In this document: in pieces, positions 1-64,000 of the stretch
Position numbering within the stretch: the stretch's first letter is position 1
How the letters are laid out: each line of letters starts with the position of its first letter
Virus record (IMG/VR): IMGVR_UViG_3300037504_000682
Span: 35,176 to 99,175 of that record
Length of the DNA stretch: 64,000 bases
Direction: 5' to 3' (one strand)
Source: a virus
Translations under genes and position numbers: made by a program
Notes under the pieces: generated by a model
The model's input: only the letters and a program-made list of their open reading frames with translations
What the model was told of the DNA's origin: nothing
The model's database searches: none

Positions 1-2257
1 CCCGCTCCACGATGTCAAACGGCAGGGGACACAGGTGGTTTTCCTGCTGCTTGCGCCGCTGCTCGCTGTTGAGGCAGCGCATAAAAACGATGTCGTCCCA
101 GACCCAATCGCTGGTGCTGACCGGTGGCTCGTAGAAAAAATGAGCCGGCAGGTTGCCCGCCGCCTCTTTGGTTTCCAGCCGGGCCACGTGGGCCTCGTAG
201 TCATAGAGCTCGGCCGGCTGCAGCATGCCGTTTCCATTTGACCGCCAAAAGCCATGAGCTGCGATTTGCCACCGGGCCCGGCTGTAGTCGGCCTTGTCTT
301 TAGTCACCGGCTCATCGGCGTATTGATCAGAATTGTCGGTCGGCGGCTTTCGGAAAAGAAGCAGGTACTCCGGCAGGCCGGAACCCATCTTGGTGGCATC
401 CTTGGTCATCTCGGTCCATCCCAGCCGGTATGTTGACGCGTTCTCCCGGACCACGTCGGTAACGATGGTCCGCCGGCCTTCGTACATCCAGCCGTGCTCC
501 CGGAAAGCCATCACGCACTCATCAGAGAATGGCGCAATTTCGGTGAAGCCGTGGGGCGTCTGGTGGCCGTAGAGAACCCGGTCTTTGACGTGAATGGCCG
601 CCACCCGGCCGGGCTTTGTCACCCGCAGGAGCTGGGGGATGAGAAAATCCATCTGCTCCCAAAACTCGACATCGGTCGAGTTGTGACCAAAGTCCTCGTA
701 CTGGATGGTATATTCGTAGTGATTACCAAACGGGATCGAGGTCATAATCATATCGACCGAATTGTCCTCCAGCCGAGGCATCTCCAAAACACAGTCGTTA
801 TTGACCGCCGTGAATCGTTTGCCTCCCGCCTCCCGCCGGTCGATGCCGATCTGGCGCTTCAGGTCGCTGGTTAAGGCCGCGTGGGAAAGTCCATATTTTC
901 TCACGATCCGCTGCATCTTCTCTACCTGCCGCTCGTACTGGCTCCACTTGCGTTGAAGGGCCTTAACCACCTGATCTTCGCTCTCGGCGTAGATGATATG
1001 GATGTTAACCTCTTTTCCCTGCTGGAAGCGGTATAGCCGGTGAACGGCCTGGATGAAATCCTGAAACTTGTAATCGACACCCAGAAAGACGGCGTCCGAG
1101 CAGTAGTGCTGGAAGTTACAGCCGGATCCGGCGATCTCCGGCTTGGTGGCCAGGATCGGGAACTGACCCCGGCTAAAACCCAGGATGCGCTCCTCTCGGA
1201 GCTCCAGGGCCTGGGAGCCGTAGACGCTGATCGCGTCCGGGACGGCCCGCTCGATGGCCCGCCGCTCATCCTCCAGGTGGTGCCATAGGAGCCAGTGGTG
1301 GCCGGGATTGGCCTCGATGATCTCGACCATCTTGCCTACCCGGGCGGCCATCGTGGCCCGCTTTTCGGCAACCGCCTCCCGGACCCCACCGGCCGCATCC
1401 AGAAACAGCCGGTGCTGGCCCCGGTTGTCGGTTTGCTCCCAGGCCCGTTGGTGGTCAACCGGGAGGCGGTGCCAGTGAACCTGAAGTGGCGGCAACTCGT
1501 AGCCCTCGTCTGAGTAGCCCAGGTCGCTGGGCTTGTAGACAAAGAGCGCCCAGCTGGCCACCCACAGCCAGAACTTCTTTTCCTGGTTGGGGATCAGGGT
1601 CAAATTGCCGGCCTTGTTCACGTCCCGCTGGAAAAAGCGGGTCAGGGCCTGGCCGTTGTCCATAATGTCCAGGAAGTTGGCGTAGTAAATAAGCTCCCGG
1701 TATCGGTTGGGGTCGGGAGTGGCTGTGCAGACCCACCGGTACGGGACGCCGGCAAAAACTTCGTTGAAGATGTGGTAGGTTTTGCTGTCCAAGCTCCGGA
1801 GGACGCTGCCCTCATCCAGGCTGACTCCGGCGATATCATGCAGCCGGGGGTCGATGTCGCCGTCTCTAACCCGCTCGTAGTTGGTGATCAGATACGGCGT
1901 GTCTGCCGCCTCGATCTCGGCGTCAGTCCGGACGTACTGGAACCGGACGCCCATAGCGGGCCCGTCCTCTTCGGAAAACTGATGCTTTACCCCAAGGGGG
2001 CAAACGATAAGGAACTTACCGCCGCGGCGGCGGGCCAGAACCTGGCGGCCCAGCTCGATCTGGATTCTGGTTTTGCCCAGGCCAAAGCTCATTGCCACCA
2101 GAGCTCTCCCCTGGCGAGCAGACCAGACCACGGCGTCTCGCTGGTGAGGCTTTAGCAAGGCGGGGTCGAGATCGTTCGGGTCGAGATGGAAGCCGGCCCG
2201 GACGGCGATGTCGGCTTTTTGTTGCAGGAATTTGAGATAGTTACCGTTGTTGTTCAT
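1..2257 (-). CDS. SF2/SNF2-like helicase fused to N4/N6 DNA methyltransferase (3' end runs off window)
   Basis: Absent from ORF track (no stop in window); manual translation from ATG 2257: MNNNGNYLKFLQQK...PHQRDAVVW...SFGLGKT (Walker A), LDEGS, TATP, later SVDMIMTSIPFGNHYEY (SPPF/Y-like catalytic motif). Confidence 0.8.
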   Translation of the reverse strand, partial: MNNNGNYLKFLQQKADIAVRAGFHLDPNDLDPALLKPHQRDAVVWSARQGRALVAMSFGLGKTRIQIELGRQVLARRRGGKFLIVCPLGVKHQFSEEDGPAMGVRFQYVRTDAEIEAADTPYLITNYERVRDGDIDPRLHDIAGVSLDEGSVLRSLDSKTYHIFNEVFAGVPYRWVCTATPDPNRYRELIYYANFLDIMDNGQALTRFFQRDVNKAGNLTLIPNQEKKFWLWVASWALFVYKPSDLGYSDEGYELPPLQVHWHRLPVDHQRAWEQTDNRGQHRLFLDAAGGVREAVAEKRATMAARVGKMVEIIEANPGHHWLLWHHLEDERRAIERAVPDAISVYGSQALELREERILGFSRGQFPILATKPEIAGSGCNFQHYCSDAVFLGVDYKFQDFIQAVHRLYRFQQGKEVNIHIIYAESEDQVVKALQRKWSQYERQVEKMQRIVRKYGLSHAALTSDLKRQIGIDRREAGGKRFTAVNNDCVLEMPRLEDNSVDMIMTSIPFGNHYEYTIQYEDFGHNSTDVEFWEQMDFLIPQLLRVTKPGRVAAIHVKDRVLYGHQTPHGFTEIAPFSDECVMAFREHGWMYEGRRTIVTDVVRENASTYRLGWTEMTKDATKMGSGLPEYLLLFRKPPTDNSDQYADEPVTKDKADYSRARWQIAAHGFWRSNGNGMLQPAELYDYEAHVARLETKEAAGNLPAHFFYEPPVSTSDWVWDDIVFMRCLNSEQRRKQQENHLCPLPFDIVER

Positions 2258-2459
2258 TCAGCGCTCCCCTGACAGCTCGTTCTATGTTCTCCACCCGCTC
2301 GCTCACCCTGGCCGCCAGGACCGGGTCGCAGTCGGCCAGCACCTCGGCACACTCGGCCAGGAGCTGCCCGTCAAGCCGGATCTGGGCCGCCAGGCCGGCG
2401 ATGAACTGCTGGGCCTTGCGAGGGGATAGACGTGTTGGGGTTTTTCCGTTTCGTTTCAC
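2241..2459 (-). CDS. Hypothetical protein
   Basis: 72 aa ORF in tightly packed leftward operon. Confidence 0.55.
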   Translation of the reverse strand: MKRNGKTPTRLSPRKAQQFIAGLAAQIRLDGQLLAECAEVLADCDPVLAARVSERVENIERAVRGALNEQQR

Positions 2460-2478
2460 TTCCGCCGCCTCCTGTGCT

Positions 2479-2853
2479 CTACTCTATCCGGACGGCCGTC
2501 TGCCGCCGGCTTGATTTGTCCGGCCGGGCCATCTCTCCCAGGTCCAACAATTGCCCCCAGACCAGGCCATAAGCCGCCGCCCGGGCCGGCCCCTGCTGCC
2601 GGTGGACCTCGGTCTTGAAGTTGCTGTAGTCCAGTCCCCGGATGATCTGGGCCAGGCCAATCCCGAGGTTCGTGGGGCTGACCGTGGCCCGGTAGCGGTA
2701 GTCGGTGCCGGCTCCGGCCACCGTCTCGCCTAATCCCGGAACGCGCGTTCGGAGATTGTCCAGGTCCTCGGCCACCCGGGCCCGGACCGTCAGTTTGGTG
2801 TCGCCCGGCTTCTGCACGATGCTGAAGAAGCCGAAGGGGGTAAAAATCCACAT
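2479..2853 (-). CDS. Conserved phage-type hypothetical protein
   Basis: MWIFTPFGFFSIV...DYRYR...LDYSNFK; RBS AGGAG upstream. Confidence 0.7.
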   Translation of the reverse strand: MWIFTPFGFFSIVQKPGDTKLTVRARVAEDLDNLRTRVPGLGETVAGAGTDYRYRATVSPTNLGIGLAQIIRGLDYSNFKTEVHRQQGPARAAAYGLVWGQLLDLGEMARPDKSSRRQTAVRIE

Positions 2854-2863
2854 AGGTATGCTC

Positions 2864-3370
2864 CTAAAGGTCTATCACTTCTCTGGCTAGATGTTTTTTG
2901 GCGTAATCCAGCGGGACGATCAAGCCGTGGGTGTTATAGCCGTCGTTCTGGTTTTTGCTGGTCGCCACTTCTCGAAATTTTAGCTTCAGGCTATCCATCT
3001 GGGCCCGCAGCTCGTCCGGCCAGAAGACCAGGATCACCCCGTTGAGCAGGGCCGCGTAGAGGATGTAATCGGCCCGGCTGGTGTAGACCCAGCCCGGCTT
3101 GCCGGCGGTGTCGACCGAGATGGTCTCCAGGAAGATATTGCCGGTGTAGAAGGTCTGGATTCCGGACTTGTATTCAACAAACCAGGTCGTTCCGTCCTTG
3201 CTGAATATCCTGTCCCCCAGGCAGAGTACCCGCTCCTGGTGCGGGGTCGTTTTCTCGATGGTAAAGCCCCGGGCCTCGAAGTAGTCATCCAGAAACGCCT
3301 CGACTTGCATCCCCCGGATGTACTGGGGAGTCTTAGTAAATTGGCTGGTCACTCCGGTCGACCGTTGCAT
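2864..3370 (-). CDS. PD-(D/E)XK nuclease-like protein (start uncertain)
   Basis: GD...VEYK motif followed by TGNIFLE...GWVYTSRADY. Confidence 0.55.
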   Translation of the reverse strand: MQRSTGVTSQFTKTPQYIRGMQVEAFLDDYFEARGFTIEKTTPHQERVLCLGDRIFSKDGTTWFVEYKSGIQTFYTGNIFLETISVDTAGKPGWVYTSRADYILYAALLNGVILVFWPDELRAQMDSLKLKFREVATSKNQNDGYNTHGLIVPLDYAKKHLAREVIDL

Positions 3371-4487
3371 AGGTAATTTCCTTCCCTATTTTGAGTCCCC
3401 AGGTGAACCAGGCCACCGGGAACTGGGCTCCGGCCCCATCCCAACCCTTGTTGGGCATCTTGAAGTTGATCCGCTTGTCCAGCAGGATCAACTCCAGGCC
3501 GAAGACCCGAAACATATCCTGGGCCGTTTTGGCCCCCAACATTTCAACCGGCATCAGGAGGGCGAAGGGCTGGCCCAGCTGATAGCAGCGCTCAAGCCAC
3601 GGGTACTTAATGCTATAGGGCGGGTTCGTGACCAGGCAGTCCCAGAGACCATCCGGCTCATAATCGAAAAAATTCTGGCCGTCCAGCAGGTCAGATGAAA
3701 CAACCTCGAAGCCGGCGTCGTAAAGGCCCTCGACCAGATAGCCCTCTCCCCGGGCCGGCTCCCAGATCGTGGTAAAGCGCTCGATGTAGGGCAGCAGGGG
3801 ATCAATGGCATAGGGCGGGGTCTGGCAGGCGTCGTATCCCTTGGGGACGTAGATGTCTCCCTCTCGGTTGGCCTTATTGTCCCGCTTGTAGTTGGGCTGC
3901 TGGGGCCGGCAATCCGGGCAGGTGGCCCCTTCGTAAACCTGGCCGCAGCCCTCACAGATCGGCAGGGCCGATTCCTCGATAGCGGCCTCCAGGTGCTCGT
4001 CCTTGCCATAAAGCGGCCGGGTGTCGGCCGGAATCGGGCTGGGGACGGTAGCCTGGAAGGTGCTGCCGTTCTGTTTTGGTTCCTTGTGCCGGTCGACAAT
4101 GTCCCGGCCGGTGGAATAGGTGATCCGCTCGCCGGCTTCAGCCCGGGCGATGGCCTCCTGCCGGGCTTCGTCGGGGGTTTTTGGTTCTGCCAGCAAATAC
4201 AGCGCCTTTGCTTGAAATTCCAACCCGGTTGGAATTTGAGGGAATTCACGAGCAACGTTCATAAAGCGCCGCGCTGTCTCTTGGCTCCACCCAAACTCAC
4301 TTTCAAGCCACCCACCAAAAGCGCCGTGGGGCAATCGCTCTTTTACCTCGATCAACTTCTCCCCAATCTCGATAATATCCTGGGCCGTCCGGCGCATCAG
4401 GGTTTTGATCTCGCTGGTCCGCTGCTCGACCACGATCCGGGTCTCGGCGTCCAGTTGGGTGTAGTTAAATACCGTCGTTATTTCCAC
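3333..4487 (-). CDS. DUF3102-like N-terminal domain fused to N6-adenine DNA methyltransferase
   Basis: N-term IIEIGEKLIEVKERLPHGAFGGWL; C-term WEPARGEG (SAM binding) and VTNPPY. Confidence 0.8.
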   Translation of the reverse strand: MEITTVFNYTQLDAETRIVVEQRTSEIKTLMRRTAQDIIEIGEKLIEVKERLPHGAFGGWLESEFGWSQETARRFMNVAREFPQIPTGLEFQAKALYLLAEPKTPDEARQEAIARAEAGERITYSTGRDIVDRHKEPKQNGSTFQATVPSPIPADTRPLYGKDEHLEAAIEESALPICEGCGQVYEGATCPDCRPQQPNYKRDNKANREGDIYVPKGYDACQTPPYAIDPLLPYIERFTTIWEPARGEGYLVEGLYDAGFEVVSSDLLDGQNFFDYEPDGLWDCLVTNPPYSIKYPWLERCYQLGQPFALLMPVEMLGAKTAQDMFRVFGLELILLDKRINFKMPNKGWDGAGAQFPVAWFTWGLKIGKEITYATVDRSDQPIY

Positions 4488-4497
4488 AAGTCGCTCC

Positions 4498-4788
4498 TTA
4501 TTCCGCTCTGCCTAATAGTTCAATGGCCGGCACCGCCGGATTATTGCGCTCCGGGGTGAGATCGACCCCGAAATGAGCCATCAGGAAATCGGCCACGCCG
4601 GGAAAGTACAGCCCGCTCACCCACCAGGCCCGCCGGTCCTTCACCCACCGCCGGGCGTGGGGCGGCAGGAGCTTCAGGTCGTGGACCAGGTCGGAGTTGT
4701 ACGAAAACTCCAGCAGGAAGCCCTCGGTGAGCGGGGTGATAGAGAAGCTGCCGTGCTCGGTGTTATAGGTCTTCTTGAAGCTGGTCAT
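4498..4788 (-). CDS. Hypothetical protein (HARP-like pattern)
   Basis: FSYNSDLVHDLK...RRW...AWWV. Confidence 0.55.
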   Translation of the reverse strand: MTSFKKTYNTEHGSFSITPLTEGFLLEFSYNSDLVHDLKLLPPHARRWVKDRRAWWVSGLYFPGVADFLMAHFGVDLTPERNNPAVPAIELLGRAE

Positions 4789-4798
4789 CGCCCCCCCC

Positions 4799-5704
4799 TT
4801 AAACCACCGCTCGTTGATCCGGCCCTACGACCTGGACTTGCGCCCATAGCTGGCCGGTAAGGCGGCTGAGTAGCGCTCCTCCGATGTCGGCCACGTAGCC
4901 ACCTTGCCGCCGCCAGACATCAGCCAGATCGTCCAGGCTGTGATTGGCGGTGATAATCAACGGCTTCTCGTACATGTAGCGGTAGTGAATGACCTCATAC
5001 AGTTTGCCCAGGGCCCATTCGCTAGGCATCCGCTTGTCGATGTCGTCTATCACCAGAAACGTGGCGTAATTCATCCCCCGCCAAAGCTGGCCCTCGGTCG
5101 GGCCGGGATTGTCGCTCTTGTCCCAGCTCTGCTGAACCCGGGAGCAGTGCAGAACCCACTCGACGAAGCGAACGGACAGGTTGGGCGGGCCGGCATCTAT
5201 GGCGTCCCAGGCCATTTTGCGCAGGGCCGAAACGGCCAGGTGGGTTTTACCTACCCCGTACTCCCCCCCCCAGAGCCACAGCAGATTCCGCTCCCGGCTG
5301 TAGGTTTCGGTGTACTCAATGACATCTCCTAGGTGCTTTCTGGCCAGGCCGTGACGGGCGATGTCCCAGTTCTCAAATGTCATCCGGGCGTAGCGGCCGG
5401 CGTCAATGCCGCCAGCCCGTGAAACAATTTCCCCGTAGGCCGCCTGCTTCTCCTGGTGCTTTTGCTCTGCCAGCTGCCGGTTGCGCTCCTCGGTCACCGC
5501 CGGGCAATCACACGAAACACGCCAATAAACGGTCACCTCGTCGCTCATCTGCATGCTGCCGGGCTCCACAATCCGGCCGCAGTGTTCGCAGCTGTAGCGG
5601 TACTCATCGGGACCTTGCTGCGATAGCTGCCGCTCTAGCACTGTGCCCAGCGGTAACGGTCTCTTCTGTCGGTCGTGGCTTCTTCCGTTTGCCTGAATGT
5701 CCAT
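4799..5704 (-). CDS. DnaC/IstB-like helicase loader ATPase
   Basis: Cys cluster CEHC...CDC, Walker A GVGKT, Walker B LVIDD, IITAN; follows initiator gene. Confidence 0.85.
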   Translation of the reverse strand: MDIQANGRSHDRQKRPLPLGTVLERQLSQQGPDEYRYSCEHCGRIVEPGSMQMSDEVTVYWRVSCDCPAVTEERNRQLAEQKHQEKQAAYGEIVSRAGGIDAGRYARMTFENWDIARHGLARKHLGDVIEYTETYSRERNLLWLWGGEYGVGKTHLAVSALRKMAWDAIDAGPPNLSVRFVEWVLHCSRVQQSWDKSDNPGPTEGQLWRGMNYATFLVIDDIDKRMPSEWALGKLYEVIHYRYMYEKPLIITANHSLDDLADVWRRQGGYVADIGGALLSRLTGQLWAQVQVVGPDQRAVV

Positions 5705-6560
5705 TTTGCGCTCCGTTCTTTCGTTCCACTTGCTGAATCTGCCCGGTGATTGTCTTGATCAAGCTACCCGGCGACTTGTGGGTGTACCGCCCCCTGTTTA
5801 AAATTTCTACAGCCTCGTCTATCAACCCCCTCGCCCGGCCGACGTCACCCCCGGCCAGGTCTAAAATGTCGCAACAATCATCCTCCCACATCTGGGCGTC
5901 CGTAATCCCCCTGGGGGCGTTTCCGGTTTCTTGCTGGTAATAGGTGGCCAGTTGATCAGCCGGGTTTTGTTTCGGGATTTTTTCTCTAATTCCTTGTTCA
6001 GGGCCCTCTCTCGCATGCGCGTGCGCGATAGTAGTAGGAGTCTTTAAATTAACCTTCTCTTTAAACTTCTTATTAGGCCGCCGTTCTGGCGGCACGCTTC
6101 CGGAATGGTTCCGGCTTTCTTCCGGCAAGTTTCCGGAAGGCGGTTGGGCCTCCTGATCCAGGTTTCCGTCAGGTGTCGGGGCGTCCTGGTCATTGTCGCC
6201 GTCCTGGCTGCTGTCCTGGGGTGGCTCCGGGTAGGTTGACGTCTCCCGGTCGGCCCTGAGTCCGATCTGGTTGTCGTTGAAGCCGGGCCAGTATTGCCAT
6301 TTTTCGCCGTCGGCTTCGAAGAGAACGATCAGGCCGACCTTCTGCATCTCCTGGAGGTAGTGCTCCACCGCCTCGATTGAGACGTCGCTGCGCCAGGGGA
6401 AGACAAGGGAGCGGACCATCACCGGGTCACCGTAGAAGACGCCGTTTTTGTCCAGATGGCTGATGATCCAGGTGGCCAGGAGCCGGCAGGTGTCATCGGG
6501 GAGGTTTTTGAACTTTGAGCTGCGGCTGATCGAGTTGTTTACCATTCGCCCTCTAGCCAT
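5604..6560 (-). CDS. Phage replication initiator / replisome organiser
   Basis: MARGRMVNNSISRSSKF N-terminus, low-complexity linker, upstream of DnaC-like gene; start moved to ATG 6560. Confidence 0.7.
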   Translation of the reverse strand: MARGRMVNNSISRSSKFKNLPDDTCRLLATWIISHLDKNGVFYGDPVMVRSLVFPWRSDVSIEAVEHYLQEMQKVGLIVLFEADGEKWQYWPGFNDNQIGLRADRETSTYPEPPQDSSQDGDNDQDAPTPDGNLDQEAQPPSGNLPEESRNHSGSVPPERRPNKKFKEKVNLKTPTTIAHAHAREGPEQGIREKIPKQNPADQLATYYQQETGNAPRGITDAQMWEDDCCDILDLAGGDVGRARGLIDEAVEILNRGRYTHKSPGSLIKTITGQIQQVERKNGAQNGHSGKRKKPRPTEETVTAGHSARAAAIAARSR

Positions 6561-6804
6561 TGGTGACCACCCCTTCCATCGCCGGTAGCTGCGCTCGCAG
6601 GGTCGTGATTTCCTCCCTGGCCAGCCGCGCTTGCTCCATATGGTAGAGGTATCTTCCCCAAAGTTCCTGGCCTCCATCCGCCACTTGATCGGCGTAGCCA
6701 AACCATCGACACCAAGCCCTGTTGGCGTCCCGGAGGTGTCGCTTCCGCTTATTGTGCTGCCGGTCGATTTCCGCCGTAATAGATTGTGTAATTATGCTTG
6801 TCAT
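6553..6804 (-). CDS. Hypothetical protein
   Basis: 83 aa ORF overlapping initiator start. Confidence 0.6.
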   Translation of the reverse strand: MTSIITQSITAEIDRQHNKRKRHLRDANRAWCRWFGYADQVADGGQELWGRYLYHMEQARLAREEITTLRAQLPAMEGVVTNG

Positions 6805-7033
6805 TAATCCGCTCTTTCGCTTGTCACCGGCCCCTACGCCGGCTCACTCATTAATGGTTTCTGCCGGATCACGGCCAGCGCCTCCCTGAGCCTGGCCCGC
6901 TCCCGGCTGGCCTTGAGGCCCGCCGGCGTATCCAGCCCGAACCGCTCATGCAGGTTAGCGTTGACCTCCAGCCGGTCCTGGATGTACTTCTCTACTACTT
7001 TTGTCACCAGCTGCACCGCCGCCCCGTGGTCCA

Positions 7034-7264
7034 TCAGGCCGCTACCGCCGCCGGCACCCGGGCGGACCGGTTGGCTATCGCTTTTGGGATTTTGCCCAGC
7101 CGCTGGTGCTGGCTGGTATTGTGCCACCAGCCGCACTCCGGGCAGGGGTAGGTGTAGAGCCGGTGCCGGTGTCGCTGGCAATAATCTGTGGCGACCCGAT
7201 GGGCCGAACCAAAGTCCGGGAAGGCATCCTTTCCACTGGGGCAATCTAATTGTTCTGCAATCAT
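7034..7264 (-). CDS. Small Cys/His protein
   Basis: CPSGK...YPCPECGWWH. Confidence 0.6.
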   Translation of the reverse strand: MIAEQLDCPSGKDAFPDFGSAHRVATDYCQRHRHRLYTYPCPECGWWHNTSQHQRLGKIPKAIANRSARVPAAVAA

Positions 7265-7267
7265 CTC

Positions 7268-7729
7268 TCACCTCAATTCGTTGAAAATTTCGGGGATGGT
7301 CACCCCGTCCGATTCCATTGGGATCAGCTTCATCCCGGCCTGGATGTCCCGGGCCGCCCCGGCCGAGATGTCGACCAGTCGGGCCACGACGATCCAGTTG
7401 TTCTGCTTCCGCTCCGGCCCGATCAGCTCCATCGCCCGGACGATCTTGCCGCTCTGGGCCACCACGTCCAGGGCTACCTCGCTCCACTTCGGCGGCCGGC
7501 CGCGCCGCTTCCCGGCCTTGCCGGCTATCCGCCGGGCCTGCTTCTTGATGGCCCGGGCTTTCTCCTCGACAAGCGGCAGCAGGATGTCGACCACCTTGTA
7601 ATTCTTGTCTTTGATTCCCTCCACCTGGAGGGTGTCGATCAGGCTACCGATCCGCCGCGCTTCGGCCAGGATCAGTTCGGCCGGCTCGACGGCCTCATCG
7701 GGCCAACCCTGGAGATTACTGTTCACCAT
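7268..7729 (-). CDS. Hypothetical protein
   Basis: 153 aa ORF in operon, AT-hook-like KRRGRPPK. Confidence 0.6.
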   Translation of the reverse strand: MVNSNLQGWPDEAVEPAELILAEARRIGSLIDTLQVEGIKDKNYKVVDILLPLVEEKARAIKKQARRIAGKAGKRRGRPPKWSEVALDVVAQSGKIVRAMELIGPERKQNNWIVVARLVDISAGAARDIQAGMKLIPMESDGVTIPEIFNELR

Positions 7730-8057
7730 TCTCGACCTTGTCCTTGAGTTTTTCGGCCCGGCGCTCCTGGGCCCGCTTTTTCCAGAGCTGGCCGGCGATC
7801 ATCGGTCCGCCGGTCAGCAGGTGACTGATAATCGGCTGTACGGCCACAAACCAGGGGTTGACCGGATCGCCCGACAGTAAAATGGTCAGGATGGCGGCCA
7901 CGGTGCCGATGTCGGTCCAGCCGTCGCCGATCACCACGCTGAGCCAGGTCCAACCCTGCTCAAATGAATTATGGTAAATATAGACCGCGTAGCCGATGCC
8001 GCCGGCCAGGAGTAGGGACCAGATTGCAATCAGGATGGATAATGTCGTCGCTGTCAT
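7716..8057 (-). CDS. Membrane protein
   Basis: Several hydrophobic segments from MTATTLSILIAIW; start moved to ATG 8057. Confidence 0.65.
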   Translation of the reverse strand: MTATTLSILIAIWSLLLAGGIGYAVYIYHNSFEQGWTWLSVVIGDGWTDIGTVAAILTILLSGDPVNPWFVAVQPIISHLLTGGPMIAGQLWKKRAQERRAEKLKDKVENGEQ

Positions 8058-8290
8058 AAAAAAACCTTTTTTCTGATTAAAATTTGAATTTAATTTGGTT
8101 AGCCTGGATTTTTCGGAATCCGTGATAGAATGAGTCTGATCCTTAACAACCCGGCCTGCCGCCCCTACGACAGGCCGGACTTTTTCATTGGGCCGCCAAC
8201 GGTTGGCGACGGGGGCGGCCCAATTCCTCCTCCGTTTTGTGTATATAATGGTGTATCTATCAACCAGTACCAAAGTACCAGGAGGAGAAA

Positions 8291-8335
8291 ATGAAACCTC
8301 AATTAAAACCCGTTAGGAGGTCGATTAATCTATGA
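8291..8335 (+). CDS. 14-aa upstream ORF (MKPQLKPVRRSINL) overlapping integrase start
   Basis: GGAGGAG RBS at 8281; its TGA overlaps integrase ATG (ATGA). Confidence 0.4.
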   Translation: MKPQLKPVRRSINL

Positions 8336-9237
8336 AAAGGTGGGACCGATTAATCGACCGTTTCGCTACCGGCAAGGCCGTCCGCCGCAAGCCGGTGACC
8401 GTCGAGTGGTATCGCCAAAGGCTCAGTCACTGGGCCGAATTCACAACTAGCCGCAAGCTCAAGCCCAAAAAAGTAAAAGCTAAACATCTTGACAAGTTCT
8501 TTGCCGGCCTTAGAGAGGCCGGATACACCGCCAATACCATCAAAGGCACCGAAACCGCCCTTCGGACTTTTTTCGGCTGGTTGGTCCGCCGGGGCAAGAT
8601 GAAGCGCAATCCGTTCGACCGCTTCGAGCCGGTTGAGGTTCCCCGCCAGTCGCAGCCGATCATCCGGCTGGAGTACGCTTACCGGATGATCCGGGCGGCC
8701 GAAGCCGACGATTCCGTGATCGCCCGCCGGGACGCCGCTATTATGCGCTTCCTGCTCAGCACCGGAGCGCGTAGAGAGGAGGTGGTTTCTGTCAGATGGG
8801 AGTGGCTCGACCTGGCCGGCGGCCTGGTCAAGTTGCGGGGCAAATTCGGCCACGAACGGTTGATTCCACTCGTGGCGACCACCGTCACGGCCCTGGCGAT
8901 CTGGATCGAGGCCCGGCCAGCCAGTGACTGGCTGTTTGTCAGCCTGAAGGCTAACCAGTACAATCAAGTCGGGGACAAGCTGGCGGTCAATACGATCAAC
9001 AAGCTGCTTGACCGCTGGAAAATCGCGGCCGGCCTGCCAGAAGAGGCCGAGGTCAATCCCCACGCCTGGCGACGCAGGTTCGCCACGGAGCTGGCCAAAG
9101 CCGGAGATCCGTTCCGGCTCCAGACCCTGCTGGGTCATCTGGATATGAACACGACAAAAAAATACATCCTCGATCAGCCCGATATTTTGAGGGAGATGAT
9201 CGAGCGCTATGGGCCGGGAATCAAAGGCGATACGTGA
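8332..9237 (+). CDS. int: Tyrosine integrase
   Basis: RDAAI..FLLSTGARREE (R), K, HAWRR (HxxR), LGH, TTKKY; adjacent tRNA fragment. Confidence 0.92.
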   Translation: MKRWDRLIDRFATGKAVRRKPVTVEWYRQRLSHWAEFTTSRKLKPKKVKAKHLDKFFAGLREAGYTANTIKGTETALRTFFGWLVRRGKMKRNPFDRFEPVEVPRQSQPIIRLEYAYRMIRAAEADDSVIARRDAAIMRFLLSTGARREEVVSVRWEWLDLAGGLVKLRGKFGHERLIPLVATTVTALAIWIEARPASDWLFVSLKANQYNQVGDKLAVNTINKLLDRWKIAAGLPEEAEVNPHAWRRRFATELAKAGDPFRLQTLLGHLDMNTTKKYILDQPDILREMIERYGPGIKGDT

Positions 9238-9296
9238 TAATCTCTCACGTACCGCTTGGTTTTTCGAGCAGGTTGCCAACGGGGAGCCTTCGGCAG

Positions 9297-9353
9297 ATGA
9301 TTTAGGATCATGTGCCGAAAGGCGTGCGGGTTCGAGTCCCGCCTTCCCCACTA
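9297..9353 (+). tRNA. 3' portion of tRNA-Leu(TAG), probable attP core (not a complete tRNA)
   Basis: Anticodon arm ATGA-TTTAGGA-TCAT, long variable arm GCC-GAAA-GGC, T arm GCGGG-TTCGAGT-CCCGC, acceptor 3' strand CTTCCCCA; no normal D arm. Confidence 0.85.
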
Positions 9354-9527
9354 ACTGGTGACCTGTTTTTTGTTGCCGGTTCATGAATATAAATCTCCTA
9401 CCCTTCTGAGGGTAGCGTGATTAGTCGCTCGAAAGAGCGGCGAGTGCTGTTGTTCACCCGGGGTTGTTTGGCGACGGGTCCGGGTGAGCGGTTCTGTAGC
9501 TGGCGATTGCCATTACAGAACAAAAGG

Positions 9528-9565
9528 AAGACGCTCCTGCCTCAGTCGGTGGGGGCGTCTTTTTT
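9528..9565. terminator. Intrinsic terminator between att region and repressor
   Basis: AAGACGCTCC...GGGGCGTCTT stem followed by T run. Confidence 0.6.
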
Positions 9566-9566
9566 A

Positions 9567-9800
9567 TTATCCCTTACTTTCGTCTTCTTTGTGCTTTTCC
9601 AGGAATTCAGACAGAGGCACGCCGACGGCATCAGCAATTGCTCGCAGGGTATCCAGGCGAGCTCCGGGCTTGTACCCGTTTTTTACGATACCGTAAGTGT
9701 GACTGTACGACCGGTCGATCTCCCGGCAAAGCCAGTCGATGGTTTTGCCCATCTCGTCAAGACGCTGCTCCAGGAATGTTTTTTGTTCCTCTTGTTCCAT
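9567..9800 (-). CDS. XRE-family HTH regulator (repressor/Cro-like)
   Basis: HTH pattern ending RLDTLRAIADAVGVPLSEF. Confidence 0.8.
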   Translation of the reverse strand: MEQEEQKTFLEQRLDEMGKTIDWLCREIDRSYSHTYGIVKNGYKPGARLDTLRAIADAVGVPLSEFLEKHKEDESKG

Positions 9801-9874
9801 AATAGCGGTGGCCAGCATCAACAGCACTCTCCTTTCTGTTTGGTTTGGGCCGCCCCTGGGCGACCGTTTCTAAG

Positions 9875-9903
9875 ATAGTATCACAGCTTTCCGAGCTGGT
9901 CAA
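9875..9903 (-). promoter_or_regulatory. Sigma70-type promoter for XRE gene
   Basis: Minus strand TTGACC-17 bp-TACTAT with extended TG. Confidence 0.6.
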
Positions 9904-9909
9904 GACAGT

Positions 9910-9929
9910 ATATACACTTCACTATATAT
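9910..9929. promoter_or_regulatory. Operator-like 20-bp dyad, copy 1
   Basis: ATATACACT-tc-ACTATATAT; consensus ATATACACT-N2-AGTGTATAT. Confidence 0.6.
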
Positions 9930-10002
9930 TTTAAGGATTTCTCAGAACGCACGTTGAGAAGTCCGTCAAAATCGGTTATACTGGACAAAAACGAGGTGGA
10001 TA

Positions 10003-10713
10003 ATGCTTGAAGAGATCAAAAACGATCGCATCACCCTGATTCTTTCGGTTGTCTTCGTCCTGCTCTTGTGCGTTAGTGTTGGTATGGTTGGCCTGCTCGG
10101 TTTTTTATGGCTCAACCGTTCGGCCGAAGTGGCCGGCCCGCCGCCGGCCGAGTCCGCGGACTCCGTTACTGGCGACGAATTACCGCCACCCGCCGAAGAT
10201 GCGCAGCCTACCGAGGAGGCCCCACCCCCGGCCGGGCCGGTGGCCGATCAGCCCCAGGAGCCAGCCCAGCCCCCGGCCGAGATGACCGAGGGGGTCCAGC
10301 AGGCTTATCTCGCCCTGGTGACCTACGATTCCACCCTGGCGTTACTTTCCGAATTGCCCGGCCGTCCGGCCGACAGCCCGGAAGCCATTGGCGAGCGGCT
10401 GGGGGTCGTGATCGGAGCGACGGCCATCCTGGAGGCCGTATCCCAGAAGCTGGAGCAGGAGCCGCCGCCGGGCTTTGAGCCGGCCTGGGAAACGGCCCGG
10501 CAGTCGATACCAGTCACCCAGGGGGCACTGGCCGCCTGGTCCGATCAGGAAGTCAACCTGTCTCAAATGGCTGAGCAGTTGCCGTATACCCTGGTCGACC
10601 AGGCCGTCGACCAGGCCGACCGGGCCCTGGTGGAGCAGTACGGCGGCAGCCAGGCCGATCTGGACCGGATGCGAGCCGAAGCCGAAGCGAAGTTGGTGGA
10701 AGCTCTGGAGTAA
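10003..10713 (+). CDS. Membrane-anchored protein (possible superinfection-exclusion function, unverified)
   Basis: N-terminal TM helix, Pro-rich linker, in lysogeny module, followed by terminator. Confidence 0.7.
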   Translation: MLEEIKNDRITLILSVVFVLLLCVSVGMVGLLGFLWLNRSAEVAGPPPAESADSVTGDELPPPAEDAQPTEEAPPPAGPVADQPQEPAQPPAEMTEGVQQAYLALVTYDSTLALLSELPGRPADSPEAIGERLGVVIGATAILEAVSQKLEQEPPPGFEPAWETARQSIPVTQGALAAWSDQEVNLSQMAEQLPYTLVDQAVDQADRALVEQYGGSQADLDRMRAEAEAKLVEALE

Positions 10714-10734
10714 AATAGCAGCCCGCTCACCCTC

Positions 10735-10762
10735 AAGGGTCGCCACTCGGCGGCCCTTTTTT
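10735..10762 (+). terminator. Intrinsic terminator
   Basis: GGGTCGCC-actc-GGCGGCCC + T6. Confidence 0.75.
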
Positions 10763-10772
10763 GTTGTCTACA

Positions 10773-10792
10773 ATGTATACTGGAGTGTATAT
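10773..10792. promoter_or_regulatory. Operator-like 20-bp dyad, copy 2
   Basis: ATGTATACT-gg-AGTGTATAT. Confidence 0.6.
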
Positions 10793-10809
10793 TTTTAAGG
10801 TTTATCAGG

Positions 10810-10838
10810 TTGACAATATACACTGAATATTATATACT
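10810..10838 (+). promoter_or_regulatory. Near-consensus sigma70 early promoter with overlapping operator copy 3 (10816-10835)
   Basis: TTGACA-17 bp-TATACT; spacer begins ATATACACT. Confidence 0.85.
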
Positions 10839-10886
10839 AGAGATTATAAACACCCGTTAGAAATTCTTCACAGAAAGGACCTTTCG

Positions 10887-11180
10887 ATGGCCTACAATCT
10901 ACCGTTTATCAACGATTATCGAAGTCAACAGCCCGAAGCCGACAGCGCCCTTCCCCAGACCGAGGCCGCCAAGTACGAAGTCGAGTGGCTCACCTGGATG
11001 GAGCGCAAAACGGTCGGCCCCAAGAATTTCAAGGCCACCCTGGCCACCTTCCGGCGGGACTTCGGCCCTCAGACCGACTGGTCCGAAGACTGGTCCGTCC
11101 AACAAGGCGAGACCCTGCTGATCACCGTCGCCCTCCGGGAGCATATCCTGGACTTGTCCGCTCAAGAGAATAGCCAATAA
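10887..11180 (+). CDS. Hypothetical protein
   Basis: First ORF after early promoter, AAGGA RBS. Confidence 0.7.
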   Translation: MAYNLPFINDYRSQQPEADSALPQTEAAKYEVEWLTWMERKTVGPKNFKATLATFRRDFGPQTDWSEDWSVQQGETLLITVALREHILDLSAQENSQ

Positions 11181-11266
11181 AAAAGCCCCACCGGCCGGCG
11201 GGAGTACGGCCGGGTGGGGCTCCTTTAATTGGTGCGAAAGCACCGGAGAACACAAGGAGTATAGCA
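11179..11266 (-). ncRNA. Candidate antisense sRNA unit 1
   Basis: Minus-strand TGCTATACT (11258-11266) facing a GC hairpin + T6 terminator (11179-11221). Confidence 0.45.
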
Positions 11267-11269
11267 CAA

Positions 11270-11608
11270 ATGTCTCAAAATGGTAAAAGTTTTGTAGTCC
11301 TAAGCGATGGCAGTCTGGCCCCGGTTCCCGAGGGAGCTGACCCGGACTTCATCCGGCGCTTTGAAAACGCCAAGCTGGAAGCGGCCAAAAAGCCTAAGAA
11401 AAAGAAGCGCCGCTCCCGCCGGTCCTCCGGCTCCCGCTACGCCGGCAAAAGCTGGCGGGCCGACAGCGTCTTGGGCCGCAGCTCGTACTTCGAGCAGCAG
11501 GCCGAGACCTACGAGGCCACCCGGGAGCTGGTCGACCGGGCTAACGGCAACGAAGAGGCCGACGAGGATGAAGAAATCCAGGTCATCCTCGAAGGGCGAC
11601 CCTGGTAA
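11270..11608 (+). CDS. Hypothetical basic/acidic protein
   Basis: AAGGAG RBS, 112 aa. Confidence 0.7.
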   Translation: MSQNGKSFVVLSDGSLAPVPEGADPDFIRRFENAKLEAAKKPKKKKRRSRRSSGSRYAGKSWRADSVLGRSSYFEQQAETYEATRELVDRANGNEEADEDEEIQVILEGRPW

Positions 11609-11717
11609 AAAGCGAGCGGCCGGGTGCTGCGAACACCGGGCCGCTCGATAGTCAGTCTCTCCGACCAAAGAAAGGTGACTTGAGATGAGTGTAGCACAGA
11701 AAACCAGAGATCGTCAA
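11607..11717 (-). ncRNA. Candidate antisense sRNA unit 2
   Basis: Minus-strand TTGACG-18 bp-TACACT with extended TG, facing hairpin + T5 at 11607-11647. Confidence 0.45.
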
Positions 11718-12089
11718 ATGAAGCATTTAGAGAATGTAGTCGAGAGACACAATCTCAACCGCTCCATTTTGCTTCAGGCCCAGCGAACCGGCAACCCGGC
11801 CGCCGGCCTCAAGGTCGCTCTCCGCCGGCTCTTTCCGACCGCCGGGGCCACCGAAGCCGATCACCTAGAGGCCCCCGCCGTTGTCGACGAGCCGGGCCCC
11901 AAGCCCAAGCCGGCCATCCAGAACATCGGTCACAGTATTCAGCAGCTCCTGGGCCAGGAGCCGGTGACCCACAGCCCCAAGCCTCGGCAACTCACCGCCG
12001 AGGAGCGTGAGCGAGGCTACGCGGCGGCCCTGCGGCCGGACGCCTGCAACCGTAAGCGCCGAAACAACTGGCAGTTTAAGGCCCGGTAG
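11685..12089 (+). CDS. Hypothetical protein
   Basis: 134 aa ORF in operon. Confidence 0.65.
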   Translation: MSVAQKTRDRQMKHLENVVERHNLNRSILLQAQRTGNPAAGLKVALRRLFPTAGATEADHLEAPAVVDEPGPKPKPAIQNIGHSIQQLLGQEPVTHSPKPRQLTAEERERGYAAALRPDACNRKRRNNWQFKAR

Positions 12090-12362
12090 CGAAAGGACTC
12101 GGAAGATGTCACAGACCGTAAACGTCACCTCCAGACCGGCCGGCCTCGGCACCCACTGCGACGCCTGGCACCGCAATCCCGACCCCGGCGGCCCGTATCT
12201 GGTCCGCTGCCGGCGGACGGCCCGCCGCCGGCTGGTAATTGTCGACAGCCGGGAGGCCTACACCGTGAAGCGCTGCGACGAGTGTGCCGGCCGGTTGCAA
12301 GAGAAGGCCGCTAACGGAGCCACCTTTGAGATTTTATCTGATGAACCAATCGGAGCATTAGT

Positions 12363-12572
12363 ATGAATACCTACGACGTTGAAGTGAGACGGCAGGGCCA
12401 GCTGGTGGCCACGGTACGAACCAACGCCGACAGCGGCCTTGAGGCCTGCGACCGGGCCGAACGGAAGATGAAGGCCAGGCCGAAGGCCTGCCACCTGGGA
12501 GAAAATGGCAAAACACGAATAGTTTACTGGGCCGGGTTCGATACCTGCGCCCGGCAAGTGATAGGAGCGTAA
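12363..12572 (+). CDS. Hypothetical protein
   Basis: 69 aa ORF with RBS. Confidence 0.55.
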   Translation: MNTYDVEVRRQGQLVATVRTNADSGLEACDRAERKMKARPKACHLGENGKTRIVYWAGFDTCARQVIGA

Positions 12573-12575
12573 CGA

Positions 12576-13748
12576 ATGGGATTTCCAAAATTCAAACAAG
12601 ATCACAAAGAGCCGATCTTTTGCTGGCTCTACGGCGTAGCCCGGGGTGGCAAAACCACCCTGGCCCTGGACTTCATCCGGGAAAATCAGCCCGGGGTCGT
12701 GATCCCGATGGATCAGCGCTTCGAGGTCTACCGGGACCTGGCCCTGGCCGAAGGGGTCGATGTCTGGCCGGTCAGTGACCCATCTGACCCAACGGTCTGG
12801 GCCAGTGCCGATCACATTATGGAAAACCTTCGGCGCAACTTCCCCGGCTCCGGAGCCCGGTCGCTGGTCTGGGACAGTATCAGCCCCGAGTTCCGGCACT
12901 GGGTCGAGTGGGCGATGGCCTACGCCGACAAAACTCCCCAGGAGCGGCAGCAGGCCCTGGGCCCCAAGTTCAAGAATAAGTCGGCCCTGTTCCAGCCGAA
13001 GGCTCACTATATGGAGCAGGTGGCGATGATCGCCAATTACGGCGTCAGCTGCATCTGGGTCTCCCATGAGCACCAGGGCGGCGACCAGTCCGGCAATCTG
13101 GTGATGAAGACCTCGATCACCGACCAGGAGCGGCTGAAGTTTCAGCGCAACGTCAACCTGGTCTTGAAGGTTCACCTGAACAGCGGTCGCTACGGGGTCG
13201 AGATCGAGGAGGCTCGGAACCGGCCGGAGTTGAACGGCCGGGTGATCTGGGATGAGCCGGGCAATATGTTCAAAGGCGTCTGGAAGCAGATCGAAGCCGC
13301 CTTCTACGCGGCCCAGGTGGTCGACTGGGACCAGATCGAGCAGTTCGCCTCCGACCGGCAGGCGGCCGATCTGGCGATGGAGCAGACCCGGGAGGTAGAC
13401 GGCGAGATCGTGACGCCGTTCAAAAACGTCCACCACGCCTTAAACGCCCTGGCCCAGGTCAAGGAGAAGACCGGCCACCAGTCCGGGATAGACCTGGCCA
13501 AAGCCTGGAAGACCGAGGTCGAGGCCCGGCTGCAAGCGGCCGCCTCTGACCAGAGCAACCCGCCGGCCTTCAAAACCCTGGAGGACCTCCTGTTCCAGAT
13601 GCACCTGGAGTTCAACCTCAAGGAAGGCCCGGCCAAGAAACTGCTCAAGGAACTGGGTTTCACCTCCCTGCCCGCCAACGGCGGACTCCAGGAGCGGCTG
13701 GCCGAGATGTACGCGGCCGTTAAGGAGCATATGGAGGCGCAGCAGTAG
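12576..13748 (+). CDS. AAA ATPase, Sak4/AAA_24-like recombination protein
   Basis: LYGVARGGKTT Walker A, LVWDSIS, WVSHE. Confidence 0.7.
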   Translation: MGFPKFKQDHKEPIFCWLYGVARGGKTTLALDFIRENQPGVVIPMDQRFEVYRDLALAEGVDVWPVSDPSDPTVWASADHIMENLRRNFPGSGARSLVWDSISPEFRHWVEWAMAYADKTPQERQQALGPKFKNKSALFQPKAHYMEQVAMIANYGVSCIWVSHEHQGGDQSGNLVMKTSITDQERLKFQRNVNLVLKVHLNSGRYGVEIEEARNRPELNGRVIWDEPGNMFKGVWKQIEAAFYAAQVVDWDQIEQFASDRQAADLAMEQTREVDGEIVTPFKNVHHALNALAQVKEKTGHQSGIDLAKAWKTEVEARLQAAASDQSNPPAFKTLEDLLFQMHLEFNLKEGPAKKLLKELGFTSLPANGGLQERLAEMYAAVKEHMEAQQ

Positions 13749-13814
13749 TCAACCCAAAGGTCCCGGCTTGGCCGGGGCTCAATTGCAACCCTACGTAAGA
13801 AAGAGAAGAATAAA

Positions 13815-14765
13815 ATGCCTAAAACAATCGTTACTCACACGAACCCTGATCTGGACGCCGTAACGGGCGTCTGGCTGCTCAAGAGATTTCACGCGATGGC
13901 CGAGGCCGAGGTTGCTTTTGTCAACACCGGCAACCCTGACCCTGACGTTCTGGCCGAAGCGACCGCCGTGGTCGATACCGGCCGGGAGTTCGATGACAGC
14001 CGGCTACGGTTCGACCACCACCACCTGCCCGGCCAGGCGGCTAACGACACCTGCGCAGCCCGGCAGGTGTACGAGTTTGTGAATTACTTCCTGTATTCCT
14101 GGTCCGGCTCCTGGGAGCTGGACTACCTGCGGCCGCTCGTTGATCTCGTTTTTGCCGGCGACACCGGCCGGGATGAGGCCAATCAGAGCCGGGAGCTTGG
14201 CTTACACGCCATCTTTGCTGGCTACAAGTCAAGAATGAAGGACGAAAGCGAAGACGGCCGGGTGTCGGATATGGCCGTCCTGCAGATGGGCTTCAGCTTA
14301 TTGGACGCCCTGGAGACTCGTCTGCGCAAGCAGGTCGAGGTCAAGCGAGACCTGGCCCAAAAGGTCGTCTATAAGTCGGACGACGGCCAGGTATGGGGCA
14401 TCCGGCACGGCACCAGTGGGCACGCCTTTGCCGCCTACGAGGCCGGGGCGAGGGTGGTTGTGTTTGAGGGTGAGCCGACCGAGGTCGAGGGTGGCACCAC
14501 TTACCCGGTCGGCATCATGCGGGCCGGTGAATGGCAGGAGCCCCACGTTGGCGAGTTGGTTGAGACCATCCTGGCCGGCCTTAGAAATTACACGGCAACT
14601 GATGGTCAGGCAGAGGCCATTTACTCTGAGCTTGATAGCTGGTTCAAGCATCCGGCCGGTTTTTTCGCCGGTCGGGGGACGCCCAAGGCTCCGGTATTTG
14701 AGCCGGTCGAGATCGACCTGGCCTGGTTGGCCGCAGAGGTCTCCGACGCCTGGGAGAGAGAGTAA
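13815..14765 (+). CDS. DHH/MYG1-like phosphoesterase
   Basis: IVTH.NPDLD, VVDTG, FDHH motifs. Confidence 0.7.
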   Translation: MPKTIVTHTNPDLDAVTGVWLLKRFHAMAEAEVAFVNTGNPDPDVLAEATAVVDTGREFDDSRLRFDHHHLPGQAANDTCAARQVYEFVNYFLYSWSGSWELDYLRPLVDLVFAGDTGRDEANQSRELGLHAIFAGYKSRMKDESEDGRVSDMAVLQMGFSLLDALETRLRKQVEVKRDLAQKVVYKSDDGQVWGIRHGTSGHAFAAYEAGARVVVFEGEPTEVEGGTTYPVGIMRAGEWQEPHVGELVETILAGLRNYTATDGQAEAIYSELDSWFKHPAGFFAGRGTPKAPVFEPVEIDLAWLAAEVSDAWERE

Positions 14766-14778
14766 TCAGGAGAAAACG

Positions 14779-15777
14779 ATGATAGGTTATCTGGTAATCT
14801 GGCGCATGGCCGACGTGGCCGCGCCATACGACGACCTTGAAGAGCTGGCCGGCGCGGTGGGCTTCGACCTGGACTACATCCCCAGCCCGCCGCAGCCCCG
14901 CCACGCCTGGGAGAAGGCGACGAACCTCAAACGGCAGAAGTTGATCGTGCCGGAGGCCTACACCGCCCAGGTCAAAGCCAAGTACAGTTGCGAGCCGGCG
15001 GTGGTAGCCGAGACCAAGATTATCTCTTCCACCACCCGGCACCTGGTCCGCTACATCATCGTCAAGGGGGCCGACAAGCGGGACAAGCAGCTAGATATGA
15101 AGTCGGTGGCCGTCTTGAAGTACGACGACGACCGGCTGGACGACGCCGATAAGTTCGTCGGTCTCTACCATCCCGACTACGACCCCAGTGGAGCCACCAA
15201 CGGCAACATTCCGGCCCTGATCCACCGGATGCAGACGGAGTACCAGCGCCAGCTAAGTATGGCCGATGGTCAGGACGTGCGTTACAAAATCCGCTCCTAC
15301 CTGGAGAAACTGAGCGCCACCTGCCTGGCCGATGGGACCTACTTCATCCCCGGCGGGGTGGTCGGGGTCCAATCCAAGCTGGATAGCCTCCAGGCCTTTA
15401 TCCTGGGCCTCCAGGAGTGGAAGGTGACCGACAGCGCCCTGACCTGCCAGGTCTACAAGGTGGACGACGACGGCAGCGCCATTAGCCAGCGCAACCGGGC
15501 CGAGGTGGCCGAGGGGGTGATCCGGCAGTTCAAGACCCGGCTCACCTCGACGATGGAGGCCCTGACCACGCCTGATAAGCGGGGCCAGCTGGCCACCCAG
15601 CGGCGGGTCGAGCAGGCCTCGGCCGACTTCCTGGAGATCAAATCATCAATCAAACTGTACCAAGAGACGCTGGGCGAGGAGATGCAAGCCCTGGCCGATA
15701 TGCTCCATATGTGCCAGACGGCGATGTTCACCGCCCACGATAAGCTAGAGGAGAGCACCGATGCACACTCAAATTAA
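14779..15777 (+). CDS. DUF6744/DUF3150-like coiled-coil protein preceding MoxR-VWA
   Basis: Start ATG 14779 after AGGAG; GYLVIW...P.P..AWEKAT...GTYFIP pattern. Confidence 0.55.
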   Translation: MIGYLVIWRMADVAAPYDDLEELAGAVGFDLDYIPSPPQPRHAWEKATNLKRQKLIVPEAYTAQVKAKYSCEPAVVAETKIISSTTRHLVRYIIVKGADKRDKQLDMKSVAVLKYDDDRLDDADKFVGLYHPDYDPSGATNGNIPALIHRMQTEYQRQLSMADGQDVRYKIRSYLEKLSATCLADGTYFIPGGVVGVQSKLDSLQAFILGLQEWKVTDSALTCQVYKVDDDGSAISQRNRAEVAEGVIRQFKTRLTSTMEALTTPDKRGQLATQRRVEQASADFLEIKSSIKLYQETLGEEMQALADMLHMCQTAMFTAHDKLEESTDAHSN

Positions 15778-16996
15778 TGGTCGTACCATCACACTCACCC
15801 AGCCGGCCCGCCCTATTCGCGCCCTCCTGGCCGGCCGGGCCTGGCAGACCGACGAGCAGCCGGCCGATGGCCCGGCCGACCTGGCCCAGGTATCAAACGA
15901 CCTGCAAGCCCTGTGGGGTGAGCTTGAGGCCAAGTTCATCGACCGCTCCGAACTGATCGAGGCCGCCCTGACGGCTCTTGTGGCCGGCGAGCACACCTTC
16001 GTCTACGGCCCGCCGGGGACGGCCAAGACGGCGGTGATCGAGACCCTGGCCGCCGGGATCGGCGGCACCTTTGCCGAGCGGCAGATCACGGCCGAAACCA
16101 CCACCGACGAGGTATTCGGACCCATCGACGCTGTGGCCTTCAGCCAGGGCCAGTACACCCGCCGTTGGGCCGGGATTGCCGTAGCCGACGTCTTCTACAT
16201 CAACGAGGTCTGGGAGGCCTCCTCGACCGTGACTAACATTTTCAAGACGGCGCTTGAGAGCCGCAAGGTCCACGACGGCGACGTGGAGCGGGCCATCCCC
16301 CTCCTGTCTGCCATCGCCGACAGCAACCACGTCCCGACCGACAAAAACCAGCAGGCCGACTGGGATCGATTCCTGGTCCGGCTGGCGGTGGGCTACATCC
16401 GGGACGCGGGCCTGTTTGATCTGATGCTGACGGCCGATGCCGGCGGCACCCGGCCCTTCTACCCGGATCTGACCCCGGACCACCTGCGGCTGACGGCCGC
16501 CGCCGCTGAGCTGATGGCCCTTAACCCGCCGGCCGACCTCAAGGAAGTGCTGGTCAGCCTGTGGCGGGAGCTGGGCCAGAACGGTCGCAGCGTCTCCGAC
16601 CGGCGCTGGCGAAAGACCCTGAAGCTGGCCTGTGCGGCCGCCCTACTTGAAGGGGTCGACCCTGAACCGCGCCACCTGGCCGTGGGTCGCTGGACGCTCT
16701 GGAACGAGCTGGACGAGCGGGAAGAGGTGGCCAACCTGGTGATGAGCCAGACCGATCCCCTGGCCGGGGAGGTGCTGGACGCCGAGGCCCTGCTGGCCGA
16801 TCTCAAAAAGGCCCGGGACAGCATCGCCCGGGGTGATATGATGGCCCGGCAGGAAGTGATCAGCCGGGGCCGGAAATTGTCGAAGCAGGCTCAGGAATTG
16901 ATCGACCGGGGAGCCAACGGCTACACCGGCCGGCTCCAGACCGTGATCGAGCAGGCGGATCAGGTCTGGGAAGAAGTCCTGGATTGGAAGGTGTAA
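15761..16996 (+). CDS. MoxR/RavA-family AAA+ ATPase
   Basis: GEH...GPPGTAKT, DEVFGP, DRF, VSDRRWRK. Confidence 0.88.
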   Translation: MHTQINGRTITLTQPARPIRALLAGRAWQTDEQPADGPADLAQVSNDLQALWGELEAKFIDRSELIEAALTALVAGEHTFVYGPPGTAKTAVIETLAAGIGGTFAERQITAETTTDEVFGPIDAVAFSQGQYTRRWAGIAVADVFYINEVWEASSTVTNIFKTALESRKVHDGDVERAIPLLSAIADSNHVPTDKNQQADWDRFLVRLAVGYIRDAGLFDLMLTADAGGTRPFYPDLTPDHLRLTAAAAELMALNPPADLKEVLVSLWRELGQNGRSVSDRRWRKTLKLACAAALLEGVDPEPRHLAVGRWTLWNELDEREEVANLVMSQTDPLAGEVLDAEALLADLKKARDSIARGDMMARQEVISRGRKLSKQAQELIDRGANGYTGRLQTVIEQADQVWEEVLDWKV

Positions 16997-16997
16997 G

Positions 16998-18554
16998 ATG
17001 ACCAGACTGTGGCGAATTAAGGACGTTGAATCGATCTTTGAGGCCAACCGCTTCGATCTGGCCGACTACCGCCAGGCGGTGGGAGCTTACCCCCGCCTCT
17101 CGACGGCAAACAGCCGGGCCCGGGATGAGCTGGGCGGCGGCCAGCCGGCTCAGGACGCCTTCCTGGACCTGTACAAGGCGGCTCCCCGCCTGGCCGAACC
17201 CTGCCCAGCTGCCCTCTCCGGTCTGCGGCAGCTGGTCGAGCGGGGCCGGCAGACCCCGGAGTACCAGAAGCTCCGGGCCGGCAGCGTGGGCGATCTGGTC
17301 AGCGCGGCGGTGGGGGCCGAGGTCTACGTCGACCGGGTGATGAAGCACCTGCCCGATGAGGTCAAAGAGGCGATCAAGCAGCAGTCGGTCGCCCAGAAGA
17401 AGGCCGACGAGGCCCACCGGCAGGCCCAGGCGGCCCGAGATTTCTCCGAGCTGCTGGGGCAGATAATGGAGCAGACCGACGACCCGGCCCGCCTGCGGGA
17501 TTACGAGCAGCAGCTGCCGCAGGCCACCTATCAACAAGAAGCGGCCGAGGCCCGGGCCCAGGAGATGCAGGCGGCAGCCGACGAGTTTAAGGCCGCAGCC
17601 GATGAGGCAATGGCCGGCCACGAGGCCCAGGTCACCGCCGCCCTCAACCAGGCCGCCGGCCAGGCGGCCCAGGAGGGACAGCAGGTCAGCCAGGTGGTGC
17701 GAGGCTTCAGCCAGGCCGCCGGCGGAAGCGGGGAGTACGTCGACCCTGAGCAGGTCCGGGGCGTTATGGACCTGATGGCCCGTCAGCCCAACCTCCAGGA
17801 GCTGGCCGAGCTTCTGGGCTGGGCCCGGCGGATGGTCCGGGCCGAGTGGCGAAAGAGCCCCCGGGGCCGGACGGAGCTGACCGGCTACCGCAAGCAGGCC
17901 CTGGTCCCGTCCCGGATGGCCACGGCCGAGATGGCCCGGATGGTTTCGCCGGCGGCAGCGATCCGCCAGGACTGGCAGCGGCGGGCGGTCGATAACGCCA
18001 TTATGCACCGCCAGTATGAAGGCGAGAGCCAGGAGGGCCGGGGGCCGCTGGTGATGGTCCGGGATGAGAGCGGCTCGATGGAGGGAGCGCCCCACGCCCT
18101 GGCCGTGGCCCTGGAGTGGGCCCTGCTGGAGATCGCCCGGCGGGACGGCCGGCCGTTTGTCTGCATCCCCTTCTCGGGGGCGGGGCAGTCTGAAATCTGG
18201 CGAGCCCCGGAGGCGGGCAAGCCGGATATGGAGAGCCTGCTTCACCACCTGGGTCACTTCTACGGCGGTGGGACCGAGCCGTATAACCCACTGGCGGCGG
18301 CCCTGGATGTGATCGAGGCGGATGACCTGAAGGCCGACGTGCTGCTGCTCACCGATGCCGACTTTGCCTCACCCCCGGCCGACTTTATGGAGCGACTGGA
18401 CGAGGTTCGCTCCGGCCGGCCGGTTAAGATGGTCTCGGTCGTGATTGGGGCCGGGGGCCATCAGGCCCGGAAGTTCAGCGACAAGGTCATTTTTGTGGGT
18501 GACCTACTGGCCGACCGGGAGAAGCTGGCCGGGGCTGTGGGGGGGGTGGTCTAG
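16998..18554 (+). CDS. VWA-domain protein (ViaA-like partner)
   Basis: MIDAS DESGS, GGGT, LLTDAD. Confidence 0.88.
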   Translation: MTRLWRIKDVESIFEANRFDLADYRQAVGAYPRLSTANSRARDELGGGQPAQDAFLDLYKAAPRLAEPCPAALSGLRQLVERGRQTPEYQKLRAGSVGDLVSAAVGAEVYVDRVMKHLPDEVKEAIKQQSVAQKKADEAHRQAQAARDFSELLGQIMEQTDDPARLRDYEQQLPQATYQQEAAEARAQEMQAAADEFKAAADEAMAGHEAQVTAALNQAAGQAAQEGQQVSQVVRGFSQAAGGSGEYVDPEQVRGVMDLMARQPNLQELAELLGWARRMVRAEWRKSPRGRTELTGYRKQALVPSRMATAEMARMVSPAAAIRQDWQRRAVDNAIMHRQYEGESQEGRGPLVMVRDESGSMEGAPHALAVALEWALLEIARRDGRPFVCIPFSGAGQSEIWRAPEAGKPDMESLLHHLGHFYGGGTEPYNPLAAALDVIEADDLKADVLLLTDADFASPPADFMERLDEVRSGRPVKMVSVVIGAGGHQARKFSDKVIFVGDLLADREKLAGAVGGVV

Positions 18555-18817
18555 TGCCTCTCCTGAACTACAGGTTCGCAACTGCGAACATCGGCCTCAA
18601 CCTCGGTCAGGCCCTGGAGGACTATTGGACCAGGTTTGGACAGGAGCCCCGGGGCATCGTGGTTAACCAGAAGCAGCTGGCCGAGGCCCAGGCTTACACC
18701 CGGAAGATCAGACTGCCGGAAAACGTGACCATCTCCGGCAGCGGCGGCTGCTTTACGTGTGAAGTGTGGCTGGAGACGAATGGCGACCAAACGAACGGGA
18801 GAGGCCCTGATGGATGA
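18554..18817 (+). CDS. Hypothetical protein
   Basis: Coupled ORF. Confidence 0.55.
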   Translation: MPLLNYRFATANIGLNLGQALEDYWTRFGQEPRGIVVNQKQLAEAQAYTRKIRLPENVTISGSGGCFTCEVWLETNGDQTNGRGPDG

Positions 18818-19061
18818 TAGACATCTGACCATAGAGGATGCAAAAAGGATCATAAAAACTGGAGTGCCCGGGGCTGTGACCATTACCCAGATCATACACG
18901 GAAGGCCCATCAGCTGGTGGACGCCGGCCATAAACGAGATACCCATCAGTTCAACTGGCGATGTTTTGCAGTTCAGCAACCCGAGCGACGCCCTGGATAA
19001 GGCAATCGAGCTACAAAAAGAGGCCATAGCCAGGCGGGAAGTCGAGGAGGGCTCACCATGA
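18810..19061 (+). CDS. Hypothetical protein
   Basis: Coupled ORF from ATG 18810. Confidence 0.55.
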   Translation: MDDRHLTIEDAKRIIKTGVPGAVTITQIIHGRPISWWTPAINEIPISSTGDVLQFSNPSDALDKAIELQKEAIARREVEEGSP

Positions 19062-19226
19062 ACGGATTCACCGTTTATCTTGTCGTCGGCAGGTGGGCAA
19101 AACCCGGTGTCGCTATCGACGGGAACGTATTACGGATTGTTCTCGGCTTTATCGCCATTGGCTTTATGCTAACCGACCTTGAAGTCTTTATGGGAGAAAT
19201 CCTGGACGTATTGGAGGAGAAAACCA

Positions 19227-19532
19227 ATGGTTAAACCTGCTCACCACGTCGAACCAGAGGTTCTGGTCGAAAATCAAACCCACAAAATCTTTGCCAAAGG
19301 TGGCCGGCTATTCAAGATCGAGTATATCCGGGGCCAGGAGCAGGACCGGCCAGAAGACATTATTTTCTGGATTTGGACCGCGAACGGCTGGCGACTTTTT
19401 GACTCCCTGAAGGGTTGGCCTGATCAAGCTATTTATACCCTGGCCGGCCTGATAGTCGAATTGACCGACCAGGCCATTACCGTCTCAGGTTCTGACCATT
19501 CCGTAGAAATCTACAAGGAGCTTTTGCAATGA
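19227..19532 (+). CDS. Hypothetical protein
   Basis: GGAGGAG RBS before ATG 19227. Confidence 0.6.
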   Translation: MVKPAHHVEPEVLVENQTHKIFAKGGRLFKIEYIRGQEQDRPEDIIFWIWTANGWRLFDSLKGWPDQAIYTLAGLIVELTDQAITVSGSDHSVEIYKELLQ

Positions 19533-20338
19533 TCTGCATTTACCACGCCGATTGCCCGGACGGCTTCGGAGCCGCCTGGGTGGTCAACCGCTGGGCCCGG
19601 CAAAATGAGGTATCGGTCAGGTTCATTCCGGCTGCCTACGGCGACGAACCTCCCGACGTGGCCGGCCAGGAGGTGGTCATCGTCGACTTCTGGTATCCCC
19701 GGGACGTCCTCCTGGAGATACACCGCCAGGCCAAAAGCCTGATCGTCCTGGACCACCACGACGGGGCCAGAGAGGCCCTGGCTGGCCTGGAGTTCGTTCG
19801 GGTCGGCGACCAGGCTGGCTGCATGATGGCCTGGGGCCATTTCTTTTACGGCTGCGAGCCGCCGCTCTTTTTGGAGTACATCCAGGAAGGCGACCTGTAC
19901 CGCTGGAAGCTGGATCACTCCCGGGAAGTCTACGCGGCCATCTGTAGCTACCGCCAGGATTTCAACCTGTGGAGCAAGTGGGAGAGCCGGGGCGCGGTCT
20001 ACCGCCTGGCCGAGGAGGGCCGGGCCATTATGCGGGAGCGAAACAACCAGATCGCCAAGCTCGCAAACGGCCCGGTGGTCCGGGTCGAGATCGGCGGCTA
20101 CAACGTGCCGTGCGTCAACGCGCCCCACTTCCTGGCCAGCGATTTGTGCAATCTGCTGGCCGTAGGTGAGCCGTTTGCCGCCAGCTACTGCGACGAGGCC
20201 AACCACCGCCGCTTCAGCCTGCGGGCCACTGCTGCCAGCGGAGTCCACGTTAACCAGGTGGCCCGGCTCTACGGCGGCGACGGCCACGAGCGGGCGGCGG
20301 GATTTACCATCAAGAAACCTGAAATTTTGGGAGGATAA
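19529..20338 (+). CDS. DHH/DHHA1 phosphoesterase (NrnB-like)
   Basis: IYHADCPDGFGAA, IVDF, LDHH, FSLR, GGDGH..AAGF. Confidence 0.85.
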   Translation: MICIYHADCPDGFGAAWVVNRWARQNEVSVRFIPAAYGDEPPDVAGQEVVIVDFWYPRDVLLEIHRQAKSLIVLDHHDGAREALAGLEFVRVGDQAGCMMAWGHFFYGCEPPLFLEYIQEGDLYRWKLDHSREVYAAICSYRQDFNLWSKWESRGAVYRLAEEGRAIMRERNNQIAKLANGPVVRVEIGGYNVPCVNAPHFLASDLCNLLAVGEPFAASYCDEANHRRFSLRATAASGVHVNQVARLYGGDGHERAAGFTIKKPEILGG

Positions 20339-20452
20339 CGTGACTATTATCGTTGGCGCGATTTGTGGCTTGGTCGGCCTAATCGACGGCTTTGTGGTCG
20401 GCTTTACGGCCGGCTCCGACACGGCCACAGACGAAAACAGGAGAAAGTATCA

Positions 20453-20782
20453 ATGAAACAGGCGATTATGAACCTCGATGACCAAATGGTCATCAAAAAA
20501 CTCAACGAGCTGGGCTTGTATGACCTCTTCCACGAACAGGCCGGCCGGGCCCAGGGGCCGGATCGGGACGTAGTGATGGAGCATCAGGAGGACGATACCA
20601 TTTATTGGTTCGTGCTCCACAAAAACTACACCGATCCCAAAGACAACGGCTACCTGATGATCCACCTCTCTGGCGCTTCAGGCGACCGGGAGGCGGTCGA
20701 GGTCGTCCGGCAGTCCTTTGAAGCTCTGAGCAAAACACCCATCGAACCGCTCTACGTCGATGAGCCGGGCAAGAGAAACTGA
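20453..20782 (+). CDS. Hypothetical protein
   Basis: AGGAG RBS before ATG 20453. Confidence 0.6.
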   Translation: MKQAIMNLDDQMVIKKLNELGLYDLFHEQAGRAQGPDRDVVMEHQEDDTIYWFVLHKNYTDPKDNGYLMIHLSGASGDREAVEVVRQSFEALSKTPIEPLYVDEPGKRN

Positions 20783-20804
20783 AACGTCCGTTCTGTGATA
20801 TAAT
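20782..20804 (+). promoter_or_regulatory. Extended -10 promoter with adjacent SOS-box-like dyad
   Basis: AAAC-GTCC-GTTC then TGaTATAAT. Confidence 0.6.
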
Positions 20805-20825
20805 AAGCGCAACCAGGAGGAAGCT

Positions 20826-21086
20826 ATGGACAATCCCCTTGCCATCAAATGGTCCCCGCTCCAGCGGGCCCAGAACGTAGTGACCAATCTTGAGCAGCGC
20901 GGCCTCCGGATCGACCAGCCTCACCGCAGCGACCTGGTCGCCCTGGTGCTTCACGAGATCACCCAGGCCGAAGAGGAGGCCCGCCGGCAGGAGCGGCGCA
21001 AGATCGCGGCCGAGTGGCTGGTCGAAAGCCTGCCGGCCGACGTACTGCAAATGGCCGCCGAGCGGGTCACCGCTCAGGAGTGGTGA
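20826..21086 (+). CDS. Hypothetical protein
   Basis: AGGAGG RBS, own promoter. Confidence 0.7.
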   Translation: MDNPLAIKWSPLQRAQNVVTNLEQRGLRIDQPHRSDLVALVLHEITQAEEEARRQERRKIAAEWLVESLPADVLQMAAERVTAQEW

Positions 21087-21267
21087 GAAAGGCCTGGGCC
21101 AGTTCGGCCAGCGACCCGGGCCGGATTCCGGCCAGGGTGGCCCGTTCCTGATCGGAGAGGTCGAAGTCCTGGCCGGATCCGGCCGGATCCCCCAGCAGCT
21201 GCCGGCAGAAGGCCGGGTCAACCAGGGCCTGGGCGAATAATTTGGCGAGTTCTCTGCTTGGTTCCAT
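21067..21267 (-). CDS. NHLP-clan (Franean1_4349/Os1348-like) leader-type small protein
   Basis: LFAQALVDPAFCRQLLGDP....FDLSDQERATL. Confidence 0.55.
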   Translation of the reverse strand: MEPSRELAKLFAQALVDPAFCRQLLGDPAGSGQDFDLSDQERATLAGIRPGSLAELAQAFLTTPER

Positions 21268-21296
21268 AGGGCCAGTCTAGCCCCGGCCGGTCACCG

Positions 21297-21680
21297 AAAG
21301 AGGCTCTTTTCTGCCGGCCGGGGCGACAAATCAAAAGGCGTTAAATTCAAAATAGGCCGGCTTATTTTGTGACAGCCACCAAGGAAATTACTGGTCGCTA
21401 AATGCAAGATAAGCCGGCCTTTTTGTGTGGTCGTTCGTCAGAAATTATCAGCCGGTAAACCAGGGATAGCGCCAACTAATTTCTCTGGCCACAGGAGAGA
21501 AATAGTGGCGACTAAAGGCGGGCTTATTTCTCTCTCTTGTCCACACGAATTACCGGAGCCTATTCTGGAAATAGCCCAGTTTATTTTCTCCCGGCCACCC
21601 GAGAAAATAACGGCCATTAATCGCCGGTTAAGCCGCTCTATTTTCTCCCGGGCCGGACGAGAAAAATAAACGTTGCAAAG
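21297..21680. repeat. Array A of ~48-bp degenerate dyad elements (6-7 units)
   Basis: Repeated TA-N8-TA-TTTYTC-N~10-12-GAGAAA-TA-N8-TA. Confidence 0.7.
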
Positions 21681-21715
21681 TCGGAACAAACGTGCTACAC
21701 TACTGTCAGCGGCGG
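21673..21715 (+). promoter_or_regulatory. Putative late promoter 1 (packaging operon)
   Basis: TTGCAA-17 bp-TACACT; closely similar to 43760-43802. Confidence 0.7.
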
Positions 21716-21754
21716 GAGTCCAGTGCGGGCTACCCCGCCGCTTACAATTTTAAA

Positions 21755-21796
21755 GGCCCTCGGACACCCCGTCGCCGTCCGAGGGTCGTTTTTTTT
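21755..21796 (+). terminator. Leader terminator/attenuator
   Basis: CCCTCGGAC...GTCCGAGGG + T8. Confidence 0.7.
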
Positions 21797-21802
21797 GTAC
21801 TT

Positions 21803-22396
21803 ATGCCATCACTCCAGGAAATTGCCGCATTTTTAGCCTTCATCGCCCCGGCCGCCGGGGCTGTCTGGCTTTTGATCAGAGAACGGACCACTCAGCGGCT
21901 CAAGGCTGAAATCGAGGCTCAGAACAAGCGGTTGGAGCTGGAGCTTGAGGAGTCGCGCCAGCGGCTGGAGGAGCGCAACAAGCGACTGGAGGCCGAGCTA
22001 GAGAAGGCCCGCCAGCAGCTCGGGGCCGAGATTGACGCCCAGGCCGACCACCGGGAACACGTCCAGAAGCAGTCCGATCTTGAGACTGCCTACCACCTGG
22101 CCGAGGGAGCGGCAGCCCAGCAGGTTATGGCTGAGTTGGTGGCCAACTCCCAGGATAAGCTCGACGACGCCTACGGCTTCATCAGGTCGGACATCAAGGC
22201 CGACCTGGAGCAACTTCAAACGCTCGTTGACGAAATACAGAAACAGCTCTTGTCCTATTACCCGAAGATCGACGAGGTCCCCTCGATCAAATACGAACTC
22301 AGAAACTTCTCCACCCAGTCCCGTCTCCTGGTCAACCTCATTAGAGAGATTTACGAAAAATTATTCAAGGAGCAGTCGGATGAAAAACTGGACTAA
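21803..22396 (+). CDS. Membrane-anchored coiled-coil protein
   Basis: N-terminal TM then heptad-rich helix. Confidence 0.7.
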   Translation: MPSLQEIAAFLAFIAPAAGAVWLLIRERTTQRLKAEIEAQNKRLELELEESRQRLEERNKRLEAELEKARQQLGAEIDAQADHREHVQKQSDLETAYHLAEGAAAQQVMAELVANSQDKLDDAYGFIRSDIKADLEQLQTLVDEIQKQLLSYYPKIDEVPSIKYELRNFSTQSRLLVNLIREIYEKLFKEQSDEKLD

Positions 22397-22934
22397 TCGG
22401 CTGGTCGGGCCAGCAGGAACCGTTTTGATCACTATTGGATATTGCTACCTGTCCACCCTGTGGCCAGACATTATCCCCAGCACTGCCGCTATCCTTTTTC
22501 CGGTTGTCGCCGTCGCCGCTTTTATTAGTGGCTTGCGGGCCGGGCTGGTCGCCGCCCTGTGGACCGGAGCTTACAGCGCCTGGCAGCTGTGGCCGGCCGA
22601 TATTCCCCGGGCGGTGGTCGTTACCGCCAGCGCGGTCGCCCTGGCGGTTGTGGTTGGCGTGCTCAAGCGGCGCTCCCGGCTATCAGACCTGGCTCGCCGC
22701 AAGGCGACCGCGTTCGACGAGGTCAACGGCAATATCCTGCGAATAGGACAGATGCAATCCCGGCTCTTTGAGCTGCTCTCCGGCTGGCGGCACATCCCCG
22801 ATAAAGAAAAGTATCGCCAGGTCGAGATCGTTTACGGAGGCCTGGTTACCCTGGCTACGATGACCGCCGGCTGGCACCAGCTGGCCCGGGAAAAGAAGGA
22901 AGTTCAATCCGGAGGTCCGACAAAGGAGCACTAA
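22380..22934 (+). CDS. Multi-TM membrane protein (DUF4118-like pattern)
   Basis: VVAVAAFISGLRAGLVAALW; about 4 TM segments. Confidence 0.6.
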   Translation: MKNWTNRLVGPAGTVLITIGYCYLSTLWPDIIPSTAAILFPVVAVAAFISGLRAGLVAALWTGAYSAWQLWPADIPRAVVVTASAVALAVVVGVLKRRSRLSDLARRKATAFDEVNGNILRIGQMQSRLFELLSGWRHIPDKEKYRQVEIVYGGLVTLATMTAGWHQLAREKKEVQSGGPTKEH

Positions 22935-23104
22935 GTGGGCGAACGGCTCAACATCCGCCACTCCGGGGTGGGGATGAGGCCGGACCACTCCGGGGTGGCC
23001 CTGGTCTTTCAGCTGTTTCGGCCGGGAATCAAAACCATCGGCGAGCGGCTGGCCGCCCTCGAAGCCGGGGGATAATTTATCTTTGAGCTTTCCAGGGGGA
23101 AGCG

Positions 23105-23767
23105 ATGGCAGTTGAATTAGTTTACGGCGAGCGCAAAGAGCGCGAGACCAAAAAGGCGATCCTGGCCTGCAACGACTACTTGCGGATGGGACCCGGCCGG
23201 AGCTTACAGAAGCTACACGACCGTTACCAGGCCGTATCCGAACCGTTACCACCAACCAGGCGAATTACCACCTTAAAGCGTTGGTCAAAGGATTTTGAAT
23301 GGCAAAAACGGGCCGCTGATTACGAAGCCTATCTTGACCATCAAAAGACCGAAATGGCCGAGCGACGCCGGCGGCAGGCGATGGAGCAGGGCCTAGCCCT
23401 CGACTACGAGCGGGTCACCGTCCTGAAAAACCTGACCTCTCTGCTTCTGGGCGAGATGCTCAAAAAAGACCCGGCTACCGGCAAGTTGATCAACATCTGG
23501 CTCCAGGACGCCAAGCAGATCGGCTCCGGAATTGACGCCGAACGGGTCGACATCGAACACTTCAACGCCGCCATCATTCGGGAGCTGCGCGGCCTGCTGG
23601 ACGACCTGGCCAAAGAGACCGGCGGACGCAAGGAGAAACACGAATTCAGCGGACCGGGCGGCGGGCCGATCAAGACCGAAGACACCACGATGGACGACGA
23701 TGGTCGGGCCCGGCGGATCGTGGAACTACTGACCAAGGTCAAAGGGCGCGTGAGCGACGATGATTGA
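23105..23767 (+). CDS. terS: Terminase small subunit (putative)
   Basis: Directly upstream of TerL; TLKRWS...W..RA and HEFSGPGGGPI tail. Confidence 0.7.
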   Translation: MAVELVYGERKERETKKAILACNDYLRMGPGRSLQKLHDRYQAVSEPLPPTRRITTLKRWSKDFEWQKRAADYEAYLDHQKTEMAERRRRQAMEQGLALDYERVTVLKNLTSLLLGEMLKKDPATGKLINIWLQDAKQIGSGIDAERVDIEHFNAAIIRELRGLLDDLAKETGGRKEKHEFSGPGGGPIKTEDTTMDDDGRARRIVELLTKVKGRVSDDD

Positions 23768-25319
23768 CGAGTGGGAGGTCAGTCAGCTTCAGCAGCATAT
23801 GACCGGCCGGGAGCGGGCCTACCTGGAGGCCTTGCTTTCTGACGAGTTCATTTCGCTCTCGCAATACATCCAGGCCGCCTGGCCCGTGGTCGAGCCGGCC
23901 ACCGACTTCATCTCCAACTGGCATATCGACGCCATCAGCGACCACCTGGAGGCGGTCACCTGGGGCTGGATCAAAAACCTGATCATCAACATCCCCCCGC
24001 GCCATATGAAATCCCTGACCGTCTCTGTCTTCTGGCCGACCTGGGCCTGGACCTGGCGGCCGGAGCTGCGCTGGCTCTTTGCCTCCTACGCCGAGAAGCT
24101 GGCCATCCGGGATAACGTCAAGAGCCGGCGAGTGATCAAATCGCCCTGGTATCAGGCCCGCTGGGGCCACGTCTTTCGGCTGACCGGCGACCAGAACGAG
24201 AAGATGCGCTTTGAGAACGACCGCTCCGGCTACCGGATCGCCACCAGCGTAGGCGGCAGCGCCACCGGCGAGGGCGGCGACATCATCGTGGTCGACGACC
24301 CCCACAAGATGAAGGAGGTCGAGAGCGACCTGATCCGGGAGGGGGTCCTGGACTGGTGGGATGAGACGATGAGCACCCGCCTCAACGACCCCAAGAGCGG
24401 CAATAAGGTGATCCTGATGCAGCGGGGTCACGAACAGGACCTGACCGGCCACGTCCTGGAAAAGATGGAGCAAGGGGGCGAAAGCTACGAGCACCTGTGC
24501 CTGCCGGCCGAGTATGAGCCGACCACCTATGTGACGGCCATCGGCTTTGAAGACCCCCGCACTGAGCCGGGCGAGCTCTTGTGGCCGGATCACTTCGACC
24601 AGGAGGCCATCGACAACCTGAAGATTTCGCTTGGCTCCCGGGCGTCTGCCGCCCAGCTCCAGCAGCGGCCCAGCCCGGCCGAGGGCGACATCTTTAAGAA
24701 AAAATGGTGGCGCTTCTGGATTCCGCCCGGCTCCAACCTGCCGCCTTACCGGATCAAGCTGCCGGACGGCTCTCTCTTTGAGTGCGAGCAAAGGGAGTTG
24801 CCGGCGTTTTTCACCGAGCAGCTCCAGAGCTGGGATATGGCCTTCAAGGACACCAAGTCCAGCGCCTTTGTGGCCGGCCAGGTCTGGGCCCGGCTGGGGG
24901 CCGACAAGTTCCTGCTCGACCAAGAGCGAGATCGGTGGGACTTCCCGGCCACCCTGGCCGCCGTCCGCCGGGTGACCACCCGCCACCCGGCCGCTCACGC
25001 CAAGCTGGTCGAGGATAAGGCCAACGGGCCGGCCGTGATCCAGACCCTGCGCAGCAGTGTCGCCGGCCTAATCGCGGTCAATCCGGAGGGGGACAAAGTC
25101 TCCAGGGCCAACGCCGTGACCCCAGACATCGAGGCCGGCAACGTCTACCTACCCCACCCGGCCATCGCGCCCTGGGTCGACGGCCTGATCGACGAGTGCG
25201 CCTCTTTTCCTAACGGCGCTTTCAGCGACCAGGTCGACACCCTGAGCCAGGGGCTGGTCCGGCTGAAGAAAAACGAGCAGCGGGATCAGAAAAGCAGGCC
25301 CCGCTCCCACAGTTTGTAA
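23760..25319 (+). CDS. terL: Terminase large subunit
   Basis: INIPPRHMKS, VVDDPH, MQRGH, SWDMAFK, EDKANG, FPNG..DQVD. Confidence 0.95.
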   Translation: MIDEWEVSQLQQHMTGRERAYLEALLSDEFISLSQYIQAAWPVVEPATDFISNWHIDAISDHLEAVTWGWIKNLIINIPPRHMKSLTVSVFWPTWAWTWRPELRWLFASYAEKLAIRDNVKSRRVIKSPWYQARWGHVFRLTGDQNEKMRFENDRSGYRIATSVGGSATGEGGDIIVVDDPHKMKEVESDLIREGVLDWWDETMSTRLNDPKSGNKVILMQRGHEQDLTGHVLEKMEQGGESYEHLCLPAEYEPTTYVTAIGFEDPRTEPGELLWPDHFDQEAIDNLKISLGSRASAAQLQQRPSPAEGDIFKKKWWRFWIPPGSNLPPYRIKLPDGSLFECEQRELPAFFTEQLQSWDMAFKDTKSSAFVAGQVWARLGADKFLLDQERDRWDFPATLAAVRRVTTRHPAAHAKLVEDKANGPAVIQTLRSSVAGLIAVNPEGDKVSRANAVTPDIEAGNVYLPHPAIAPWVDGLIDECASFPNGAFSDQVDTLSQGLVRLKKNEQRDQKSRPRSHSL

Positions 25320-25326
25320 CGGACGT

Positions 25327-25536
25327 TTGAAAATGACCGACACACCCCAGGACATCGAAGCCGCGCAGCGCCGCATCCGGGAGCTGGAGGCCGCTCTTGA
25401 CCGGGAGGCCCGCTGGGCCGAGTTGTACCACGACCGCTGGCTTTTGTCCCACGACCGTGGGAACCATAGCATCGACTGGCAGGCGACCAACGACTACCGT
25501 CACCTGATCGGAGGAGAGAATGGCTACATTCGATGA
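25327..25536 (+). CDS. Hypothetical protein
   Basis: Small ORF between terL and portal. Confidence 0.5.
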   Translation: MKMTDTPQDIEAAQRRIRELEAALDREARWAELYHDRWLLSHDRGNHSIDWQATNDYRHLIGGENGYIR

Positions 25537-27106
25537 ACTGACCCTCAAGGACGCCGAGGAGCGTATTCCGGACCGGGGCGAGGATTGGCTAAAGGCCAAC
25601 CGGGCCTACTACCACGGCGACCACTGGCAGGATGGCGACGGCTGGTCCGGCCCGATGCTGGATATGAAACATAAGCTATATAGCCAGATGCTGCTCGAAA
25701 TCCAGCGAGCCTTCGTCTCCAAAAACACCATCGCCGAGGTGGCCGAGAGGCATAGCGCCGGGGTGATCGGCCGGGAGCCGCGCTGGCGGCTGACCGTCCG
25801 CCGGCCGCTGGCCGACGGCGAGGAGCCCACGGCCCAGGAGCAGACCTTGATCGACGAGGCCGAGATGCTGCTTAACGGCTGGTGGGAGGATCGGGGCTGC
25901 CATAAGGTGCTCAGGGAAGCGGCCGAGACGATGCTCCTGGCCAAGCGGGGCTCTCTCAGGCTCTTTGTGCCGCCGGGGCTCCTGGTCGACGGCTTGGTGC
26001 CCCGGGAGCCGGTCGAGGAGGCTATAGGCCGCATCTACCTGCACCATCCGGAGCCGGAGCAGGCGGCCGTGCCCCGGGACCGAAACACGATGCAGGACAT
26101 CGGCATCTACCTCTTTGAGCGCAACAATCAAAAGCTGGCCGAGCTGATCTACCTGGATGGCGACTGGACGGTGATCCGGCTGGCCGAAGCGACCAGCGAC
26201 GAAGGCGAGGAAGAAGAGCAGCCCGAGCCCTGGCGCTTCAACCTGGGTGGCCGGCTGACGATGTTTGAGATGAATCGCCGGCTGCTTATTACCGAGCAGG
26301 TCCGGCAAAACCAGAAGCTGCTTAACCTGGCGCTCACGATGCTTCAGCGCAACGTGATCCAGGGCGGCTTTCTGGAACGCACGTTTTTTAATGCCCAGCT
26401 GCCCGGCAAAGATATACCCGATCCGGACCGGCCGGGGGAAACCAAGTTCGTACCGGAGCCCCTGCACGTCGGGCCCGGGGCTACGAACTTCCTCTCCGGC
26501 GTGGTGACCGAAGACGATCAGGGTAACACAGTGGTGGCAACTCCTTCGGTGGTCTACCGGAACCCGGTGCCGGTAGAAACCTTTGCCGAGACCAAGCGGG
26601 AGGCCTACAGCTGCATCCTGGAGGAGGTTGACCAGCTGCACGTCCTGATCACCGGCGACGCCACGGCCAGCGGTGAGAGCCGCAAACAGGCCCAGACCGA
26701 CTTCCGGCAGTCCCTGCTGGACAGCAAGGATCAACTGGAGAAGGCCACCGCTTGGCTCCTGGAGACGGTACTGGCGATGGCGGCCGAATTCTCCGGCCAG
26801 GCCGGCCGGTACGAGGAGCTCCGGGTTGACGCCGAGTGCCGGGTCGACCTGGGTCCCATCTCGGGCGACGAGCAGCGGGTGGCCAGGGAGCTGGTCGAGG
26901 CTCAGATCATCTCGAAGCGAACGGCAATGAGCCGGGTGGGGGTGGACGACGCCGACGCCGAGGCCGGCCAGATCGCTACCGAGCAGGAGGAGAGCAGCCA
27001 AAGGCAGCAGCAGAGCCTGGCCACGGCCGTACTGAACGCCCAGCGGCAGCTGGCCGGCGGGCAGCAGTCGACCGGCCTGGAGCAGCCGGAGGGAGAGGAG
27101 GAGTAG
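25520..27106 (+). CDS. Portal protein
   Basis: 528 aa after terL; AYYHGDH, ASGES, IISKRTAM patterns of SPP1 gp6-like portals. Confidence 0.8.
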   Translation: MATFDELTLKDAEERIPDRGEDWLKANRAYYHGDHWQDGDGWSGPMLDMKHKLYSQMLLEIQRAFVSKNTIAEVAERHSAGVIGREPRWRLTVRRPLADGEEPTAQEQTLIDEAEMLLNGWWEDRGCHKVLREAAETMLLAKRGSLRLFVPPGLLVDGLVPREPVEEAIGRIYLHHPEPEQAAVPRDRNTMQDIGIYLFERNNQKLAELIYLDGDWTVIRLAEATSDEGEEEEQPEPWRFNLGGRLTMFEMNRRLLITEQVRQNQKLLNLALTMLQRNVIQGGFLERTFFNAQLPGKDIPDPDRPGETKFVPEPLHVGPGATNFLSGVVTEDDQGNTVVATPSVVYRNPVPVETFAETKREAYSCILEEVDQLHVLITGDATASGESRKQAQTDFRQSLLDSKDQLEKATAWLLETVLAMAAEFSGQAGRYEELRVDAECRVDLGPISGDEQRVARELVEAQIISKRTAMSRVGVDDADAEAGQIATEQEESSQRQQQSLATAVLNAQRQLAGGQQSTGLEQPEGEEE

Positions 27107-27514
27107 GATGACTTCATACACGGACCGGTATCCAAAGAGATGGGAGGACCGACCGGAGGGGCGGCAGACAAACATTTTCTTGTGTCCGTTTTGCCAGAGG
27201 GAGCGGTGTGATTGTTTAGAAACGATGATATACCCTGCACGAGATTGGCCCGGCAAGGGGACCGATGCAAAAATCAACATCACCACCAGAGAAGATACCG
27301 GCAGCGCGAGTACAACATCAGGAAGGTGAAAGGGGTGCTATGCGGAAAGTCTCGACCGTTCCGGTCCGGAAGGTGGGCCGGTTTGAGCAGGTTGGCGGGC
27401 CGAGGGAGGAATGATGAACATCTGGCTGATTGATCTCATCTGGCGGATGAAGCGCAGCCGGGAGCGGCGATATGATCACTCCTGGACCGAGCTAATAAAA
27501 CTCACAAGGAGAGT

Positions 27515-28294
27515 TTGGCCGTGAAATACATTTTAGATGGCAGGTTTTGGGTGAGCTGGCAAAACCTGAATAGAAAGTTCGACCGGCTCGGAAATCGGAT
27601 CAAGCAAGGCTCCGGCTTCTGGCACGGCCGGGCCTGGATACACAAGTCTGAGGGTAGATTTTCTGCCAAGGTTGAGTGGAACTTCAAATCTAGCTTTTGT
27701 TTCATCGGCCTATCGGTTGGTGGCGACGAGAACGACCTTGGGTTCCATGTCGCCCTGCCGCCGGTGGCCATTTGGGTGAGTGTCGCCGGCATTGTGCCGC
27801 GACGCTGGGTCAAAAACCTCGATTGGTGGTATCGACCCTGGCCGAAAGAGGTCGACCTCACCGTTTACGCCGGCAGCCTGTGGTGGAAACTGTGGCGCAG
27901 CGAAAGCGACTGGATGGACGACGCCACTGGCTGGGAAGGCAACTTCAACTTCGTTGATTTCTTTTTGGGCCGGGATAAATGCCGCCACGAGACGCTTTAC
28001 GAGATCGACGAGATGGAGGTCCGGCTCAAAGACGGCGATTATCCGGTCTCGATCCGTATTTTCCGCAGCTACTGGGACCGGCCACGCTGGCTCACCCGCT
28101 CCATTGTTCGGGCCACGGTTACATCCCTGGACGAAAGCGGCGTTCCCACTGGTGACGAAAAGTTCGGAAGCGACAACAACACCATCTCCTCCACCTTCCC
28201 GGCTTCAACCATCCGGGAGGCGGTCGAGAAATTCTGCGAAGACATCGAGATCGCCCGGCAGAGATATGGGTATTACCGGAGGGTGGGCTCGTGA
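27515..28294 (+). CDS. Hypothetical Trp-rich protein
   Basis: 259 aa, AAGGAG RBS. Confidence 0.65.
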   Translation: MAVKYILDGRFWVSWQNLNRKFDRLGNRIKQGSGFWHGRAWIHKSEGRFSAKVEWNFKSSFCFIGLSVGGDENDLGFHVALPPVAIWVSVAGIVPRRWVKNLDWWYRPWPKEVDLTVYAGSLWWKLWRSESDWMDDATGWEGNFNFVDFFLGRDKCRHETLYEIDEMEVRLKDGDYPVSIRIFRSYWDRPRWLTRSIVRATVTSLDESGVPTGDEKFGSDNNTISSTFPASTIREAVEKFCEDIEIARQRYGYYRRVGS

Positions 28295-28650
28295 AGCGAA
28301 ACCGTAGAGCCGAAGCCAAAAAGAAAGCCCGCCAGCAGGCCCGCCGCAAGGAGGTCGAGGCCCTGCTTATGGCGATGGGCCAGGCGGCCGTAGAGGTTCT
28401 GGTCACCCACTTCGACTTCACCGAGGCCCAGGCCGTACACTTCCTGAAGTTCGTCCGGCAGCGACTGCCCGACATTCGCCCTGTCCGGCCGGTGCTGAGC
28501 CACCTCGACCGGTTGGAGACCACGGCCCAGCGCTTTGGGGTGGCCGGGATGCAGGTCTTGACCGGCATCTACGGCCTGGAGCAGGCTCAGGCCGATGACT
28601 GGTTGCAAAGAATGGTCGAGGCCGGCCGGCAGATGGACAAGGCGGCGTGA
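28291..28650 (+). CDS. Hypothetical protein
   Basis: Coupled ORF. Confidence 0.6.
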   Translation: MKRNRRAEAKKKARQQARRKEVEALLMAMGQAAVEVLVTHFDFTEAQAVHFLKFVRQRLPDIRPVRPVLSHLDRLETTAQRFGVAGMQVLTGIYGLEQAQADDWLQRMVEAGRQMDKAA

Positions 28651-29060
28651 TGAAAACCGTCCCCGAGTGGGTTATCGACTGTATCACCGAATGGAAATCC
28701 ACCCTCCTGCTCCAGGAGTGGACTTTCGAGACCAGTTTGAGCCCCCACCCCGGCGGTGACGGATCCGGCCATACCAGCGCCCATATTACCCTGTGGCCGG
28801 ACATCCGCCGGGCCCAGCTGGAGATCAGAGACGACATCCCCGATGAATCAACCCGCGAGTGGCGAAAGACCATCATCCACGAGCTGGTTCACGTCCGACT
28901 GGCCGGGATCACAGAGCTGGTCAACCAGGAGCTGATCCCCGAACTGCCCGGCAACGCCCAGGAGATTGCGGCGGCCGTGTTTCGCCGTGAGGTCGAGCCG
29001 GTGGTTGAACTGCTGGCCGGTATTCTGTTGGAGCTATCCGGTGATCCAAACAACGACTGA
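28647..29060 (+). CDS. HExxH metallopeptidase-like protein
   Basis: TIIHELVH. Confidence 0.6.
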   Translation: MMKTVPEWVIDCITEWKSTLLLQEWTFETSLSPHPGGDGSGHTSAHITLWPDIRRAQLEIRDDIPDESTREWRKTIIHELVHVRLAGITELVNQELIPELPGNAQEIAAAVFRREVEPVVELLAGILLELSGDPNND

Positions 29061-29227
29061 CGGCCGTGAAATCCGAATAGCCAACCACTGCCCCTACTGC
29101 CAGCTTGATTCCGGCGGCCGGCATGCCCCCGACTGCCCCCTCCTCCGGCCGGCCTGGACAAACTCTCCCCCTGCTCCACCCCCGCCCTCTACATTATTAA
29201 ACGCACGTTTGGAATTCAAGGCCGACA

Positions 29228-32200
29228 ATGCCGGATCCGCTAGTCGTTCAACTCGCTAACCAATTTCGGGAGCAGCTCGACGGCCGGGCCAATGAGGCCA
29301 TCGAGCAGATGGCCGGCGAGTGGCTCAAGGTCGAGGAGCGCCTGAAGGCTGACATCGAGCTTTTGGCCGCCGAACTGGCCGCCGCGCCCGGCGAGGTCAA
29401 GCTCAGCCCGATGACCGAGACGGTCAAGCTGATGCAGGAGGCCGGCTACGCGCCGGATTACATCCTCCAGCTCCTGGCCACCCAGGGCATTTTCGAGATA
29501 CCGGAGGTGCCCCAGCCCCAGGCCAAGCAACTCAAGGACTGGCAGCTGGCCCAGCTGCGGCGCTACGTCCGCCTCCTGGTCCAAGTGCAGGCCGAGATCG
29601 CCCGCTTCACCGGCCAGACGGCCGCCCCGATTATCGAGCAGCTCCAGGCCGACGCGGCCTATGAGGGTATTCAAAACGCCCTGACGATGATCGAAGCCTC
29701 GGTGTCAAGTGCCGGCGGCAGTACGGTCGATCTCGCCTTTGACCAGCTCAATACCGCCGCCGTGGAGAACATCGTGGCTATCGCCGGGGCCGGCCGGCCC
29801 CTGGGCGACCTGCTCCAGGCCGCTTATCCCCTGTCAGCCAACGGGATTACCAATGAGCTCGTCTACGGCACAGCCAAGGGCCAGAACCCGCGCAAAACAG
29901 CCCGGTCGATTATTGAAAATGGCCTGGCCCAGGGGCTCAACCATATGCTACTGGTGGCCAGAGACCAGCAGGTTAGAGCGGTCAGGGAGTCAGCCCGGCA
30001 GCAGTACGCCCGGGCCGGCATCGAGGGCTACCGCCGGCTGGCCGCCAAGCAGGCTCGCACCTGCCTGGCCTGCCTGGCCCTGGACGGCACCATCTGGCCC
30101 ACCTCGGAGCTGATGGCGCTTCATCCCCAAGATAGATGCTCGATGCTTCCGCTGGTGCCCGGCTTTGAGCCCGTTCAGTTTGAGACCGGCCCCGAGTGGT
30201 TCATGAAGCAGCCGGCTTCGGTCCAGAAGGAAATGATGGGCCCGGGCAAGTATGAGCTTTGGAAGGCCGGCGGCTTCGAGTTTGACCAGCTGGCCACGAT
30301 CAAGCCCAATCGCACCTGGGGGCCGAGCGCCCAGGTGACCACCCTCAAGGACCTGCAGCGCGGCCGGGGCGGATTCCGGCCGCCGGGCTCACCGACCCCG
30401 GCCCAACCCCGACCACCTACTGGACCGGTCGCCCCTGGCCCTTCTCCCCTGCCCGGCCTGGATCACGAGGCCCTGATGATCAAGGACCTGCACCAGCTGG
30501 GGCCGGATTGGGGCGAGCAGACCAACTGGAAAAACCAGAGCTACGGCGGAATCCTCTTTGACGACCAGGGTCGGGTGCTGCTGCGAAAGCCGACCGGCGA
30601 ATTCGGCGGCTACGCCTGGACTTTCCCCAAGGGCAAGATGAACAACTCCAAGGAGCACCCTGTCCAGACGGCCTTAATGGAAGTCGAGGAGGAGACCGGC
30701 CACGACGGCCAGATCATCGGCCTGGTGCCGGGCCAGTTCAAGGGAGACACCGGCCAGACCAACTTCTTCCTGATGAAATCCAACAGCTGGGACCGGTCGT
30801 TGATGGATGACGAGACCGAGCGGTTGGTCTGGGCTACGCCGGAGGAGGCCAAGAAGCTCATACGGCAGGGGGCCAACGAGAAGGGGGTCAAGCGGGACCT
30901 GGCCGTCCTGGAGGCGGCCACGAAGGCCCACGGCGACCTGCTGAGTGGGGAGGCGACCAACGACTACCTGTTCGACCAGAAGGGGCCGGTGGTGATCACC
31001 AACTTTAGTCAGCCACTCCTGGATCACATCGAAAAGCAGGCGGGGCAGATCAGCCACCAGAACAAAATGGAGCTACTTGTAACCAAGGCTGACATTGGTA
31101 AAAGCGGCACCAAGGGCATAGTAGTTCTGGATAGCGACGGGAGCCTGAAGGCTCTGGCCACTTATGATGACAAGTCCAGTGACTATGTATATGTTCATAA
31201 CGCCTGGGGCGATACAGTTACCAACGGAAAAACCCTGCTTATAAACTTGGGGCAGATAGCCGCTAAGGACGGCAGGGGTATTATCTTGACCCCCAAAGCA
31301 AGCAAGGTCAAACAATCCGCACCAAAAGTTGGATACAAGTCAACCGACGATGGCGGGCCGGTCACCCCGGGCTCGTTTTACCTTGAATCTGACTGGATGA
31401 AGGAATGGAAAAAGGCCCCGACCAAGTTCAAGCCGCCCAGTCCCCGGCCGCTTCCGCCTGAGCCCAAGGGGTACGACCGTAAGACCATCCCTCCAACTGA
31501 CGCCAAGCTAACGGGTGAGATAAAAGAGCTGGCCCAGGCGGACTTCGGCGATCCCCTGGCCTTGAAGGGAGCCCAGGTGGCGGCTGATAAAATCGCCGGC
31601 GGCCAGAAGGGGTTTATGTACGCCTCCGACACCGGCAAGCTGAAGGGGGTCATTTCTTACGAGGAGCAGGGTTCGATCATCAAGGTCGGCTCGGCCGGCT
31701 TCAGCGACTTCGAGACCAACCTGGCGGGCCTCCAGGACGTGGTGAAAATAGCCAAGCAAGCCGGCAAGGACTTCGTTACCTTCGCCCCGAAGGGCCCCAT
31801 CTTGGACCAGTACCTCAAATGGGGCTTTGAGGTCAACACCGCTTACGGCAACGGCGCTTCCCTAATTCTCAAGAAGCAGAACTTCGATGAGTGGCTGGGT
31901 GACCCGGCCAAATACGGCAAGGAGCACCGCTCCTCGCTGGAGCCCACCCCCTCCGGCAGCTACAGCCCGCCACCCCAGCCGACCAGCAGCGGTTACAAGG
32001 CCACGCCCCGGCCCCGGGACCCTGACCCCCTGCCGGATCCGGCTCCCCTGCCCGACCCTGACGATTTCCCGCCGGACCCGGCCGTGCTGACCGTCGTCCG
32101 TAAACTGGGTGGGTCGACCGGGGCCGAGCTGGTCGAGGACGTGGTCACCGGCCGGCGCTACGTCCGCAAGCGAGGCGGTAGCCCTGACCACATCCTGGAG

Positions 32201-33592
32201 GAGGTTCACGCCGATGCGGCCTACCAGGCGGCCGGGGCTAACGTGCCCCGCTTCAAGTTGTACGACACCCCCGCCGGCCCGGTCAAGTTGGCCGAGTTCA
32301 TCGAGGGCGAGGTGCTGGGCGACGTGCTAAAGAAGGGCGGGGCCCGGGCCAAGAAGGCAAGAGAGGCGATGAAGGAGAATTTTGGGGCCGACGCGCTGTT
32401 TGGCAATCGGGACGTGATAGGCGCGGACTACGACAACGTCCTGGTTGATAAGTCTGGCCGGGTCTGGCGCATCGACAATGGCGGGTCGTTCAGGTTCCGG
32501 GCAATGGGCGAGCGAAAGACCGACTGGGACGATTACCCTCTTGAGTTCTGGTCGATGCGAGACAAGCAATACAGGCAGGTTCACGATTTGTTTGGCGACC
32601 TGGACTTTTATTCCATCTCCGACCAGGTAATGGAGCTAAAGCGCCGGCGGGAGGCAATCCTGGCCGCCGTGCCGGAGGAGGTCCGGGACGTGCTGGATCG
32701 CCGGCTGCGAAACATCACGGATATGGCCACCACCGGCCAGGCGATGCAGGGCGATGATTTCCAGGTCGACTATGCCGACGGAATGAGCCGGCAGCGAATG
32801 GAGATGCGCAAGGGCGGGCTGACTGATCAGATGCCCCTGGCGATGGGGATTAAGGGATACGAGAAGGCCAGCGCCAAGAAGCGTTACAAAGGGGCTGTGA
32901 ATACCAGCGCGGTCTACGACGAACAGGGCCGACAGTTCGACCGGCTGCGGGGTGGGAACTCACTGATCGGCCAACTTAAGGGCTTTGTGAACAAGGCCGG
33001 CGGTAATTATGACCTGGTCGTCAAGTGGGCCAGCGAACAGGCCGGCAGTAGCTGGTCGCCGGCATCTCAGGCGCTGAAATACCACGTGGTCCAACAGATG
33101 AACAAGGCCGAAAAGCTGTTCTGGTGGCGAGATGGCAAATCAAAAGCCGAGAAGTATTATAAATCCATAGCCAGCGATAAGGCTGCCTATGATAAAACCT
33201 TCCAGGCCCTGCACGCCTTTACCCAGGAGATGTTGACCAGAATGGACCTGCCGAATAAGACAGAAAGAGATACAATCTTCTTGCTCAGATCGGAGGCGTC
33301 CAATATTTTGAGCAGGAACGGGATAAAACCGGGAGACACAGGGGCCACGATGCCCCGGGGGGCCATTGAGAGTACATCTGTTTTTGGAGGGGTGTACATC
33401 GGGGGCTCGGAGCTAACTCGACAAGAGGTCCCTTTGCATCGGATAATCGCGCCGTATTTTATGGAAAGGGTCCCAGGCAGCGGGGTAAGTATGTTCTACG
33501 GTGACAACGAAAATGAATTCGTGGTCATTCTCGGGGGCGACCTGCCATTCGACTACGTTGGCAGAAATAACGGGTCGGTTGTCATTGACTGA
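29228..33592 (+). CDS. MuF head morphogenesis protein fused to Nudix, GNAT-like, kinase-like and ART-like modules
   Basis: MuF RTCLACLALDG...HPQDRC; Nudix FPKG...EVEEETG; kinase LGGSTGA...YVRK...GNRD....DN...RIDNGG; C-term R...STS...ENE. Confidence 0.8.
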   Translation: MPDPLVVQLANQFREQLDGRANEAIEQMAGEWLKVEERLKADIELLAAELAAAPGEVKLSPMTETVKLMQEAGYAPDYILQLLATQGIFEIPEVPQPQAKQLKDWQLAQLRRYVRLLVQVQAEIARFTGQTAAPIIEQLQADAAYEGIQNALTMIEASVSSAGGSTVDLAFDQLNTAAVENIVAIAGAGRPLGDLLQAAYPLSANGITNELVYGTAKGQNPRKTARSIIENGLAQGLNHMLLVARDQQVRAVRESARQQYARAGIEGYRRLAAKQARTCLACLALDGTIWPTSELMALHPQDRCSMLPLVPGFEPVQFETGPEWFMKQPASVQKEMMGPGKYELWKAGGFEFDQLATIKPNRTWGPSAQVTTLKDLQRGRGGFRPPGSPTPAQPRPPTGPVAPGPSPLPGLDHEALMIKDLHQLGPDWGEQTNWKNQSYGGILFDDQGRVLLRKPTGEFGGYAWTFPKGKMNNSKEHPVQTALMEVEEETGHDGQIIGLVPGQFKGDTGQTNFFLMKSNSWDRSLMDDETERLVWATPEEAKKLIRQGANEKGVKRDLAVLEAATKAHGDLLSGEATNDYLFDQKGPVVITNFSQPLLDHIEKQAGQISHQNKMELLVTKADIGKSGTKGIVVLDSDGSLKALATYDDKSSDYVYVHNAWGDTVTNGKTLLINLGQIAAKDGRGIILTPKASKVKQSAPKVGYKSTDDGGPVTPGSFYLESDWMKEWKKAPTKFKPPSPRPLPPEPKGYDRKTIPPTDAKLTGEIKELAQADFGDPLALKGAQVAADKIAGGQKGFMYASDTGKLKGVISYEEQGSIIKVGSAGFSDFETNLAGLQDVVKIAKQAGKDFVTFAPKGPILDQYLKWGFEVNTAYGNGASLILKKQNFDEWLGDPAKYGKEHRSSLEPTPSGSYSPPPQPTSSGYKATPRPRDPDPLPDPAPLPDPDDFPPDPAVLTVVRKLGGSTGAELVEDVVTGRRYVRKRGGSPDHILEEVHADAAYQAAGANVPRFKLYDTPAGPVKLAEFIEGEVLGDVLKKGGARAKKAREAMKENFGADALFGNRDVIGADYDNVLVDKSGRVWRIDNGGSFRFRAMGERKTDWDDYPLEFWSMRDKQYRQVHDLFGDLDFYSISDQVMELKRRREAILAAVPEEVRDVLDRRLRNITDMATTGQAMQGDDFQVDYADGMSRQRMEMRKGGLTDQMPLAMGIKGYEKASAKKRYKGAVNTSAVYDEQGRQFDRLRGGNSLIGQLKGFVNKAGGNYDLVVKWASEQAGSSWSPASQALKYHVVQQMNKAEKLFWWRDGKSKAEKYYKSIASDKAAYDKTFQALHAFTQEMLTRMDLPNKTERDTIFLLRSEASNILSRNGIKPGDTGATMPRGAIESTSVFGGVYIGGSELTRQEVPLHRIIAPYFMERVPGSGVSMFYGDNENEFVVILGGDLPFDYVGRNNGSVVID

Positions 33593-33652
33593 GTTTGCAA
33601 CGCTCGTTACAAACTCGAAATCGCCGGCCGGCTGTGATATACTGAGGGTACG

Positions 33653-33973
33653 ATGAAAATCACCGATGCCAGATGGACCGAAGCCAGCAACGGCCTGCCG
33701 CTGCTGAAACTGAAAATCAACGGAGTAGAGGTCATCATCGACCCGGCCCAGAAAGCGATTTCTGAAGGAGTAGTGTTTTTGACGACGCCGCCCGAACATC
33801 TTGACCTGCTGCCGGAGATTACCATCCCGGGGGACAAGAGCGACAACCGGGGCTCGATCACCACCAACCAGGCCACAAGAGACAGGAGGATACTCAGGCT
33901 GACCAAGGAGTTCCTGGAGGCCGCCCAGAAGGACGATTTCGAGCCGGGGCCGGTGGCCCTGGAGGAAGAGTAA
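33653..33973 (+). CDS. Small acidic protein, candidate immunity protein for the MuF effector
   Basis: Directly downstream of MuF fusion; own TGaTATACT (-10 near 33635-33643); followed by terminator. Confidence 0.55.
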   Translation: MKITDARWTEASNGLPLLKLKINGVEVIIDPAQKAISEGVVFLTTPPEHLDLLPEITIPGDKSDNRGSITTNQATRDRRILRLTKEFLEAAQKDDFEPGPVALEEE

Positions 33974-33999
33974 AGCCGGGGGCAAGCCCGGCTTTTTTT
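33973..33999 (+). terminator. Intrinsic terminator
   Basis: AAGCCGGG...CCCGGCTT + T run. Confidence 0.8.
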
Positions 34000-34007
34000 A
34001 TTCCTTA

Positions 34008-34290
34008 GAGAAAATGGATGGCCTTATTTGAGAATAGGCCGACTTGTTTTGTCTGGCCTGGCGGGAAAAATAGGCCGGCTTATAGTGGTCGCTATTTCTC
34101 GGGTGGCCGGAGAGAAATAGAGAGGGTTATAGTTCGACTTGTTTGTCTCGGGTCGCCCGAGAAATTAGCGGAGCTTGTTTGGGAATGAAGGGGCGTTAAT
34201 TTGTGGCCGGGTGGAGAGAAATTAACGATCGGTAAAGGGAGGATAGAGTAGCTTGTTTTATCTGGTCACCAGGGCCTGGCGACCAGAGTT
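34008..34290. repeat. Array B of ~48-bp degenerate dyad elements (about 5 units)
   Basis: Same TA-N8-TR / TTTYTC...GAGAAA grammar as 21297-21680. Confidence 0.7.
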
Positions 34291-34292
34291 TA

Positions 34293-34339
34293 GAACGCGT
34301 GTTCAAAACTGTACAGCGGACTCCTCGGTATGGTAAAAT
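34293..34339 (+). promoter_or_regulatory. SOS-box-like dyad and extended -10 upstream of CRISPR array
   Basis: GAAC-GCGT-GTTC at 34293-34304; TGgTAAAAT at 34331-34339. Confidence 0.55.
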
Positions 34340-34373
34340 GGGATGGAAGTGTAACCCAACCGGCAACCGAAGT

Positions 34374-34587
34374 CTATTCCCCACACGCGTGGGGGTGAAC
34401 CGAGAACCCGCTGCGGCCGGATGAGCAGGAATCAGCTATTCCCCACACGCGTGGGGGTGAACCGGGCCAGCAGCTGGCCGGGGCGGCCTGGGCCAAGCTA
34501 TTCCCCACACGCGTGGGGGTGAACCGGGGTCCCCGCTTTTGGCCAGTTCGGTCGCGAACTATTCCCTACATACGTGGGGGCGGCGGG
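34374..34587 (+). CRISPR. Type I-E-like mini CRISPR array: 3 identical repeats + 1 degenerate, 3 spacers, no cas genes in window
   Basis: CTATTCCCCACACGCGTGGGGGTGAACCG (29 nt) at 34374, 34436, 34498; degenerate copy at 34559; spacers 33, 33, 32 nt. Confidence 0.95.
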
Positions 34588-34630
34588 TTACACAACGAGA
34601 CTGGAAGTGTAACCGATACTTGGAGGGGAA

Positions 34631-35215
34631 ATGGCGGAAATCGGCGAGGAGAGACGTATCACAGAGCGCGATGTAATCCAGGTTCGCAAGAAGATCGACA
34701 CCGTCTTGCAAAAAGCCCTGGCGGGCTATGAAACCGACTTCAAGGATTCGGGCGGATATGTGAAGTGGGGCGAGGTTCAACAAGCGGTACATGAGGCGTT
34801 GGGTGATTTCTGGTCAAGGGCAGATCCGGAAATTTGGTTTGACGCAGCCCGGCCGACCATTGTTTGCCTTTGTGGGTCGACCAGGTTCTGGCGGGAATTC
34901 CAGCGGGCCAGCCTGCGCGAAACGATGGCCGGCAAAATCGTCCTGAGCATCGGGGCGGCCACCGGCACCGACGATGAACACTTCGGCAATCTTCCCCAAG
35001 AAGAGTATGACCGGATAAAGGTAGAGCTTGACGAGCTACACCTGAGAAAGATCGACCTGGCGGACGAGGTTCTGATCCTGAATGTCGACGGATACATCGG
35101 CGAGTCGACTGGTCGAGAGTTGGCCTACGCTAGGCGGGCCGGCAAGTTCGTGAGGTTTCTTGAGGATCATCCTGGGATTGGGGGAACGATAAAGGGGGAA
35201 AGGACTGACCAATGA
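34631..35215 (+). CDS. Nucleoside 2-deoxyribosyltransferase-like fold protein
   Basis: VCLCGSTRF...KIDLADEVLILNVDGYIGEST..E..YA. Confidence 0.6.
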   Translation: MAEIGEERRITERDVIQVRKKIDTVLQKALAGYETDFKDSGGYVKWGEVQQAVHEALGDFWSRADPEIWFDAARPTIVCLCGSTRFWREFQRASLRETMAGKIVLSIGAATGTDDEHFGNLPQEEYDRIKVELDELHLRKIDLADEVLILNVDGYIGESTGRELAYARRAGKFVRFLEDHPGIGGTIKGERTDQ

Positions 35216-35568
35216 ACAACGAAGAACCAACCACCTGGGCCATAATCGAACTTATGGGCCATCAAAAAATAGCCGGCCGCTACAGCGAGCGCGGGGCCAT
35301 GCACCGCGTCGACGTCCCCGGCGATGGGGATGAATTTAGATTCACCCGGCTTTACTCGCCCCAGGCCATCTACTCGATCACCTTCGTTGACGAGCAAGCG
35401 GCCCGGATGGCGGCCAGGGCGCTGGAGGTGCAGCCGATCACGATCTGGGAGGTCAACCAGGAAATTCGCCGGCTGGCAGCTCCGGCTGAATCAGGCGACG
35501 TGCTGGATGAGTACGTCGAGCACGAAGACTACGACTACGACGACGATTATGAGGGAGTGCCGTTTTAG
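35212..35568 (+). CDS. Conserved phage hypothetical protein
   Basis: WAIIELMGH..IAG...RVDVP...AIYSIT. Confidence 0.7.
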   Translation: MNNEEPTTWAIIELMGHQKIAGRYSERGAMHRVDVPGDGDEFRFTRLYSPQAIYSITFVDEQAARMAARALEVQPITIWEVNQEIRRLAAPAESGDVLDEYVEHEDYDYDDDYEGVPF

Positions 35569-35630
35569 TGGACAAAGGTGCCACGGTCGTTTTCGGTCCA
35601 ATATTGAAAGACCAGGAAGGCTCATACCCA

Positions 35631-36176
35631 ATGAAGCTAATCGTAATCCCCAGGGAAAAGACTATCATCGAAGTACCCGACGAAGTCCGGCCGGCGCTCT
35701 GCCTCGACCTGGACGGCACGGTCCGCTACAGCAAAAACGGCGAATTCATCAACCGGCCGGAGGACATCGACCTCTTCGATGGCGTCGAGGAGAAAATCTG
35801 GCAGTACCGAGACGACGGCTATCTGATCTTCGGGATCACCAACCAGGGCGGGGTCGCCTTCGGCTACAAAACCCCGGCCGGCTGCGAGGCTGAGATCGAG
35901 GCCACTTGCAACCTATTTGAGCGCAACCCGTTTCACATCATCAAATCCAGCTACCACCATCCCAAGGGGACGGTCGAGCCGTACAACTACCGGTCGCTGC
36001 TGCGGAAGCCGGACATCGGGATGCTGGCCCTGTGCGAGGTCGACGCCTGGCAGGCCGGCTATGTGGTCGACTGGGACCGGAGCCTCTTTGTGGGTGACCG
36101 GCCGGAGGACCAGGAGTGTGCCGAGTGGGCCGGGATCGAGTTCCGGTGGGCCGGTGAGTTTTTCGGGAGGGAGTGA
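35631..36176 (+). CDS. HAD-IIIA phosphatase (GmhB/polynucleotide 3'-phosphatase-like)
   Basis: DLDGT, ITNQGG, RKP..GM, FVGDR.ED. Confidence 0.85.
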   Translation: MKLIVIPREKTIIEVPDEVRPALCLDLDGTVRYSKNGEFINRPEDIDLFDGVEEKIWQYRDDGYLIFGITNQGGVAFGYKTPAGCEAEIEATCNLFERNPFHIIKSSYHHPKGTVEPYNYRSLLRKPDIGMLALCEVDAWQAGYVVDWDRSLFVGDRPEDQECAEWAGIEFRWAGEFFGRE

Positions 36177-36863
36177 AACCAAAGTGCCAGCCGAGCAATA
36201 CTTGATTGACTACAGAGCCGTTCACGGCGAATATCCAGAATGGTATTATGAGCAACAGGCCGATTGTTGGTGCTGTGCCTACGGGTGCAGCGACCATCAG
36301 GGCAATCTGTTGCCCAACGCCTGCGACTGCTGTACGGGGCAGTGCGATTGCCCGTGTCACCAAAAGCAGCTTGAGCCCAGCAGGGTAGAAGCCGCCCCAC
36401 GAGACAGGGACCCCGGCCAGGAATAAATGCCGGCACCGCCAGCCGCACGGCGACCGGACGCCTACCGCAGGGGGCTTGACCTGCGGCGTAATTCTACCCG
36501 TTCACATAGATAGCAGTGTAGCACCGAGAGCGACGGCCGGGAGAGGTGCGGCCCCGGCCGTCTTGAGGCCAACCGGGAGCATTATCCCGTCGTCGGCTGG
36601 CATACCTGACAGAAACGTATGCTGGTTGTTATCCTCCCAACCAATAGGATGAGGTTGGCAAGCGTTCGGAACAGTTTGCGCGGCCGGAAAAGGAACTCCC
36701 GTTTTAAGTGCCTGTGACGGATACAGACCACCCAGTTATGGCGTTCTGTGATAAAAACGCCAGAAACCAAAACGGCCGCCCTGTGACCACCGAAGCCCCG
36801 CGCGGCGCGCGGGGTCAGATGGAGGTAGGTGGCGCGGGGCGGCCCATCAGAAGGAGAGGCTTA

Positions 36864-37118
36864 ATGTATCCACCAAAACCAACTCACATCTACATCGGCC
36901 GGGACGCCGGCGGCTGCTGCCTGGCCATCCGAAACGACTATGGCGACAAAGACACCGGCCAGAATGTGGCCCAAATGATAGAGAGCGGCCTGGCCGTCGA
37001 GCGGGTCGACTGGGAAACCTACGTTGGCAAGGTCTCCAACGAACCGACCTTTATGAACTGTAACTGCAAGCCGCCTGAGCCGGAGCCCGAGTTGCAGCCG
37101 GCGCTGTTTGCGGACTAA
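36864..37118 (+). CDS. Hypothetical protein
   Basis: AGGAGAGG RBS before ATG 36864. Confidence 0.55.
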   Translation: MYPPKPTHIYIGRDAGGCCLAIRNDYGDKDTGQNVAQMIESGLAVERVDWETYVGKVSNEPTFMNCNCKPPEPEPELQPALFAD

Positions 37119-37124
37119 TTAGGA

Positions 37125-37340
37125 GTGAGCGTTATGGAACCGACCATATTCTACCGTATTGAAACCCTGGTCCAAGCGGCTGCTTGGACCTCAATAACTG
37201 AGGTCGACCGCGTTGAGCCGATAGAAGACGAGGCCAAAGCTCAAGAGCTCTTCGAGGTCGCCAAGAAGCTAAAACGCCCCAACGACTGGCCGGTCCGGTT
37301 GGTCAAGGTCACCGAAGAGGTACTGGAGATCAGCGAATGA
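37125..37340 (+). CDS. Hypothetical protein
   Basis: Operon ORF. Confidence 0.55.
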   Translation: MSVMEPTIFYRIETLVQAAAWTSITEVDRVEPIEDEAKAQELFEVAKKLKRPNDWPVRLVKVTEEVLEISE

Positions 37341-37717
37341 CCACCCTCAAGCCCTACATCGCCTACCCTGAGCATTACGGTCCTCACCACGCCGCCGCTC
37401 TGGTCCTGGCCACCTCCGTCAGGGAGGCCAAACGGTTGGCCTGGCGGCGCAGCTGGTTGCCGGACGAGTGCGACGGCTGGACCGATCTGGCCGTCCGGCT
37501 GTTTCGGCCTGCGGACCGCGCCCTGCCATTGGCCGACCAGGATAAGCTGGCCGCCGGCATCCCTCACGTGGTCGAAAGCCCGGCCTACTGCCAGTCCTGT
37601 GAGCAGTGGGGCTGCGGGGTGACTGAGGACGGCCGGTGCTGTCATTGTAATGAGTATCCCGGCGATGAGTTAGTGGGGTTGTTTGGTGGACAGAAAGAAG
37701 AAGCAGGAGATGCATGA
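37337..37717 (+). CDS. Hypothetical protein with C-terminal Zn-finger-like Cys
   Basis: CQSC...CCHC. Confidence 0.6.
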   Translation: MTTLKPYIAYPEHYGPHHAAALVLATSVREAKRLAWRRSWLPDECDGWTDLAVRLFRPADRALPLADQDKLAAGIPHVVESPAYCQSCEQWGCGVTEDGRCCHCNEYPGDELVGLFGGQKEEAGDA

Positions 37718-38885
37718 GCTGGCTTTATTTGCCGGAGCAGGAGGCGGGCTCCTCGCCACAAAGTGGCTCCTTGGCTGGGAGACCGTCTGCTACGTCGAAA
37801 AAGAAGAATATCCGGTCAGGATCATCAAGGCACGGATCAGGGACGGACTCCTTGATGACGCCCCGATCTGGTCCGATGTCCGGTCGTTCACCAAGCGAAA
37901 CAATCAGGCACGGCCGTTCATCCGCCAACTGCGGGCGATACGCGGCTCTCTGGTTGTCACGGCGGGTTTCCCCTGTCAACCGTTCAGCCTGGCGGGAAAA
38001 TCCAGAGCCGAGGCAGACGAGCGGAACGGTTGGCCGGATACCGTTCGCATTATTAGAGAAATCCGGCCGGCGTGGGTTTTTCTGGAGAATGTACCAGGAC
38101 TCCTTGCCGGGTCTCACGGATACTATGGCACGATTCTCCAAGAGTTGGCCCAGAGCGGGTATGATGCTCGATGGCGTGTGTTATCTGCGGCCGAGATGGG
38201 AGCGCCGCATCAGCGAGACAGGCTCTGGATTGTGGCCCACGCCCAGGAACAACACCGGGCCGTCGATGGACCGAAAGCATCTCAGCCTCGACGGGGCGGT
38301 GAGGCTATGGCCGACTCCAGTCTATTCGGATCATTCCGATCGAGCACCCGGCCGGCCGCACCTGACCAAAAACGGCACAATCAGGCACGTCAACAAGGCG
38401 GGGCAACAGAGTTTTATGAGGCTGTCCCAGGTGGTCAAACTCTGGCCCACACCGACCGTCAACGGCAACCACAACAGGGCTGGTCTGAGCAAAAAGAGCG
38501 GGGACGGGTTGGCTACGGCCGTCAAGCGGTGGGCGACCCCGAGTGCCAGGGACTGGCGATCAGGCAAGGCGTCAGAGGAAACACACCAGCGCAACGCCCG
38601 GCCGCTATCGGAGCAGGTGATCAGGGCGGAGAAATTCAGGGCGCCAACACAGACCGACGCCACGAAATGGAACAACGCGTCGGTTCAGGAGAGACGGGCA
38701 AAAGGGCGAAGCGTTCGTTTACCCAACCAGGTTGCCCCGGGCCGTGGTGGGCAACTGAACCCGATGTGGGTCGAGTGGCTGATGGGGTGGCCTCTCGGGT
38801 GGACCGACTCAAGGCCCTTGGGAACGGGCAGGTTCCTGACGTGGCTGCGCTCGCGTGGGTTGAATTAACAAAGGATTTATTATGA
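37710..38885 (+). CDS. DNA cytosine-5 methyltransferase, alpha-type chain
   Basis: LFAGAGG (I), GFPCQ (IV), ENV (VI), HQRDR (VIII), LKALGNG (X); region between VIII and X looks non-conserved. Confidence 0.9.
   Translation: MHELALFAGAGGGLLATKWLLGWETVCYVEKEEYPVRIIKARIRDGLLDDAPIWSDVRSFTKRNNQARPFIRQLRAIRGSLVVTAGFPCQPFSLAGKSRAEADERNGWPDTVRIIREIRPAWVFLENVPGLLAGSHGYYGTILQELAQSGYDARWRVLSAAEMGAPHQRDRLWIVAHAQEQHRAVDGPKASQPRRGGEAMADSSLFGSFRSSTRPAAPDQKRHNQARQQGGATEFYEAVPGGQTLAHTDRQRQPQQGWSEQKERGRVGYGRQAVGDPECQGLAIRQGVRGNTPAQRPAAIGAGDQGGEIQGANTDRRHEMEQRVGSGETGKRAKRSFTQPGCPGPWWATEPDVGRVADGVASRVDRLKALGNGQVPDVAALAWVELTKDLL
37714..38868 (+). CDS. Overlapping +1-frame partner (beta-type chain: WPTP repeats + motif IX)
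   Basis: 384 aa open frame with several (L)WPTP repeats and LNPMWVEWLMGWPLGWT. Confidence 0.7.
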   Translation: MSWLYLPEQEAGSSPQSGSLAGRPSATSKKKNIRSGSSRHGSGTDSLMTPRSGPMSGRSPSETIRHGRSSANCGRYAALWLSRRVSPVNRSAWRENPEPRQTSGTVGRIPFALLEKSGRRGFFWRMYQDSLPGLTDTMARFSKSWPRAGMMLDGVCYLRPRWERRISETGSGLWPTPRNNTGPSMDRKHLSLDGAVRLWPTPVYSDHSDRAPGRPHLTKNGTIRHVNKAGQQSFMRLSQVVKLWPTPTVNGNHNRAGLSKKSGDGLATAVKRWATPSARDWRSGKASEETHQRNARPLSEQVIRAEKFRAPTQTDATKWNNASVQERRAKGRSVRLPNQVAPGRGGQLNPMWVEWLMGWPLGWTDSRPLGTGRFLTWLRSRGLN

Positions 38886-39187
38886 CAGTAACCGTATCGC
38901 TCAACAGGGATTACAAAATCTTCCCTATCGGCGGCAATATGCCCGGCCGGGAATGGGTCGACTTTTGGCCGACCTTCATCCCCCTCAAGTCCACTCAGGG
39001 TATCTGGGGTGAAATGTCGGAGCCGCCCCGGGATGGAGACGTTATCGCCGCCGATATGGAGTCCGGCCGGCGGGCCTTGTTTGTCGTTCACGGTATGAGA
39101 AGCCTTGATCCGCCCGACTTTTTTTGTGAAGCCTCATTTGTCGGCTACGAGGACGATAACGAGCTGCCGGAATCGGAGGCCAAATGA
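38882..39187 (+). CDS. Hypothetical protein
   Basis: Coupled ORF. Confidence 0.55.
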   Translation: MTVTVSLNRDYKIFPIGGNMPGREWVDFWPTFIPLKSTQGIWGEMSEPPRDGDVIAADMESGRRALFVVHGMRSLDPPDFFCEASFVGYEDDNELPESEAK

Positions 39188-40146
39188 GTCACCTCCCCGC
39201 CCCCCGCACGTCCACCCCGGCCGCTCTCCAGACCGTCATCACCCTATGGGCCGACCACGTCACCGACCCGGCCAGCCCCCGCCGGCGGGACCTGCTGCGG
39301 GACAAGACCAAGGCCGCGCTCGACTTCTTCGAGTTCGCCGGCCGGCCCCCGGCCGCCGTTGGCCCGGTCGAGGTCAAGAATTGGCAGGCCGAACTTGAGG
39401 CCCAGGGGCTGGCCACGTCCACGATCTACGCCAAGATCAGCCGGGTGTCATCGTTCTATAACTGGGCCATCGAGGCCGGCCACGTGGAGCGCAACCCGGT
39501 CGATGAGGCCCGGCCCCGGGCTCCCCGGCCCTACCAGAGCGAGAGCACCCAGTCCCTGAGCGACGACGACGTGGCCCGGCTGCTGGAGGTGGTCCGGGAG
39601 CGAGACGACCTGGTGGGCCGGCGGGATTACGCGATGCTCACCTTGTACTTCTTCTCCGGCAAGCGCCGGCGGGAGATCGTGCAGCTGCGGGCCGGGGACG
39701 TGCGGATCAAGGGAGAGAAGCTGATCATCCGTTCCCAGGTCAAGGGCGGCGACTACGAAGCCTTTGAGGTCGACAACCCTCTGGCCGTCGAGGCCCTCGC
39801 CGCCTATCTGGCCCGGCGGGGTGTCAGCCTGGCCGACCTGGCCGAGGATGCGCCGCTGTGGGTAGTCAGCCGCAAGGCCGGCAAGTATGCCGGTCGAGCC
39901 ATCAGTAGCCACGGTTTCGTGGCCAATTTGAAGCGGTACGCCAGGGCCGCCGGCCTGGGCGACATCCACCTGCACCAGACCCGGCACACGTTTGCGAGGT
40001 GGGTGGGCGAGGAGAGCGGCAGCCTCCAGGAGGCCCAGGCAGCGCTGGGGCATAGGAACGTGGGGACTACCCGGGTGTATCTGCCCCGGGTGGCGGTGAA
40101 GAAGGATCATTATAGCCAGAAGATTAGCGAAAGGTTGGGATTGTGA
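39184..40146 (+). CDS. Second tyrosine recombinase (Xer/Cre-like)
   Basis: RDYAML...SGKRRREI, VKGG, HQTRH, LGH, TTRVY. Confidence 0.9.
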   Translation: MSHLPAPRTSTPAALQTVITLWADHVTDPASPRRRDLLRDKTKAALDFFEFAGRPPAAVGPVEVKNWQAELEAQGLATSTIYAKISRVSSFYNWAIEAGHVERNPVDEARPRAPRPYQSESTQSLSDDDVARLLEVVRERDDLVGRRDYAMLTLYFFSGKRRREIVQLRAGDVRIKGEKLIIRSQVKGGDYEAFEVDNPLAVEALAAYLARRGVSLADLAEDAPLWVVSRKAGKYAGRAISSHGFVANLKRYARAAGLGDIHLHQTRHTFARWVGEESGSLQEAQAALGHRNVGTTRVYLPRVAVKKDHYSQKISERLGL

Positions 40147-40403
40147 CTACCGACTACACCAACGGCAACTGGCACGCGGCCACCCTGGGCGAATTCGTGT
40201 CTCTGTTGATTGATAGCGGCGGCGATCCGGCGGTTATTTTTCGGGTGGTAGAAGATGAACCAAGTAAAGACGGCGCGTTCGTCAGGCACCTGGAAGTGAT
40301 GATGCTACCGCAGGGGCGGGTAAAAGAGAAGATCAACCAGGTCAAGCCGGAATCGATCCACAACACGCTGGTAGACCTGATTAAGGCAGGGGTGGTGAAA
40401 TGA
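40143..40403 (+). CDS. Hypothetical protein
   Basis: Coupled ORF. Confidence 0.5.
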   Translation: MTTDYTNGNWHAATLGEFVSLLIDSGGDPAVIFRVVEDEPSKDGAFVRHLEVMMLPQGRVKEKINQVKPESIHNTLVDLIKAGVVK

Positions 40404-41008
40404 AACAAATCGGCATTACCGGCGCTCTGGTTCTACTCATCGCCTTATCTTGCAGCATCTTCTCCGTTCGGATCGGCTCTTCGGTCGGCCGGTCAATCGA
40501 GACCGCCGCCCACCAGCGGGCCGCAGACCGGTCCCAGGCCCGGCAGGAGCGGGACCAGTGGCACCGGCTGGCCATGGAGGAGGCCCGGCAGACAGCGTCG
40601 TACCGGATCGCAGCCAAGCGAGCCACCTGGTACTGGCTGTCCATTTTCGGCATCGGCTCCGGCGCAACCATCATGGTGACCGGGGTTTTATCGGTGGCCT
40701 GGTGGATGATCGGCCGCAGCCGGGCCGCAGTGGAGCGGTCTCGCAGAGAAGCGCGGTTGATTCCGGTCGATCCGGAGACGCGCCAGTTCCCACTGTTCGT
40801 TTACGAGCTGGCCGGCGCTCCCCGCATATACAACCCAAACACCGGCAGCGTGGTGACCCTGGAGGCGGGCCGGGACGAGATACCGATGCTGATCACCGGC
40901 TCATCGGCCACCCAGTTGGCCGGGGCGATTGCCCAGCAGGCGGCTAAAGCCCAGGACGCCGGCAGTGTGGCGATGATAAGCCCGCCGCTGGTGGTGGAGG
41001 ACAAATGA
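40400..41008 (+). CDS. Membrane protein
   Basis: Two hydrophobic segments. Confidence 0.6.
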   Translation: MKQIGITGALVLLIALSCSIFSVRIGSSVGRSIETAAHQRAADRSQARQERDQWHRLAMEEARQTASYRIAAKRATWYWLSIFGIGSGATIMVTGVLSVAWWMIGRSRAAVERSRREARLIPVDPETRQFPLFVYELAGAPRIYNPNTGSVVTLEAGRDEIPMLITGSSATQLAGAIAQQAAKAQDAGSVAMISPPLVVEDK

Positions 41009-42189
41009 GACTGACCCAACAACCCCTCTTTGGCGACCGGCTCACCCTGATCGAAGCTATCGGCCTGACCGTCGAGTCACTCCAGGCCTACGGCTCCGAC
41101 TACCACCACTGGGTCCTGGCCTTCAGCGGCGGCAAGGATTCAACCGTGGTCGTCTCCCTTCTGGCCTGGCTCATCGAGCAGGGCCACATCGAGCCCCCAC
41201 CGGCCGGGATCACCGTCCTGATGAGCGACACCCGCCAGGAGTTCCTGCCGCTGCACCTGGCCGCCCTGGAGACGCTGAAGGTCGCCCAATCCTGCGGCTT
41301 CAGGGCCCGGGTAGTCCAGCCGCCGTTCGATCATCGGATGTACGTTTATATGCTCGGCCGGGGCGTCCCGCCGGCCAGCAACGTCTTTCGCTGGTGTACC
41401 CGGATACTCAAGGCCGACCCGATGGCCCGGGCCATTGAGGCCCTGGCCGAAACAAACGGCCAGGTGCTGGTCTTGACCGGTGTCCGGCAGGGCGAGAGCG
41501 CGGCCCGGGATCAACGGATCGCTCTCTCGTGCAGCCGGGACGGTGGCGAGTGTGGGCAGGGGTGGTTTCAGAACGCCAGCCGGGACGGGGTGGCCAGCAC
41601 CCTGGCCCCGCTGCTGCACTGGCGATTGTGCCACATCGAGGACTGGCTGCGCTTCTACGCCCCAGAGATCGGCCTGGACAGCCGGCCCATAATCGACATT
41701 TACGGCTTTGAGGAAGACGAGCAGATGAACCTCCGGACCGGCTGCGCCGGCTGTATGCTCATCGAGGAGGACCGGGCCCTGGCCAGGATCGTGCAGCTGC
41801 CGGGGTGGGGCTACCTGGCCCCATTGCAAAGGCTCAAGGCGGTGTATCGGGAGCTGAAGCGGCCCCAGAACCGGCTCAGGAAGTGGGGCGAACGTAAGAA
41901 GGACGGCTCGCTCGGGGCCAAGCAGGGCCGACTGGGCCCGCTTACGATGGAGGCGCGGCGCTGGGGACTGGAGCAGGTGCTGGCCATCCAGGAGGAGATA
42001 AACGGCGCGGCCCGGGTGCTGGGGCGGCCGGAGCTACACCTGATCACCGATGCCGAGCGGGAGAGGGTGCTGGAGCTGATCGAGGCCAACACGTGGCCCA
42101 GGGGCTGGACAGGAGAGGAGCCCCGGGGTGATGAGTTGGTGGATAAGATTGTGGCCGAGGGGGTGACCCTGCCGGTGTTGATTTCTTAG
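41005..42189 (+). CDS. PAPS-reductase-family (DndC-like) protein
   Basis: AFSGGKDS PP-loop, RWCT..LK..P, GVRQGESAARD, RTGCAGC, GPLT.EAR. Confidence 0.8.
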   Translation: MRLTQQPLFGDRLTLIEAIGLTVESLQAYGSDYHHWVLAFSGGKDSTVVVSLLAWLIEQGHIEPPPAGITVLMSDTRQEFLPLHLAALETLKVAQSCGFRARVVQPPFDHRMYVYMLGRGVPPASNVFRWCTRILKADPMARAIEALAETNGQVLVLTGVRQGESAARDQRIALSCSRDGGECGQGWFQNASRDGVASTLAPLLHWRLCHIEDWLRFYAPEIGLDSRPIIDIYGFEEDEQMNLRTGCAGCMLIEEDRALARIVQLPGWGYLAPLQRLKAVYRELKRPQNRLRKWGERKKDGSLGAKQGRLGPLTMEARRWGLEQVLAIQEEINGAARVLGRPELHLITDAERERVLELIEANTWPRGWTGEEPRGDELVDKIVAEGVTLPVLIS

Positions 42190-42202
42190 AGGAGGAAGTG
42201 CA

Positions 42203-42652
42203 ATGATTTTCGCCCACACCCACACCTGGATCACCGGCGCCAGTCCCCACACCGGCCGGGCCAAGACCCAGACCCGCCGGCTGGTGCCGCCTTATACCAC
42301 CTGTCAATTCTTGATGAATGGCGGATCGGCCTTTCGGCCTGTTGGTATCTTACCGACAGGTGCCACAGTGCTGGCCGTCTACAAATATAAGGGCGATGGG
42401 CAGTATCGCCTGGCCTACGAGGTCGGCCGGACCTACGCCGTTCAGCCCGGCCGGGGCAAGCCGGCGGTCGCCCGCTTCCGGCTGAAGCGGATCCGGCTGG
42501 AGCGGCTCCAGGAGATCGGCCTGGCCGACGCCCAGGCCGAGGGGTGCCGGGACGTGGCGCATTTTAGGGGGCTGTGGACGGAAATCCACGGCGATGGAGA
42601 GAACAGCTGGGAGGCTAACCCGCCGGTGTTTGTGCTGGAGATGGAGGTGTAA
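42203..42652 (+). CDS. ASCH/PUA-like domain protein
   Basis: KTQTRR...IRLERLQEI..ADAQAEG...W.ANP.V. Confidence 0.65.
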   Translation: MIFAHTHTWITGASPHTGRAKTQTRRLVPPYTTCQFLMNGGSAFRPVGILPTGATVLAVYKYKGDGQYRLAYEVGRTYAVQPGRGKPAVARFRLKRIRLERLQEIGLADAQAEGCRDVAHFRGLWTEIHGDGENSWEANPPVFVLEMEV

Positions 42653-42675
42653 GATGGATATAGGACACGAGGTTT

Positions 42676-43269
42676 GTGGACCTGGAACGAAGGGTGGAGT
42701 CACAAATGGGTAAAGTAACCGAAATACCACTGGCCAGCCAAGGCCAACCGCCCAAACTCCCAACGGACGTTCTGGAAATGGAGGCCGGCCCGGCCCTGGA
42801 TGAGGTGATCGGCCGGCTCATCAACTCTCACTACACCCGCAAGTGGTGGGCGATGAACAGGGAGGAGACGGCGCTTTATATCGACTTCGACTACCAGGGC
42901 GAGGCTAACGAGTGGCTAGCCAAAGAGGTCGAGCGCCGGCCGGAGTATGTGAGAGAAAACGGTATCCATATTGTTTACCGGCGAATTTACCCCCGCTTCT
43001 CCCGCAGTCTGGACGAGGCCACGGTGCTGCTGACCCGCTTTCGCCTGGCCCTGGCCCCGTTGGTTGCCCTGGATGGGGCGATTATGGACGCTCCGGACTT
43101 CAACTGGTGGTGTGGCCGGCTAGGGTTCGATAACGAGGCAGTTCAGGAATGGAACGACGAGTATATCGGCACCTGGGCCGAGACGGCCCCGCTGGCCGTC
43201 TGCCGGGCGGTGTTGCTGGCGGCGGTGGGGGGGGTGGGGGATAGGGAGGCGAGACGAGATGGCCGTTAG
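42676..43269 (+). CDS. Phage protein (ABA-sandwich-like pattern)
   Basis: AGPALD..I...PRFS.SLD.A...AETAPLAVCRA. Confidence 0.55.
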   Translation: MDLERRVESQMGKVTEIPLASQGQPPKLPTDVLEMEAGPALDEVIGRLINSHYTRKWWAMNREETALYIDFDYQGEANEWLAKEVERRPEYVRENGIHIVYRRIYPRFSRSLDEATVLLTRFRLALAPLVALDGAIMDAPDFNWWCGRLGFDNEAVQEWNDEYIGTWAETAPLAVCRAVLLAAVGGVGDREARRDGR

Positions 43270-43528
43270 TCCGACCTGGGAGACGGTTTATTCCAGAACC
43301 GCCGGAGCATATGTATTGTGCTCGTGTGGGGCAATTCTTCAAACAATTCAGCGGGTCCGCGAGCACTGGCAAGCCGGCCATTTTGATTACGAGCACGCCA
43401 CCGCAAAAAGACACGCTCACGATCTGGCCTTTTTGGATGGGGGCGAGGGCGTGTACTGTATGGATGTCGATTGCGATTTCAGACTGGAGGGCGATGAGCT
43501 ATTGCGGTATATCAACGAAAAGGAGTAG
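43259..43528 (+). CDS. Hypothetical protein
   Basis: Cys/His small ORF. Confidence 0.5.
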   Translation: MAVSPTWETVYSRTAGAYVLCSCGAILQTIQRVREHWQAGHFDYEHATAKRHAHDLAFLDGGEGVYCMDVDCDFRLEGDELLRYINEKE

Positions 43529-43535
43529 TGATAAA

Positions 43536-43751
43536 ATGGCGATTGACACCAGTAGAGAAGTAGAAGCCGGCTTTTTCACCCGGTGGATGACAGTGGACAA
43601 ACTCAGGAAGGCTCTGGAGCAGCTCCAAGACACCGACGAAATCTTACCCGACAAGGTCGGCAATCTATCCGTGCCCCGAGATGGAGAGGTGATCGGATAT
43701 ATCGACTTCCAGGAAGAGGAGTTTGTCGACCTCCGACCAGTGGCCAAATAA
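43536..43751 (+). CDS. Hypothetical protein
   Basis: AAGGAG RBS. Confidence 0.55.
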   Translation: MAIDTSREVEAGFFTRWMTVDKLRKALEQLQDTDEILPDKVGNLSVPRDGEVIGYIDFQEEEFVDLRPVAK

Positions 43752-43759
43752 CCTCCCTA

Positions 43760-43823
43760 TTGCAACATCAGAATAAATGTGTTACACTAATATCAGCGGC
43801 GGAGCTATTCCGCCGTTTTTTAT
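43760..43823 (+). promoter_or_regulatory. Putative late promoter 2 (capsid/tail operon) with immediate terminator hairpin
   Basis: TTGCAA-17 bp-TACACT then GCGGCGGA...TCCGCCGT + T run. Confidence 0.7.
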
Positions 43824-44025
43824 TGGAGAAACCTATGCCGGCCTGGATCGTCAAACTGGCCCAGCGACTGATGGCCCTTGAGCCCGGCCGCTGGCAGATC
43901 ATCCTGACCATAGATAAGGACCGTCAGGACTGGACCGTGATCCAGCTCGGCAAGGTAGAGAAACCCTGACATTCAAATAGGCCCGGCCACCATACCGGGC
44001 AACAGCACCAGGAACGCAGACACAC

Positions 44026-44065
44026 GGCGCTATCCGGCCCTTACGGCCAGGTAGCGCCTTTTTTT
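44026..44065 (+). terminator. Leader terminator before scaffold gene
   Basis: GGCGCTA...TAGCGCC + T7. Confidence 0.65.
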
Positions 44066-44088
44066 ATTTCGGCTCAAGGAGACGACCG

Positions 44089-44880
44089 ATGTTCAAATCA
44101 ATCAGCTTGCTCTTTTGGTTCCTTTTCCCGCTTCTGTCCCTGTCCCTTGCGGACGGCGACGGAGGCGGCGGCGGTCAGCCACCCTCCACCCCTCCCCCAG
44201 CCACCCCACCGGCCCCTAACCCCGACCCGGGCGTGGCCGCCGGTATCAACAACCTGATCGAGCGATACAACTCTGATATGCGGGCGGTAATCGACAAGCT
44301 GTACACCGAAAACTACTCGTACCGCGAAACAATCCGGGACCTCAAAGAGCAAAACGACGACCTCAAGAGCCGAATTCCCAAGGACAGCCAGGCAGTGCTG
44401 CCCAAGGAAGACGCGCAGCTCCTGGAGCAGTACAAGGAGCTGGGCGAACCAGACGCAATCAAGGAGCTCCAGGGTGAGCTTGAAACCACCAAGGAGCAGC
44501 TAGGAGCGCTCCAGAAGGACCAGGTACTCCGGGACGTGGCTGAGGCCGCCGGCTTCAAGCTGCCGGTCTTAAAGCGCCTCGGCGCTGAGCTGGACTACGA
44601 GCTGCGGGAAGTCGAGCAGGACGGGGAGAAGCAGACCGTCGCCTACGTCAAAAATGGCGATGGCGAGGCCAAACCCCTGGCCGACTACGCCAAGGATCAA
44701 TGGGCCGACTTTATGCCGGCCCTCACGGCCGAACCCCAGCCGCCGGCCCAGCAGGGCACCCGATACCCGGCCCAGGACGCGGGCTCGCCAACCCCCAAGG
44801 GCAACGTGGTGGATGAATTCATTTCCGGCACTAACAAAGCCCGCGCCGAAAAACCTAATCCGTTAGTCAAGCAGCAATAA
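44089..44880 (+). CDS. Capsid scaffolding protein
   Basis: Gly/Pro N-terminal linker, coiled coil, position before head genes. Confidence 0.7.
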   Translation: MFKSISLLFWFLFPLLSLSLADGDGGGGGQPPSTPPPATPPAPNPDPGVAAGINNLIERYNSDMRAVIDKLYTENYSYRETIRDLKEQNDDLKSRIPKDSQAVLPKEDAQLLEQYKELGEPDAIKELQGELETTKEQLGALQKDQVLRDVAEAAGFKLPVLKRLGAELDYELREVEQDGEKQTVAYVKNGDGEAKPLADYAKDQWADFMPALTAEPQPPAQQGTRYPAQDAGSPTPKGNVVDEFISGTNKARAEKPNPLVKQQ

Positions 44881-44891
44881 AGGAGACTCCT

Positions 44892-45548
44892 ATGGCAAGA
44901 GCAACCTATTACGTTACCCGTCCGCCCTTTGTGGTCGATCCCGACAGTATCGACCGCTCCAGCGGCCGGCAGATCGACTGGGATAACGTGCCGGAAAGCT
45001 ACCGGCAGGGAGCGGTGACCGTCACGGCCGCCACCAACGCCGACGCGGCCGCCACCCAGATCACCGTCAGCGCCCTGGGCGGGTCGATCCCGACCGAGAC
45101 CAACCTGTACTTCGGGGAAGCCGGGGAATTCGCCCGGCTGGCCGCTGCGGCCGCCTCCGGGGCGACCCAGATCACGGTCGACGCCCTGGGCACCACCATC
45201 GAGAGCGGTGACAGCGCCGTCTACCCCGGCACCGGGGCCAAGAAAATCCCGGCCGGCAAGGCGATGTGTGAGCTGGCCAGTGGCAAGATCCTCCCCCGGG
45301 TCAACCGGCCCGGCAGTGAGGTTGCGGCCGGCTTCCTGGAGACCAACGCCGTCGAGGGTGAGGTTCAAGCCGCCAAGACCGGCTACGGAATGATCATCGG
45401 CGGGGTGCTGTATGAGAACCTGCTGCCGGATGCGACCGGCGGCACCACCGGCACCATCAGCCAGGACTACAAAAACGAGCTCGCCTCAGCGACCAACGGC
45501 AAGGCCACCGGCTTCGCGTTCGAGCAGTATCGAGACAACCGGAGCTAG
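44892..45548 (+). CDS. Head decoration protein
   Basis: Between scaffold and capsid; KKIPAG...GG..YE..LP pattern with inserted beta-rich domain. Confidence 0.6.
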   Translation: MARATYYVTRPPFVVDPDSIDRSSGRQIDWDNVPESYRQGAVTVTAATNADAAATQITVSALGGSIPTETNLYFGEAGEFARLAAAAASGATQITVDALGTTIESGDSAVYPGTGAKKIPAGKAMCELASGKILPRVNRPGSEVAAGFLETNAVEGEVQAAKTGYGMIIGGVLYENLLPDATGGTTGTISQDYKNELASATNGKATGFAFEQYRDNRS

Positions 45549-45587
45549 TAGAGGCTTCGGAGCGAACAACTAAAATCGGAGGCCAAT

Positions 45588-46700
45588 ATGAATTTCAACT
45601 TTTCCCAGGCTTTAGCGGCCCTGCCGCAGGGGGCAATGTTTCAGGTGGCCAATCAGGCCAGACCCCCGGCCAACTATCTCTTCAATACCCTGCTGCCTGA
45701 GCGCGGCAGCTACGACTACCAGGCCAAGAGCGGCTCGATGACCGTCCGGACCACCATGGCCGGCCTGGCCGCAATGGACAGCCCTTACGCCGAAGGCGGC
45801 GTGATCGAAGTCTCCACCTTCACCGAGGAGACGGCCAAGGTGGCCAACCGGGTCCGCCTGCCGGAAGCGGCGCTGCGCCAGCTGCAAAATATGCTGATGC
45901 ACCTGCAACTAAACGGCCAGCCCACCACCGAGGTAATGCAGCGGGAAGCGCTCAACTTCGGCGACAAGCTGGTCGTCCAGGCCCACCTGGACACCTTCGA
46001 GTATCTGCGAGGCCAGGCTCTGGTCAATGGCCAGATCGACTGGACCTTCAACAAGAAACGGCTCCTGGTCGACTACGGCATCCCGGCCGCCAACATCCTG
46101 ACCCAGCGAACCGGCAACGACGCCTACAGCGGCACCGCCTCGAAGTTTTGGGACGACGTGAAGCTAGTCCGCAAGGGCCTCAAGCGCCAGATCCGGGCCG
46201 CCATCGCCCACCCCGACACCATCGACGACATCGTCTACAACACGGCCAACTCAATCTGGAACGCTTCCGACAACGGCTCGTCCGTCACCATCAGCCGACG
46301 GGCCGGCGGCGAGACCACGGCCGACCGGGAAGAGGAGAGCGAGCTGTACCGGGTCACCCTGATCCCGTATGGCCTGGAAGGTGAAATCTTCGACCTCTCC
46401 AACCCTGGCCAGACGATCACCGTGCCGTTTATGCCCCGGGGCAAAATCCTGTGGGTCGGCAGCGCCACCCGACCGCGCTACGTGGTCGGCGAGGGCTCGA
46501 CCCGGGACGTGGAGTACGCCCTGGGCTACACCCACCTGGCCCCGACCGTCGAGGCCGGCGGGACGCCCGGCCGGTGGATGCAGGTCTACACGCCGGAGGG
46601 TGAGCCCTGGACCATCGAGGGACGCGGCGTCACAAACGGCCTGCCCGTCCTAGAAGAACCAGAGCTCCTGGTTATTTCTTCGACCGAAATGAGCAGCTAA
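45588..46700 (+). CDS. Major capsid protein
   Basis: 370 aa; E..RGQAL..G.I...VDYGIP pattern of lambda gpE-like capsids. Confidence 0.8.
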   Translation: MNFNFSQALAALPQGAMFQVANQARPPANYLFNTLLPERGSYDYQAKSGSMTVRTTMAGLAAMDSPYAEGGVIEVSTFTEETAKVANRVRLPEAALRQLQNMLMHLQLNGQPTTEVMQREALNFGDKLVVQAHLDTFEYLRGQALVNGQIDWTFNKKRLLVDYGIPAANILTQRTGNDAYSGTASKFWDDVKLVRKGLKRQIRAAIAHPDTIDDIVYNTANSIWNASDNGSSVTISRRAGGETTADREEESELYRVTLIPYGLEGEIFDLSNPGQTITVPFMPRGKILWVGSATRPRYVVGEGSTRDVEYALGYTHLAPTVEAGGTPGRWMQVYTPEGEPWTIEGRGVTNGLPVLEEPELLVISSTEMSS

Positions 46701-46726
46701 CCGCTGCCTGACAAATCTCAAGGAGA

Positions 46727-47662
46727 TTGACTTTGAAACAGACGTTTGAAGTTATGCTCTGCCGCTTTCCCGGCGGCAACTCAGAGCACCCGGCCGAGGT
46801 GGACTGGGTGCTCAATACCACCCTGGCCTGCCACGCGGACCCTCGTGTGAGCAGGCTGCACCACTGGCACCTGAACGATACGCCGGTGACTATGAGCCGG
46901 AACCGGGCCATTCTGACGGCCATCCAGCAGGGAATCGACATCGTGTTGATGGTCGATTCCGATATGGGGCCGGACCAGATCGACCCGTCCAAAGCCTTCT
47001 GGCAGCGGGCCCTGGACTTTATGGCCCGGCGCTGGCATGAGGCTCCGACCATCATCGCCGCGCCCTACTGCGGCCCGCCGCCGGTTGAGAACATCTACAT
47101 CTTCCGCTGGCGCAACTACCAGAGCGACCACCCCAACCCCGACTACAAGCTGGCCCAGTTCACCCGGGAGGAAGCGGCCGAACGGACCGGCATCGAGCCG
47201 GTGGCGGCCCTGCCGACCGGGGTCATTGCCATTGATATGCGGATTTTCACCGGCTTTGAGGTTGGTGGCGAGGCAGTCAAACTGCCGCCGCCGTGGTTTT
47301 ACTACGAGTGGACCGACGAGTACGCAACCGAGAAGGCCTCGACCGAGGACGTGACCTTCACCCGGGACGTGTCGATCCTGTTCAACGCCCACGGCTTAGA
47401 CGCCGTCTTTGTCGACTGGGACACCTGGGCTGTGCATTTCAAGCAGAAGGGGGTCGGCAAGCCGGCGGTCCTGAAGCCCCACAAGCTGGCCCGGCTGTTC
47501 AAGGAGCGGTCGGCGGATATGTCGCACCAAAACGGAAATCAGCCTGACCGGAGCGAGTGGGTCAAAGGGGTAATAGAGGAGGTTGAATTAGCGACCTCTG
47601 ATTTTGTCACCGAACTCGCTGAAGGAGAAGCAGATGAAGACCGTCAAGGTCAACCTCAGTAG
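46727..47662 (+). CDS. GT-A glycosyltransferase-like protein
   Basis: SRN, VLMVDSDM (DxD), PTG, TEDV.F. Confidence 0.65.
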   Translation: MTLKQTFEVMLCRFPGGNSEHPAEVDWVLNTTLACHADPRVSRLHHWHLNDTPVTMSRNRAILTAIQQGIDIVLMVDSDMGPDQIDPSKAFWQRALDFMARRWHEAPTIIAAPYCGPPPVENIYIFRWRNYQSDHPNPDYKLAQFTREEAAERTGIEPVAALPTGVIAIDMRIFTGFEVGGEAVKLPPPWFYYEWTDEYATEKASTEDVTFTRDVSILFNAHGLDAVFVDWDTWAVHFKQKGVGKPAVLKPHKLARLFKERSADMSHQNGNQPDRSEWVKGVIEEVELATSDFVTELAEGEADEDRQGQPQ

Positions 47663-47951
47663 CAGCTACGGCTACCGTGACCCTGTGACCGGCCAGCGTA
47701 AATATTACGGGCCTGGTAAAGGAATCGAGGTGCCGGCCGGCCTGGCCAACACGCTGGGGCTGGAAGTGATCGGGGAAGAGGAAGCCGACACCGGCACCGA
47801 ACTCCACGAAGACTTTCCCGGCTGGCTCCAGCTGGTAGAGGCCGGCTACTACACCATCGAGGCCGTCCGGGAGATCGACGACCTGACCGCCATCGACGGC
47901 ATTGGGCCGGCCACGGCCACCAAGATCAAGGAGGCGCTGAGTGACTTCTAA
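47634..47951 (+). CDS. Small protein with helix-hairpin-helix motif
   Basis: LTAIDGIGPATATKI. Confidence 0.7.
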   Translation: MKTVKVNLSSSYGYRDPVTGQRKYYGPGKGIEVPAGLANTLGLEVIGEEEADTGTELHEDFPGWLQLVEAGYYTIEAVREIDDLTAIDGIGPATATKIKEALSDF

Positions 47952-48384
47952 CCGAACCTCTATTTACAAACGCACGTTCCCTATTCTCCTGGCCCTGATC
48001 CTCTCTATCACCCTGGCCGCCCCGGCCCTGGCCCAGGAGGGCGGGGTCTCCCCACCGGAGACAGCCACCGAGCTGGTGGCCATGGTGCTCGCGGCCGTAG
48101 GCGCTATCCTGGCCGGCGGGACGCTGGGCAACCTCTTTACCGACCGGCTGAAGGCGATCAAGCTGCCATTCCTGAGTAGCCCTGAACGGGCCCGGCTGGG
48201 CGGCCTGATGGCCGAGATCGCGGCCCTGGTCGTTTCGGCCGGCCTGGCCTGGGTGGGGGTAACTTACCTCACGCCCCTGGCCAGCTACCTGGATGAGAGC
48301 GGTATCTGGGCCATTGTTCTGGCCGCCTGGCCGGTGGCCCGTTACTGGTTTGTGGCCCGTAAGCGGGCCGGAGTGAGCCAGTGA
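47941..48384 (+). CDS. Membrane protein, holin candidate
   Basis: 3-4 TM segments, basic C-terminus. Confidence 0.5.
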   Translation: MTSNRTSIYKRTFPILLALILSITLAAPALAQEGGVSPPETATELVAMVLAAVGAILAGGTLGNLFTDRLKAIKLPFLSSPERARLGGLMAEIAALVVSAGLAWVGVTYLTPLASYLDESGIWAIVLAAWPVARYWFVARKRAGVSQ

Positions 48385-48773
48385 CCCTCCAGGCCGTTCA
48401 ACTGATCGCCCCGGCCGGCAAGCTCCAGGAGGATTTATTCCCCGAGGGCGTGCTGGTCGGTCACATCGAGACCTGGCTGAACACGGCCTACACCAAGACC
48501 GGCGACCTGACCGGCGCAGCCCGGGACGCGGCCGCCGAGCACTACGTCTACTACCTGGCCTACAGCCACGTGGCCGACCGGCTGGCCGGCGAGCCCAACG
48601 AAGCGACGGTCGATTCCGCCGGCCGGGTCTCGCGGACCATTGACAGAGACCGGATCGCGCACTTCAAGCGGCTGGCCGATGACCACCTGGAGCAGTTCAA
48701 GGCCAATTTCGCCGACGCGCCCGCCGGCGATACGCCCCGCTCCAGCTACGTCCAGACGAAGGTGATCTTCTGA
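48381..48773 (+). CDS. Head-tail adaptor (putative)
   Basis: Size and position. Confidence 0.5.
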   Translation: MTLQAVQLIAPAGKLQEDLFPEGVLVGHIETWLNTAYTKTGDLTGAARDAAAEHYVYYLAYSHVADRLAGEPNEATVDSAGRVSRTIDRDRIAHFKRLADDHLEQFKANFADAPAGDTPRSSYVQTKVIF

Positions 48774-49168
48774 TGCTCTCTAACACCACTATCGCCGGGA
48801 TGCGCCGCTTGCAGCAGCAGGCCCTGATGGACGAGTGCGAGCTGCTCCAGTACCAGGCCGGCGGCAAAAGTCGCTACAACGTGCCGGCCGAGGCCTGGGC
48901 CACCCCCGTCACCGTGCCCTGCATCTTTAGGCCCAACCGGGCCGATGAGGTGATGGGCGAGACGGAGGTGCCCCGGCTGGACGGCTCCCTGGGCCTGGCG
49001 GTCGACGTAGAGAGCGATTACGACGTGGCGCTCTCCAACCTGGGCCGGATCCGGCTGACGAAACTGCACGGCGAGGCTATCAGCCCGCAGCTGTACGACA
49101 TCGCCGGCGAAATCAAGCGGGACAGCGTGATGATCGTTGTTCCATTAAAGCGAGTGACCGATGAATAA
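48773..49168 (+). CDS. Head closure protein (putative)
   Basis: Size, position, beta-rich. Confidence 0.5.
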   Translation: MLSNTTIAGMRRLQQQALMDECELLQYQAGGKSRYNVPAEAWATPVTVPCIFRPNRADEVMGETEVPRLDGSLGLAVDVESDYDVALSNLGRIRLTKLHGEAISPQLYDIAGEIKRDSVMIVVPLKRVTDE

Positions 49169-49424
49169 GAGCTGGAGTGCAATCATCAAATCGTGTAAGG
49201 CCCTGGCCGAGATGACCGGGGTCGAGCTGCCGCATGTCCTGGCCGAAGAAGCGGCCGACGGGCCGGCCGACCGGACCCGGGCCGACCAGTGGATGCGCAA
49301 TGGCGTGCTGCTGGAAGCTCTGAGCTACTTCCTGCCCGAGGTCAGCCGGGCAGTGGATAAGCCGCCCACGCCCAAGACGGAGGGCTCCAAGACTGAAGCC
49401 CCCAAGAAGTCGAGCCGGAAATGA
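49161..49424 (+). CDS. Hypothetical protein
   Basis: Coupled ORF. Confidence 0.55.
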   Translation: MNKSWSAIIKSCKALAEMTGVELPHVLAEEAADGPADRTRADQWMRNGVLLEALSYFLPEVSRAVDKPPTPKTEGSKTEAPKKSSRK

Positions 49425-49834
49425 CCGTCAACTGGTACAAACAAAAGGCCGGCGCAAAGGTCGATGAGGCCACCGAGAGACTGGCCGAAGCCCTGGCCTT
49501 CCGGATCGAGGAACGGGCCAAGATCAACATCTCCGAAGCTCCGGGAGCAAGCGGGCAGGGGCTGATCGACACCGGCTTTATGATCAACTCGACCTATGTG
49601 GTTCTGCCGGATGACAGCACCTACGTCGACGACACCGGCTACCAGGTCAACCAGGCCGGCCAGCAAGTCTGGCGGCAAATGGCCCCGGAGGCCGAGTTGG
49701 AGGGGGCCCTGGCCGCCGTGGCTGTGGGCGCTGAGTATGCCATCTACCAGGAGATGATCCACCACTTCCTGTACCAGGCGGCCGAGGACGCGGCCAGTGA
49801 GGCCGGGGCCGACCTGGAGATAGGTGAATTATGA
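49421..49834 (+). CDS. HK97 gp10-like neck protein
   Basis: IDTG..INS...AEYAIYQE...FLYQA. Confidence 0.7.
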   Translation: MTVNWYKQKAGAKVDEATERLAEALAFRIEERAKINISEAPGASGQGLIDTGFMINSTYVVLPDDSTYVDDTGYQVNQAGQQVWRQMAPEAELEGALAAVAVGAEYAIYQEMIHHFLYQAAEDAASEAGADLEIGEL

Positions 49835-50217
49835 TCGACCCGTCGGCTGAGGTTCTGGAATTTTTAACCGGCCAGCCGGCGATGGTAGTGCTGACCGGCG
49901 ACCGGATGTATGCCGACACCGACCTGCCCAGGGGTTACAAGCCGGCTGACGGCCAGGCCCTGCTCCTGGCCACCCGGGGCGGCCGGCCGGATTACAGCAG
50001 CCTGGTCCTGTACCCGTCGTTTCAATTCCGCAGCTACGGGCCGGACTTTGAGGCCTGCTGGGAGTTGGACCAGACGCTTTTTGACGTACTCAACGACAAA
50101 GGAAACTGCAAGATCAAGTTCGCCCGGCTGGAGGCCATCGGGCGACCGCTTAGAGAACCGGACACAGGGTGGCCGTTCGTTCTGACCTATTATCAAATCG
50201 CAATGAACAGCAGCTAG
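49831..50217 (+). CDS. Tail terminator (DUF3168-like)
   Basis: Position and size. Confidence 0.6.
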   Translation: MIDPSAEVLEFLTGQPAMVVLTGDRMYADTDLPRGYKPADGQALLLATRGGRPDYSSLVLYPSFQFRSYGPDFEACWELDQTLFDVLNDKGNCKIKFARLEAIGRPLREPDTGWPFVLTYYQIAMNSS

Positions 50218-50229
50218 GAGGAACAAACA

Positions 50230-50565
50230 ATGGCACGAACAGCCCTGACCGTTCAAAAGATCGAGCCGGCCGGCCTTCAGCCCGCCTTCGTGGCCGCCAA
50301 CACCGACGGGGTGTCGGTGGAAAACAACGGCTACACCTACATCGAGCTGATCAACAACCACACCGAGGCTCACACGGCCACCATCGACCACCCGGGCACT
50401 ATCGACGGCCTGGCCGTCGCCAACCGGACGGTGGAGGTGCCGGCCAGTGAGACCCGCAAGATCGGGCCCTTCACCGCCCGGTACAACCAGGCCGGCACCA
50501 CCTACATTCACGTCGACTTCTCAAACGTAACCAGCCTGAGCGCGGCCGCGTTCAAGCTGGAATAG
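50230..50565 (+). CDS. Small virion structural protein
   Basis: Beta-rich, strong RBS. Confidence 0.6.
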   Translation: MARTALTVQKIEPAGLQPAFVAANTDGVSVENNGYTYIELINNHTEAHTATIDHPGTIDGLAVANRTVEVPASETRKIGPFTARYNQAGTTYIHVDFSNVTSLSAAAFKLE

Positions 50566-50574
50566 GAGGCCAAT

Positions 50575-51162
50575 ATGCCAGCCGCAGATGTTCTGATTAC
50601 GCCAGTCACTATCTGGCGCTCATCGGTCGGCGTGGCCCGGCCGTATGAAGACGTTGCCTACGGGGCTAACTGGGCCGGATGGGCCAAGCTGGGATTGACC
50701 AGCGCCGCCCTGACCGTCAACCTGGAGCGGACCAAAACTGACAAGATCGTCCAACAAGCCCTGGGCAAGATCGGCTCAGTCATTACCAATGAGGTCTTGA
50801 CCATCTCCACTACCCTGGCCGAAATGACGATGGACAACCTGGCCCTCTCCTGGCCCGGGATCGTCTCCAAAGAGCCGGCCGCCGCCGGCCAGGCCGCCTA
50901 CGAGCGGCTCCAGGGAGGCGGCAAAATCTGCCTCAACACCCTGCAATGGGGATTTGAGGGGCTATACCAGGACGAAGAGTGCGCCGTCCAGCTGCCGCTC
51001 AGGTTCTTCTGTATCGGGGAAGCTGAGATGGGGGGCGAGATTGCTTTCGACAAGGAGAACCAGACCGGCATCCCGTTTCAAGTCAGCGCCTCATACGAGC
51101 TGGAGCAGCCGCCCGGCAAGCAGCTTTACGAGTGGTTTAAAGTGACCGCGCCGGCGCTCTAA
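50575..51162 (+). CDS. Major tail tube protein
   Basis: W..LG.T...TTLAE.T..NL; followed by terminator and chaperones. Confidence 0.7.
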   Translation: MPAADVLITPVTIWRSSVGVARPYEDVAYGANWAGWAKLGLTSAALTVNLERTKTDKIVQQALGKIGSVITNEVLTISTTLAEMTMDNLALSWPGIVSKEPAAAGQAAYERLQGGGKICLNTLQWGFEGLYQDEECAVQLPLRFFCIGEAEMGGEIAFDKENQTGIPFQVSASYELEQPPGKQLYEWFKVTAPAL

Positions 51163-51186
51163 TTCCAAACGCCCGTTCATAAACCC

Positions 51187-51220
51187 AGGCCGGTGGCCAT
51201 CTCTGGCCCCGGCCTTTTTT
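51187..51220 (+). terminator. Intrinsic terminator
   Basis: AGGCCGG...CCGGCCT + T run. Confidence 0.75.
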
Positions 51221-51251
51221 CTAGACAAACTTTTTCTCAAGGAGGAAAAAC

Positions 51252-51734
51252 GTGGAGCAACATCTTATCGAGGTCGACCTGCTAATTTTTCAGCTGGGAG
51301 ACAAGGTCTACAAAATCCCGGCCGCTGGCCTGGAGCGGGCCGAAACCTGGCGGTTCGAGTTTGAGGCCCAGGTGACGGCCATCCTGGACCTGCTCAATGA
51401 GCAGGGCGAGGCCCTGGGCGGTATCGACCTGGAGAACCTGGGCAAGCTGGCCGACGTGGACGTAATGAAGCTGGTGCCGGTAGTGATCCAGGTCTTTCGC
51501 CGGCTCAATATCTCCCTGAACCAGATCGGCGAGCTGGTCATCCTCTACAGCGAGGAGCTATCGGCCGACGCCGAAACGATCCGCCAGCACGCCACCACCA
51601 AGCAAACCATTTACGCCCTCAAGGAGATGATCCTCGTCGAGTACCCTTTCGGGATGATGGGGAATTTGATCAACGACAATGGCCAGGCGGCCGACACGAT
51701 CTCGAAGAACTCGCCCTCGCCCAGTGGGGCATAA
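51252..51734 (+). CDS. Tail assembly chaperone (gpG-like)
   Basis: Between tube and tape measure; contains slippery site. Confidence 0.7.
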   Translation: MEQHLIEVDLLIFQLGDKVYKIPAAGLERAETWRFEFEAQVTAILDLLNEQGEALGGIDLENLGKLADVDVMKLVPVVIQVFRRLNISLNQIGELVILYSEELSADAETIRQHATTKQTIYALKEMILVEYPFGMMGNLINDNGQAADTISKNSPSPSGA

Positions 51735-51964
51735 CCCCGGCCGAGGTGGCCCGGATGGACCGGATCACGCTGCACCGTCTCACGGCCGCCTATATCCGCC
51801 GGCAGAGCTTTGAGGCCGACGTGATCGCGGCCCGGGTGGGCCGGATGCTCTTTGGCGAGGTGACAGGCGGGAAGGTGAGCAACCAGCCGGCGGTCCGGAA
51901 GCCGGCGGCCACAAACAAGATCGACGGAGGCGAGATGCTTGAAATGATGGGAGTGAGCCTGTGA
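51644..51964 (+). other. -1 frameshift site C CCT TTC and gpT-like extension
   Basis: In-frame X XXY YYZ heptamer at 51644-51650; -1 frame open through 51964. Confidence 0.75.
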
Positions 51965-52620
51965 ACGGTGTAAAAATCGGGATGGAGCTGGGGAGCTACC
52001 TGAGCCAGATGGATCCGGCCCAAATACCGGGGCTGGAGCTTACGCTCACCATCCAGCCGCCTATCCCGGCCGAATTCCCCGAGTGCCTGCCCCGGCAGCA
52101 TCTGCCGGGCTACCTGCACCTGATCGGGGCCCGGGTCGGGGTTGAGGTGGGGGTGCAGCGGGGCGAATTCTCCGAGCACCTCCTGGAGCACTGGGGCGGC
52201 AAGCTCTTTATGGTCGACGCCTGGCGCTACCAGCCGGCCGGCTACCGGGACGCAGCCAACGTCTCAGACGCCGAGCATCAGGCCAACTACCTGGAAGCCA
52301 AAGCTGTAGAAAGAAAGTTCGCCAACCGGGCGGTCATCATGCGCGGCCTATCGGTTGAGATGAGCCGCCGCTTTGCTGATGAAGCGCTCGACTTCGTCTA
52401 CCTGGACGCCAATCACTCCTGCGAGGCCGTCACCGCCGACCTTGAGGCCTGGTTCCCCAAGGTCCGGCCGGGCGGTTTGATTGCCGGCCACGACTTCATT
52501 GACGCCGACAACGAGTACGGCAGTTTCCGGGTTCGGTCGGCCGTCCTGAACTTTGCCCCCACCCGGCCGGTCTTCGTCAGCCGGGAGCACTGGCCCAGCC
52601 TGTGGTTTTTTAAGAAGTAG
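51961..52620 (+). CDS. Class I SAM methyltransferase (Methyltransf_24-like)
   Basis: GVEVGV..G, VDAW, DFVYLDANH, PGGLIAGHD. Confidence 0.85.
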   Translation: MNGVKIGMELGSYLSQMDPAQIPGLELTLTIQPPIPAEFPECLPRQHLPGYLHLIGARVGVEVGVQRGEFSEHLLEHWGGKLFMVDAWRYQPAGYRDAANVSDAEHQANYLEAKAVERKFANRAVIMRGLSVEMSRRFADEALDFVYLDANHSCEAVTADLEAWFPKVRPGGLIAGHDFIDADNEYGSFRVRSAVLNFAPTRPVFVSREHWPSLWFFKK

Positions 52621-52627
52621 GTGACCT

Positions 52628-55609
52628 GTGGCCATCACACTCGGTGACGTTATTGTCAAAATCCGGGGCGACCGCTCCGGCCTGGACCGGACCTTCGACC
52701 AGGCCGAACGCCGCTCCCGGGGGTTTGCCTCTTCCATCGCCGGATTCCTCCAAAATAGCCTCTCTTTTGCTGTCGGCGGCCTGATCGAGCGGGGTCTCCA
52801 GTCGATCACCGCCGGCATTGCCGGCCTGGGCCGGACCGCTTTCGGGGCGGTTCAGAGCAATGAACGGCTCCAGCTCTCCCTGGAGTCCCTGGTGGCCAGC
52901 CAGCTTAAGGCCTCATCGACCACCCTGTCGATGAACGACGCCCTGGCCGCCGCCTCGCCCATCGCCGAAGAACTTTATAGCTGGGTGCAGCGCCTGGCCG
53001 CCAAAAGCCCCTTTGACGAGGAGGGAGCGGCGGCCGCCCTTCAGACCGCCCTATCCTACCGCTTTACAACCGAACGCTCAAAGGAATTAGTGCAAGCCCT
53101 GGTCGACCAGGCGGCCGCCGCCGGCAAGTCGACCGAAGCCGTAGAGCGGGCCACCGTCGCCCTCGGCCAGATGAATGTCAAGGGCAAGGTCTCGGCCGAG
53201 GAGCTGAACCAGTTAAGGGAGGCCGGGGTGGACGCCAACCGGGCCCTGGAGGTAATGGGGGTCACCCTTGACGACGTGGCCCAGGGCAACGTCAGGGCTG
53301 ATGAGTTTGTAAGCGCCCTGCTGACCACCCTGGAGGACGTGGAGGGAGCCGCCGAACGGCAGGCCACCAGCTGGGCCGGCCTGACCACCACCATATCGGC
53401 CCTGACCCGGACGGGGCTGCGGACCTTCTTTGAAGGCATCTTAAAGCCCCTGCAACCCCTCACCGTCAAGCTGGTCGACCTCCTGAGCAACCAGGATATG
53501 CTCAACGGGGCCAAAGAGCTGGGGCAGGCCATTGGCGACATTCTGGCCCCGGCCGTCGAATGGCTGGGCAACCAGTTGGAGCGCCTGCCGGACCTGTTCC
53601 GGTCGGCCTCGGGCTTCATCCGCCAGCTTCGGGACGAGCTATCGGGCATAAGCGCGGCCGAGCTCCTGGGCCAGATCGGGCCGGGGTTGGAGAAGATTCA
53701 GGAGAATATGCGGACCACGCTTGACGCCCTGGCCCAGAGCCACCAGGGCGCTCTGGCCAAGATGGAGCAGCAGATCGACGAGGCCGGCGACCGGATGGGC
53801 GAGGAGATGGTCAAGATCGCCGAGAAGTACGGGCCGAAAATCCTGGAGGTCGAAAAGCGCATCCGCCGGCAGCAGGAGGACTTCGACGAGGCGCTGGTCG
53901 AGCAGCGGGAGCGGGCGGCCAAAAAGCGGGGCGACATCCAGGAACGGATCGTAAAAACCAGCGAGGCCCTGGAGGAGCGACTAACCGAGATAAAGGCCGA
54001 CCACCAGCGCAAGCGGCAGCAGCTGGCCACCTCGCTCCTTACGGCTGAGTCTGAAGAGCAATACCTGCAAATCCAGGCCCAGATCGACGCCGAGGACGAC
54101 AAGTTCGAGAAGCAGAAGTCCAAGGCCAAAGAGGCCGGCAAGGACCAACTGAAGGAGCTGAAGGCCCGGCTGAAGGAGGAGGAGAAGGAGGCCGAGAAGG
54201 CCGAAGCCAAGCTGGTAAAACGCCGGGAGCGGGCCCTGGGCGACCTGATGGAGCAGCTAAACGAAATCCGGGCCGAACGGCGCAAAGAGGAGTCCGCGGT
54301 CAAAGAGACCTACGCCAATGAGGTCCAGGCGCTCAAGGACAAGATCGAGCAGGAGAAGGAGCTCTACCAGCAGCGGGTCGACGAGCTGACCACGATGTTC
54401 GAGGAGCAGGCCCGCGCCTTTGAAGAGGAGACCCGGGCCCGGGCTGCGGCCCTGGGGACCGGCCTGGCGGCCGAGGTGGCCGGCTGGGTACAGACGGGGC
54501 TTGACGCCTTCGAGGAACTTAAAACGACCGTTGGCCAGTTCCTGACCGACTATGCCGAACCGCTGACCGGGGCCCTGATCGGAATCGGGGCCGTACTCGT
54601 AGGCGGCGGGGTGATTGCGGCCGTGGGAGCCCTGGCCGGGGCCCTGGCCGGCATATCGCTGCCGATTGTGGCTATCATCGCCGCCACGGCGCTCCTGTAC
54701 ACCGCCTGGGTCCAGAACTGGGGCGGGATTCAAGAAAAGACGGCCGAGGTCTTAGCCTGGCTGGAATCGACAACCCAGAGCACCCTGGCCAGCGCCACGG
54801 CCTGGTGGGAGGAACACGGCGGCGCTGTCCGGACTATCATCGGCTGGGTGGCCGCCATCGTTATGGTGAAGCTGGAGGAGATCAAAGCCTGGTGGCAAGC
54901 TCACGGCGACGCGGTCCTGGCCCTGCTGGCTCTGATGTGGGATAACATCAAGATTTCCTTCGAGGGGGCCCTGGCTATCCTGACCGAGCTGATCGAGGCT
55001 TTTGCCGCCCTGATCGAGGGGGACTGGGGCCGCTTTCTTGAGCACATCGGCAACGCCTGGGAGGCCGGTTGGAACACCGTCACCCGGATTTTTGAGAATA
55101 ACGTCGAGGCCTGGAAGATTATGGCCGGGGAGATGGTGGAGAACATCGTGAGCACCTTCACCGACAAGGACTGGGGCGAGATTGGCAGCAATATCATCGG
55201 CGGGATCATCGAGGGGTTAAAAAGTAAGGCGAGCGACCTGGCTGACGCCGCCAGCGAAGCCGGCAGCGACCTGCTTGGTTCTATGCAGGATTTCTTCGGG
55301 ATCGATTCCCCCTCCAAGCTCTTCAAGGAAAAAATCGGCAAGCAAATCTCGGCCGGGATCGGCGAGGGGGTCCTGGCCGGCGTCGGCGAGATCAAGGGCT
55401 CTCTGGCCCAGGCGATGGCCGGCCTGACCCCCGGCCTCGGCCAGCCGGCCCTGGCTGCCGCCGGTGGGCCCCGGACGATCCAGTTCAGCCAGACCAACAA
55501 CCTGCCCCAGGCCCCGGCCGGCTTCGACCGGGAAGGGATGATGGATGAGATCAACCAGAACACCCTGGGGCTGATTATGAAGGTTTTTGAGGATGAAGAG
55601 GAGGAGTAG
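52628..55609 (+). CDS. Tape measure protein
   Basis: 993 aa; ALGQM..KGKV.AEELNQL, long coiled coil, Trp-spaced repeats, GIDSPSK. Confidence 0.92.
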   Translation: MAITLGDVIVKIRGDRSGLDRTFDQAERRSRGFASSIAGFLQNSLSFAVGGLIERGLQSITAGIAGLGRTAFGAVQSNERLQLSLESLVASQLKASSTTLSMNDALAAASPIAEELYSWVQRLAAKSPFDEEGAAAALQTALSYRFTTERSKELVQALVDQAAAAGKSTEAVERATVALGQMNVKGKVSAEELNQLREAGVDANRALEVMGVTLDDVAQGNVRADEFVSALLTTLEDVEGAAERQATSWAGLTTTISALTRTGLRTFFEGILKPLQPLTVKLVDLLSNQDMLNGAKELGQAIGDILAPAVEWLGNQLERLPDLFRSASGFIRQLRDELSGISAAELLGQIGPGLEKIQENMRTTLDALAQSHQGALAKMEQQIDEAGDRMGEEMVKIAEKYGPKILEVEKRIRRQQEDFDEALVEQRERAAKKRGDIQERIVKTSEALEERLTEIKADHQRKRQQLATSLLTAESEEQYLQIQAQIDAEDDKFEKQKSKAKEAGKDQLKELKARLKEEEKEAEKAEAKLVKRRERALGDLMEQLNEIRAERRKEESAVKETYANEVQALKDKIEQEKELYQQRVDELTTMFEEQARAFEEETRARAAALGTGLAAEVAGWVQTGLDAFEELKTTVGQFLTDYAEPLTGALIGIGAVLVGGGVIAAVGALAGALAGISLPIVAIIAATALLYTAWVQNWGGIQEKTAEVLAWLESTTQSTLASATAWWEEHGGAVRTIIGWVAAIVMVKLEEIKAWWQAHGDAVLALLALMWDNIKISFEGALAILTELIEAFAALIEGDWGRFLEHIGNAWEAGWNTVTRIFENNVEAWKIMAGEMVENIVSTFTDKDWGEIGSNIIGGIIEGLKSKASDLADAASEAGSDLLGSMQDFFGIDSPSKLFKEKIGKQISAGIGEGVLAGVGEIKGSLAQAMAGLTPGLGQPALAAAGGPRTIQFSQTNNLPQAPAGFDREGMMDEINQNTLGLIMKVFEDEEEE

Positions 55610-55919
55610 GGTGGAATATAGCGTTATTATCTCAGCAGACGACCCAAAAGCCATTAAATTTATAGACCCAGAAACCGGCCAGGCGGTCGATCCGGAGACC
55701 GTGCTGGAGCTATTGGCCTCGGATAAGTGGGAGATGGAAGCCAGGGAAGAACAAGCGGAGAAATCACCCCAGAAGACCGTCAGGGCCTGGAGGGTCACCC
55801 GCAAAAAGCCAAGCCTACCAGCCCACATTCACCTCCGGTCGCCAGAACCTGAGCCTGTGATTATTAACGCTATCGGCCTTGAGTGCCCTATGATGGAGCG
55901 CGGCATATTCAAACGGTGA
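55587..55919 (+). CDS. Hypothetical protein (start uncertain)
   Basis: ORF after tape measure. Confidence 0.45.
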   Translation: MRMKRRSRVEYSVIISADDPKAIKFIDPETGQAVDPETVLELLASDKWEMEAREEQAEKSPQKTVRAWRVTRKKPSLPAHIHLRSPEPEPVIINAIGLECPMMERGIFKR

Positions 55920-55923
55920 CCCT

Positions 55924-56334
55924 ATGACCATCTCTCAGCACGCCCTGGGGGTGACCTACCCCCCGACCAACATCGAGCTCTTTGACCCGCCCCTGCCGGC
56001 GGTGATGCGCTGCACGCCGGAACTATGGTCTGTGATCACCGGCAAGTTGGACGGAAACGAAGCCGGGCACGGCTTCCCTTACACCGTCTGGCTTTTTCAG
56101 TTCCTGGTACAGCTGGAGGTCAACGCGCTGAAATCCATCTGCACCGTGGGCGGGGTGCTCCAGAAAAGCCGGGCCGTTTACATCCGGACCAGAACCCCCG
56201 AGGACCATGACCAGTTCGCCGACTACCAGGCCATTATGCACTGGCCGCAGGTGCTGCCCGACACGCGCCGGCCGGGCGGCACCTATCACAACGTCGAATT
56301 TAGATTCAGCCGGCTCATTCCCTACGTGCCATAA
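55924..56334 (+). CDS. Distal tail-like protein
   Basis: Position. Confidence 0.5.
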   Translation: MTISQHALGVTYPPTNIELFDPPLPAVMRCTPELWSVITGKLDGNEAGHGFPYTVWLFQFLVQLEVNALKSICTVGGVLQKSRAVYIRTRTPEDHDQFADYQAIMHWPQVLPDTRRPGGTYHNVEFRFSRLIPYVP

Positions 56335-59300
56335 TGCCGACTTACGACATTACCACCGCAGAACAGGATAAGCTCCGGGCCGGCGGCCACAAGAGTATTT
56401 TCTACCTTACCGCCTCCAAGCCGGCCACCCTGCTCACCGCCCAGGTGGCCGATAGCGGCATCGAGCGAGGCGATACCACCATCGCCTTCGACGGCGGGAC
56501 CAGCTCCGACACGAGCCGGATCGTGGAGGGCCTGTCTGTCGAGGTCATCACCTCCGTTGGCACCTACAGCGCCAGGGTGGCCGGCTTCTCCTCCTCCGGC
56601 TCTTCCCCAACCATCACCGGCACGATCACGGTCGACGCCAACTCCATCCCCTGGGAAGACAACGCGGTCCTGACCATTTACGAGGCCTACGACCCCCGGG
56701 TGATACCGCTGACGTTCGACCCGTCGACCGGCGTCTCCACCAAGCGGGGCCAGGTGTTTTCCAACCAGAAACTGCCGCCCCAGGTCAAGGCCGGCTCCCA
56801 CCGGGCCGCCTTCCCCTCCGGAGGGAGCGCCTCTTTCGTCCTGGCCGGCCAGGCGAGGCCGATGCACCCCGGGGCCACCATCACCGGCTGGCTGTGGGAA
56901 TGTACCGGCGGGACAATCGCCAGTCCCACCTCGCAGAACACCACCCTCGACATCTCCACCCCCGGCCAATATTGGCTGTCTCTGACCGCTACCGATAGCA
57001 ACGGCCAGAGCAAACGAACCAGCCGGCGGGTGTGGGTCCCCTCGGCCGATCCGGAAGACAGCACCCATCCCTATACCGACGTGCAGGTCGGCCGGATCAG
57101 CCTGTCGGCCGGCGGGGACGTGCGGGTGAGTGTGAACGTGTCCGGGGTGGCCGATTTTGAAACGTTCGTTGACGGGTCGCTCATTGCCATCTGGCACCGG
57201 GGCTTCTACGGGGCGAGCGAGGAGCACATCAGCCGGATTACCGGCGGGGAGAACCTGTTATTTTCGGGCTACATCTTGAAGGGTACGGTGGTCAAGAACC
57301 GGGAGCACGGCTCAGTCAGCTTCGAGCTGGGTTCGGTCATCTCGGTGATGAAGCAGCTGCCGATGCAGGCCCTTTCGATCCACGCGGAATATAGCCAGGA
57401 CTACTGGTTCCAGATCGACACTCAGTTGACCCTGGAGCGGATGATCTGGTGGCTCATTCACTGGCACTCCAACATCGGCGAGATCGTCGACATCGACCTA
57501 CCGGAAACGACGCTGTACAAAAAGCTCTTCAAATTCAACGAGGGCAGCCTCTTTAGCCAGATCCGCTCCATCGCCGAGAAGGGAGCCTGCCGGGTGGGCT
57601 GCAATAAGGCCGGCCAGATTTTTATCGAGCCGGACATCCAGCTGCTGGACAGCGCCGACCGGGCGGCCGAAACCCATATGATGGAGATCACCACGGCCGA
57701 CCTCAGAGACGAGCTGCGGATCGTCCGCCGGCACCGCAAAGACGTGGCCGTCACTTACGTCGAGGGCTTCCATTACGACGGCGGCAGCCAGATCACCCCG
57801 TATTGCTCCATCGCTCCGACGAAAATCCGGGAGGCGACCGGCTCAGGCAAGCGAACGGCCGACGGGATGATCCTGGCCGACCAGGACCACGCCAATCTGC
57901 TCAGCGGCCGGATAGCGGCCACCGAAAACAATGAGTATGTCGAGATACGGGCCGCTTTCGCCGGCAACTATTCCATCATAGACGTCTTCCCTCAGCGGTG
58001 GTGGACCATCTCCCTGGCCGCCGGCGACACCCTGCGGGGCCTGACCGAGACGGAGCTCAGGCTGGTGCCCCGGGTGGTCGAGCTTGAGCAGGCCGGCGAC
58101 GTGGTGCTGGTCGACGCCGTCTTTGAGTCCGAGGCCTTTGGGCCCGACGGCATCTTTGACCCTTGCCCCTCCTGCGGCGACGTCGATCCGGACCAGACCG
58201 ACAAGCCGGCCTGGCAGGCCGAGGAGGCCCTGGGAGCGCTGGTCGCCTTCAGCAGCATCAACTACCGGGACGACAACGCGGCCGGCTGGGACGAGCTGGA
58301 TACGGAGCCGGTCAACCACGGCGTGGTCGATCCGTACTGGAAGCAGAAGCAAAAGTCTTTGCAGCCATCGAAGGCTATTTTCTGGACGGCCGGGGACGGG
58401 GAGATCGCCTTCTACACCGAAGGGGCTCGCACCCTGCGGACGCCGGCCACCGATCCGCCGGATACCTGGTCGGATGGGCCCGGCCCGTCCGTGGCGGGTC
58501 TGGCCTTCGGCCAGGTCGCCTCCGACATTTTCACCCGGGGCAAACATTACGCTTTCGCCAGCTGGCAAAACGGCGCGAGCGCCTGGCGCGGCTGGCTGGC
58601 GATCACCACAGACGACTGGCTGACGGCCTCCTGGGTCGAGCCCTACGATGGCGTAACCCTGCCGGCGGCCTTAAAGCCCCTGGGGGTGGCGGTCAACGAT
58701 AGCTACATCCTGCTCACCGTCTGGCAAGATAACACCTTAAAGCTCCTGGTCTTTGACCTGGACGGGGTGTATCAGGCCACGCACGCCCTGGGGGCGGCGC
58801 TACTGGCCGAGGTGGCCGATACCTACCACGCCTTCCCGGTGGCCGTGGTCGATGATAGCGACCTATGGCACGTGGCCGGCCGGATGGACGCGCCGGCGGG
58901 CCTGGCCGGGGTACAGCATATCATAAAGACGACCGACGCCGGCTCAAGCTGGCAGTCGGTGGAAGCGAGCTGGGGAGCCGACCGCTGCACCCAGCTGGCC
59001 GTGGCGGCTGAGGCCGGCGGCAGCCGGCTGATGCACGCCGTCCGGCTGGAGACAGACACCGGAATAAGCCAGCCGGTGACGCTCTCCTCCAATCCGCCCC
59101 TGGAGATGGCGGCTCAGAAGCTGACCGACAGCCGGACACTCACGATGCACGTCGAAAATCAGTCGGCACCGAATTTTGACCGGCTGGTCTTCTCCCTGAT
59201 CAACACCTCGGTCGACCCGCCGACCGTACTCGATCAGTCCATCGTCGATCTGGGCAGCGTAGACCACCGGGGCGTAAGCCTGATTTACGCCGATGATAAT

Positions 59301-60182
59301 GGAGCGGTGGCCACCTGGGTCTACGACGACGATCTGGGCAACTACCAGCCCAAAGCGGCCCTTGTAGACTGCACCGATGACACGCTTGGCCTGGCCACGG
59401 TCAACCTGCAATCGGCCGGCACTACCTACATCGGGTGGACCGACGTGGCGCTGCTCACAAACTCCCTGGCCGTGGCCGTCTGGAACACCACGGCCACACT
59501 CTACGGCTGCACTCTGGCCGTCGACCTGGTGGCCCGGACGGTGACGGCCAATACTGACAAAATCATAGAGAATGAAGGCCACGAGCATCCCCAGGTGGCC
59601 AAGGTCAACTCGACCACGGCCTTTGTAGCCTTTCAGTCCGACGATTTCGGCGACGACGCCCAGTTGGCCGGGGTGTCGCTCTACAACTGCGCCGCCTCGT
59701 TTGACGTCGGCACCCGGGTCTATTTTGACGCTCTCATGATCAATGCCTTCGACGCCGGAGCCAACCCCCACTGCGCCGTGCCGGCCGGAGACGGCAAAGT
59801 GCTCGTGGCCTATAACGCCTATGACCAGAATGACCCGGTAAGCTGGGACTACTACATTTTCCTGTGTTGTGTCGGCGTCTCGGGGGCCACCTCCACGCCG
59901 GGAAACATCGAAAAAGCCTCTACAATCGCCAATGGCTATGACTACGCCCCGTCGGTGACGTTCGACCCGGCCCTGAACGATGGCCTGGTAGTGTTCAACG
60001 ACGACGACAACATCCGCCAGACACCGTTTTCAATCTCAGGCACCACCACCACGGCCGGCACCGAAAGCGAGCTGGTGGCCGTGGGCGGCGTGCCTCATTA
60101 CCTCTCCATCGACGGGCCGGCTCCCCGGGTCCTGATGTGGAACGAAGACGCCTCGAATGAGGCCAGGCTGGTGGTACTATGA
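56334..60182 (+). CDS. Large tail tip/baseplate protein with PKD-like and beta-propeller-like regions
   Basis: 1282 aa; W.W...PG.Y..SLTATDSNG; Asp-box TTDAGSSW. Confidence 0.7.
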   Translation: MPTYDITTAEQDKLRAGGHKSIFYLTASKPATLLTAQVADSGIERGDTTIAFDGGTSSDTSRIVEGLSVEVITSVGTYSARVAGFSSSGSSPTITGTITVDANSIPWEDNAVLTIYEAYDPRVIPLTFDPSTGVSTKRGQVFSNQKLPPQVKAGSHRAAFPSGGSASFVLAGQARPMHPGATITGWLWECTGGTIASPTSQNTTLDISTPGQYWLSLTATDSNGQSKRTSRRVWVPSADPEDSTHPYTDVQVGRISLSAGGDVRVSVNVSGVADFETFVDGSLIAIWHRGFYGASEEHISRITGGENLLFSGYILKGTVVKNREHGSVSFELGSVISVMKQLPMQALSIHAEYSQDYWFQIDTQLTLERMIWWLIHWHSNIGEIVDIDLPETTLYKKLFKFNEGSLFSQIRSIAEKGACRVGCNKAGQIFIEPDIQLLDSADRAAETHMMEITTADLRDELRIVRRHRKDVAVTYVEGFHYDGGSQITPYCSIAPTKIREATGSGKRTADGMILADQDHANLLSGRIAATENNEYVEIRAAFAGNYSIIDVFPQRWWTISLAAGDTLRGLTETELRLVPRVVELEQAGDVVLVDAVFESEAFGPDGIFDPCPSCGDVDPDQTDKPAWQAEEALGALVAFSSINYRDDNAAGWDELDTEPVNHGVVDPYWKQKQKSLQPSKAIFWTAGDGEIAFYTEGARTLRTPATDPPDTWSDGPGPSVAGLAFGQVASDIFTRGKHYAFASWQNGASAWRGWLAITTDDWLTASWVEPYDGVTLPAALKPLGVAVNDSYILLTVWQDNTLKLLVFDLDGVYQATHALGAALLAEVADTYHAFPVAVVDDSDLWHVAGRMDAPAGLAGVQHIIKTTDAGSSWQSVEASWGADRCTQLAVAAEAGGSRLMHAVRLETDTGISQPVTLSSNPPLEMAAQKLTDSRTLTMHVENQSAPNFDRLVFSLINTSVDPPTVLDQSIVDLGSVDHRGVSLIYADDNGAVATWVYDDDLGNYQPKAALVDCTDDTLGLATVNLQSAGTTYIGWTDVALLTNSLAVAVWNTTATLYGCTLAVDLVARTVTANTDKIIENEGHEHPQVAKVNSTTAFVAFQSDDFGDDAQLAGVSLYNCAASFDVGTRVYFDALMINAFDAGANPHCAVPAGDGKVLVAYNAYDQNDPVSWDYYIFLCCVGVSGATSTPGNIEKASTIANGYDYAPSVTFDPALNDGLVVFNDDDNIRQTPFSISGTTTTAGTESELVAVGGVPHYLSIDGPAPRVLMWNEDASNEARLVVL

Positions 60183-60412
60183 CCTCTAAATTTTACTATG
60201 GCGATGGCAGTCTCACCGAACGCTCAACCCTGCCGTTTGACCCGAGCGCCATGGCCGTCCGGGACAATGGGCAGGTGGCGCTGGGTAACAGCGTAAGCGC
60301 GGCCACAATGGTTGTGACCGGCTCTACGGCCGATGACTACGCCACCTGGACGGACTACACCGGCGACTACGCCGGCGGGCCGGTGAAAGGCCTGGGGTGG
60401 ATCAATGGCTAA
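60179..60412 (+). CDS. Small tail protein
   Basis: Coupled ORF. Confidence 0.5.
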   Translation: MTSKFYYGDGSLTERSTLPFDPSAMAVRDNGQVALGNSVSAATMVVTGSTADDYATWTDYTGDYAGGPVKGLGWING

Positions 60413-62684
60413 GAGAACGATCAGGGACGCCAAGCTGGCCCGGCGGCAGCACGAGCAGCGCTTTGCCGGAGAGCGGATCGAGACCTATGCGGTCATCGTC
60501 AAGCGCAACGGCTCGACCCAGGTGCCGGGGGTGTACGATCACATCTGGGTGCTGCCTTACGGCGTGGGAGAGCCGGTGGCCGTCTATAACCGCCGGGTGA
60601 AGTCCACCCGGCCAAATACGGCCGTGGCCATCGGCTACGCGCCGGGCTCGACCACCTTGGAGGTGCTCAGGACCGTGATAGACACCACGGCCGGGGTGGT
60701 GCCCACCGGCACCGTGGACCTGCCCAACCACGCTTCCAGCCACTACCCCGACGGGGATGACCCGCTGTATATTTACGGCCGGGCCATCGCCGTGCTTCTC
60801 TGTTATCCTGCCGGGGGGCTCAAGGTCAATGTCGCGCCCTACACCTATGAAAAAGACGGCGCGTTCGTTACGTTTCCAGGGGTGGAGAATTATGACCTGT
60901 CGGCCCACCTGCCGGCGGCCGGCCAGGCCCTGCGGGTGCTGGTGCACCTCAATTTGAGCACCAATCAGATCGGGGCGGTGGCCGGCTCGGCGGTGGTCGA
61001 TAGTGGGGCTATCTTACCGCCGGCTCCGGCCATCCCGGCCGGGGTGCAGGGGGCGGCCCTGGTCCGGCTGGCCGGGGGGCAGTCGGAGCTGGCCGAGAGC
61101 GACTTTTACGAGGCCAGGGATTTTCTGGGCGGCGGGGGTGGGGGCAGCACCCGCTACCCCGGTCCTGGGGAGATTGTGATCGGCACCACCATTTACGCCG
61201 ACCTGGACGCGGCCGAGGCGGCGGCCAGCGCCGGAGACCAGGTCCTGATCGGGCCGGGGACCTACAGCTACACCGGGACGCTGACCTGGCCGGCCGGGGT
61301 GGACGTGCGGGGGGCCGGGGTCGATGTGACGGTCATCCAGTCGCCGGACGGTCGGGGGGTTCAGGTCGAAGATGGGGTTATCTGCGATCTGTCTATCACA
61401 ACTGTCGATCCGGCCAACACGTTTGTCTATCCGCTCTTGACGCTGGTGGGGTCCTGCTATTACTACAACCTGAAACTGACCGGCACCAACTCTGGCTCCG
61501 GAATTATCAACGGCATTTCCACGACCGGCACGGTGACCGGGGTCGGCTCGTTTATCGAAACGAACGTTGACGGAAACGGCCTGGACATCAACAACGGGGC
61601 TGATATGGTGGTGGGGCCGGGAAACATCTCCGGTGGAACCAACGACATATTGGTCCACTCCGGGGCAACGGCCAAGCTGAACTGGCCTCGATGTGCAAAC
61701 AGCGACGTGGTTGTATCCGGTACAGCCACCGGCGTCTACCTCAATGGTGACGGCGTGCCTGTCTTTGGCTTTGCGACACCAAGCGACGGTCAAGCGCTCA
61801 TCTGGAGCGGGGCCAACAGCCGCTGGGAGCCGGGGGCAGCCGGAGGCGGAGCCCACGCGGCCGACCACGTCAGCGGCGGCTCTGACGAGGTTGACGGGGA
61901 CCAGCTCGACATCGACTGGAATCCGGCCAACTACACTCCATCGACCGCGCCGACTGAGGCCACGTCGGTCGACCACCTGACGGCTCACCTGGCGGGGATC
62001 GACGGTGAGCTGGCGGGTATCGGCCAGCCGCCGTTTGATGCCAACGGAAACGCCAGCGGCCTTATCCTGGATGCCGATGGGGACACGAAGCTGGAATCGC
62101 AGTCAGACGACTGGGTTAAATTGTGGATCGGGGGCTCGGTTGAGCTCAATGTAAACTCTGCCGGACTACAGCTACTCACCGGGGCCAGGATTGACCAGGT
62201 TGCCACATCGCTGGTAAACAACCACACCAATGTGCCGACCGGAGCGGCTGTTAAGGCATATGTTGACCCGGCTGTGGGATTTCGGGTTACAAAAACATCC
62301 AGCCAGGAAATCGCTAATGCGACTGATGTAAAAATCACCTGGGAATCAATTGACTTTGACACAGAGTCCGATTTTAGCCTGGCGCTTGAGCGGCACACTC
62401 CCAGCAAAGCAGGGTTGTGGGTCTATATTCTAACACTGCTCTTTCAGGAAAGTGGCAATGGCAAAGAGTTCCAGGCAAAGTTGTACCGAAACGGCGGACT
62501 ATATAAATATATTGCCGAGCAACCGGGCGGGGCTGGCTGGATCACATTTCAAATAATCTCCGTATCGCAGATGAATGGCTCCTCAAATTATATGGAGGCT
62601 TACGCTCGACACACGCTTGGAGCCAATGCCACATTGGCAGCATCGGTGACCTCATTCGAGGGCTTTTACCTGGGGACAATATAA
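60405..62684 (+). CDS. Tail fibre / receptor-binding protein
   Basis: Beta-helix-like GD.VLIGPGTY region; C1q-like C-terminus. Confidence 0.75.
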   Translation: MAKRTIRDAKLARRQHEQRFAGERIETYAVIVKRNGSTQVPGVYDHIWVLPYGVGEPVAVYNRRVKSTRPNTAVAIGYAPGSTTLEVLRTVIDTTAGVVPTGTVDLPNHASSHYPDGDDPLYIYGRAIAVLLCYPAGGLKVNVAPYTYEKDGAFVTFPGVENYDLSAHLPAAGQALRVLVHLNLSTNQIGAVAGSAVVDSGAILPPAPAIPAGVQGAALVRLAGGQSELAESDFYEARDFLGGGGGGSTRYPGPGEIVIGTTIYADLDAAEAAASAGDQVLIGPGTYSYTGTLTWPAGVDVRGAGVDVTVIQSPDGRGVQVEDGVICDLSITTVDPANTFVYPLLTLVGSCYYYNLKLTGTNSGSGIINGISTTGTVTGVGSFIETNVDGNGLDINNGADMVVGPGNISGGTNDILVHSGATAKLNWPRCANSDVVVSGTATGVYLNGDGVPVFGFATPSDGQALIWSGANSRWEPGAAGGGAHAADHVSGGSDEVDGDQLDIDWNPANYTPSTAPTEATSVDHLTAHLAGIDGELAGIGQPPFDANGNASGLILDADGDTKLESQSDDWVKLWIGGSVELNVNSAGLQLLTGARIDQVATSLVNNHTNVPTGAAVKAYVDPAVGFRVTKTSSQEIANATDVKITWESIDFDTESDFSLALERHTPSKAGLWVYILTLLFQESGNGKEFQAKLYRNGGLYKYIAEQPGGAGWITFQIISVSQMNGSSNYMEAYARHTLGANATLAASVTSFEGFYLGTI

Positions 62685-62686
62685 TA

Positions 62687-63316
62687 ATGGAATTAGATAA
62701 AGCTCTCCAAAATATCTACCCAGATATCGAATTTGATCCGTTTGGTGATGTCATCCTCCAGGACGACGGCGACGGACCATACATCGCCCGATGGAATCGG
62801 CCGGAGCCACAGCCGACCGAAGCCGAGCTAGAGCAGGCCTGGACCGACTACCAGGCCGGGGCGCTCGACCGGGCCAAGGTGGCGACCAAGGACCAGATCG
62901 ACCTGGCCGTTGATGCGTTCTGCCAGTCGTTTCTCTCCAAGGGCACCCTGATGCCGGAGCGCTATAAACAGAAGCAGGAGATCATCGAGCCCTGGGCGGC
63001 GGCCACCCAGCAGGAGAGGGAGACCGACAGCCGCTTCAACCTGGTCTGGCGGGAGTTGGCCGCCACCCAGGCGGCCGGGATCACCACCTACGAGATCGCC
63101 GGCCAGCAGTATCCGGTCACCACGGCCGACGAGGTGGTGGCCACCTGGGGGGTGAATAAGGTTTTGTGGTTGGAGACGGTCGTTCCGGAATCGGAGTATA
63201 TCCGGGTCTACTGCGCCAGTCTGGTGAGGTTGGCGGCTTCGGAGGCGGACTGCGAGGCGGCCTACCAGACGTGTCTAACGATGTTGGATGGGTTGGGGCA
63301 GCAGCTGGGGGTGTAG
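62687..63316 (+). CDS. XkdW-like tail fibre assembly protein
   Basis: LQDDGDGPYIARWN.PEPQPTEAEL. Confidence 0.7.
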   Translation: MELDKALQNIYPDIEFDPFGDVILQDDGDGPYIARWNRPEPQPTEAELEQAWTDYQAGALDRAKVATKDQIDLAVDAFCQSFLSKGTLMPERYKQKQEIIEPWAAATQQERETDSRFNLVWRELAATQAAGITTYEIAGQQYPVTTADEVVATWGVNKVLWLETVVPESEYIRVYCASLVRLAASEADCEAAYQTCLTMLDGLGQQLGV

Positions 63317-63323
63317 GCGGGGC

Positions 63324-63354
63324 AAAAGAAAAGCCCCGGCGGGGGCCGGGGCTT
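63324..63354. terminator. Terminator between convergent genes
   Basis: AAGCCCCGGC...GCCGGGGCTT with A run on the left. Confidence 0.7.
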
Positions 63355-63374
63355 GTGGGGGGGCTACGCGGGGG

Positions 63375-63713
63375 TTAGCCAGGGGGAGTCGTTGAGTCTC
63401 CATCTTGATTTAGCAGAAATGAAAAATCGCGTCCGCTTTCGGACTCAATTACAATTGGGTCGGGCTTTAATTTGGCGGATTGTCTCTCCTCCCAGTTTTC
63501 ATCAGTGTAGATTTCAAAATCCTCTGGCCTGCGAAGTGCTTCGGTGTAAAGCTGCCCCATCGCCTCGTCTGCGCTGATCCCATCAGGTCCGGGGTGCGAG
63601 CCCAAAATCACTTGCTCGTGTAATTCTGTGATGGTTTGCTCCCCTGCCGTAGAAATTGCAAAAATATAATAATCTTTGCCATTTACTTCAATCGCTCTTT
63701 GTTTGTTTCCCAT
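63375..63713 (-). CDS. Hypothetical protein (lower GC)
   Basis: 112 aa, RBS. Confidence 0.6.
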   Translation of the reverse strand: MGNKQRAIEVNGKDYYIFAISTAGEQTITELHEQVILGSHPGPDGISADEAMGQLYTEALRRPEDFEIYTDENWEERQSAKLKPDPIVIESESGRDFSFLLNQDGDSTTPPG

Positions 63714-63743
63714 TTTAATCCCCTTTTTTTTAATTTGTTTTGC

Positions 63744-63977
63744 CTACGCGGCCGGGTCGTTCCGGCCTTTATCTGTCAAATCGTCCGCCGCTTTCAGCTC
63801 AGCGGCGATGATTTCCATCAGCCTGTCGCTGCGCACCACTCGCCGAAGGAGCGCCCGCCAGGTGGGCTCCCCGGCCGTCTGGCCGGCGGTGGCTACGGAG
63901 CCGGTGGCAGCGGCCAGGTCGTCCAGCCGCTGCCAATCCTCCGGAGCGAGCGTGGTGCTACGTCGCTCTTGTGGCAT
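63744..63977 (-). CDS. Hypothetical protein
   Basis: 77 aa, GAGG RBS. Confidence 0.6.
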   Translation of the reverse strand: MPQERRSTTLAPEDWQRLDDLAAATGSVATAGQTAGEPTWRALLRRVVRSDRLMEIIAAELKAADDLTDKGRNDPAA

Positions 63978-64000
63978 CGGATTACCTCAATAGGTAGGCG

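Follow-up and report, generated by a model that had tools for sequence, protein, structure and literature searches.

Two arrays of phased palindromes upstream of promoters in an uncultured 99-kb phage: a possible protein-binding platform

Introduction

An uncultured phage of 99 kb has two non-coding regions in which degenerate 28-bp palindromes are combined with A/T patches on a lattice of 11.5 bp; what is their function? The likely host class of this phage is Dehalococcoidia and, to our knowledge, very little is known about gene control in phages of Dehalococcoidia-like Chloroflexota. The two regions, arrays A and B, lie 12.7 kb apart in the 64,000-nt window of DNA analysed here. Coordinates are those of the window unless the record, 99,175 bp in whole, is named (Table 1).

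Architecture of the arrays

A preliminary description had taken both regions to be non-coding repeat arrays, and so they are, far beyond chance. TTTCTC-N8-13-GAGAAA has four exact matches (at 21480, 21585, 21642 and 34095) against 0.01 expected, and none outside the arrays across the 99,175-bp record; GAGAAA occurs seven times in the arrays and TTTCTC five times, each against 0.12 expected. The words of array B are those of array A, and the polar word GCTT(A/G)TTT lies on the plus strand in both. The sequence earlier claimed to be common to the arrays, ATAGGCCGGCTTAT, is indeed found exactly at 21352 and 34070; at three mismatches or fewer it has 20 matches, 10 of them inside the arrays. Local alignment of A with B scores 34 in the direct and 52 in the reverse-complement orientation, with shuffles reaching a mean of 17.5 and a maximum of 24. 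A unit profile (nhmmer) gave no match outside the arrays in the 99-kb record and none in 203 related loci (2.35 Mb), and the closest relatives compared (TerL identity ≤63%) have no comparable array. Local GC is 46–50% in the arrays versus ~61%.

The uniform ~48-bp unit of the preliminary description gives way to units of 36, 46–48 or 55–59 bp. Start-to-start spacings are 58, 56, 58, 48, 57 and 57 bp in array A and 46, 48, 47, 59 and 55 bp in array B, plus one 36-bp step in the arrays. The proposed TTTYTC/GAGAAA dyad stands in its four exact copies, but about half of the left arms read TTT(T)GTG or GTC. Similarly, the N8 segments, held to be variable and not complementary, are not all unrelated, since some form a second palindrome, AAAATAGGCCGGCTTATTTT (P2), with short inverted arms around GCCGGC. 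P2 has an inverted copy at 21405–21424, and its 17-bp core of array A is identical at 34067–34083 in array B. Identity between the arrays is confined to such words, the longest identical runs being this core and 16 bases of the dyad core, and units are ~56% identical to each other, with the distal units of array A the most degenerate. Such limited sharing indicates a pattern that has been maintained rather than recently duplicated.

The A/T steps had been described as 10-bp pairs; instead, the A/T patches fall on an 11.5-bp lattice. The spectral peak lies at 11.5 bp in array A (power 7.1) and at 11.75 bp in array B (power 3.3). The phase resultant of the patches at 11.5 bp is 0.77 in A (27 patches) and 0.46 in B, and at 10.5 bp it is 0.11 and 0.06, respectively. 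The array windows have the highest lattice power genome-wide, the next non-array window reaching 2.27, and no window in about 2.3 Mb of relatives exceeds 2.9. All three classes of unit length are whole lattice multiples, and the lattice is conserved better than any base-specific word. Since 11.5 bp exceeds the 10.5-bp helical repeat, a right-handed superhelical wrap would be implied, as in the phi29 p6 complex.

Are the palindromes used as DNA or as RNA? Protein sites in dsDNA had been favoured over RNA hairpins, and the arm changes agree with that view. At least four units carry uncompensated changes: in A2, A3, B2 and B5 the left arm has become TTTGTG or GTC, while the facing GAGAAA or GGGAAA is unchanged. 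A structured-RNA test found no compensatory base-pair changes, with four units in which a left-arm C-to-G change faces an unchanged G. Since half of the left arms have changed without a compensating change on the right, the dyads do not behave as RNA hairpins, and it is quite improbable that the arrays act as multi-hairpin leaders or non-coding RNAs. If they did, the leftward NHLP gene might have array A as a long 5′ leader, and leftward transcription of array B might start at a promoter with the palindromic TGTACA as a shared −35; a possible promoter of this kind, TGTACA-17-TAAACT, lies at 34315. Whole-array transcripts would fold well, with z-scores of −5.46 and −4.78, but strong z-scores are expected of any tandem palindromic DNA. 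Moreover, 5 of the 13 dyads fold better than shuffles and 6 no better, the stems are weak and A-U rich, no Rfam family matches the arrays, and no convincing promoter is directed into array A.

Promoters and neighbouring genes

Geometrically, the arrays do bracket the packaging module, as had been proposed; it is better to say that each lies directly upstream of a promoter opening a rightward late transcription unit. As described earlier, array A ends at a promoter, and array B starts after a terminator and ends before the promoter of a mini-CRISPR array. Given the leftward 66-aa NHLP-clan gene, the region of array A is a divergent intergenic space, with the A-tract of its last unit (21662–21670) abutting the −35 of late promoter 2 at the position of an UP element; array B follows the strong terminator, with no divergent gene beside it. 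Both array-end promoters have an extended −10 and a LexA-like (GAAC-N4-GTTC-like) box. Relative to the two transcription starts the dyad centres are not equally placed, A7 lying at about −55 and B6 at about −72. At record position ~3140, the contig's other late promoter shares this leader design yet lacks an array, so that an array is not required for late promoters of this type.

Table 1. Features of the two arrays and their surroundings (window coordinates).
Feature	Position	Strand	Description
Array A	21305–21672	.	7 units, starts 21305, 21363, 21419, 21477, 21525, 21582, 21639
Array A unit			28–31-bp imperfect palindrome T(A/G)TTT(T)sTs-N10-12-sAGAAA(A)T(A/T)A plus 1–2 extra A/T patches
Array B	33999–34292	.	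5–6 units, starts 33999, 34045, 34093, 34140, 34197, 34254
P2, best copy	21348–21369	.	CAAAATAGGCCGGCTTATTTTG; T-tract common to P2 and next dyad
GC-rich 13-1-13 palindrome	34261–34287	.	TCTGGTCACCAGG/CCTGGCGACCAGA; in last array B unit; −17.3 kcal/mol, z −3.7
66-aa gene	21067–21267	-	Os1348-family NHLP-clan protein; NF038399, 40.2 bits, cut-off 40
Late promoter 2	21673–21701	+	TTGCAA-17-TACACT, TG extension
LexA-like box	21684–21695		GAACAAACGTGC; in spacer of late promoter 2
Packaging-operon leader	21708–21797	+	Hairpin, then terminator hairpin with T8 run (from sequence)
terS	23105–23767		Array A lies 1.4 kb upstream, at packaging-operon head
Intrinsic terminator	33972–33995	+	Closes packaging/MuF operon; immediately precedes array B
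Perfect GAAC-N4-GTTC box	34293–34304	+	Followed by mini-CRISPR promoter
Mini-CRISPR promoter	34310–34339	+	TGTACA-18-TAAAAT, extended −10
Mini-CRISPR array	34374–34528	+	Phage-borne, type I-E-like; read from promoter abutted by array B
Helicase	2–2257		15–30 kb from arrays
DnaC-like loader	4799–5704		15–30 kb from arrays
Orphan 153-aa helical protein	7268–7729	-	Canonical AT-hook KRRGRPPK; low-confidence model
Second integrase (tyrosine recombinase)	39184–40146		5 kb downstream of array B

Comparison with the phi29 switch region

In phi29, protein p4 binds four imperfect inverted repeats, CTTTTT-N15-AAAATG, between the early and late promoters, and p4 and p6 form a nucleoprotein hairpin between promoters A2c/A2b and late A3 (PMC3100819, PMC1904284). 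Along a right-handed superhelix, the minor-groove contacts of p6 monomers recur at intervals of 12 bp in phi29 and 11 bp in GA-1 (PMC10899789).

The likeness to the p4 sites lies in several tandem imperfect inverted repeats of ~28 bp with an outer T-tract and A-tract (TTTT-N16-AAAA here), and in a non-coding control region that ends, in both phages, at a late promoter. The p4 sites lie between divergent early and late promoters and overlap −35 elements; array A stands between a leftward gene and a late promoter, with its last A-tract abutting the −35, and array B has a terminator and no divergent gene on its far side. Recognition by p4 rests largely on A-tract shape, and its cooperative complex remodels >100 bp. 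The p4 target, 5′-AACTTTTT-N15-AAAATGTT-3′, has an essential G at ±13 and a central A-tract (PMC1904284, PMC3100819), whereas units of the arrays read TATTTTCTC-N10-GAGAAAATA: the T4-N16-A4 geometry is similar, but the outer bases are TA, the G at ±13 is absent and the centre is GC-rich (often GGCC). There are 5–7 sites per array against four in phi29, and two arrays here. The host is Chloroflexota-like, not Bacillus.

As to p6, its A/T or bendability period of 12 bp (phi29) or 11 bp (GA-1) compares with 11.5 bp over up to 390 bp in this phage, and at the level of sequence the arrays carry the 11–12-bp periodic minor-groove/bendability pattern of a phi29-type p6 site. However, p6 sites lack specific words and lie at genome ends, whereas the arrays have dyad words on the lattice. 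No homologue of either protein was found, p4 (PF05464) having no match in the 99-kb record and p6 (PF17548) none in the phage at E ≤ 10.

A proposed cooperative binding platform and its rivals

We tentatively favour, with somewhat less than full conviction that it is even the probable answer, a reading in which the arrays serve as a platform where a protein binds cooperatively or wraps the DNA and so controls two late promoters, much as the switch region of phi29 works with p4 and p6. The preliminary description had raised such a platform, and the fit of the long-range 11.5-bp A/T lattice supports it. The sequence shows the architecture and its significance, its restriction to two places, its placement beside the promoters and the terminator and the absence of RNA-type compensation; binding, wrapping and the direction of regulation are what we infer. 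Against this reading speak the failure of homologue and domain searches to yield a binder, the absence of such arrays from the closest relatives compared, the unequal spacing between dyad centres and transcription starts, the late promoter without an array elsewhere on the contig and the good predicted folding of whole-array transcripts.

The main rival is a pac site. Array A, with B perhaps secondary, would be the pac region, where an oligomer of the small terminase on repeated bendable sites starts headful packaging. Lambda cosB (R3-R2-R1 plus IHF) and SPP1 pacL/pacR are multipartite, bent terminase sites, that is, repeated protein sites upstream of the small terminase gene, and TerS rings have been proposed to wrap DNA. 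Array A stands upstream of terS, where the packaging operon begins, and by TerL one of the closest characterised relatives is Listeria phage B054 (38% identity), whose terminase group uses headful packaging. Nevertheless, we regard this explanation as unlikely. The cosB and pac sites span about 100–250 bp at a single locus beside terS, whereas one pac site would not be expected to involve two arrays so far apart; between array A and terS lie two genes and a leader with a terminator; array B comes after the module and is tied to the CRISPR promoter; and nothing like the arrays accompanies the second, unrelated TerL of the contig. Rather unlikely, too, is intrinsically shaped DNA that has no dedicated binder, in which phased A/T patches would form a superhelical or anisotropically flexible tract that draws a general host protein, for instance gyrase or one of the nucleoid. 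Alternatively, the tract would buffer topology between operons under heavy transcription, as BIME/REP arrays do, or serve there as an UP-like element. The better conservation of the lattice than of any word would fit, as would the proximal A-tract of array A at an UP-element position and array B at an operon 3′ end. The last is reminiscent of enterobacterial BIME/REP elements, which are tandem imperfect palindromic units of mixed orientation in non-coding DNA at operon ends, with BIMEs bound by gyrase or IHF. But those elements are dispersed over the host chromosome in hundreds of copies, and here there are two phage sites whose specific words (GAGAAA, the P2 core, the dyad core) are far above what composition predicts. 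The motif has one match in five candidate hosts, and in 401 genomes of Dehalococcoidia, the likely host class (the true host perhaps being unsampled), it is at background level and not clustered. In these genomes neither a dispersed host repeat of the REP/BIME type nor the suggested decoy for a host protein finds support.

That the arrays are a functionless, decaying tandem duplication is improbable. The low identity of the units, the degeneracy of the distal units of array A and the absence of arrays from the relatives searched would be expected of decay, but both arrays keep common words and the lattice despite the lack of long identity; their differences in unit length are whole lattice steps, and neutral indels would break phase coherence over 390 bp. 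Very improbable, in turn, is a pair of replication origins in the style of SPP1 oriL/oriR or P4 ori/crr. Two-site origins are known, and the repeats are iteron-like and lie in A/T-richer DNA; against this, the helicase and loader genes are distant, DnaA boxes are not enriched (5 versus 5.5 expected), and the cumulative GC skew has no turn at either array. We give as little credence to recombinase sites for excision or inversion of the module by the second integrase, or to a centromere, both of which had been suggested earlier. P2 does resemble a core site, and a tyrosine recombinase is encoded nearby, but the polar words make the arrays direct repeats with at most 17 identical bases in common; nothing indicates rearrangement, and a phage stripped of its packaging module would not survive. 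As for partition, R1 parC has 11-bp iterons around a promoter. R1 parC (2x5 11-bp repeats), pB171 parC1/parC2 flanking parAB and the pSM19035 omega heptads upstream of three promoters share with the arrays helically phased repeats that overlap promoter regions, with more than one array per replicon, and the small dimeric proteins that wrap them are transcriptional regulators as well. Those centromeres, however, have contiguous 6–20-bp repeats and an adjacent partition NTPase gene, whereas here no such gene was found, ParB_N and AAA_31 (ParA-type) being absent from the genome; in the StbA_N profile search, for ParM-type partition, the controls were silent.

A possible mechanism

For the favoured platform, it is tempting to propose that dimers would sit on the 28-bp dyads, with the T-tract and A-tract half-sites about two helical turns apart. 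The same dimers, or a second minor-groove binder, may also touch the extra A/T patches. As all patches share one 11.5-bp lattice over 290–390 bp, a right-handed superhelical wrap would result. The edge of the complex would fall on the −35/UP region of a promoter that has an extended −10 and a LexA-like box, and such an ending would allow either silencing of the promoter in the lysogen or, late in infection, activator delivery to RNA polymerase. In addition, pairing of the two complexes may loop out the 12.7-kb packaging operon.

Such a regulator would most likely be encoded by the phage. Searches of the genome found no homologue of HU/IHF, Lsr2 or ParB, and about 50 ORFs of the window, compared with one or more of Pfam, PHROGs and NCBIfam, have no confident DNA-binding domain. 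The orphan AT-hook protein is a speculative candidate for the binder of the A/T patches.

A bolder version, which we hold to be unlikely, is that the arrays are the tracks on which a phage nucleoprotein filament of a kind not described before nucleates. A protein specific for the dyads, with or without a minor-groove partner of the AT-hook type, would wrap ~300–400 bp right-handed on the lattice; the tracks would pair across 12.7 kb, so that a single architectural, SOS-linked switch would govern both the packaging operon and the phage's own CRISPR array.

Significance

Should the arrays turn out to serve as a pac site or to be no more than bent DNA, the finding is an ordinary one. The small proteins of the phage have no recognisable DNA-binding domains, and the arrays, with their 11.5-bp lattice and 28-bp dyads, could be used as a clean bait, of unusual length and regularity, for the regulator that times the packaging genes and the CRISPR array. 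A right-handed wrap, if that is what the lattice reflects, would add a second and independent case of the rare phi29 p6-type DNA architecture, and a nucleoprotein filament, if true, would mean that a temperate Chloroflexota phage had arrived independently at a p4/p6-like solution.

Anatomy and significance of the arrays

The preliminary description had reported two repeat arrays bracketing the packaging/MuF module, and word counts, shuffle-tested alignments and the confinement of a unit profile all show that arrays A and B are real. The pattern TTTCTC-N8-13-GAGAAA has four matches against 0.01 expected and none elsewhere in the 99-kb record; within the arrays GAGAAA occurs seven times and TTTCTC five times, where 0.12 of each is expected. 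ATAGGCCGGCTTAT is present as an exact copy in both arrays. Alignment of A with B scores 34 in direct and 52 in reverse-complement orientation, against a mean of 17.5 and a maximum of 24 for shuffled sequences, and array A scores 67 against its own reverse complement. A profile built from 10 units has, within the 99-kb record, matches limited to the array units.

Every unit contains a 28–31-bp imperfect palindrome (P1) of the form T(A/G)TTT(T)sTs-N10-12-sAGAAA(A)T(A/T)A; its centre is rich in GC and often includes GGCC. GGCC is equally frequent genome-wide, and its enrichment as a methylation switch was dropped from consideration. A second palindrome, P2, whose best copy is AAAATAGGCCGGCTTATTTT, has its T-tract in common with P1, and one or two more A/T patches follow. 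Unit lengths of 36, 46–48 and 55–59 bp correspond to 3, 4 and 5 steps on one shared lattice. The A/T spectrum has its maximum at 11.5 bp in A (power 7.1) and at 11.75 bp in B (3.3); these windows are the genome's highest for A/T periodicity, the next non-array window reaching 2.27, and they exceed all windows of the related loci (about 2.3 Mb; maximum 2.9). For the 27 A/T patches of array A the phase resultant is 0.77 with a period of 11.5 bp and 0.11 with one of 10.5 bp; for array B the corresponding values are 0.46 and 0.06. The 10-bp TA pairs and uniform 48-bp unit described earlier therefore give way to an 11.5-bp lattice with units of variable length, and the true regularity is stronger than had been described.

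The polar words GCTT(A/G)TTT, with CTTGTTT found four times on the + strand and never on the − strand, show that the two arrays lie in direct orientation; the asymmetric dyad centres (GGCCAC) occur in both orientations. Identity between A and B is limited to motif-level words (17 and 16 identical bases), and the units are about 56% identical to each other. Therefore, the common words and the lattice look maintained rather than derived from a recent copy.

Gene context and promoters

The window covers positions 35176–99175 of an IMG/VR virus record that is 99,175 bp long and estimated to be 96% complete. The layout of the window, taken from a GC3-based ORF map together with PHROG and Pfam hits, is given in the table.

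Features around arrays A and B (window coordinates)
Feature	Position	Strand or direction	Remarks
Helicase and DnaC-like loader genes	2–5704	leftward	
153-aa protein	7268–7729	−	canonical AT-hook KRRGRPPK; beside integrase-side leftward genes
Integrase	8332–9237		
DHH phosphoesterase	19529–20338	rightward	with two small ORFs, last members of rightward early block
Os1348-family NHLP-clan protein gene, 66 aa	21067–21267	−	NF038399, 40.2 bits; precedes array A
Array A, 7 units	21305–21672		unit starts 21305, 21363, 21419, 21477, 21525, 21582, 21639
Promoter, hairpin and terminator leader			after array A
Packaging operon			order: two membrane or coiled-coil proteins, TerS, TerL, portal, 1454-aa MuF protein, 106-aa ORF
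Strong intrinsic terminator	33972–33995		closes packaging/MuF operon
Array B, 5–6 units	33999–34292		unit starts 33999, 34045, 34093, 34140, 34197, 34254
Promoter			after array B
Type I-E-like mini-CRISPR	34374–34528		follows promoter
Accessory block, ~10 kb			methyltransferase, second integrase, PAPS-reductase-like gene
Rfam DUF3800-VIII RNA match	36775–36843	+	48.1 bits vs gathering score 40.2; in accessory block after CRISPR array
Second integrase	39184–40146		in accessory block
Major head protein	45588–46700		followed by tail genes

The 66-aa NHLP-clan gene is convergent with an 86-aa ORF at 20826–21086 and has no viral relatives in IMG/VR. It is the true neighbour of array A; an ORF at 20890–21240 was rejected as a wrong-frame artefact. 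As to whether the small ORFs upstream of the two arrays are paralogues, only a marginal match (30 residues, E 0.015) was found. The left 35 kb of the record carries a further TerL that is unrelated to the first (28% identity), along with another MuF-like gene (sites 7398–8699 and 10361–11221), and a 256-bp repeat at record 28013–28268 recurs with 95% identity at the contig's right end (98920–99175). The record may represent two tandem elements or a chimeric assembly, not one phage.

The last A-tract of array A (21662–21670) abuts the −35 of TTGCAA-17-TACACT, a promoter with a TG extension whose spacer contains GAACAAACGTGC, a GAAC-N4-GTTC-type (Cheo/LexA-like) box at 21684–21695. At the end of array B stands a perfect GAAC-N4-GTTC box (34293–34304), just upstream of the −35 of the CRISPR promoter, TGTACA-18-TAAAAT, also with a TG extension. 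Thus, both arrays stand at the head of rightward transcription units carrying LexA-like boxes. The sequence suggests direct SOS control of the packaging-operon and CRISPR promoters. A leftward promoter into array B, TGTACA-17-TAAACT (34287–34315, − strand), could share the palindromic −35 TGTACA; its −10 is identical to that of the contig's other late promoter. The latter (record ~3140) has the same leader design and lies directly after a paralogous DHH gene; a third array is absent there.

DNA element or RNA

Whole-array transcripts are predicted to fold well (z-scores of −5.5 and −4.8), as is the case for any tandem palindromic DNA. At the level of the unit, only 5 of the 13 dyads beat shuffled sequences and 6 are without any pairing. 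The left arm is TTT(T)GTG/GTC in units A2, A3, B2, and B5, while the right arm is an unchanged GAGAAA/GGGAAA, so that G stands opposite G or A; these changes are uncompensated, while the A/T patches keep their register. No Rfam family covers either array, and the arrays hold no credible ORF, the variable unit lengths breaking every frame. Array B, moreover, begins directly 3′ of the intrinsic terminator. Therefore, a function in double-stranded DNA is favoured, in agreement with the earlier preference for protein sites on double-stranded DNA over RNA hairpins.

Relatives and host

TerL searches of IMG/VR, JGI metagenomes, and GTDB genomes supplied the relatives compared, the closest at 63% identity; TerL relatives at 71–75% (P0002–P0008) were found in Logan assemblies only. 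The loci of the relatives at or below 63% contain no same-word dyad cluster, no 11–12-bp A/T lattice and no profile match, and across 203 related loci (2.35 Mb) the unit profile has no hit at E ≤ 10. Searching IMG/VR with a 14-base dyad pattern gave, among the matches listed, chance hits only; a specific 22-base pattern had no match there, nor did blastn against GenBank phages. Functional statements on the arrays are all inferences from one genome.

Two contigs from the dyad-pattern scan, L100 and L159, were rejected as look-alikes, their repeats being unrelated; L159, a viral contig, has at 560–990 a dense iteron field of TTTGTCCCT/AGGGACA repeats with 46–63-bp spacing, probably an origin or operator array. 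Other repeat sets occur near terS in two distant TerL relatives: in L244 (5655–5720), GTAACGTTAC palindromes recur at 21-bp intervals within a terS-like ORF, and in L288 (7310–7395) a 22-bp sequence (GCTTGTGCTCGAGGAATGAGCC) is repeated four times in tandem, 2.6 kb upstream of TerL. Both sets may be pac-type signals. A Clostridia MAG contig (L293, TerL 53% identical) carries at 2816–3254, 7 kb upstream, a 7-copy repeat with ~73-bp spacing, likely a CRISPR array next to or within a prophage.

I-E repeats in several genomes of the Dehalococcoidia class lie within 0–3 mismatches of the mini-array repeat. The latter is identical to one repeat, at 1480–1560 of contig L336 (G263:C11), which lies where a different CRISPR array meets an I-E array whose other repeats differ by 2 bases; four further genomes of the class have repeats 2–3 mismatches away. 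These matches point to Dehalococcoidia as the host class, and the NHLP-clan gene and Cheo-type LexA box fit Chloroflexota. Neither in 5 candidate hosts nor across 401 members of the class is the dyad enriched or clustered; a host repeat or common host regulon site is therefore rejected among the genomes searched, and the earlier suggestion of a decoy for a host protein is not supported. A host CRISPR leader was likewise dropped, host leaders being without the array. Two genomes of the class, G113 and G131, have an unrelated dispersed hairpin repeat, TTTCTCCCA-N4-TGGGAGAAA, on several contigs (e.g., L346 and L348), with 9 and 6 copies versus 0–1 in a control.

Proposed mechanism and alternatives

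On the best-supported reading of the sequence, each array would serve as a platform for cooperative binding or wrapping that controls the late promoter next to it. We propose that it may act as the phi29 switch region does. There, four imperfect inverted repeats CTTTTT-N15-AAAATG take p4 dimers, p6 polymerises along a 12-bp minor-groove lattice, and together the two proteins build a right-handed nucleoprotein structure in which early promoters are repressed and the late promoter is activated (PMC3100819, PMC1904284, PMC10899789). The array dyads have almost the same geometry as the p4 sites (T4-N16-A4, 28 bp), and the 11.5-bp lattice falls between those of p6 in phi29 (12) and GA-1 (11). Membership in the phi29 p4/p6 set fails, since the array words are not those of the p4 sites and the record encodes neither p4 nor p6.

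What, then, might bind the arrays? The record has no homologues of p4, p6, HU/IHF, Lsr2, ParB, or ParA-type proteins, and its left 35 kb contains two HTH_3 matches, both weak. Among some 50 window ORFs, each compared with at least one of Pfam, PHROGs, and NCBIfam (a different subset for each library), the sole hint of a DNA-binding domain is a weak AT-hook. The 153-aa protein that carries it is an orphan, with no homologue in a set of 5.8 billion proteins, and its all-helical model is of low confidence. As a reader of phased A/T minor grooves it is only a speculative candidate.

The main rival is that array A is a pac site, as its position near terS would allow, but a pac site accounts poorly for two distant arrays and for the CRISPR link. 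A replication origin is unlikely: the replication genes are 15–30 kb away, DnaA boxes are at chance level, and the GC skew makes no turn. A centromere would stand without ParA- or ParB-type partner genes in the record. The arrays might also be recombination sites, shaped DNA with no dedicated binder, decayed repeats, or RNA, each at low probability.

The array pair is real, statistically extreme and so far unique. The arrays are probably a lineage-specific form of a known element, namely regulator sites repeated in tandem on shaped DNA at the late promoters of phages.

Follow-up and report, generated by a model that had tools for sequence, protein, structure and literature searches.

A probable polyvalent MuF head protein of a temperate tailed phage, with Nudix, GNAT-fold, atypical kinase-fold and ADP-ribosyltransferase-like domains

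The gene for P0001 occupies positions 29228..33592 (+ strand) of the window, the 64,000-nucleotide stretch of viral DNA that was analysed; its reading frame is open throughout and encodes 1454 aa. It is present once in the 99,175-bp virus record, which is about 96% complete, and it follows the large terminase and a probable portal at a distance of two genes. The terminase (TerL, 23760..25319, +) matches phrog_38 with an E value of 6.9e-94; the portal candidate (25520..27106, +) is proposed from its position after TerL and a weak match to Pfam SPP1_portal (E 0.0063, below the cut-off), and a PHROG search with it gave no match. Directly downstream of the P0001 gene lies a conserved 106-aa ORF (33653..33973, +), a recurring neighbour and candidate partner or immunity protein. 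An integrase is encoded at 39184-40146 and, judged by gene content, the phage is temperate. P0001 is most likely a polyvalent MuF (SPP1 gp7-like) head protein of a temperate tailed phage. The first-pass annotation had described a multi-domain MuF protein here; that observation is confirmed, each feature it listed being backed by a profile, a fold or a motif, and its interpretation is partly supported.

The MuF/SPP1 gp7-like head-morphogenesis domain covers residues 106-364 (29543..30319, +). It matches phrog_241 (E 3.8e-16) as well as phrog_595 and phrog_115, all PHROG head-morphogenesis families, and tblastn matches of this part land on annotated MuF or minor head proteins. The scores against the curated models fall below their cut-offs (Pfam Phage_Mu_F PF04233, E 7.7e-4, 20.6 bits against 29.6; TIGR01641, E 2e-7, 31.3 against 39.65). 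Direct reading and proline counts place three Pro-rich linkers, two having been claimed earlier, at about residues 383-410 (30374..30457, +), 731-760 (31418..31507, +) and 905-952 (31940..32083, +). The lower GC reported near 31050-31340 and 32850-33590 is also real: the window as a whole has a GC content of 0.61, whereas positions 31050-31349 have 0.49 and positions 33000-33599 have 0.51-0.53.

Residues 438-545 (30539..30862, +) form a Nudix hydrolase domain, which matches Pfam PF00293 above the cut-off (E 7.4e-10) and the PDB Ap4A hydrolase 3i7u (E 8.8e-6). The Nudix box reads ALMEVEEETG, with Met484 replacing the box Arg, just as the early reading had it. This Arg is kept in 7 of 7 close relatives and is Lys in more distant ones, every Glu being retained among them, and Met484 occurs only in this phage; on sequence grounds the substitution may weaken catalysis. 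Morganella phage Mecenats66 has a stand-alone Nudix that is 40% identical to that of P0001 (E 7e-16), in both Mecenats66 and phage Jeremy a Nudix gene belonging to this subfamily is found two genes downstream of the one for the kinase-ART protein, and at one locus (L082) Nudix, MuF and kinase are joined in a single fusion. Nudix enzymes cut the ADP-ribose pyrophosphate and leave phosphoribose on the protein, or degrade free ADP-ribose or NAD; the mark stays. To call the domain an "eraser" was an overstatement because this chemistry leaves the phosphoribose of the mark on the protein, and the present copy also lacks the box Arg.

The two degenerate GNAT-like segments proposed earlier correspond to a tandem of related domains. 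GNAT-fold domain 2 (residues 745-890; 31460..31897, +) is modelled with pLDDT >90, and in a wide VIA-align structure search GNATs account for all 50 matches among those listed, the best being 3gya (Z 12.3, rmsd 2.9, 133 aligned), followed by 4lua (Z 12.1), AtaT (6gtp, Z 11.9) and TacT3 (6g96, Z 11.9). Domain 1 (residues 588-730; 30989..31417, +) is low in GC, and its GNAT-like fold is assigned from model secondary structure (pLDDT 75-87) and from its relation to domain 2, seen by BLASTP (E 1e-3) and by hhalign (Prob 78%, P 1.9e-5; reversed control P 0.26); by sequence comparison it is a divergent duplicate of domain 2. Domain 2 carries a QYLKWGF motif, and motif reading in both domains for the canonical acetyl-CoA loop Q/RxxGxG/A found none, which makes acetyltransferase activity doubtful. 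The tandem possibly consists of binding modules rather than acetyltransferases.

An atypical protein-kinase-fold domain (residues 943-1173; 32054..32746, +) was recognised from an AF2 model of the kinase-ART unit (pLDDT 88, pTM 0.87), fold searches and conservation. VIA-align relates it to Helicobacter pylori CtkA (3akj, Z 13.1), CotH (Z 12.3) and PI4KIIα (4pla, Z 12.1, 20% identity) and, at lower scores, to Rio1 (Z 11.7), HipA (Z 11.4) and actin-fragmin kinase (Z 11.3); the Foldseek PDB matches of the unit are kinases without exception. These agree with the HipA/PI3-4-kinase-like domain suspected at the outset, as do the motifs GGSTG (Gly-loop GGSTGA), VRK, GNRD..DN and IDNG; the GNxD...DN...IDNG layout resembles the GDRHxxN...DFG layout of PI3/4-kinases. 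The atypical kinases share the fold at Z 11-13, whereas P0001 is only 10-20% identical to them and matches no Pfam family. Conservation across 109 homologues is at least 90% for the Gly-rich loop, K981 (β3 Lys), E992 (αC Glu), D1062 and N1070 (catalytic Asp/Asn) and D1083 (metal-binding Asp), which argues for catalysis and ATP binding in the usual orientation. Searches of Pfam, NCBIfam and PDB sequences gave no match for the kinase part or the ART part. A homologous kinase domain is present in the virion proteins of phages Jeremy and Mecenats66 (profile E 1e-38; 30% identity to Jeremy).

The C-terminal region begins with a helical bridge, or N-terminal helical part of the ART-like domain (residues 1174-1344; 32747..33259, +), defined by model helices and conservation; QAGSSWS is nearly invariant in it, and hhalign matches the region to the helical YTGSxY region of VIP2-like ARTs. 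The R-S-E ADP-ribosyltransferase-like core follows at residues 1345-1447 (33260..33568, +). Its triad, R1354, S1382-T-S1384 and E1428-N-E1430, which had been picked out as an R...STS...ENE pattern, shows no variation among 23 homologues and is at least 90% conserved among 109, and the model predicts the order strand(R)-helix-strand(STS)...strand(ExE). Aligned by hhalign with 10 phage VIP2-like ARTs, the domain has its triad in register (P 1.4e-4 local, 1.3e-5 global; controls 0.03-0.5), with a spacing of 28/46 here and 27/44 in those ARTs. The nearest Atlas clusters belong to PF03496 (score 0.90), which is a lead only. In structure searches of the whole unit the hit lists were taken up entirely by the kinase domain, leaving the ART fold with no separate match, and tblastn of the P0001 ART subfamily against 50,697 phage records found no match. 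Motifs, spacing, secondary structure and profile-profile alignment indicate that the C-terminal domain is most likely an R-S-E (Alt/VIP2-like) ART.

Kinase and ART are modelled as one rigid body of about 520 aa (pTM 0.87) with no Pro linker between them. The unit recovers 610 cluster representatives at E<1e-30 and, by this sequence survey, is widespread in viral metagenomes. It is fused to MuF in most cases: among 63 C-terminal-unit homologues, 40 have Pfam MuF, 3 Nudix and 1 InPase. A portal is fused to the homologue at locus L079 and the BFVD matches also contain a portal fusion, and stand-alone forms of about 500 aa without MuF occur. The kinase domain is followed by Pfam ADPrib_exo_Tox at L057 (E 1.8e-20), at L059 and in phages Jeremy and Mecenats66, and by a third ART-like type at L074, L079 and L086 (hhalign Prob 94%, P 1.6e-7); as judged from these alignments, at least three ART subfamilies are found behind the same kinase domain. 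Seven loci of one relative group carry after the kinase a tail of about 540 aa that is not detectably ART, so the kinase-ART pairing is frequent, not universal; the C-terminal types number at least four. The assembly by module shuffling envisaged earlier fits the many different N-termini in front of the unit, a middle region that P0001 shares with only 7 relatives and the uneven GC, but it does not extend to kinase and ART as separate beads, because they form a conserved, tightly packed and repeatedly paired unit.

P0001 probably acts as a virion-packaged, injected multi-enzyme effector, a reading in which we infer packaging, ejection, enzyme activities and targets. Within the capsid it would be fixed to the portal by its MuF part, and the remaining 1050 residues or so would be the cargo that enters the host along with the ejected DNA, parted by the three linkers into a Nudix pyrophosphohydrolase, the GNAT-fold tandem and the compact kinase-ART unit. 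In the latter, a PI4K/CtkA/HipA-like atypical kinase packed against an R-S-E ART would form a single two-enzyme unit that phosphorylates and ADP-ribosylates host proteins early in infection, leading to takeover or disarming of the cell; early phosphorylation and ADP-ribosylation of host proteins are known from T7 Gp0.7 and T4 Alt. The Nudix would work on the same NAD/ADP-ribose chemistry, degrading free ADP-ribose, NAD or signal nucleotides, or alternatively trimming protein-bound ADP-ribose to phosphoribose. Packaging and injection have been predicted in print for fusions of MuF, Nudix and Alt/VIP2-type ARTs (PMC5512222, PMC9503650, PMC5576092), and both the head-module context and the MuF fusion of P0001 agree with this.

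P0001 is like the polyvalent proteins (Iyer, Burroughs, Anand, de Souza, Aravind 2017, PMC5512222) in joining many effector-type domains to MuF or portal; their repertoire comprises ARTs, kinases, GNATs and Nudix-linked domains, and injection with the DNA is predicted (PMC5512222). It differs in that its ART-like domain is R-S-E and, as far as the families can be compared by description, in that its kinase fold aligns, C-lobe included, with PI4KIIα and CtkA, whereas the polyvalent kinase family is described as being without the whole C-terminal subdomain and as coming mainly from Verrucomicrobia, Chlamydia and Bacteroidetes (PMC5512222). MuF-fused Alt/VIP2 ARTs (Iyer et al. 2022, PMC9503650) likewise place an R-S-E ART on a head protein beside terminase and portal, and Nudix fused to MuF or portal is predicted to be packaged (PMC9503650); the ART of P0001 is, in contrast, too divergent for Pfam PF03496 and has an integral kinase-fold domain in front of it, a pairing of which we found no mention in PMC9503650 or in further full-text literature searches. 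T4 Alt, the experimental prototype, is not MuF-fused, and its packaging was shown by experiment, whereas that of P0001 is predicted. Giant virion-associated "ADP-ribosyltransferase" proteins occur in Pseudomonas phages Jeremy and Dolphis, Yersinia phage fHe-Yen8-01, whose protein, compared at its Jeremy-type ART end only, is a "phage particle associated protein" in GenBank, and Morganella phage Mecenats66. Those of Jeremy and Mecenats66 have, like P0001, a kinase-fold domain and then a C-terminal R-S-E ART about 280 residues on, but the related Nudix is a separate gene, the ART is Pfam-recognisable ADPrib_exo_Tox, GNAT-fold pairs are absent and, in Jeremy, Pfam detects no MuF domain.

The MuF polymorphic toxins (Jamet et al. 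2017, PMC5576092), described mainly in Firmicutes and including EFV of Enterococcus faecalis, share with P0001 a MuF N-terminus, a variable toxin-type C-terminus, a temperate phage and a small gene directly downstream. It is conceivable, if unlikely, that the kinase-ART unit is such a growth-inhibiting toxin, which lysogen or phage would direct at competitors or use in deciding between lysis and lysogeny, with ORF 33653-33973 as its immunity protein. The integrase, the changing C-terminal domain behind a constant kinase and the 106-aa ORF family, which directly follows the module gene in 9 other IMG/VR loci while loci with other C-terminal types have different small ORF families, all fit this, as does the published finding that a small gene follows 89% of MuF toxin genes and that the EFV toxin, a MuF-ART, is toxic in yeast (PMC5576092). 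However, the small ORF has no detectable kinship to any immunity family (no Pfam, PHROG or Atlas match), may be the next head gene of the phage lineage, and may co-vary with lineage rather than with toxin type; such proteins usually bear a single toxin domain, P0001 has four enzyme-like units and is far larger, and Ct_MAD of PMC5576092 is the C-terminal region of COG2369, not the kinase-ART unit. The toxin reading overlaps the injected-effector one, because delivery would still be through the capsid.

Kinase-fold enzymes with other chemistry are known in SelO and SidJ, and we give a slightly smaller chance to the kinase fold being a nucleotide-binding regulatory or targeting domain, or one of other chemistry, that steers the ART, with Nudix and GNAT as degenerate binding modules. 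Tight packing without a linker, a kinase domain that stays constant while ART-type tails change, the lost box Arg, the missing acetyl-CoA loops and the lack of a Pfam kinase match would suit this idea, but the full canonical kinase set is at least 90% conserved in the 109 homologues, and relatives of the Nudix retain Arg or Lys and all Glu residues. MuF proteins are assembly factors, and imperfect motifs (Met484, the GNAT loops) could also suggest a structural or assembly protein whose long extension is capsid filler or scaffold with dead domains; this seems very improbable given kinase and ART catalytic residues strongly conserved across a family of 610 representatives, and stand-alone forms that lack MuF.

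Giant effector proteins as such are already known, and the kinase-ART unit is one for which we found neither a Pfam model nor a describing paper. For the injected effector that P0001 probably is, what goes beyond the first-pass annotation is this rigid unit, its fusion to MuF, its kinase domain shared by at least three ART subfamilies, and the recurrence of Nudix as a neighbouring gene.

The uninterrupted ORF at 29228-33592 (+) codes for a 1454-aa protein that resembles the polyvalent proteins described previously (PMC5512222) in combining a MuF domain, a Nudix domain, two GNAT-fold domains, a kinase domain and an ART-like domain in one chain. Its gene is single-copy in the 99,175-bp IMG/VR virus record (completeness estimate 96%) and lies in a packaging module next to the terminase and portal genes, in the order large terminase TerL (23760-25319; phrog_38, E 6.9e-94), probable portal (25520-27106; assigned from its location and from an SPP1_portal match that is weak, E 0.0063, and under the cut-off), three small genes and the window protein gene. 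The tyrosine integrase gene at 39184-40146, downstream of the window protein gene, indicates that the phage is temperate. The MuF domain (residues 106-364) matches PHROG head-morphogenesis and minor-head families (E 3.8e-16) and falls below the curated cut-offs of Pfam PF04233 (20.6 vs 29.6 bits) and TIGR01641 (31.3 vs 39.65); the precomputed table lists PF04233 for P0151, a close relative, and annotated MuF and minor capsid proteins were matched in 34 phage records by tblastn.

Downstream of the MuF gene, about 10 kb of non-structural genes precede the next late-operon ORFs, a group that begins at about 44089 and in which no capsid family was identified. Products of these non-structural genes (35568-36176 and 37714-42189) include a DNA methyltransferase, the tyrosine integrase, a protein with a PNK3P-type polynucleotide 3'-phosphatase domain (E 6.5e-10) and one that resembles PAPS reductase/DndC (phrog_12882, E 2.8e-135). 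A CRISPR-like repeat of 29 nt, CTATTCCCCACACGCGTGGGGGTGAACCG, occurs four times at 34374-34594 with a spacing of 61-62 bp; the array lies some 400 bp downstream of the small ORF next to the MuF gene, and its surroundings showed no cas genes.

The C-terminal unit of the protein (residues ~925-1447), a kinase-fold domain followed by an R-S-E ART-like domain, is modelled confidently as one body (pLDDT 88, pTM 0.87), with no proline linker between its two halves; three Pro-rich linkers separate the other domains. Residues 17-250 of the model form a bilobal kinase fold that matches CtkA (Z 13.1, 201 aligned) and CotH (12.3), followed by PI4KIIα (Z 12.1, 210 aligned, 20% identity), Rio1 (11.7), HipA (11.4) and actin-fragmin kinase (11.3), and a Foldseek search of the PDB with the unit model returned at least 500 kinase matches. 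The catalytic set comprises a Gly-rich loop GGSTGA, K981, E992, D1062, N1070 and D1083, all at least 90% conserved among 109 sequences; the role of each residue was read from analogous motifs and from its place in the model rather than from a residue-level superposition. In our reading, the layout GNxD...DN...IDNG may parallel the GDRHxxN...DFG pattern of PI3/4-kinases. No Pfam or NCBIfam match to the curated kinase models (PI3_PI4_kinase, HipA_C, Pkinase) was obtained for the window protein, and a Pfam scan of 63 homologues of the unit gave a single weak APH match (E 0.0068) and no ART or PI3/4-kinase family. Some of the BFVD matches bear UniProt labels of PI3K/PI4K domain proteins.

The domain that follows the kinase is very probably an R-S-E ART. 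R1354, S1382-T-S1384 and E1428-N-E1430 are invariant in 23 homologues and at least 90% conserved in 109; in the model they fall on predicted strands in the order expected of an ART (strand, helix, strand ... strand), and their spacing is 28/46 residues in the window family vs 27/44 in phage VIP2-like ARTs. Alignment by hhalign with ten Pfam-type VIP2-like ARTs of phage virion proteins extends over 150-177 columns and places the three motifs in register, at Prob 52-59% and P 1.4e-4 (local) or 1.3e-5 (global), compared with P 0.03-0.5 for the reversed-profile and kinase-profile controls. The nearest clusters of this half in the language-model Atlas are those of PF03496 (score 0.90), taken here as a lead only; the half has no Pfam match to PF03496 and no NCBIfam match. 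Residues 575-1454 matched no family in Pfam, NCBIfam or PHROG, a PDB sequence search with a 23-sequence profile of the unit gave two chance-level matches only, and the ART-like part reached a best E of 6 when 50,697 phage records were searched by tblastn. Searches with the 530-residue model (Foldseek against the PDB, VIA-align wide, BFVD) returned only kinase-domain matches among the matches listed; the kinase domain fills these lists, and the ART fold is a prediction.

An exhaustive HMMER search with residues 575-1454 retrieved 2970 cluster representatives at E<=1e-3, 610 of them at E<=1e-30. For each of the 149 other proteins among the matches listed, the alignment falls on the C-terminal unit; in nearly every one it spans residues ~925-1446, and in nearly every one it stops at most a few dozen residues short of the C-terminus. 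The unit-bearing proteins listed are 440-3416 aa long, some forms of ~500 aa being little more than the unit itself, and a Pfam MuF domain stands N-terminal to the unit in 40 of the 63 scanned homologues (Nudix in 3/63, InPase in 1/63). Relatives of the unit were found at 141 IMG/VR loci. Most of these have the kinase domain followed by the window-type ART; at L057 and L059 a Pfam ADPrib_exo_Tox domain (E 1.8e-20) comes immediately after the kinase domain, and at L074, L079 and L086 the domain after it is of a third ART-like kind (hhalign Prob 94%, P 1.6e-7). The L079 protein is a portal fusion.

Seven IMG/VR phage proteins (L054:7083-10262, L058:7095-10295, L060:7146-10295, L062:7002-10310, L072:6309-10376, L082:5772-10400 and L085:4320-10487) have a conserved alternative tail of ~540 aa after the kinase-fold domain, with a G.T.T..R.R.G...Y.FTRI...NET pattern among its invariant residues; the L082 protein reads ART-PolyVal, MuF, Nudix, kinase and tail. 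This tail was considered as a further ART and rejected, no relation to the ART profiles being detected (hhalign P 0.25-0.41); it has no Pfam match.

Relatives also occur in cultured phages. The giant proteins of Pseudomonas phage Jeremy and Morganella phage Mecenats66 share the kinase domain with the window protein (profile E 1e-38) and end in a Pfam-type ART; the former is annotated as 'ADP-ribosyltransferase' and the latter is unannotated. A protein of Yersinia phage fHe-Yen8-01 with a Jeremy-type ART end carries the GenBank note 'phage particle associated protein'. The packaged-effector reading given below agrees with what has been predicted in print for fusions of MuF to ART or Nudix domains (PMC9503650) and for polyvalent proteins at large (PMC5512222), where T4 Alt and the T7 kinase are cited as functional precedents. 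No description of a phage kinase-ART fusion was found in the full-text literature searched. Proteins of this kind are known; within that literature, the kinase-ART unit as a fixed pair appears to be undescribed, as do its abundance, the lack of a curated model for it and its recurrent link to Nudix. The polyvalent kinase family without a C-lobe (Iyer et al.) was weighed as a possible match for the kinase half, and neither sameness nor distinctness was established. Ct_MAD (Jamet et al.), a candidate identity for the unit, was rejected as it maps to the C-terminal region of COG2369.

The Nudix domain (residues 438-545) is recognized by Pfam PF00293 (E 7.4e-10; 39.4 bits vs a gathering score of 21.1), and among solved structures it is closest to Ap4A hydrolase and MutT-type enzymes. 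Measured against GX5EX7REUXEEXGU its box, ALMEVEEETG, is incomplete: E485, E488 and E489 are kept, Met484 replaces the Arg, and the G-to-E spacing is one residue longer. The Arg-to-Met change noticed in the first-pass annotation is real and private to this phage, since all seven close relatives keep the Arg (ALREVEQE); more distant subfamily members (Jeremy, Mecenats66, P0002) have Lys at this position. In Mecenats66 and Jeremy the Nudix domain is encoded by a stand-alone gene two genes downstream of the giant kinase-ART protein (L004:4185-4925, 40% identical to the window Nudix, E 7e-16; L001:5954-6799, 31%, E 2e-7, annotated as 'nucleotide phosphatase'), and both form one subfamily with the fused window Nudix. 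The kinase-ART pairing and its Nudix link are thus recurrent across distant phages, the Nudix domain being fused in the window protein and encoded by a neighbouring gene in these two. The same annotation had cast the Nudix domain as a potential eraser of ADP-ribosylation; it is better described as acting on ADP-ribose/NAD pyrophosphate bonds, the removal of protein ADP-ribose being the role of macro, ARH and NADAR domains (PMC9503650).

The middle region (residues 575-925) is common only to the seven close relatives (45-52% identity), all of which have the Nudix domain. Two of the seven, P0155 and P0156 (1174 and 1182 aa), carry the Pfam intein-splicing domain PF14890 in the precomputed table, which suggests an intein inside a MuF polyvalent protein. 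AlphaFold models the region as two α/β domains (pLDDT 80). The second (residues 745-890, pLDDT >90) has a GNAT fold (best Z 12.3, rmsd 2.9, 133 residues), with GNATs making up 50/50 of the structure matches listed and the tRNA-acetylating toxins AtaT and TacT3 matching at Z 11.9. The first (residues 588-730) is, on sequence comparison, a divergent duplicate of the second (BLASTP E 1e-3; hhalign Prob 78%, P 1.9e-5; reversed control P 0.26), and its predicted GNAT fold is assigned only through this homology. Inspection of the alignment by eye revealed no acetyl-CoA pyrophosphate-binding loop Q/RxxGxG/A after strand 4 of domain 2, where the equivalent stretch is GSAGFSDFETNLAGL, conserved in relatives, and none in domain 1; we therefore name them GNAT-fold domains, not acetyltransferases. 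A QYLKWGF segment in the region resembles GNAT motif B. The low-GC segments remarked on earlier were recovered over GNAT-fold domain 1 (0.49) and the ART part (0.51-0.53), vs 0.61 overall, a pattern that agrees with a mosaic origin of the gene and is no proof of it alone.

The best-supported interpretation of the window protein is that of a virion-packaged polyvalent effector, with packaging, ejection, activities and targets all predicted. The MuF domain would anchor the protein at the portal, and flexible linkers would carry the Nudix domain, the GNAT-fold pair and the compact kinase-ART enzyme pair, all of which would be ejected with the DNA and modify host targets. Alternatively, the protein may be a MuF polymorphic toxin (PMC5576092), with the small downstream ORF as a candidate immunity gene. 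This 106-aa ORF (33653-33973) lies directly 3' of the window gene and belongs to a weakly conserved family of ~100-120 aa whose members always come directly after genes ending in the kinase-ART unit, also at nine related loci (L009:9493-9816, L013:9491-9784, L018:9461-9784, L024:9494-9820, L032:9501-9809, L041:9944-10312, L045:9878-10240, L055:9839-10189 and L056:9842-10186). Loci with the other C-terminal tail (L054, L058, L060, L062 and L082) have another conserved family of small ORFs downstream, and this is the pattern expected for toxin-immunity pairs; however, it could also reflect phage lineage, and the ORF belongs to no recognisable family, with no Pfam, PHROG or usable Atlas match.

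A bolder proposal, to which we give little credence, is that the kinase-fold and ART domains constitute an obligate two-step modification machine, possibly extended by the linked Nudix domain. In one version, drawn by analogy with Tpt1/KptA-type ARTs, which cap phosphates with ADP-ribose, the ART would cap in this way a phosphate added by the kinase. In another, ADP-ribose written by the ART would be trimmed by the Nudix domain to a phosphoribosyl mark that host macrodomain/ARH erasers could not remove. If true, such a machine would explain why one kinase domain is kept before at least three ART subfamilies and why a Nudix domain of a single subfamily is fused or adjacent to it, and it would represent a phage-delivered protein or nucleic-acid modification chemistry so far undescribed.

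Head-packaged effectors give many phages a route to act on the cell before any phage gene is expressed, and to our knowledge experimental work has dealt with only a handful of them, including T4 Alt, the P1 Dar proteins and the N4 vRNAP. The R-S-E ART-like domain predicted here would correct the statement that genuine polyvalent proteins have no R-S-E ARTs. The window provides a clean example of a large uncharacterised family in which an apparently complete kinase is tightly joined to an R-S-E ART, and the cultured relatives from Pseudomonas, Yersinia and Morganella phages place this family within experimental reach. If both enzymes are active, the kinase-ART unit would offer a case in which to test whether phosphorylation and ADP-ribosylation are coupled during host takeover or counter-defence.

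Follow-up and report, generated by a model that had tools for sequence, protein, structure and literature searches.

A cas-less type I-E mini-CRISPR array carried by a temperate-looking phage of a probable Anaerolineae host

A temperate-looking phage, represented by a 99,175-bp IMG/VR virus record that CheckV rates as 96% complete, carries a real and well-formed type I-E mini-CRISPR array with no cas genes of its own. The DNA analysed here is bases 35176-99175 of that record, a stretch of 64,000 nucleotides which we call the window and whose numbering is used below. We consider it most likely that this is a functional virus-borne mini-array which arms host Cascade against competing elements, and we would put the probability of that reading at roughly 0.6. 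The array itself is laid out as follows.

34374-34402, + strand: repeat 1, 29 nt, a type I-E hairpin followed by the GTGAACCG handle
34403-34435, + strand: spacer 1, 33 nt, without a target in our searches
34436-34464, + strand: repeat 2, the same as repeat 1
34465-34497, + strand: spacer 2, 33 nt, GC-rich, without a target in our searches
34498-34526, + strand: repeat 3, the same as repeat 1
34527-34558, + strand: spacer 3, 32 nt, whose reverse complement encodes FATELAKSGDP, a tyrosine-integrase subfamily motif
34559-34587, + strand: repeat 4, degenerate and terminal, with the hairpin part retained and the handle part lost

A sequence-only reading of this DNA had described four repeats and three spacers, and that count stands, with the qualification that three of the repeats are identical and the fourth is degenerate. 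The array spans 34374-34587. The intact 29-nt repeat, CTATTCCCCACACGCGTGGGGGTGAACCG, occurs three times (chance expectation 0), and its 24-nt core likewise has three occurrences in the window and none in 100 shuffles. Successive repeats start 62, 62 and 61 nt apart, and a period of 61-62 nt is also that of host arrays. In the predicted fold of each intact repeat (-11.7 kcal/mol), a stem of 7 bp closed by a 4-nt loop precedes the 8-nt handle. The assignment to type I-E is based on a CCCC..GGGG stem-loop within a 29-nt repeat and then an 8-nt handle ending in AACCG, together with spacers of 32-33 nt and the 61-62 nt period; for Cas6e and Cascade of E. coli, a 3′ hairpin of 21 nt together with a 5′ handle of 8 nt is the type I-E layout. 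Plasmid-borne arrays of Thermus, Lactobacillus and Streptomyces also match through their repeats in a search of PLSDB plasmids. The degenerate fourth repeat is instructive. Its hairpin part is altered at position 9, which gives a G-U pair, and at positions 13 and 14, which lie in the loop, and it folds like repeat 1 (-9.5 kcal/mol), whereas in the handle part five of the last seven positions have changed. With the hairpin part kept and the handle decayed, repeat 4 retains precisely those 21-22 nt that maturation of crRNA 3 requires, and the part that has been lost is dispensable, there being no spacer downstream that needs it. Degenerate terminal repeats of a similar kind end host arrays of the same repeat family.

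Type I-E arrays usually have an adjoining cas operon and a long leader; both are absent here, which makes this an orphan mini-array. The claim that the window holds no cas genes can be extended to the entire record, since searches of all 99,175 bp for Cas6e, Cas7e, Cas5, Cse1, Cas1 and the Cas3 HD domain found none of them, and of 120 ORFs compared with PADLOC the strongest matches were to methyltransferases, DndC and DpdA. Cas genes in another part of the phage had been named as a result that would tell against a mini-array, and the whole-record search did not produce any; taken with the hairpin, the handle and the period, their absence bears out the description of a cas-less type I-E mini-array on a phage. 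The genes that surround the array are phage genes, among them a 1454-aa MuF/NUDIX head protein, a C5 methyltransferase, two tyrosine recombinases, a HAD phosphatase and a DndC-like protein. The 1454-aa protein (window 29228-33592) joins a MuF head-morphogenesis domain and a NUDIX domain to a long C-terminal half without assignment. That half was not found in 151 Anaerolineae-class genomes, and neither the protein, this half included, nor a 106-aa ORF of the same region has relatives in IMG/VR.

The repeat also points to a host. When its core was scanned against 185,579 species genomes, matches were found in more than 120 genome stretches, chiefly from Chloroflexota, Planctomycetota and Cloacimonadota. 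The nearest repeats are identical at 28 of 29 positions, the sole difference being G for C at position 1, and occur in nine stretches, with seven Chloroflexota MAGs (six of them Anaerolineae: Leptolinea, Caldilineales and Anaerolineales) and one entry labelled 'bacterium' among them. All five of the genomes with a 28/29 repeat that were tested have cse1 and cas6e (Cse1 E-values from 1e-69 to 1e-110), and these genes lie within a few kb of the array in G001 and G002, the two for which positions were compared. Matching the repeat to host type I-E arrays had been proposed as a check on the mini-array reading and has come out in its favour; a host without type I-E, the other result said to weigh against it, was not encountered, so far as the host can be inferred from the repeat. 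The best homologue of the phage integrase comes from a Chloroflexi MAG (49% identity). To judge from repeat similarity and this one integrase homologue, the phage probably infects a member of the Anaerolineae (Chloroflexota) that has a type I-E system. None of 1340 host spacers, taken from arrays of this repeat family, matches the phage. Chromosomal type I-E arrays of Anaerolineae MAGs (for example L120, L024 and L110) resemble that of the phage: their repeats match its repeat at 28 of 29 positions and follow one another with a period of 61-62 nt, a GAAG-type junction precedes the first of them, and the terminal one is degenerate. They differ in size, with 15-100 repeats, and in having long leaders and cse1...cas6e-cas1-cas2 operons next to them, whereas the phage array has four repeats, no cas genes and, in all four repeats, C rather than the G with which the nearest host repeats begin.

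Arrays of this kind are not confined to one phage. In IMG/VR, 22 stretches contain this repeat core, and at least 13 stretches other than ours hold small arrays of 2-5 repeats; one is a 100% complete phage of 44,678 bp (G406, loci L190-L192) with an array of three repeats and two spacers near 40.6 kb, and about a dozen more, L172, L173, L184, L185 and L170/L189 among them, have 2-5 repeats. Cas-less arrays of this type I-E family are thus recurrent in viral contigs. In JGI/ENA metagenomes, the exact phage repeat was found only in a host array (L157) and as a solitary repeat (L156). The latter, at 3950-4130 of contig ERZ795041 NODE-3301, is one exact phage-type repeat (CTATT...) in an apparent rRNA-operon spacer, flanked by two direct repeats of roughly 80 bp, and may reflect integration at an ectopic site or else an error of assembly.

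What the spacers target is less easily read. Spacers 1 and 2 had been said to lack a convincing match in the window, and the same is true across the phage genome, where their best ungapped matches (22/33 and 24/33) fall inside the shuffle range; no spacer has a self-targeting match there. No true protospacer for any of the three was found in IMG/VR, in which spacer 2 gave only chance matches of 21-25/33. Searches were likewise negative for spacer 1 in JGI metagenomes, for spacer 3 in 401 Anaerolineae-class genomes, for spacers 1 and 3 in five candidate hosts, and for the spacers in INPHARED cultured phages and PLSDB plasmids. No protospacer from which to infer a PAM was found among the other loci examined. 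Spacer 3 does, however, have a relative within the phage itself.

9079-9110, - strand: spacer-3-like site, 25/32, inside the phage tyrosine integrase gene at 8332-9237 (+ strand)

The gene is assigned to Pfam Phage_integrase (E = 4.9e-27). An ungapped match of 25/32 to it is reached by only 1 of 3000 spacer shuffles and by 12 of 3000 real 32-mers from other viral contigs, and in 1.29 Mb of other loci spacer 3 matches at no more than 22 positions. The mismatches fall at positions 3, 6, 10, 11, 21, 24 and 27; five of the seven are at codon third positions and the other two make up a single Ser/Ala change, such that FATELAKSGDP in the spacer corresponds to FATELAKAGDP in the phage integrase. The motif RFATE[LM]..[AS]..P is typical of this integrase subfamily, the top homologue of which is the Chloroflexi protein mentioned above, and the spacer-3 motif is absent from the second integrase of the phage. 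As a control, 14 spacers from five other small viral arrays showed no self-similarity above the null. The level of identity and the codon-third-position pattern of mismatches indicate that spacer 3 most likely derives from a homologous integrase of another element, and we conclude that it was probably acquired from such a gene. Since the match falls in the most conserved integrase motif, the spacer may have come from a distant element and not from a close rival. The integrase copy of the phage itself has AAC at the PAM-position flank and a mismatch at seed position 3, and should therefore be spared. The phage has two tyrosine recombinases (8332-9237 and 39184-40146) that share only 26% identity; the first, to which spacer 3 is related, sits in a patch of low GC content (0.54 versus about 0.61).

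The same 25/32 match could be taken to mean that spacer 3 is a self-regulatory crRNA, guiding Cascade to bind the integrase gene of the phage without cleavage and so repress it in a CreA-like or cr-like manner. The mismatches at positions 6 and 24, two of the seven, coincide with the flipped-out every-sixth positions of type I-E Cascade as established for E. coli, and regulatory mini-arrays of the cr-like type have reportedly been described in a bioRxiv preprint of 2023. We nevertheless regard this explanation as very improbable. The seed mismatch and the AAC flank speak against it, as does a concentration of mismatches at codon third positions, the pattern left by a diverging gene and not one of designed partial pairing; the site, moreover, falls at codons 250-260 of 301, far inside the coding region, and not at a promoter.

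The position of the array in the phage genome bears on how it would be expressed and on how it may have arrived. The flanking features, in order, are these.

33972-33995, + strand: intrinsic terminator (9-pair stem with six G-C pairs, T run) that closes the upstream unit after the 106-aa ORF
34293-34304, no strand assigned: GAAC-N4-GTTC box, LexA/Cheo-box-like, probably a chance occurrence
34310-34339, + strand: promoter-like site TGTACA-18-TAAAAT with a TG extended -10, 9/12 match
34344-34356, + strand: first copy of the 13-bp direct repeat TGGAAGTGTAACC, at the predicted transcription start
34357-34373, + strand: 17-nt stretch before repeat 1, ending in CGAAGT and resembling the host leader end GAAG[G/A]
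34585-34593, + strand: inverted copy GGGTTACAC of the direct-repeat core, seen in the sequence
34602-34614, + strand: second copy of the 13-bp direct repeat TGGAAGTGTAACC, 7 nt before the ribosome-binding site (RBS) of the next gene
34622-35215, + strand: RBS GGAGGGG and the 194-aa ORF (ORF 34631) in whose 5′UTR the array lies

The promoter-like site pairs an extended -10, TGgTAAAAT at 34331-34339, with a -35-like TGTACA at 34310-34315 across a spacing of 18 nt; two such sites were seen in 1.4 kb against 0.5 expected, and one of them precedes the array. An extended -10 about 35 bp upstream of the array, and the lack of a long leader, had both been claimed, and both hold: repeat 1 begins after no more than 34 nt beyond the -10. 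Seven host leaders end in GAAGG or GAAGA immediately before their first repeat, and CGAAGT before repeat 1 of the phage may be a small leader remnant. With a promoter-like site upstream, and no terminator between the array and the RBS or ATG of ORF 34631, the array is placed in sense orientation in the 5′UTR of the next operon. The C-terminal domain of the 194-aa protein has a DUF4406/TIR-like fold that is common in phages. Whether the array can be said to have its own promoter is another matter. A plausible site exists, but that it forms part of the cassette is doubtful, for it lies outside the 13-bp direct repeats; since removal of the array would also leave an ordinary sequence of promoter, 5′UTR and RBS, the array looks as if it had been inserted behind a promoter already present in the phage. 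The perfect GAAC-N4-GTTC box, which ends 5 nt upstream of the -35, is present as described but occurs at chance frequency (two exact boxes in 99 kb versus 1.27 expected).

Directly upstream of the CRISPR promoter, at window 34008-34290, is a non-coding array of dyad elements in which AAATAGGCCGGCTTATTT-type palindromes alternate with ATTTCTC..GAGAAAT hairpins in a unit of about 57 bp; a second such array, at 21297-21680, lies upstream of packaging genes, and each of the two is followed by a GAAC-N4-GT(T/G)C box. These elements could be sites for a phage regulator or a partition protein. A promoter common to the CRISPR region and the 21.7-kb region was considered and set aside, the alignment showing shared dyad elements only. 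The operon behind the array (window 34631-42186) is rich in nucleic-acid-modification genes, encoding the DUF4406/TIR-like protein (a deoxyribosyltransferase-like fold), a HAD/PNK-type 3′-phosphatase, a C5 methyltransferase, an integrase and a DndC/PAPS-reductase-like protein. It also contains, downstream of the array, an Rfam DUF3800-VIII RNA (window 36775-36843, + strand; 48.1 bits against a gathering threshold of 40.2), and there is a DpdA-like match elsewhere in the phage genome.

The 13-bp direct repeat reported at both flanks proved to be exact and unique to this locus: the genome holds two perfect copies and no other within two mismatches. The inverted copy of its core that had been noted at 34585 was also recovered, the core 8-mer GTGTAACC having three occurrences in the genome, all of them here and one inverted at 34586. 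Deletion of 34357-34614 in silico leaves the -10, GGGA, the 13-mer, GATACTT and GGAGGGGAAATG, that is, an ordinary short 5′UTR. To judge from this arrangement of the sequence, the array probably entered a pre-existing 5′UTR and left a 13-bp duplication behind, and it is plausible to read the direct repeat as an insertion scar. An array-free site with a single 13-mer would read TAAAATGGGATGGAAGTGTAACCGATACTTGGAGG. The 25 IMG/VR relatives of the 194-aa ORF share only residues 75-178 with it, and no synteny, array or 13-mer was found among them. None of 13 further small arrays of this repeat family in viruses has flanking direct repeats, which are therefore no general feature of such arrays; the duplication and the 5′UTR position are the only unusual points of this one. 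The flanks do not readily fit an integron attC, the inverted 8-mers being in the wrong order and spacing, or a transposon, there being no terminal inverted repeats at the ends of the insert. One could go further and suppose that a discrete cassette of about 258 bp was inserted, with a 13-bp target duplication, into the 5′UTR of the DNA-modification operon, and that Cas6e cleavage there makes downstream counter-defence expression depend on an active host type I-E system. We consider this quite improbable, but if true it would amount to a mechanism, so far unrecognised, for moving mini-arrays between genomes.

A discrete and possibly recent insertion, as the 13-bp repeat suggests, would also be expected if the array were a passive passenger: a small host array, or the leader-proximal end of one, captured not long ago by illegitimate recombination and without any selected function, the identity of its repeats reflecting the recency of capture. 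Conservation of the array is not demonstrable in a phage that is a singleton, no spacer targets were found (IMG/VR; JGI metagenomes for spacer 1), and host arrays end in degenerate repeats too. Several features are nonetheless difficult to reconcile with mere capture. The array is sense-oriented, 34 nt behind a promoter and within a 5′UTR; one spacer is homologous, yet not identical, to the integrase of its own carrier, which would rarely be expected of a random host array; the C at position 1 of all four repeats is unseen in the nearest host arrays; and at least 13 other viral stretches also have arrays of this family with 2-5 repeats. On balance we think it unlikely that the array is a passenger.

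The position ahead of a DNA-modification operon, with no terminator between, lends itself to another interpretation, namely that the RNA serves in counter-defence or regulation and is not a weapon. As a decoy, strong expression of phage crRNAs would flood Cas6e and Cascade and dilute the host crRNAs directed against the phage; as a 5′UTR element, Cas6e cleavage would couple expression of the operon to host CRISPR proteins, with pairing of GGGTTACAC and GTGTAACC giving the RNA a new 5′ hairpin. An 8-bp hairpin does lie upstream of the RBS, after the point where Cas6e is predicted to make its last cut, and the 8-mer is confined to this locus. The thermodynamics, though, are no better than those of shuffled sequences (z = -0.5 for the local hairpin, z = -1.24 for long-range pairing in the 291-nt transcript), which deprives the earlier suggestion of a closing stem of support and weakens the regulatory version equally, and such flanks are missing from the 13 other small viral arrays of the family. 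A pure decoy would leave the homology between spacer 3 and the integrase unexplained. RNA anti-CRISPRs built from repeats exist (PMC11656645), and these Racr elements share with our array a phage-encoded, host-type CRISPR repeat without cas genes. Known examples, however, are solitary repeat units without canonical spacers, whereas the four regularly spaced repeats seen here should yield normal crRNAs; we accordingly rejected identity with a solitary-repeat RNA anti-CRISPR, and assign the counter-defence or regulatory explanation as a whole a low probability.

We therefore return to an array that arms host Cascade, for which we infer each step of the mechanism, from transcription through Cas6e cutting to the action of Cascade and Cas3. 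Transcription would begin at the phage promoter (34310-34339) on the + strand, with the array forming the 5′ part of the downstream operon mRNA. Host Cas6e would cut each repeat after its hairpin to release three crRNAs of 62, 62 and 61 nt, each composed of the 8-nt 5′ handle GUGAACCG, a spacer and the 21-nt 3′ hairpin. Host Cascade would load these phage crRNAs and host Cas3 would destroy matching DNA, the targets most likely being rival phages or mobile elements of the same host, so that the outcome would be superinfection exclusion. The integrase copy of the phage would escape by virtue of its seven mismatches, one of them at seed position 3, and of its AAC flank.

On this account the array belongs to an already described class, the virus-borne mini-CRISPR arrays, which Faure and colleagues are said to have reported in 2019 and which Medvedeva and colleagues treated in the same year (PMC6858448), with a later review (PMC11656645). 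Comparable cases are the arrays of Clostridioides difficile prophages (type I-B) and of cyanophage N-1, which are likewise host-type arrays without cas genes on temperate phages, but of another subtype and host and usually longer. Viral mini-arrays have host-type repeats and target related viruses, and the orthologous locus of the carrier bears point mutations that prevent self-targeting (PMC6858448; PMC11656645). Our array is like them in being cas-less on a viral genome with repeats of what is probably the host type, in its intergenic position behind a promoter, in having one spacer related to a gene of the carrier from which the carrier copy differs by point mutations, and in the suggestion that host Cas proteins are put to use to exclude heterotypic superinfection (PMC6858448; PMC11656645). 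It departs trivially from the class definition of 1-2 spacers (PMC6858448) in having three. Further differences are the type I-E repeat, the probable Chloroflexota host, the unique flanking 13-bp direct repeat, a leader reduced almost to nothing (17 nt ending in the host-like CGAAG) and the fact that no reciprocal partner virus or true protospacer was found. Both recombination and canonical adaptation have been proposed in the literature for the origin of viral mini-arrays, and the 13-bp duplication is a rare possible trace of the entry of an array into a viral genome.

The array does not alter the current picture of CRISPR biology. It does give an uncultured 99-kb phage a testable host assignment, in a group, the Anaerolineae and Chloroflexota at large, with almost no known cultured phages. 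The spacer, with its apparent integrase origin, agrees with what has been published on competition between related elements, and, if the array functions as we think most likely, the strategy by which viruses borrow the immunity of their hosts would extend to type I-E and to phages of the Anaerolineae and Chloroflexota.

Follow-up and report, generated by a model that had tools for sequence, protein, structure and literature searches.

Mini-CRISPR arrays carried by viruses have host repeats, are mostly aimed at related viruses, and are found in carriers in which the orthologous locus is mutated (PMC6858448; PMC11656645). The virus-borne mini-CRISPR arrays of SPV1 and SPV2 of Saccharolobus are involved in interviral conflict (Medvedeva et al. 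2019, PMC6858448), and the mini-arrays of bacteriophages and prophages have been reviewed (PMC11656645). Mini-arrays with partial complementarity to their targets are also known from (pro)phages, namely the regulatory crRNA-like guides (CreA and the I-F/I-E crlRNAs) and prophage mimics (Shmakov et al., bioRxiv 10.1101/2023.03.03.530964; bioRxiv 10.1101/2024.10.29.618823). Phage-borne repeats of the host subtype that are not accompanied by cas genes have been described as Racrs, repeat units that are solitary or aberrant (Camara-Wilpert et al. 2023, PMC10651486).

The locus described here lies in the genome of a temperate, tailed phage of ~99 kb from tidal-flat mud. The virus record is 99,175 bp in length and 96% complete (CheckV), and the window, i.e., the whole stretch of 64,000 nt that was analysed and to which all coordinates below refer, corresponds to bases 35176-99175 of the IMG/VR record. 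The gene set is that of a tailed phage, with a large-terminase nuclease domain, a giant MuF/NUDIX protein, a tape-measure protein and two tyrosine recombinases, one of which is encoded by the integrase gene int (8332-9237, + strand; 301 aa; Pfam Phage_integrase 4.9e-27, with SAM-like N-terminal domains). Two tidal-flat metagenome runs contain the phage; one is the probable source, and in the second the phage is present at low depth. Its GC content is 60% and the GC3 of its codon usage is 0.82. To our knowledge, the Chloroflexota phages known so far are few.

With its cas-less CRISPR array the phage locus fits the published class of virus-borne mini-arrays. Like the SPV1/SPV2-type arrays, it is located in a viral genome, lacks cas genes, has few spacers (three), repeats close to those of host-type arrays and its own promoter (a predicted one in the phage), and one spacer has a homologous gene in the carrier itself, where the copy is altered and thus not targeted. 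It differs from them in that the host system is a bacterial type I-E system of Chloroflexota, that the spacer in question (spacer 3) comes from the catalytic-core segment of an integrase, and that the carrier copy differs at 7/32 positions with synonymous sites saturated, instead of by a few point mutations. A further difference is that no target virus for the phage spacers, and no perfect or near-perfect protospacer in related viruses, was found in the collections searched. The CreA and crlRNA guides pair through a contiguous seed (about ten or more PAM-proximal bases) with the promoters of cas or toxin genes, whereas the seed of spacer 3 is interrupted after 2 nt and its partner sequence is late in a coding region, at int codon 250. 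The Moraxella prophage mini-array is flanked by direct repeats, as is the array of this phage. Racrs are solitary or aberrant units, whereas the phage locus is composed of three canonical repeat-spacer units.

The mini-array occupies positions 34374-34587 (+ strand) and consists of three perfect 29-nt repeats (CTATTCCCCACACGCGTGGGGGTGAACCG, starting at 34374, 34436 and 34498), a degenerate terminal fourth repeat (34559-34587) and three spacers, also given on the + strand: spacer 1 (34403-34435, 33 nt), spacer 2 (34465-34497, 33 nt, 82% GC) and spacer 3 (34527-34558, 32 nt), the reverse complement of which encodes the peptide FATELAKSGDP. An array was taken as type I-E if it had a palindromic repeat of 28-29 nt ending in AACCG and spacers of 32-33 nt; the phage array has a CCCCAC/GTGGGG stem, the 3' end GAACCG, a spacing of 61-62 nt and spacers of 32-33 nt. 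The same repeat type was found in many phyla in a scan of one genome per GTDB species. The closest repeats, identical to the phage repeat at 28 of 29 positions, are those of the arrays in a Leptolinea MAG (L076) and a Caldilineales MAG (L032); Anaerolineales arrays show an identity of 26-27/29. Position 1 of the phage repeat differs from the closest host-type repeats in all three copies. In L076 the array directly follows the genes cse1-cse2-cas7e-cas5e-cas6e-cas1-cas2 (assigned by Pfam to Cse1, Cse2, Cas7e (CT1975), Cas5, Cas6e, Cas1 and Cas2) on the same strand, and this association with a complete I-E operon fixes the subtype and also the direction of transcription, which in the phage is that of the + strand. 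A tblastn search of the 99-kb phage with seven Anaerolineae I-E Cas proteins detected no cas genes (best E = 0.045), and the locus is therefore an orphan mini-array dependent on the Cas proteins of its host. No Rfam family was found at the array, and PHROGs and Pfam give neither a function nor a known anti-CRISPR family for the genes that flank it.

A promoter-like site (34310-34339, + strand) of the sigma-70-like type, TGTACA-18-TAAAAT with the TG of an extended -10 element, is located ~35 nt before the first repeat (one site found versus 0.2 expected). The last bases of the leader (34368-34373) read CGAAGT, similar to the leader-repeat junction of host I-E arrays: CGAAG followed by A, G or T precedes the first repeat in L076 and L032 and in four other host-type loci (L049, L064, L082 and L116). 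As a signal for the integration of spacers, the CGAAGT junction may have been retained; with so short a leader, spacer acquisition in situ is no more than a possibility. The array is flanked by two copies of a 13-bp direct repeat, TGGAAGTGTAACC, the left one at 34344-34356 and the right one at 34602-34614 (both + strand), and an inverted copy, GGGTTACAC (34585-34593), is found immediately past the last array repeat. Together with the inverted copy, this bracketing suggests arrival, or mobility, of the array in the form of a cassette. A 40,575-nt Logan contig of the source run, which covers int, stops at ~34404, two bases inside spacer 1; this end could reflect spacer heterogeneity in the phage population, or a branch of the assembly graph with host arrays that share 28 repeat nucleotides.

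The host is most likely an Anaerolineae-class (Chloroflexota) bacterium with a type I-E system; the phage repeats are identical at 26-28/29 positions to those of Anaerolineae, Caldilineales and Anaerolineales arrays. The L076 genome has a GC content of ~47% versus 60% in the phage, and is thus mismatched in composition despite the 28/29 repeat match; the Anaerolineales loci, with repeat matches of 26-27/29, have a GC content of 60-66%. Sixty bases past the int stop codon begins a 3' fragment of a tRNA-Leu(UAG) gene (9297-9352, + strand), which is 94-96% identical over 54-56 nt to Anaerolineae-class tRNA-Leu(tag) genes and is a probable attP core. It had been proposed that the phage integrates at a tRNA-Leu site; the 3' fragment supports this proposal, and a whole tRNA gene was not found by ARAGORN in either the window or the genome. 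Two genomes marked as unpublished (G728 and G769) underlie none of the conclusions. A 171-nt contig from the second tidal-flat run matches 9297-9351 with zero differences and is a candidate attB. No int homologue was present within 1.5 kb of the best-matching tRNA-Leu genes.

The original prediction was that the reverse complement of spacer 3 aligns without gaps and in frame to int at 9079-9110, with 25/32 identical positions, and this alignment was reproduced at the same coordinates. The imperfect self-protospacer (9079-9113 including the PAM position, - strand) starts with int codon 250 and codes for FATELAKAGDP, between the catalytic residues R247 and H269. The seven mismatches, at spacer positions 3, 6, 10, 11, 21, 24 and 27, were re-derived by hand: five are third-base differences between synonymous codons (GCG/GCC, ACC/ACG, GAA/GAG, GGG/GGA and GAC/GAT, spacer codon first), and two account for the single residue change, AGC (Ser) in the spacer to GCC (Ala) in int. 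The PAM position of the self site reads AAC (GTT on the + strand, 9111-9113). The second-best site for spacer 3 in the whole 99-kb genome has an identity of 21/32. As a control for chance, two null sets of 1000 each (shuffles of spacer 3, and real type I-E spacers) were aligned to the phage genome, and none in either set reached 25/32 (maximum 24); spacer 3 itself reached at best 22/32 when compared with a further 1.36 Mb of loci, among them ~40 distant tyrosine recombinase genes. Since 0/2000 null spacers attain the observed identity and other recombinase loci remain at or below 22/32, the match between spacer 3 and int is real and reflects homology. It is the only above-background self match among the three spacers: spacer 1 has no near-match inside the phage at the DNA or peptide level, and the best self matches of spacer 2 (24/33) are at the background level for such GC-rich sequence, with no near-match at the peptide level.

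How close the source of spacer 3 was to int can be judged from the codons. When the phage peptide FATELAKAGD(P) was back-translated at random with the codon usage of the phage, the resulting sequences were identical to spacer 3 at 24.9 of 32 positions on average, and 60% of the draws reached at least 25/32. Four of the nine codons for the same residue are identical in spacer and int, where 4.2 are expected from codon usage alone. The observed 25/32 is thus practically the back-translation mean, which indicates that synonymous sites are saturated and that no trace of recent common ancestry is left; the similarity between spacer 3 and int is confined to the peptide, where 10/11 residues of a catalytic-core segment agree. 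For the same reason, the claim that the spacer came from a near-relative or sibling phage is not supported, and what had been read as escape by codon choice is ordinary saturated divergence, with no demonstrable adaptation. Derivation from a homologue of int is nevertheless the best explanation of spacer 3, at the family level, given a peptide agreement of 10/11 in a family-specific motif.

This motif, between catalytic H244-x-x-R247 and H269, belongs to the most conserved part of the enzyme. The family consensus at the segment is RFATELA(K/R)AGDPF, and the codons for Pro-Phe are nearly invariant, so that AAC at the PAM position of the self site is what one would expect. A search of 5.8 billion clustered proteins detected ~20 relatives of int with 37-50% identity, one of them named as Chloroflexota. 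For the comparison of the segment, the family was combined with the 150 best representatives obtained when 1.84 billion cluster representatives were searched with a profile, giving 198 proteins. Agreement with FATELAKSGDP at 7/11 or more residues was confined to the narrow integrase family, the remaining 176 proteins (mostly general recombinases) scoring 6/11 or less; the phage int was the single best scorer with 10/11. Serine occurs naturally at the variable position in the family members P0002 (MCP4422024.1), P0005 and P0055. It is defensible to conclude from these comparisons that spacer 3 probably came from an unsampled member of the narrow integrase family, with an overall distance from int that is possibly large; the source could be as distant as the family members with 43-50% identity. 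Searches of virus collections with the single int protein gave no relatives in IMG/VR, and with the family profile only relatives of at most 32% identity to int; relatives among INPHARED phages were at most 30% identical. No member of the family was found with int or the family profile in 401 sampled Chloroflexota genomes and 401 sampled Anaerolineae-class genomes, five candidates being scored per genome.

The original prediction called for a perfect protospacer of spacer 3 in a related integrase. Searches of IMG/VR, JGI metagenome contigs and GTDB genome contigs gave no exact match, and degenerate DNA patterns for every synonymous way of encoding FATELAKxGDP had no match in either IMG/VR or the JGI metagenomes. 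A diverged int was also not found in the two tidal-flat runs when contigs were aligned to 7800-10200 at a likeness of at least 80%, a search in which rare variants are missed since contigs drop them; the contigs recovered on this region were only those of the phage itself and of tRNA genes. The cores of spacers 1 and 2 had no matches in IMG/VR. Among 1482 spacers of related host-type I-E arrays, none equals or resembles a phage spacer and none matches the phage. Fifteen other IMG/VR contigs (L183-L197) have similar I-E repeats, either singly or in arrays of 2-15; the 43 spacers taken from them include no match to the phage, and the phage spacers match none of these contigs. As neither a protospacer nor a variant int was found in the collections searched, spacer 3 may be aimed at a plasmid, a prophage or some other integrative element, instead of a sibling phage, and the data give no support to the proposal that the source element shares the tRNA-Leu att site and competes for it.

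The reading that we favour, with moderate confidence, is that the phage carries a host-type mini-array whose spacer 3 derives from the same integrase family as its own int, and uses it via host Cascade against matching elements. It builds on the array itself, the near-identity of its repeat to those of I-E arrays, the lack of phage cas genes, the family homology of spacer 3 and the attP fragment, and from these we infer expression and loading of crRNA, interference, the kind of element that is targeted and a benefit to the phage. Spacer 3 would have been acquired from the integrase gene of a member of this narrow tyrosine-integrase family, at a site directly after the catalytic H-x-x-R where the adjoining Pro-Phe codon pair would supply the AA of an AAG-type PAM. 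The promoter-driven array would be transcribed in the lysogen or the infected cell, host Cas6e and Cascade would load the crRNA, and Cas3 would destroy an incoming element with a matching integrase, i.e., heterotypic superinfection exclusion of the kind known from other mini-arrays of viruses. The phage's own int would be spared through its divergence. In the type I-E system of E. coli, pairing is required at seed positions 1-5, 7 and 8, and one base in six is flipped out; under these pairing rules the self site has five effective mismatches (3, 10, 11, 21 and 27), a broken seed and a non-canonical PAM. Cutting of the phage's own int is thus not expected, in agreement with the escape that had been proposed, given the seed mismatch at position 3, the four further effective mismatches and the PAM AAC. 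Degenerate targets can still provoke primed adaptation, and if the degenerate self site did so, it would be a liability for the prophage.

A stronger version of the favoured reading holds that the mini-array is an active acquisition site, in which the lineage would maintain a spacer directed at that part of its competitors' integrase which is least mutable and thereby exclude others from the tRNA-Leu(UAG) att site via host Cascade-Cas3. What makes this version conceivable is that the array has retained both a promoter-like site and a leader junction resembling those of hosts, and we consider it quite unlikely; if true, a lysogen would bar every element using that type of integrase, which would amount to CRISPR-based att-site exclusion. 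For the favoured reading itself, the cas-less mini-array strategy of borrowing the host CRISPR machinery would extend to Anaerolineae type I-E systems in tidal-flat sediment, and the integrase-derived spacer would point to conflict between integrative elements. The analysis also carries a caution: a partial match between a spacer and a gene of its carrier, when it falls in a conserved motif, can be fully explained by conservation of the peptide, and such a match should not be taken to indicate a close sibling or adaptive escape.

Other explanations have to be weighed against this reading. The foremost is that the array or its spacers were taken from a host I-E array by recombination, spacer 3 being a record of host immunity against phages with this integrase family, and that the phage draws no benefit from it, or that the array may act as a sink for Cas proteins. 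Such an origin is suggested by the 13-bp direct repeat around the array and by the degenerate terminal repeat, a feature also of the far end of host arrays; direct repeats around a prophage mini-array have been reported (bioRxiv 10.1101/2023.03.03.530964), and leaderless phage mini-arrays, to which the very short leader of this one may be compared, have been suggested to gain spacers by recombination with host arrays (PMC6858448). On the other hand, the array has a promoter-like site of its own and three intact repeats; the deviation at repeat position 1, shared by all copies, sets the array apart from the closest host repeats, and none of the 1482 related host-array spacers (0/1482) links these arrays to the phage. 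Moreover, capture from a host is compatible with later use by the phage. We therefore hold an array that is only carried along to be possible but rather unlikely. A role as RNA decoy or anti-CRISPR, in which the content of the spacers is irrelevant and Racr-like or crlRNA-like repeats either titrate Cas6e and Cas7e or act as repressors of the host cas8e promoter, has precedents, inhibition of host CRISPR being documented for solitary repeat units and for mini-arrays of phages (PMC10651486, PMC11656645), and several of the 15 IMG/VR contigs with similar I-E repeats have them as single units. The canonical repeats and full-length spacers of 32-33 nt lead one to expect normal crRNAs instead, the regions upstream of cse1 in L179-L181, the closest three loci of host type, contain no seed-anchored spacer match, and the integrase homology of spacer 3 would be left unexplained; as the main function a decoy is very unlikely, and such a role in addition to interference is possible.

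Two further explanations concern the match itself. One alternative that had been raised is that the crRNA pairs partly with int of the phage itself and that Cascade, bound there but not cleaving, reduces int expression; it gains some plausibility from the partially complementary crRNA-like guides that exist in type I systems and prophages (bioRxiv 10.1101/2023.03.03.530964) and from the fact that no other self match of any spacer stands above background. However, known guides pair contiguously over ~10-12 PAM-proximal bases and at promoters (bioRxiv 10.1101/2023.03.03.530964), whereas pairing of spacer 3 breaks at position 3, leaving 2 contiguous nucleotides, and its site at codon 250 of 301 is far from the promoter. 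The mismatches, moreover, fall at third codon positions along the whole spacer, and an identity equal to that expected from peptide conservation gives no sign of selection for pairing; tuning of int is in our view extremely unlikely. As to coincidence, an identity of only 25/32 might seem open to it, with 24/32 reached by 0.3-0.5% of null spacers, but none of the 2000 reached 25, the match is in frame, 5/7 mismatches are at third codon positions and the peptide agrees at 10/11 residues in a family-specific motif, and a match by chance is scarcely credible.

Some other features of the window are recorded here. The second tyrosine recombinase (39184-40146, 320 aa), classified by PHROG as an integrase, is encoded in the middle of the genome. 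Its identity to int is only 23% and spacer 3 does not match it; a resolvase, an Xer-like protein or part of a nested element are possible identities. The early region (15761-18554) encodes a MoxR-type AAA+ ATPase (Pfam bpMoxR), followed by a protein with a weak vWA match. The region 33972-34290 comprises a strong terminator-like hairpin (33972-33995) and, after it and immediately upstream of the array promoter, a non-coding stretch that contains repeated GAGAAAT...GCTTGTTT-like units.
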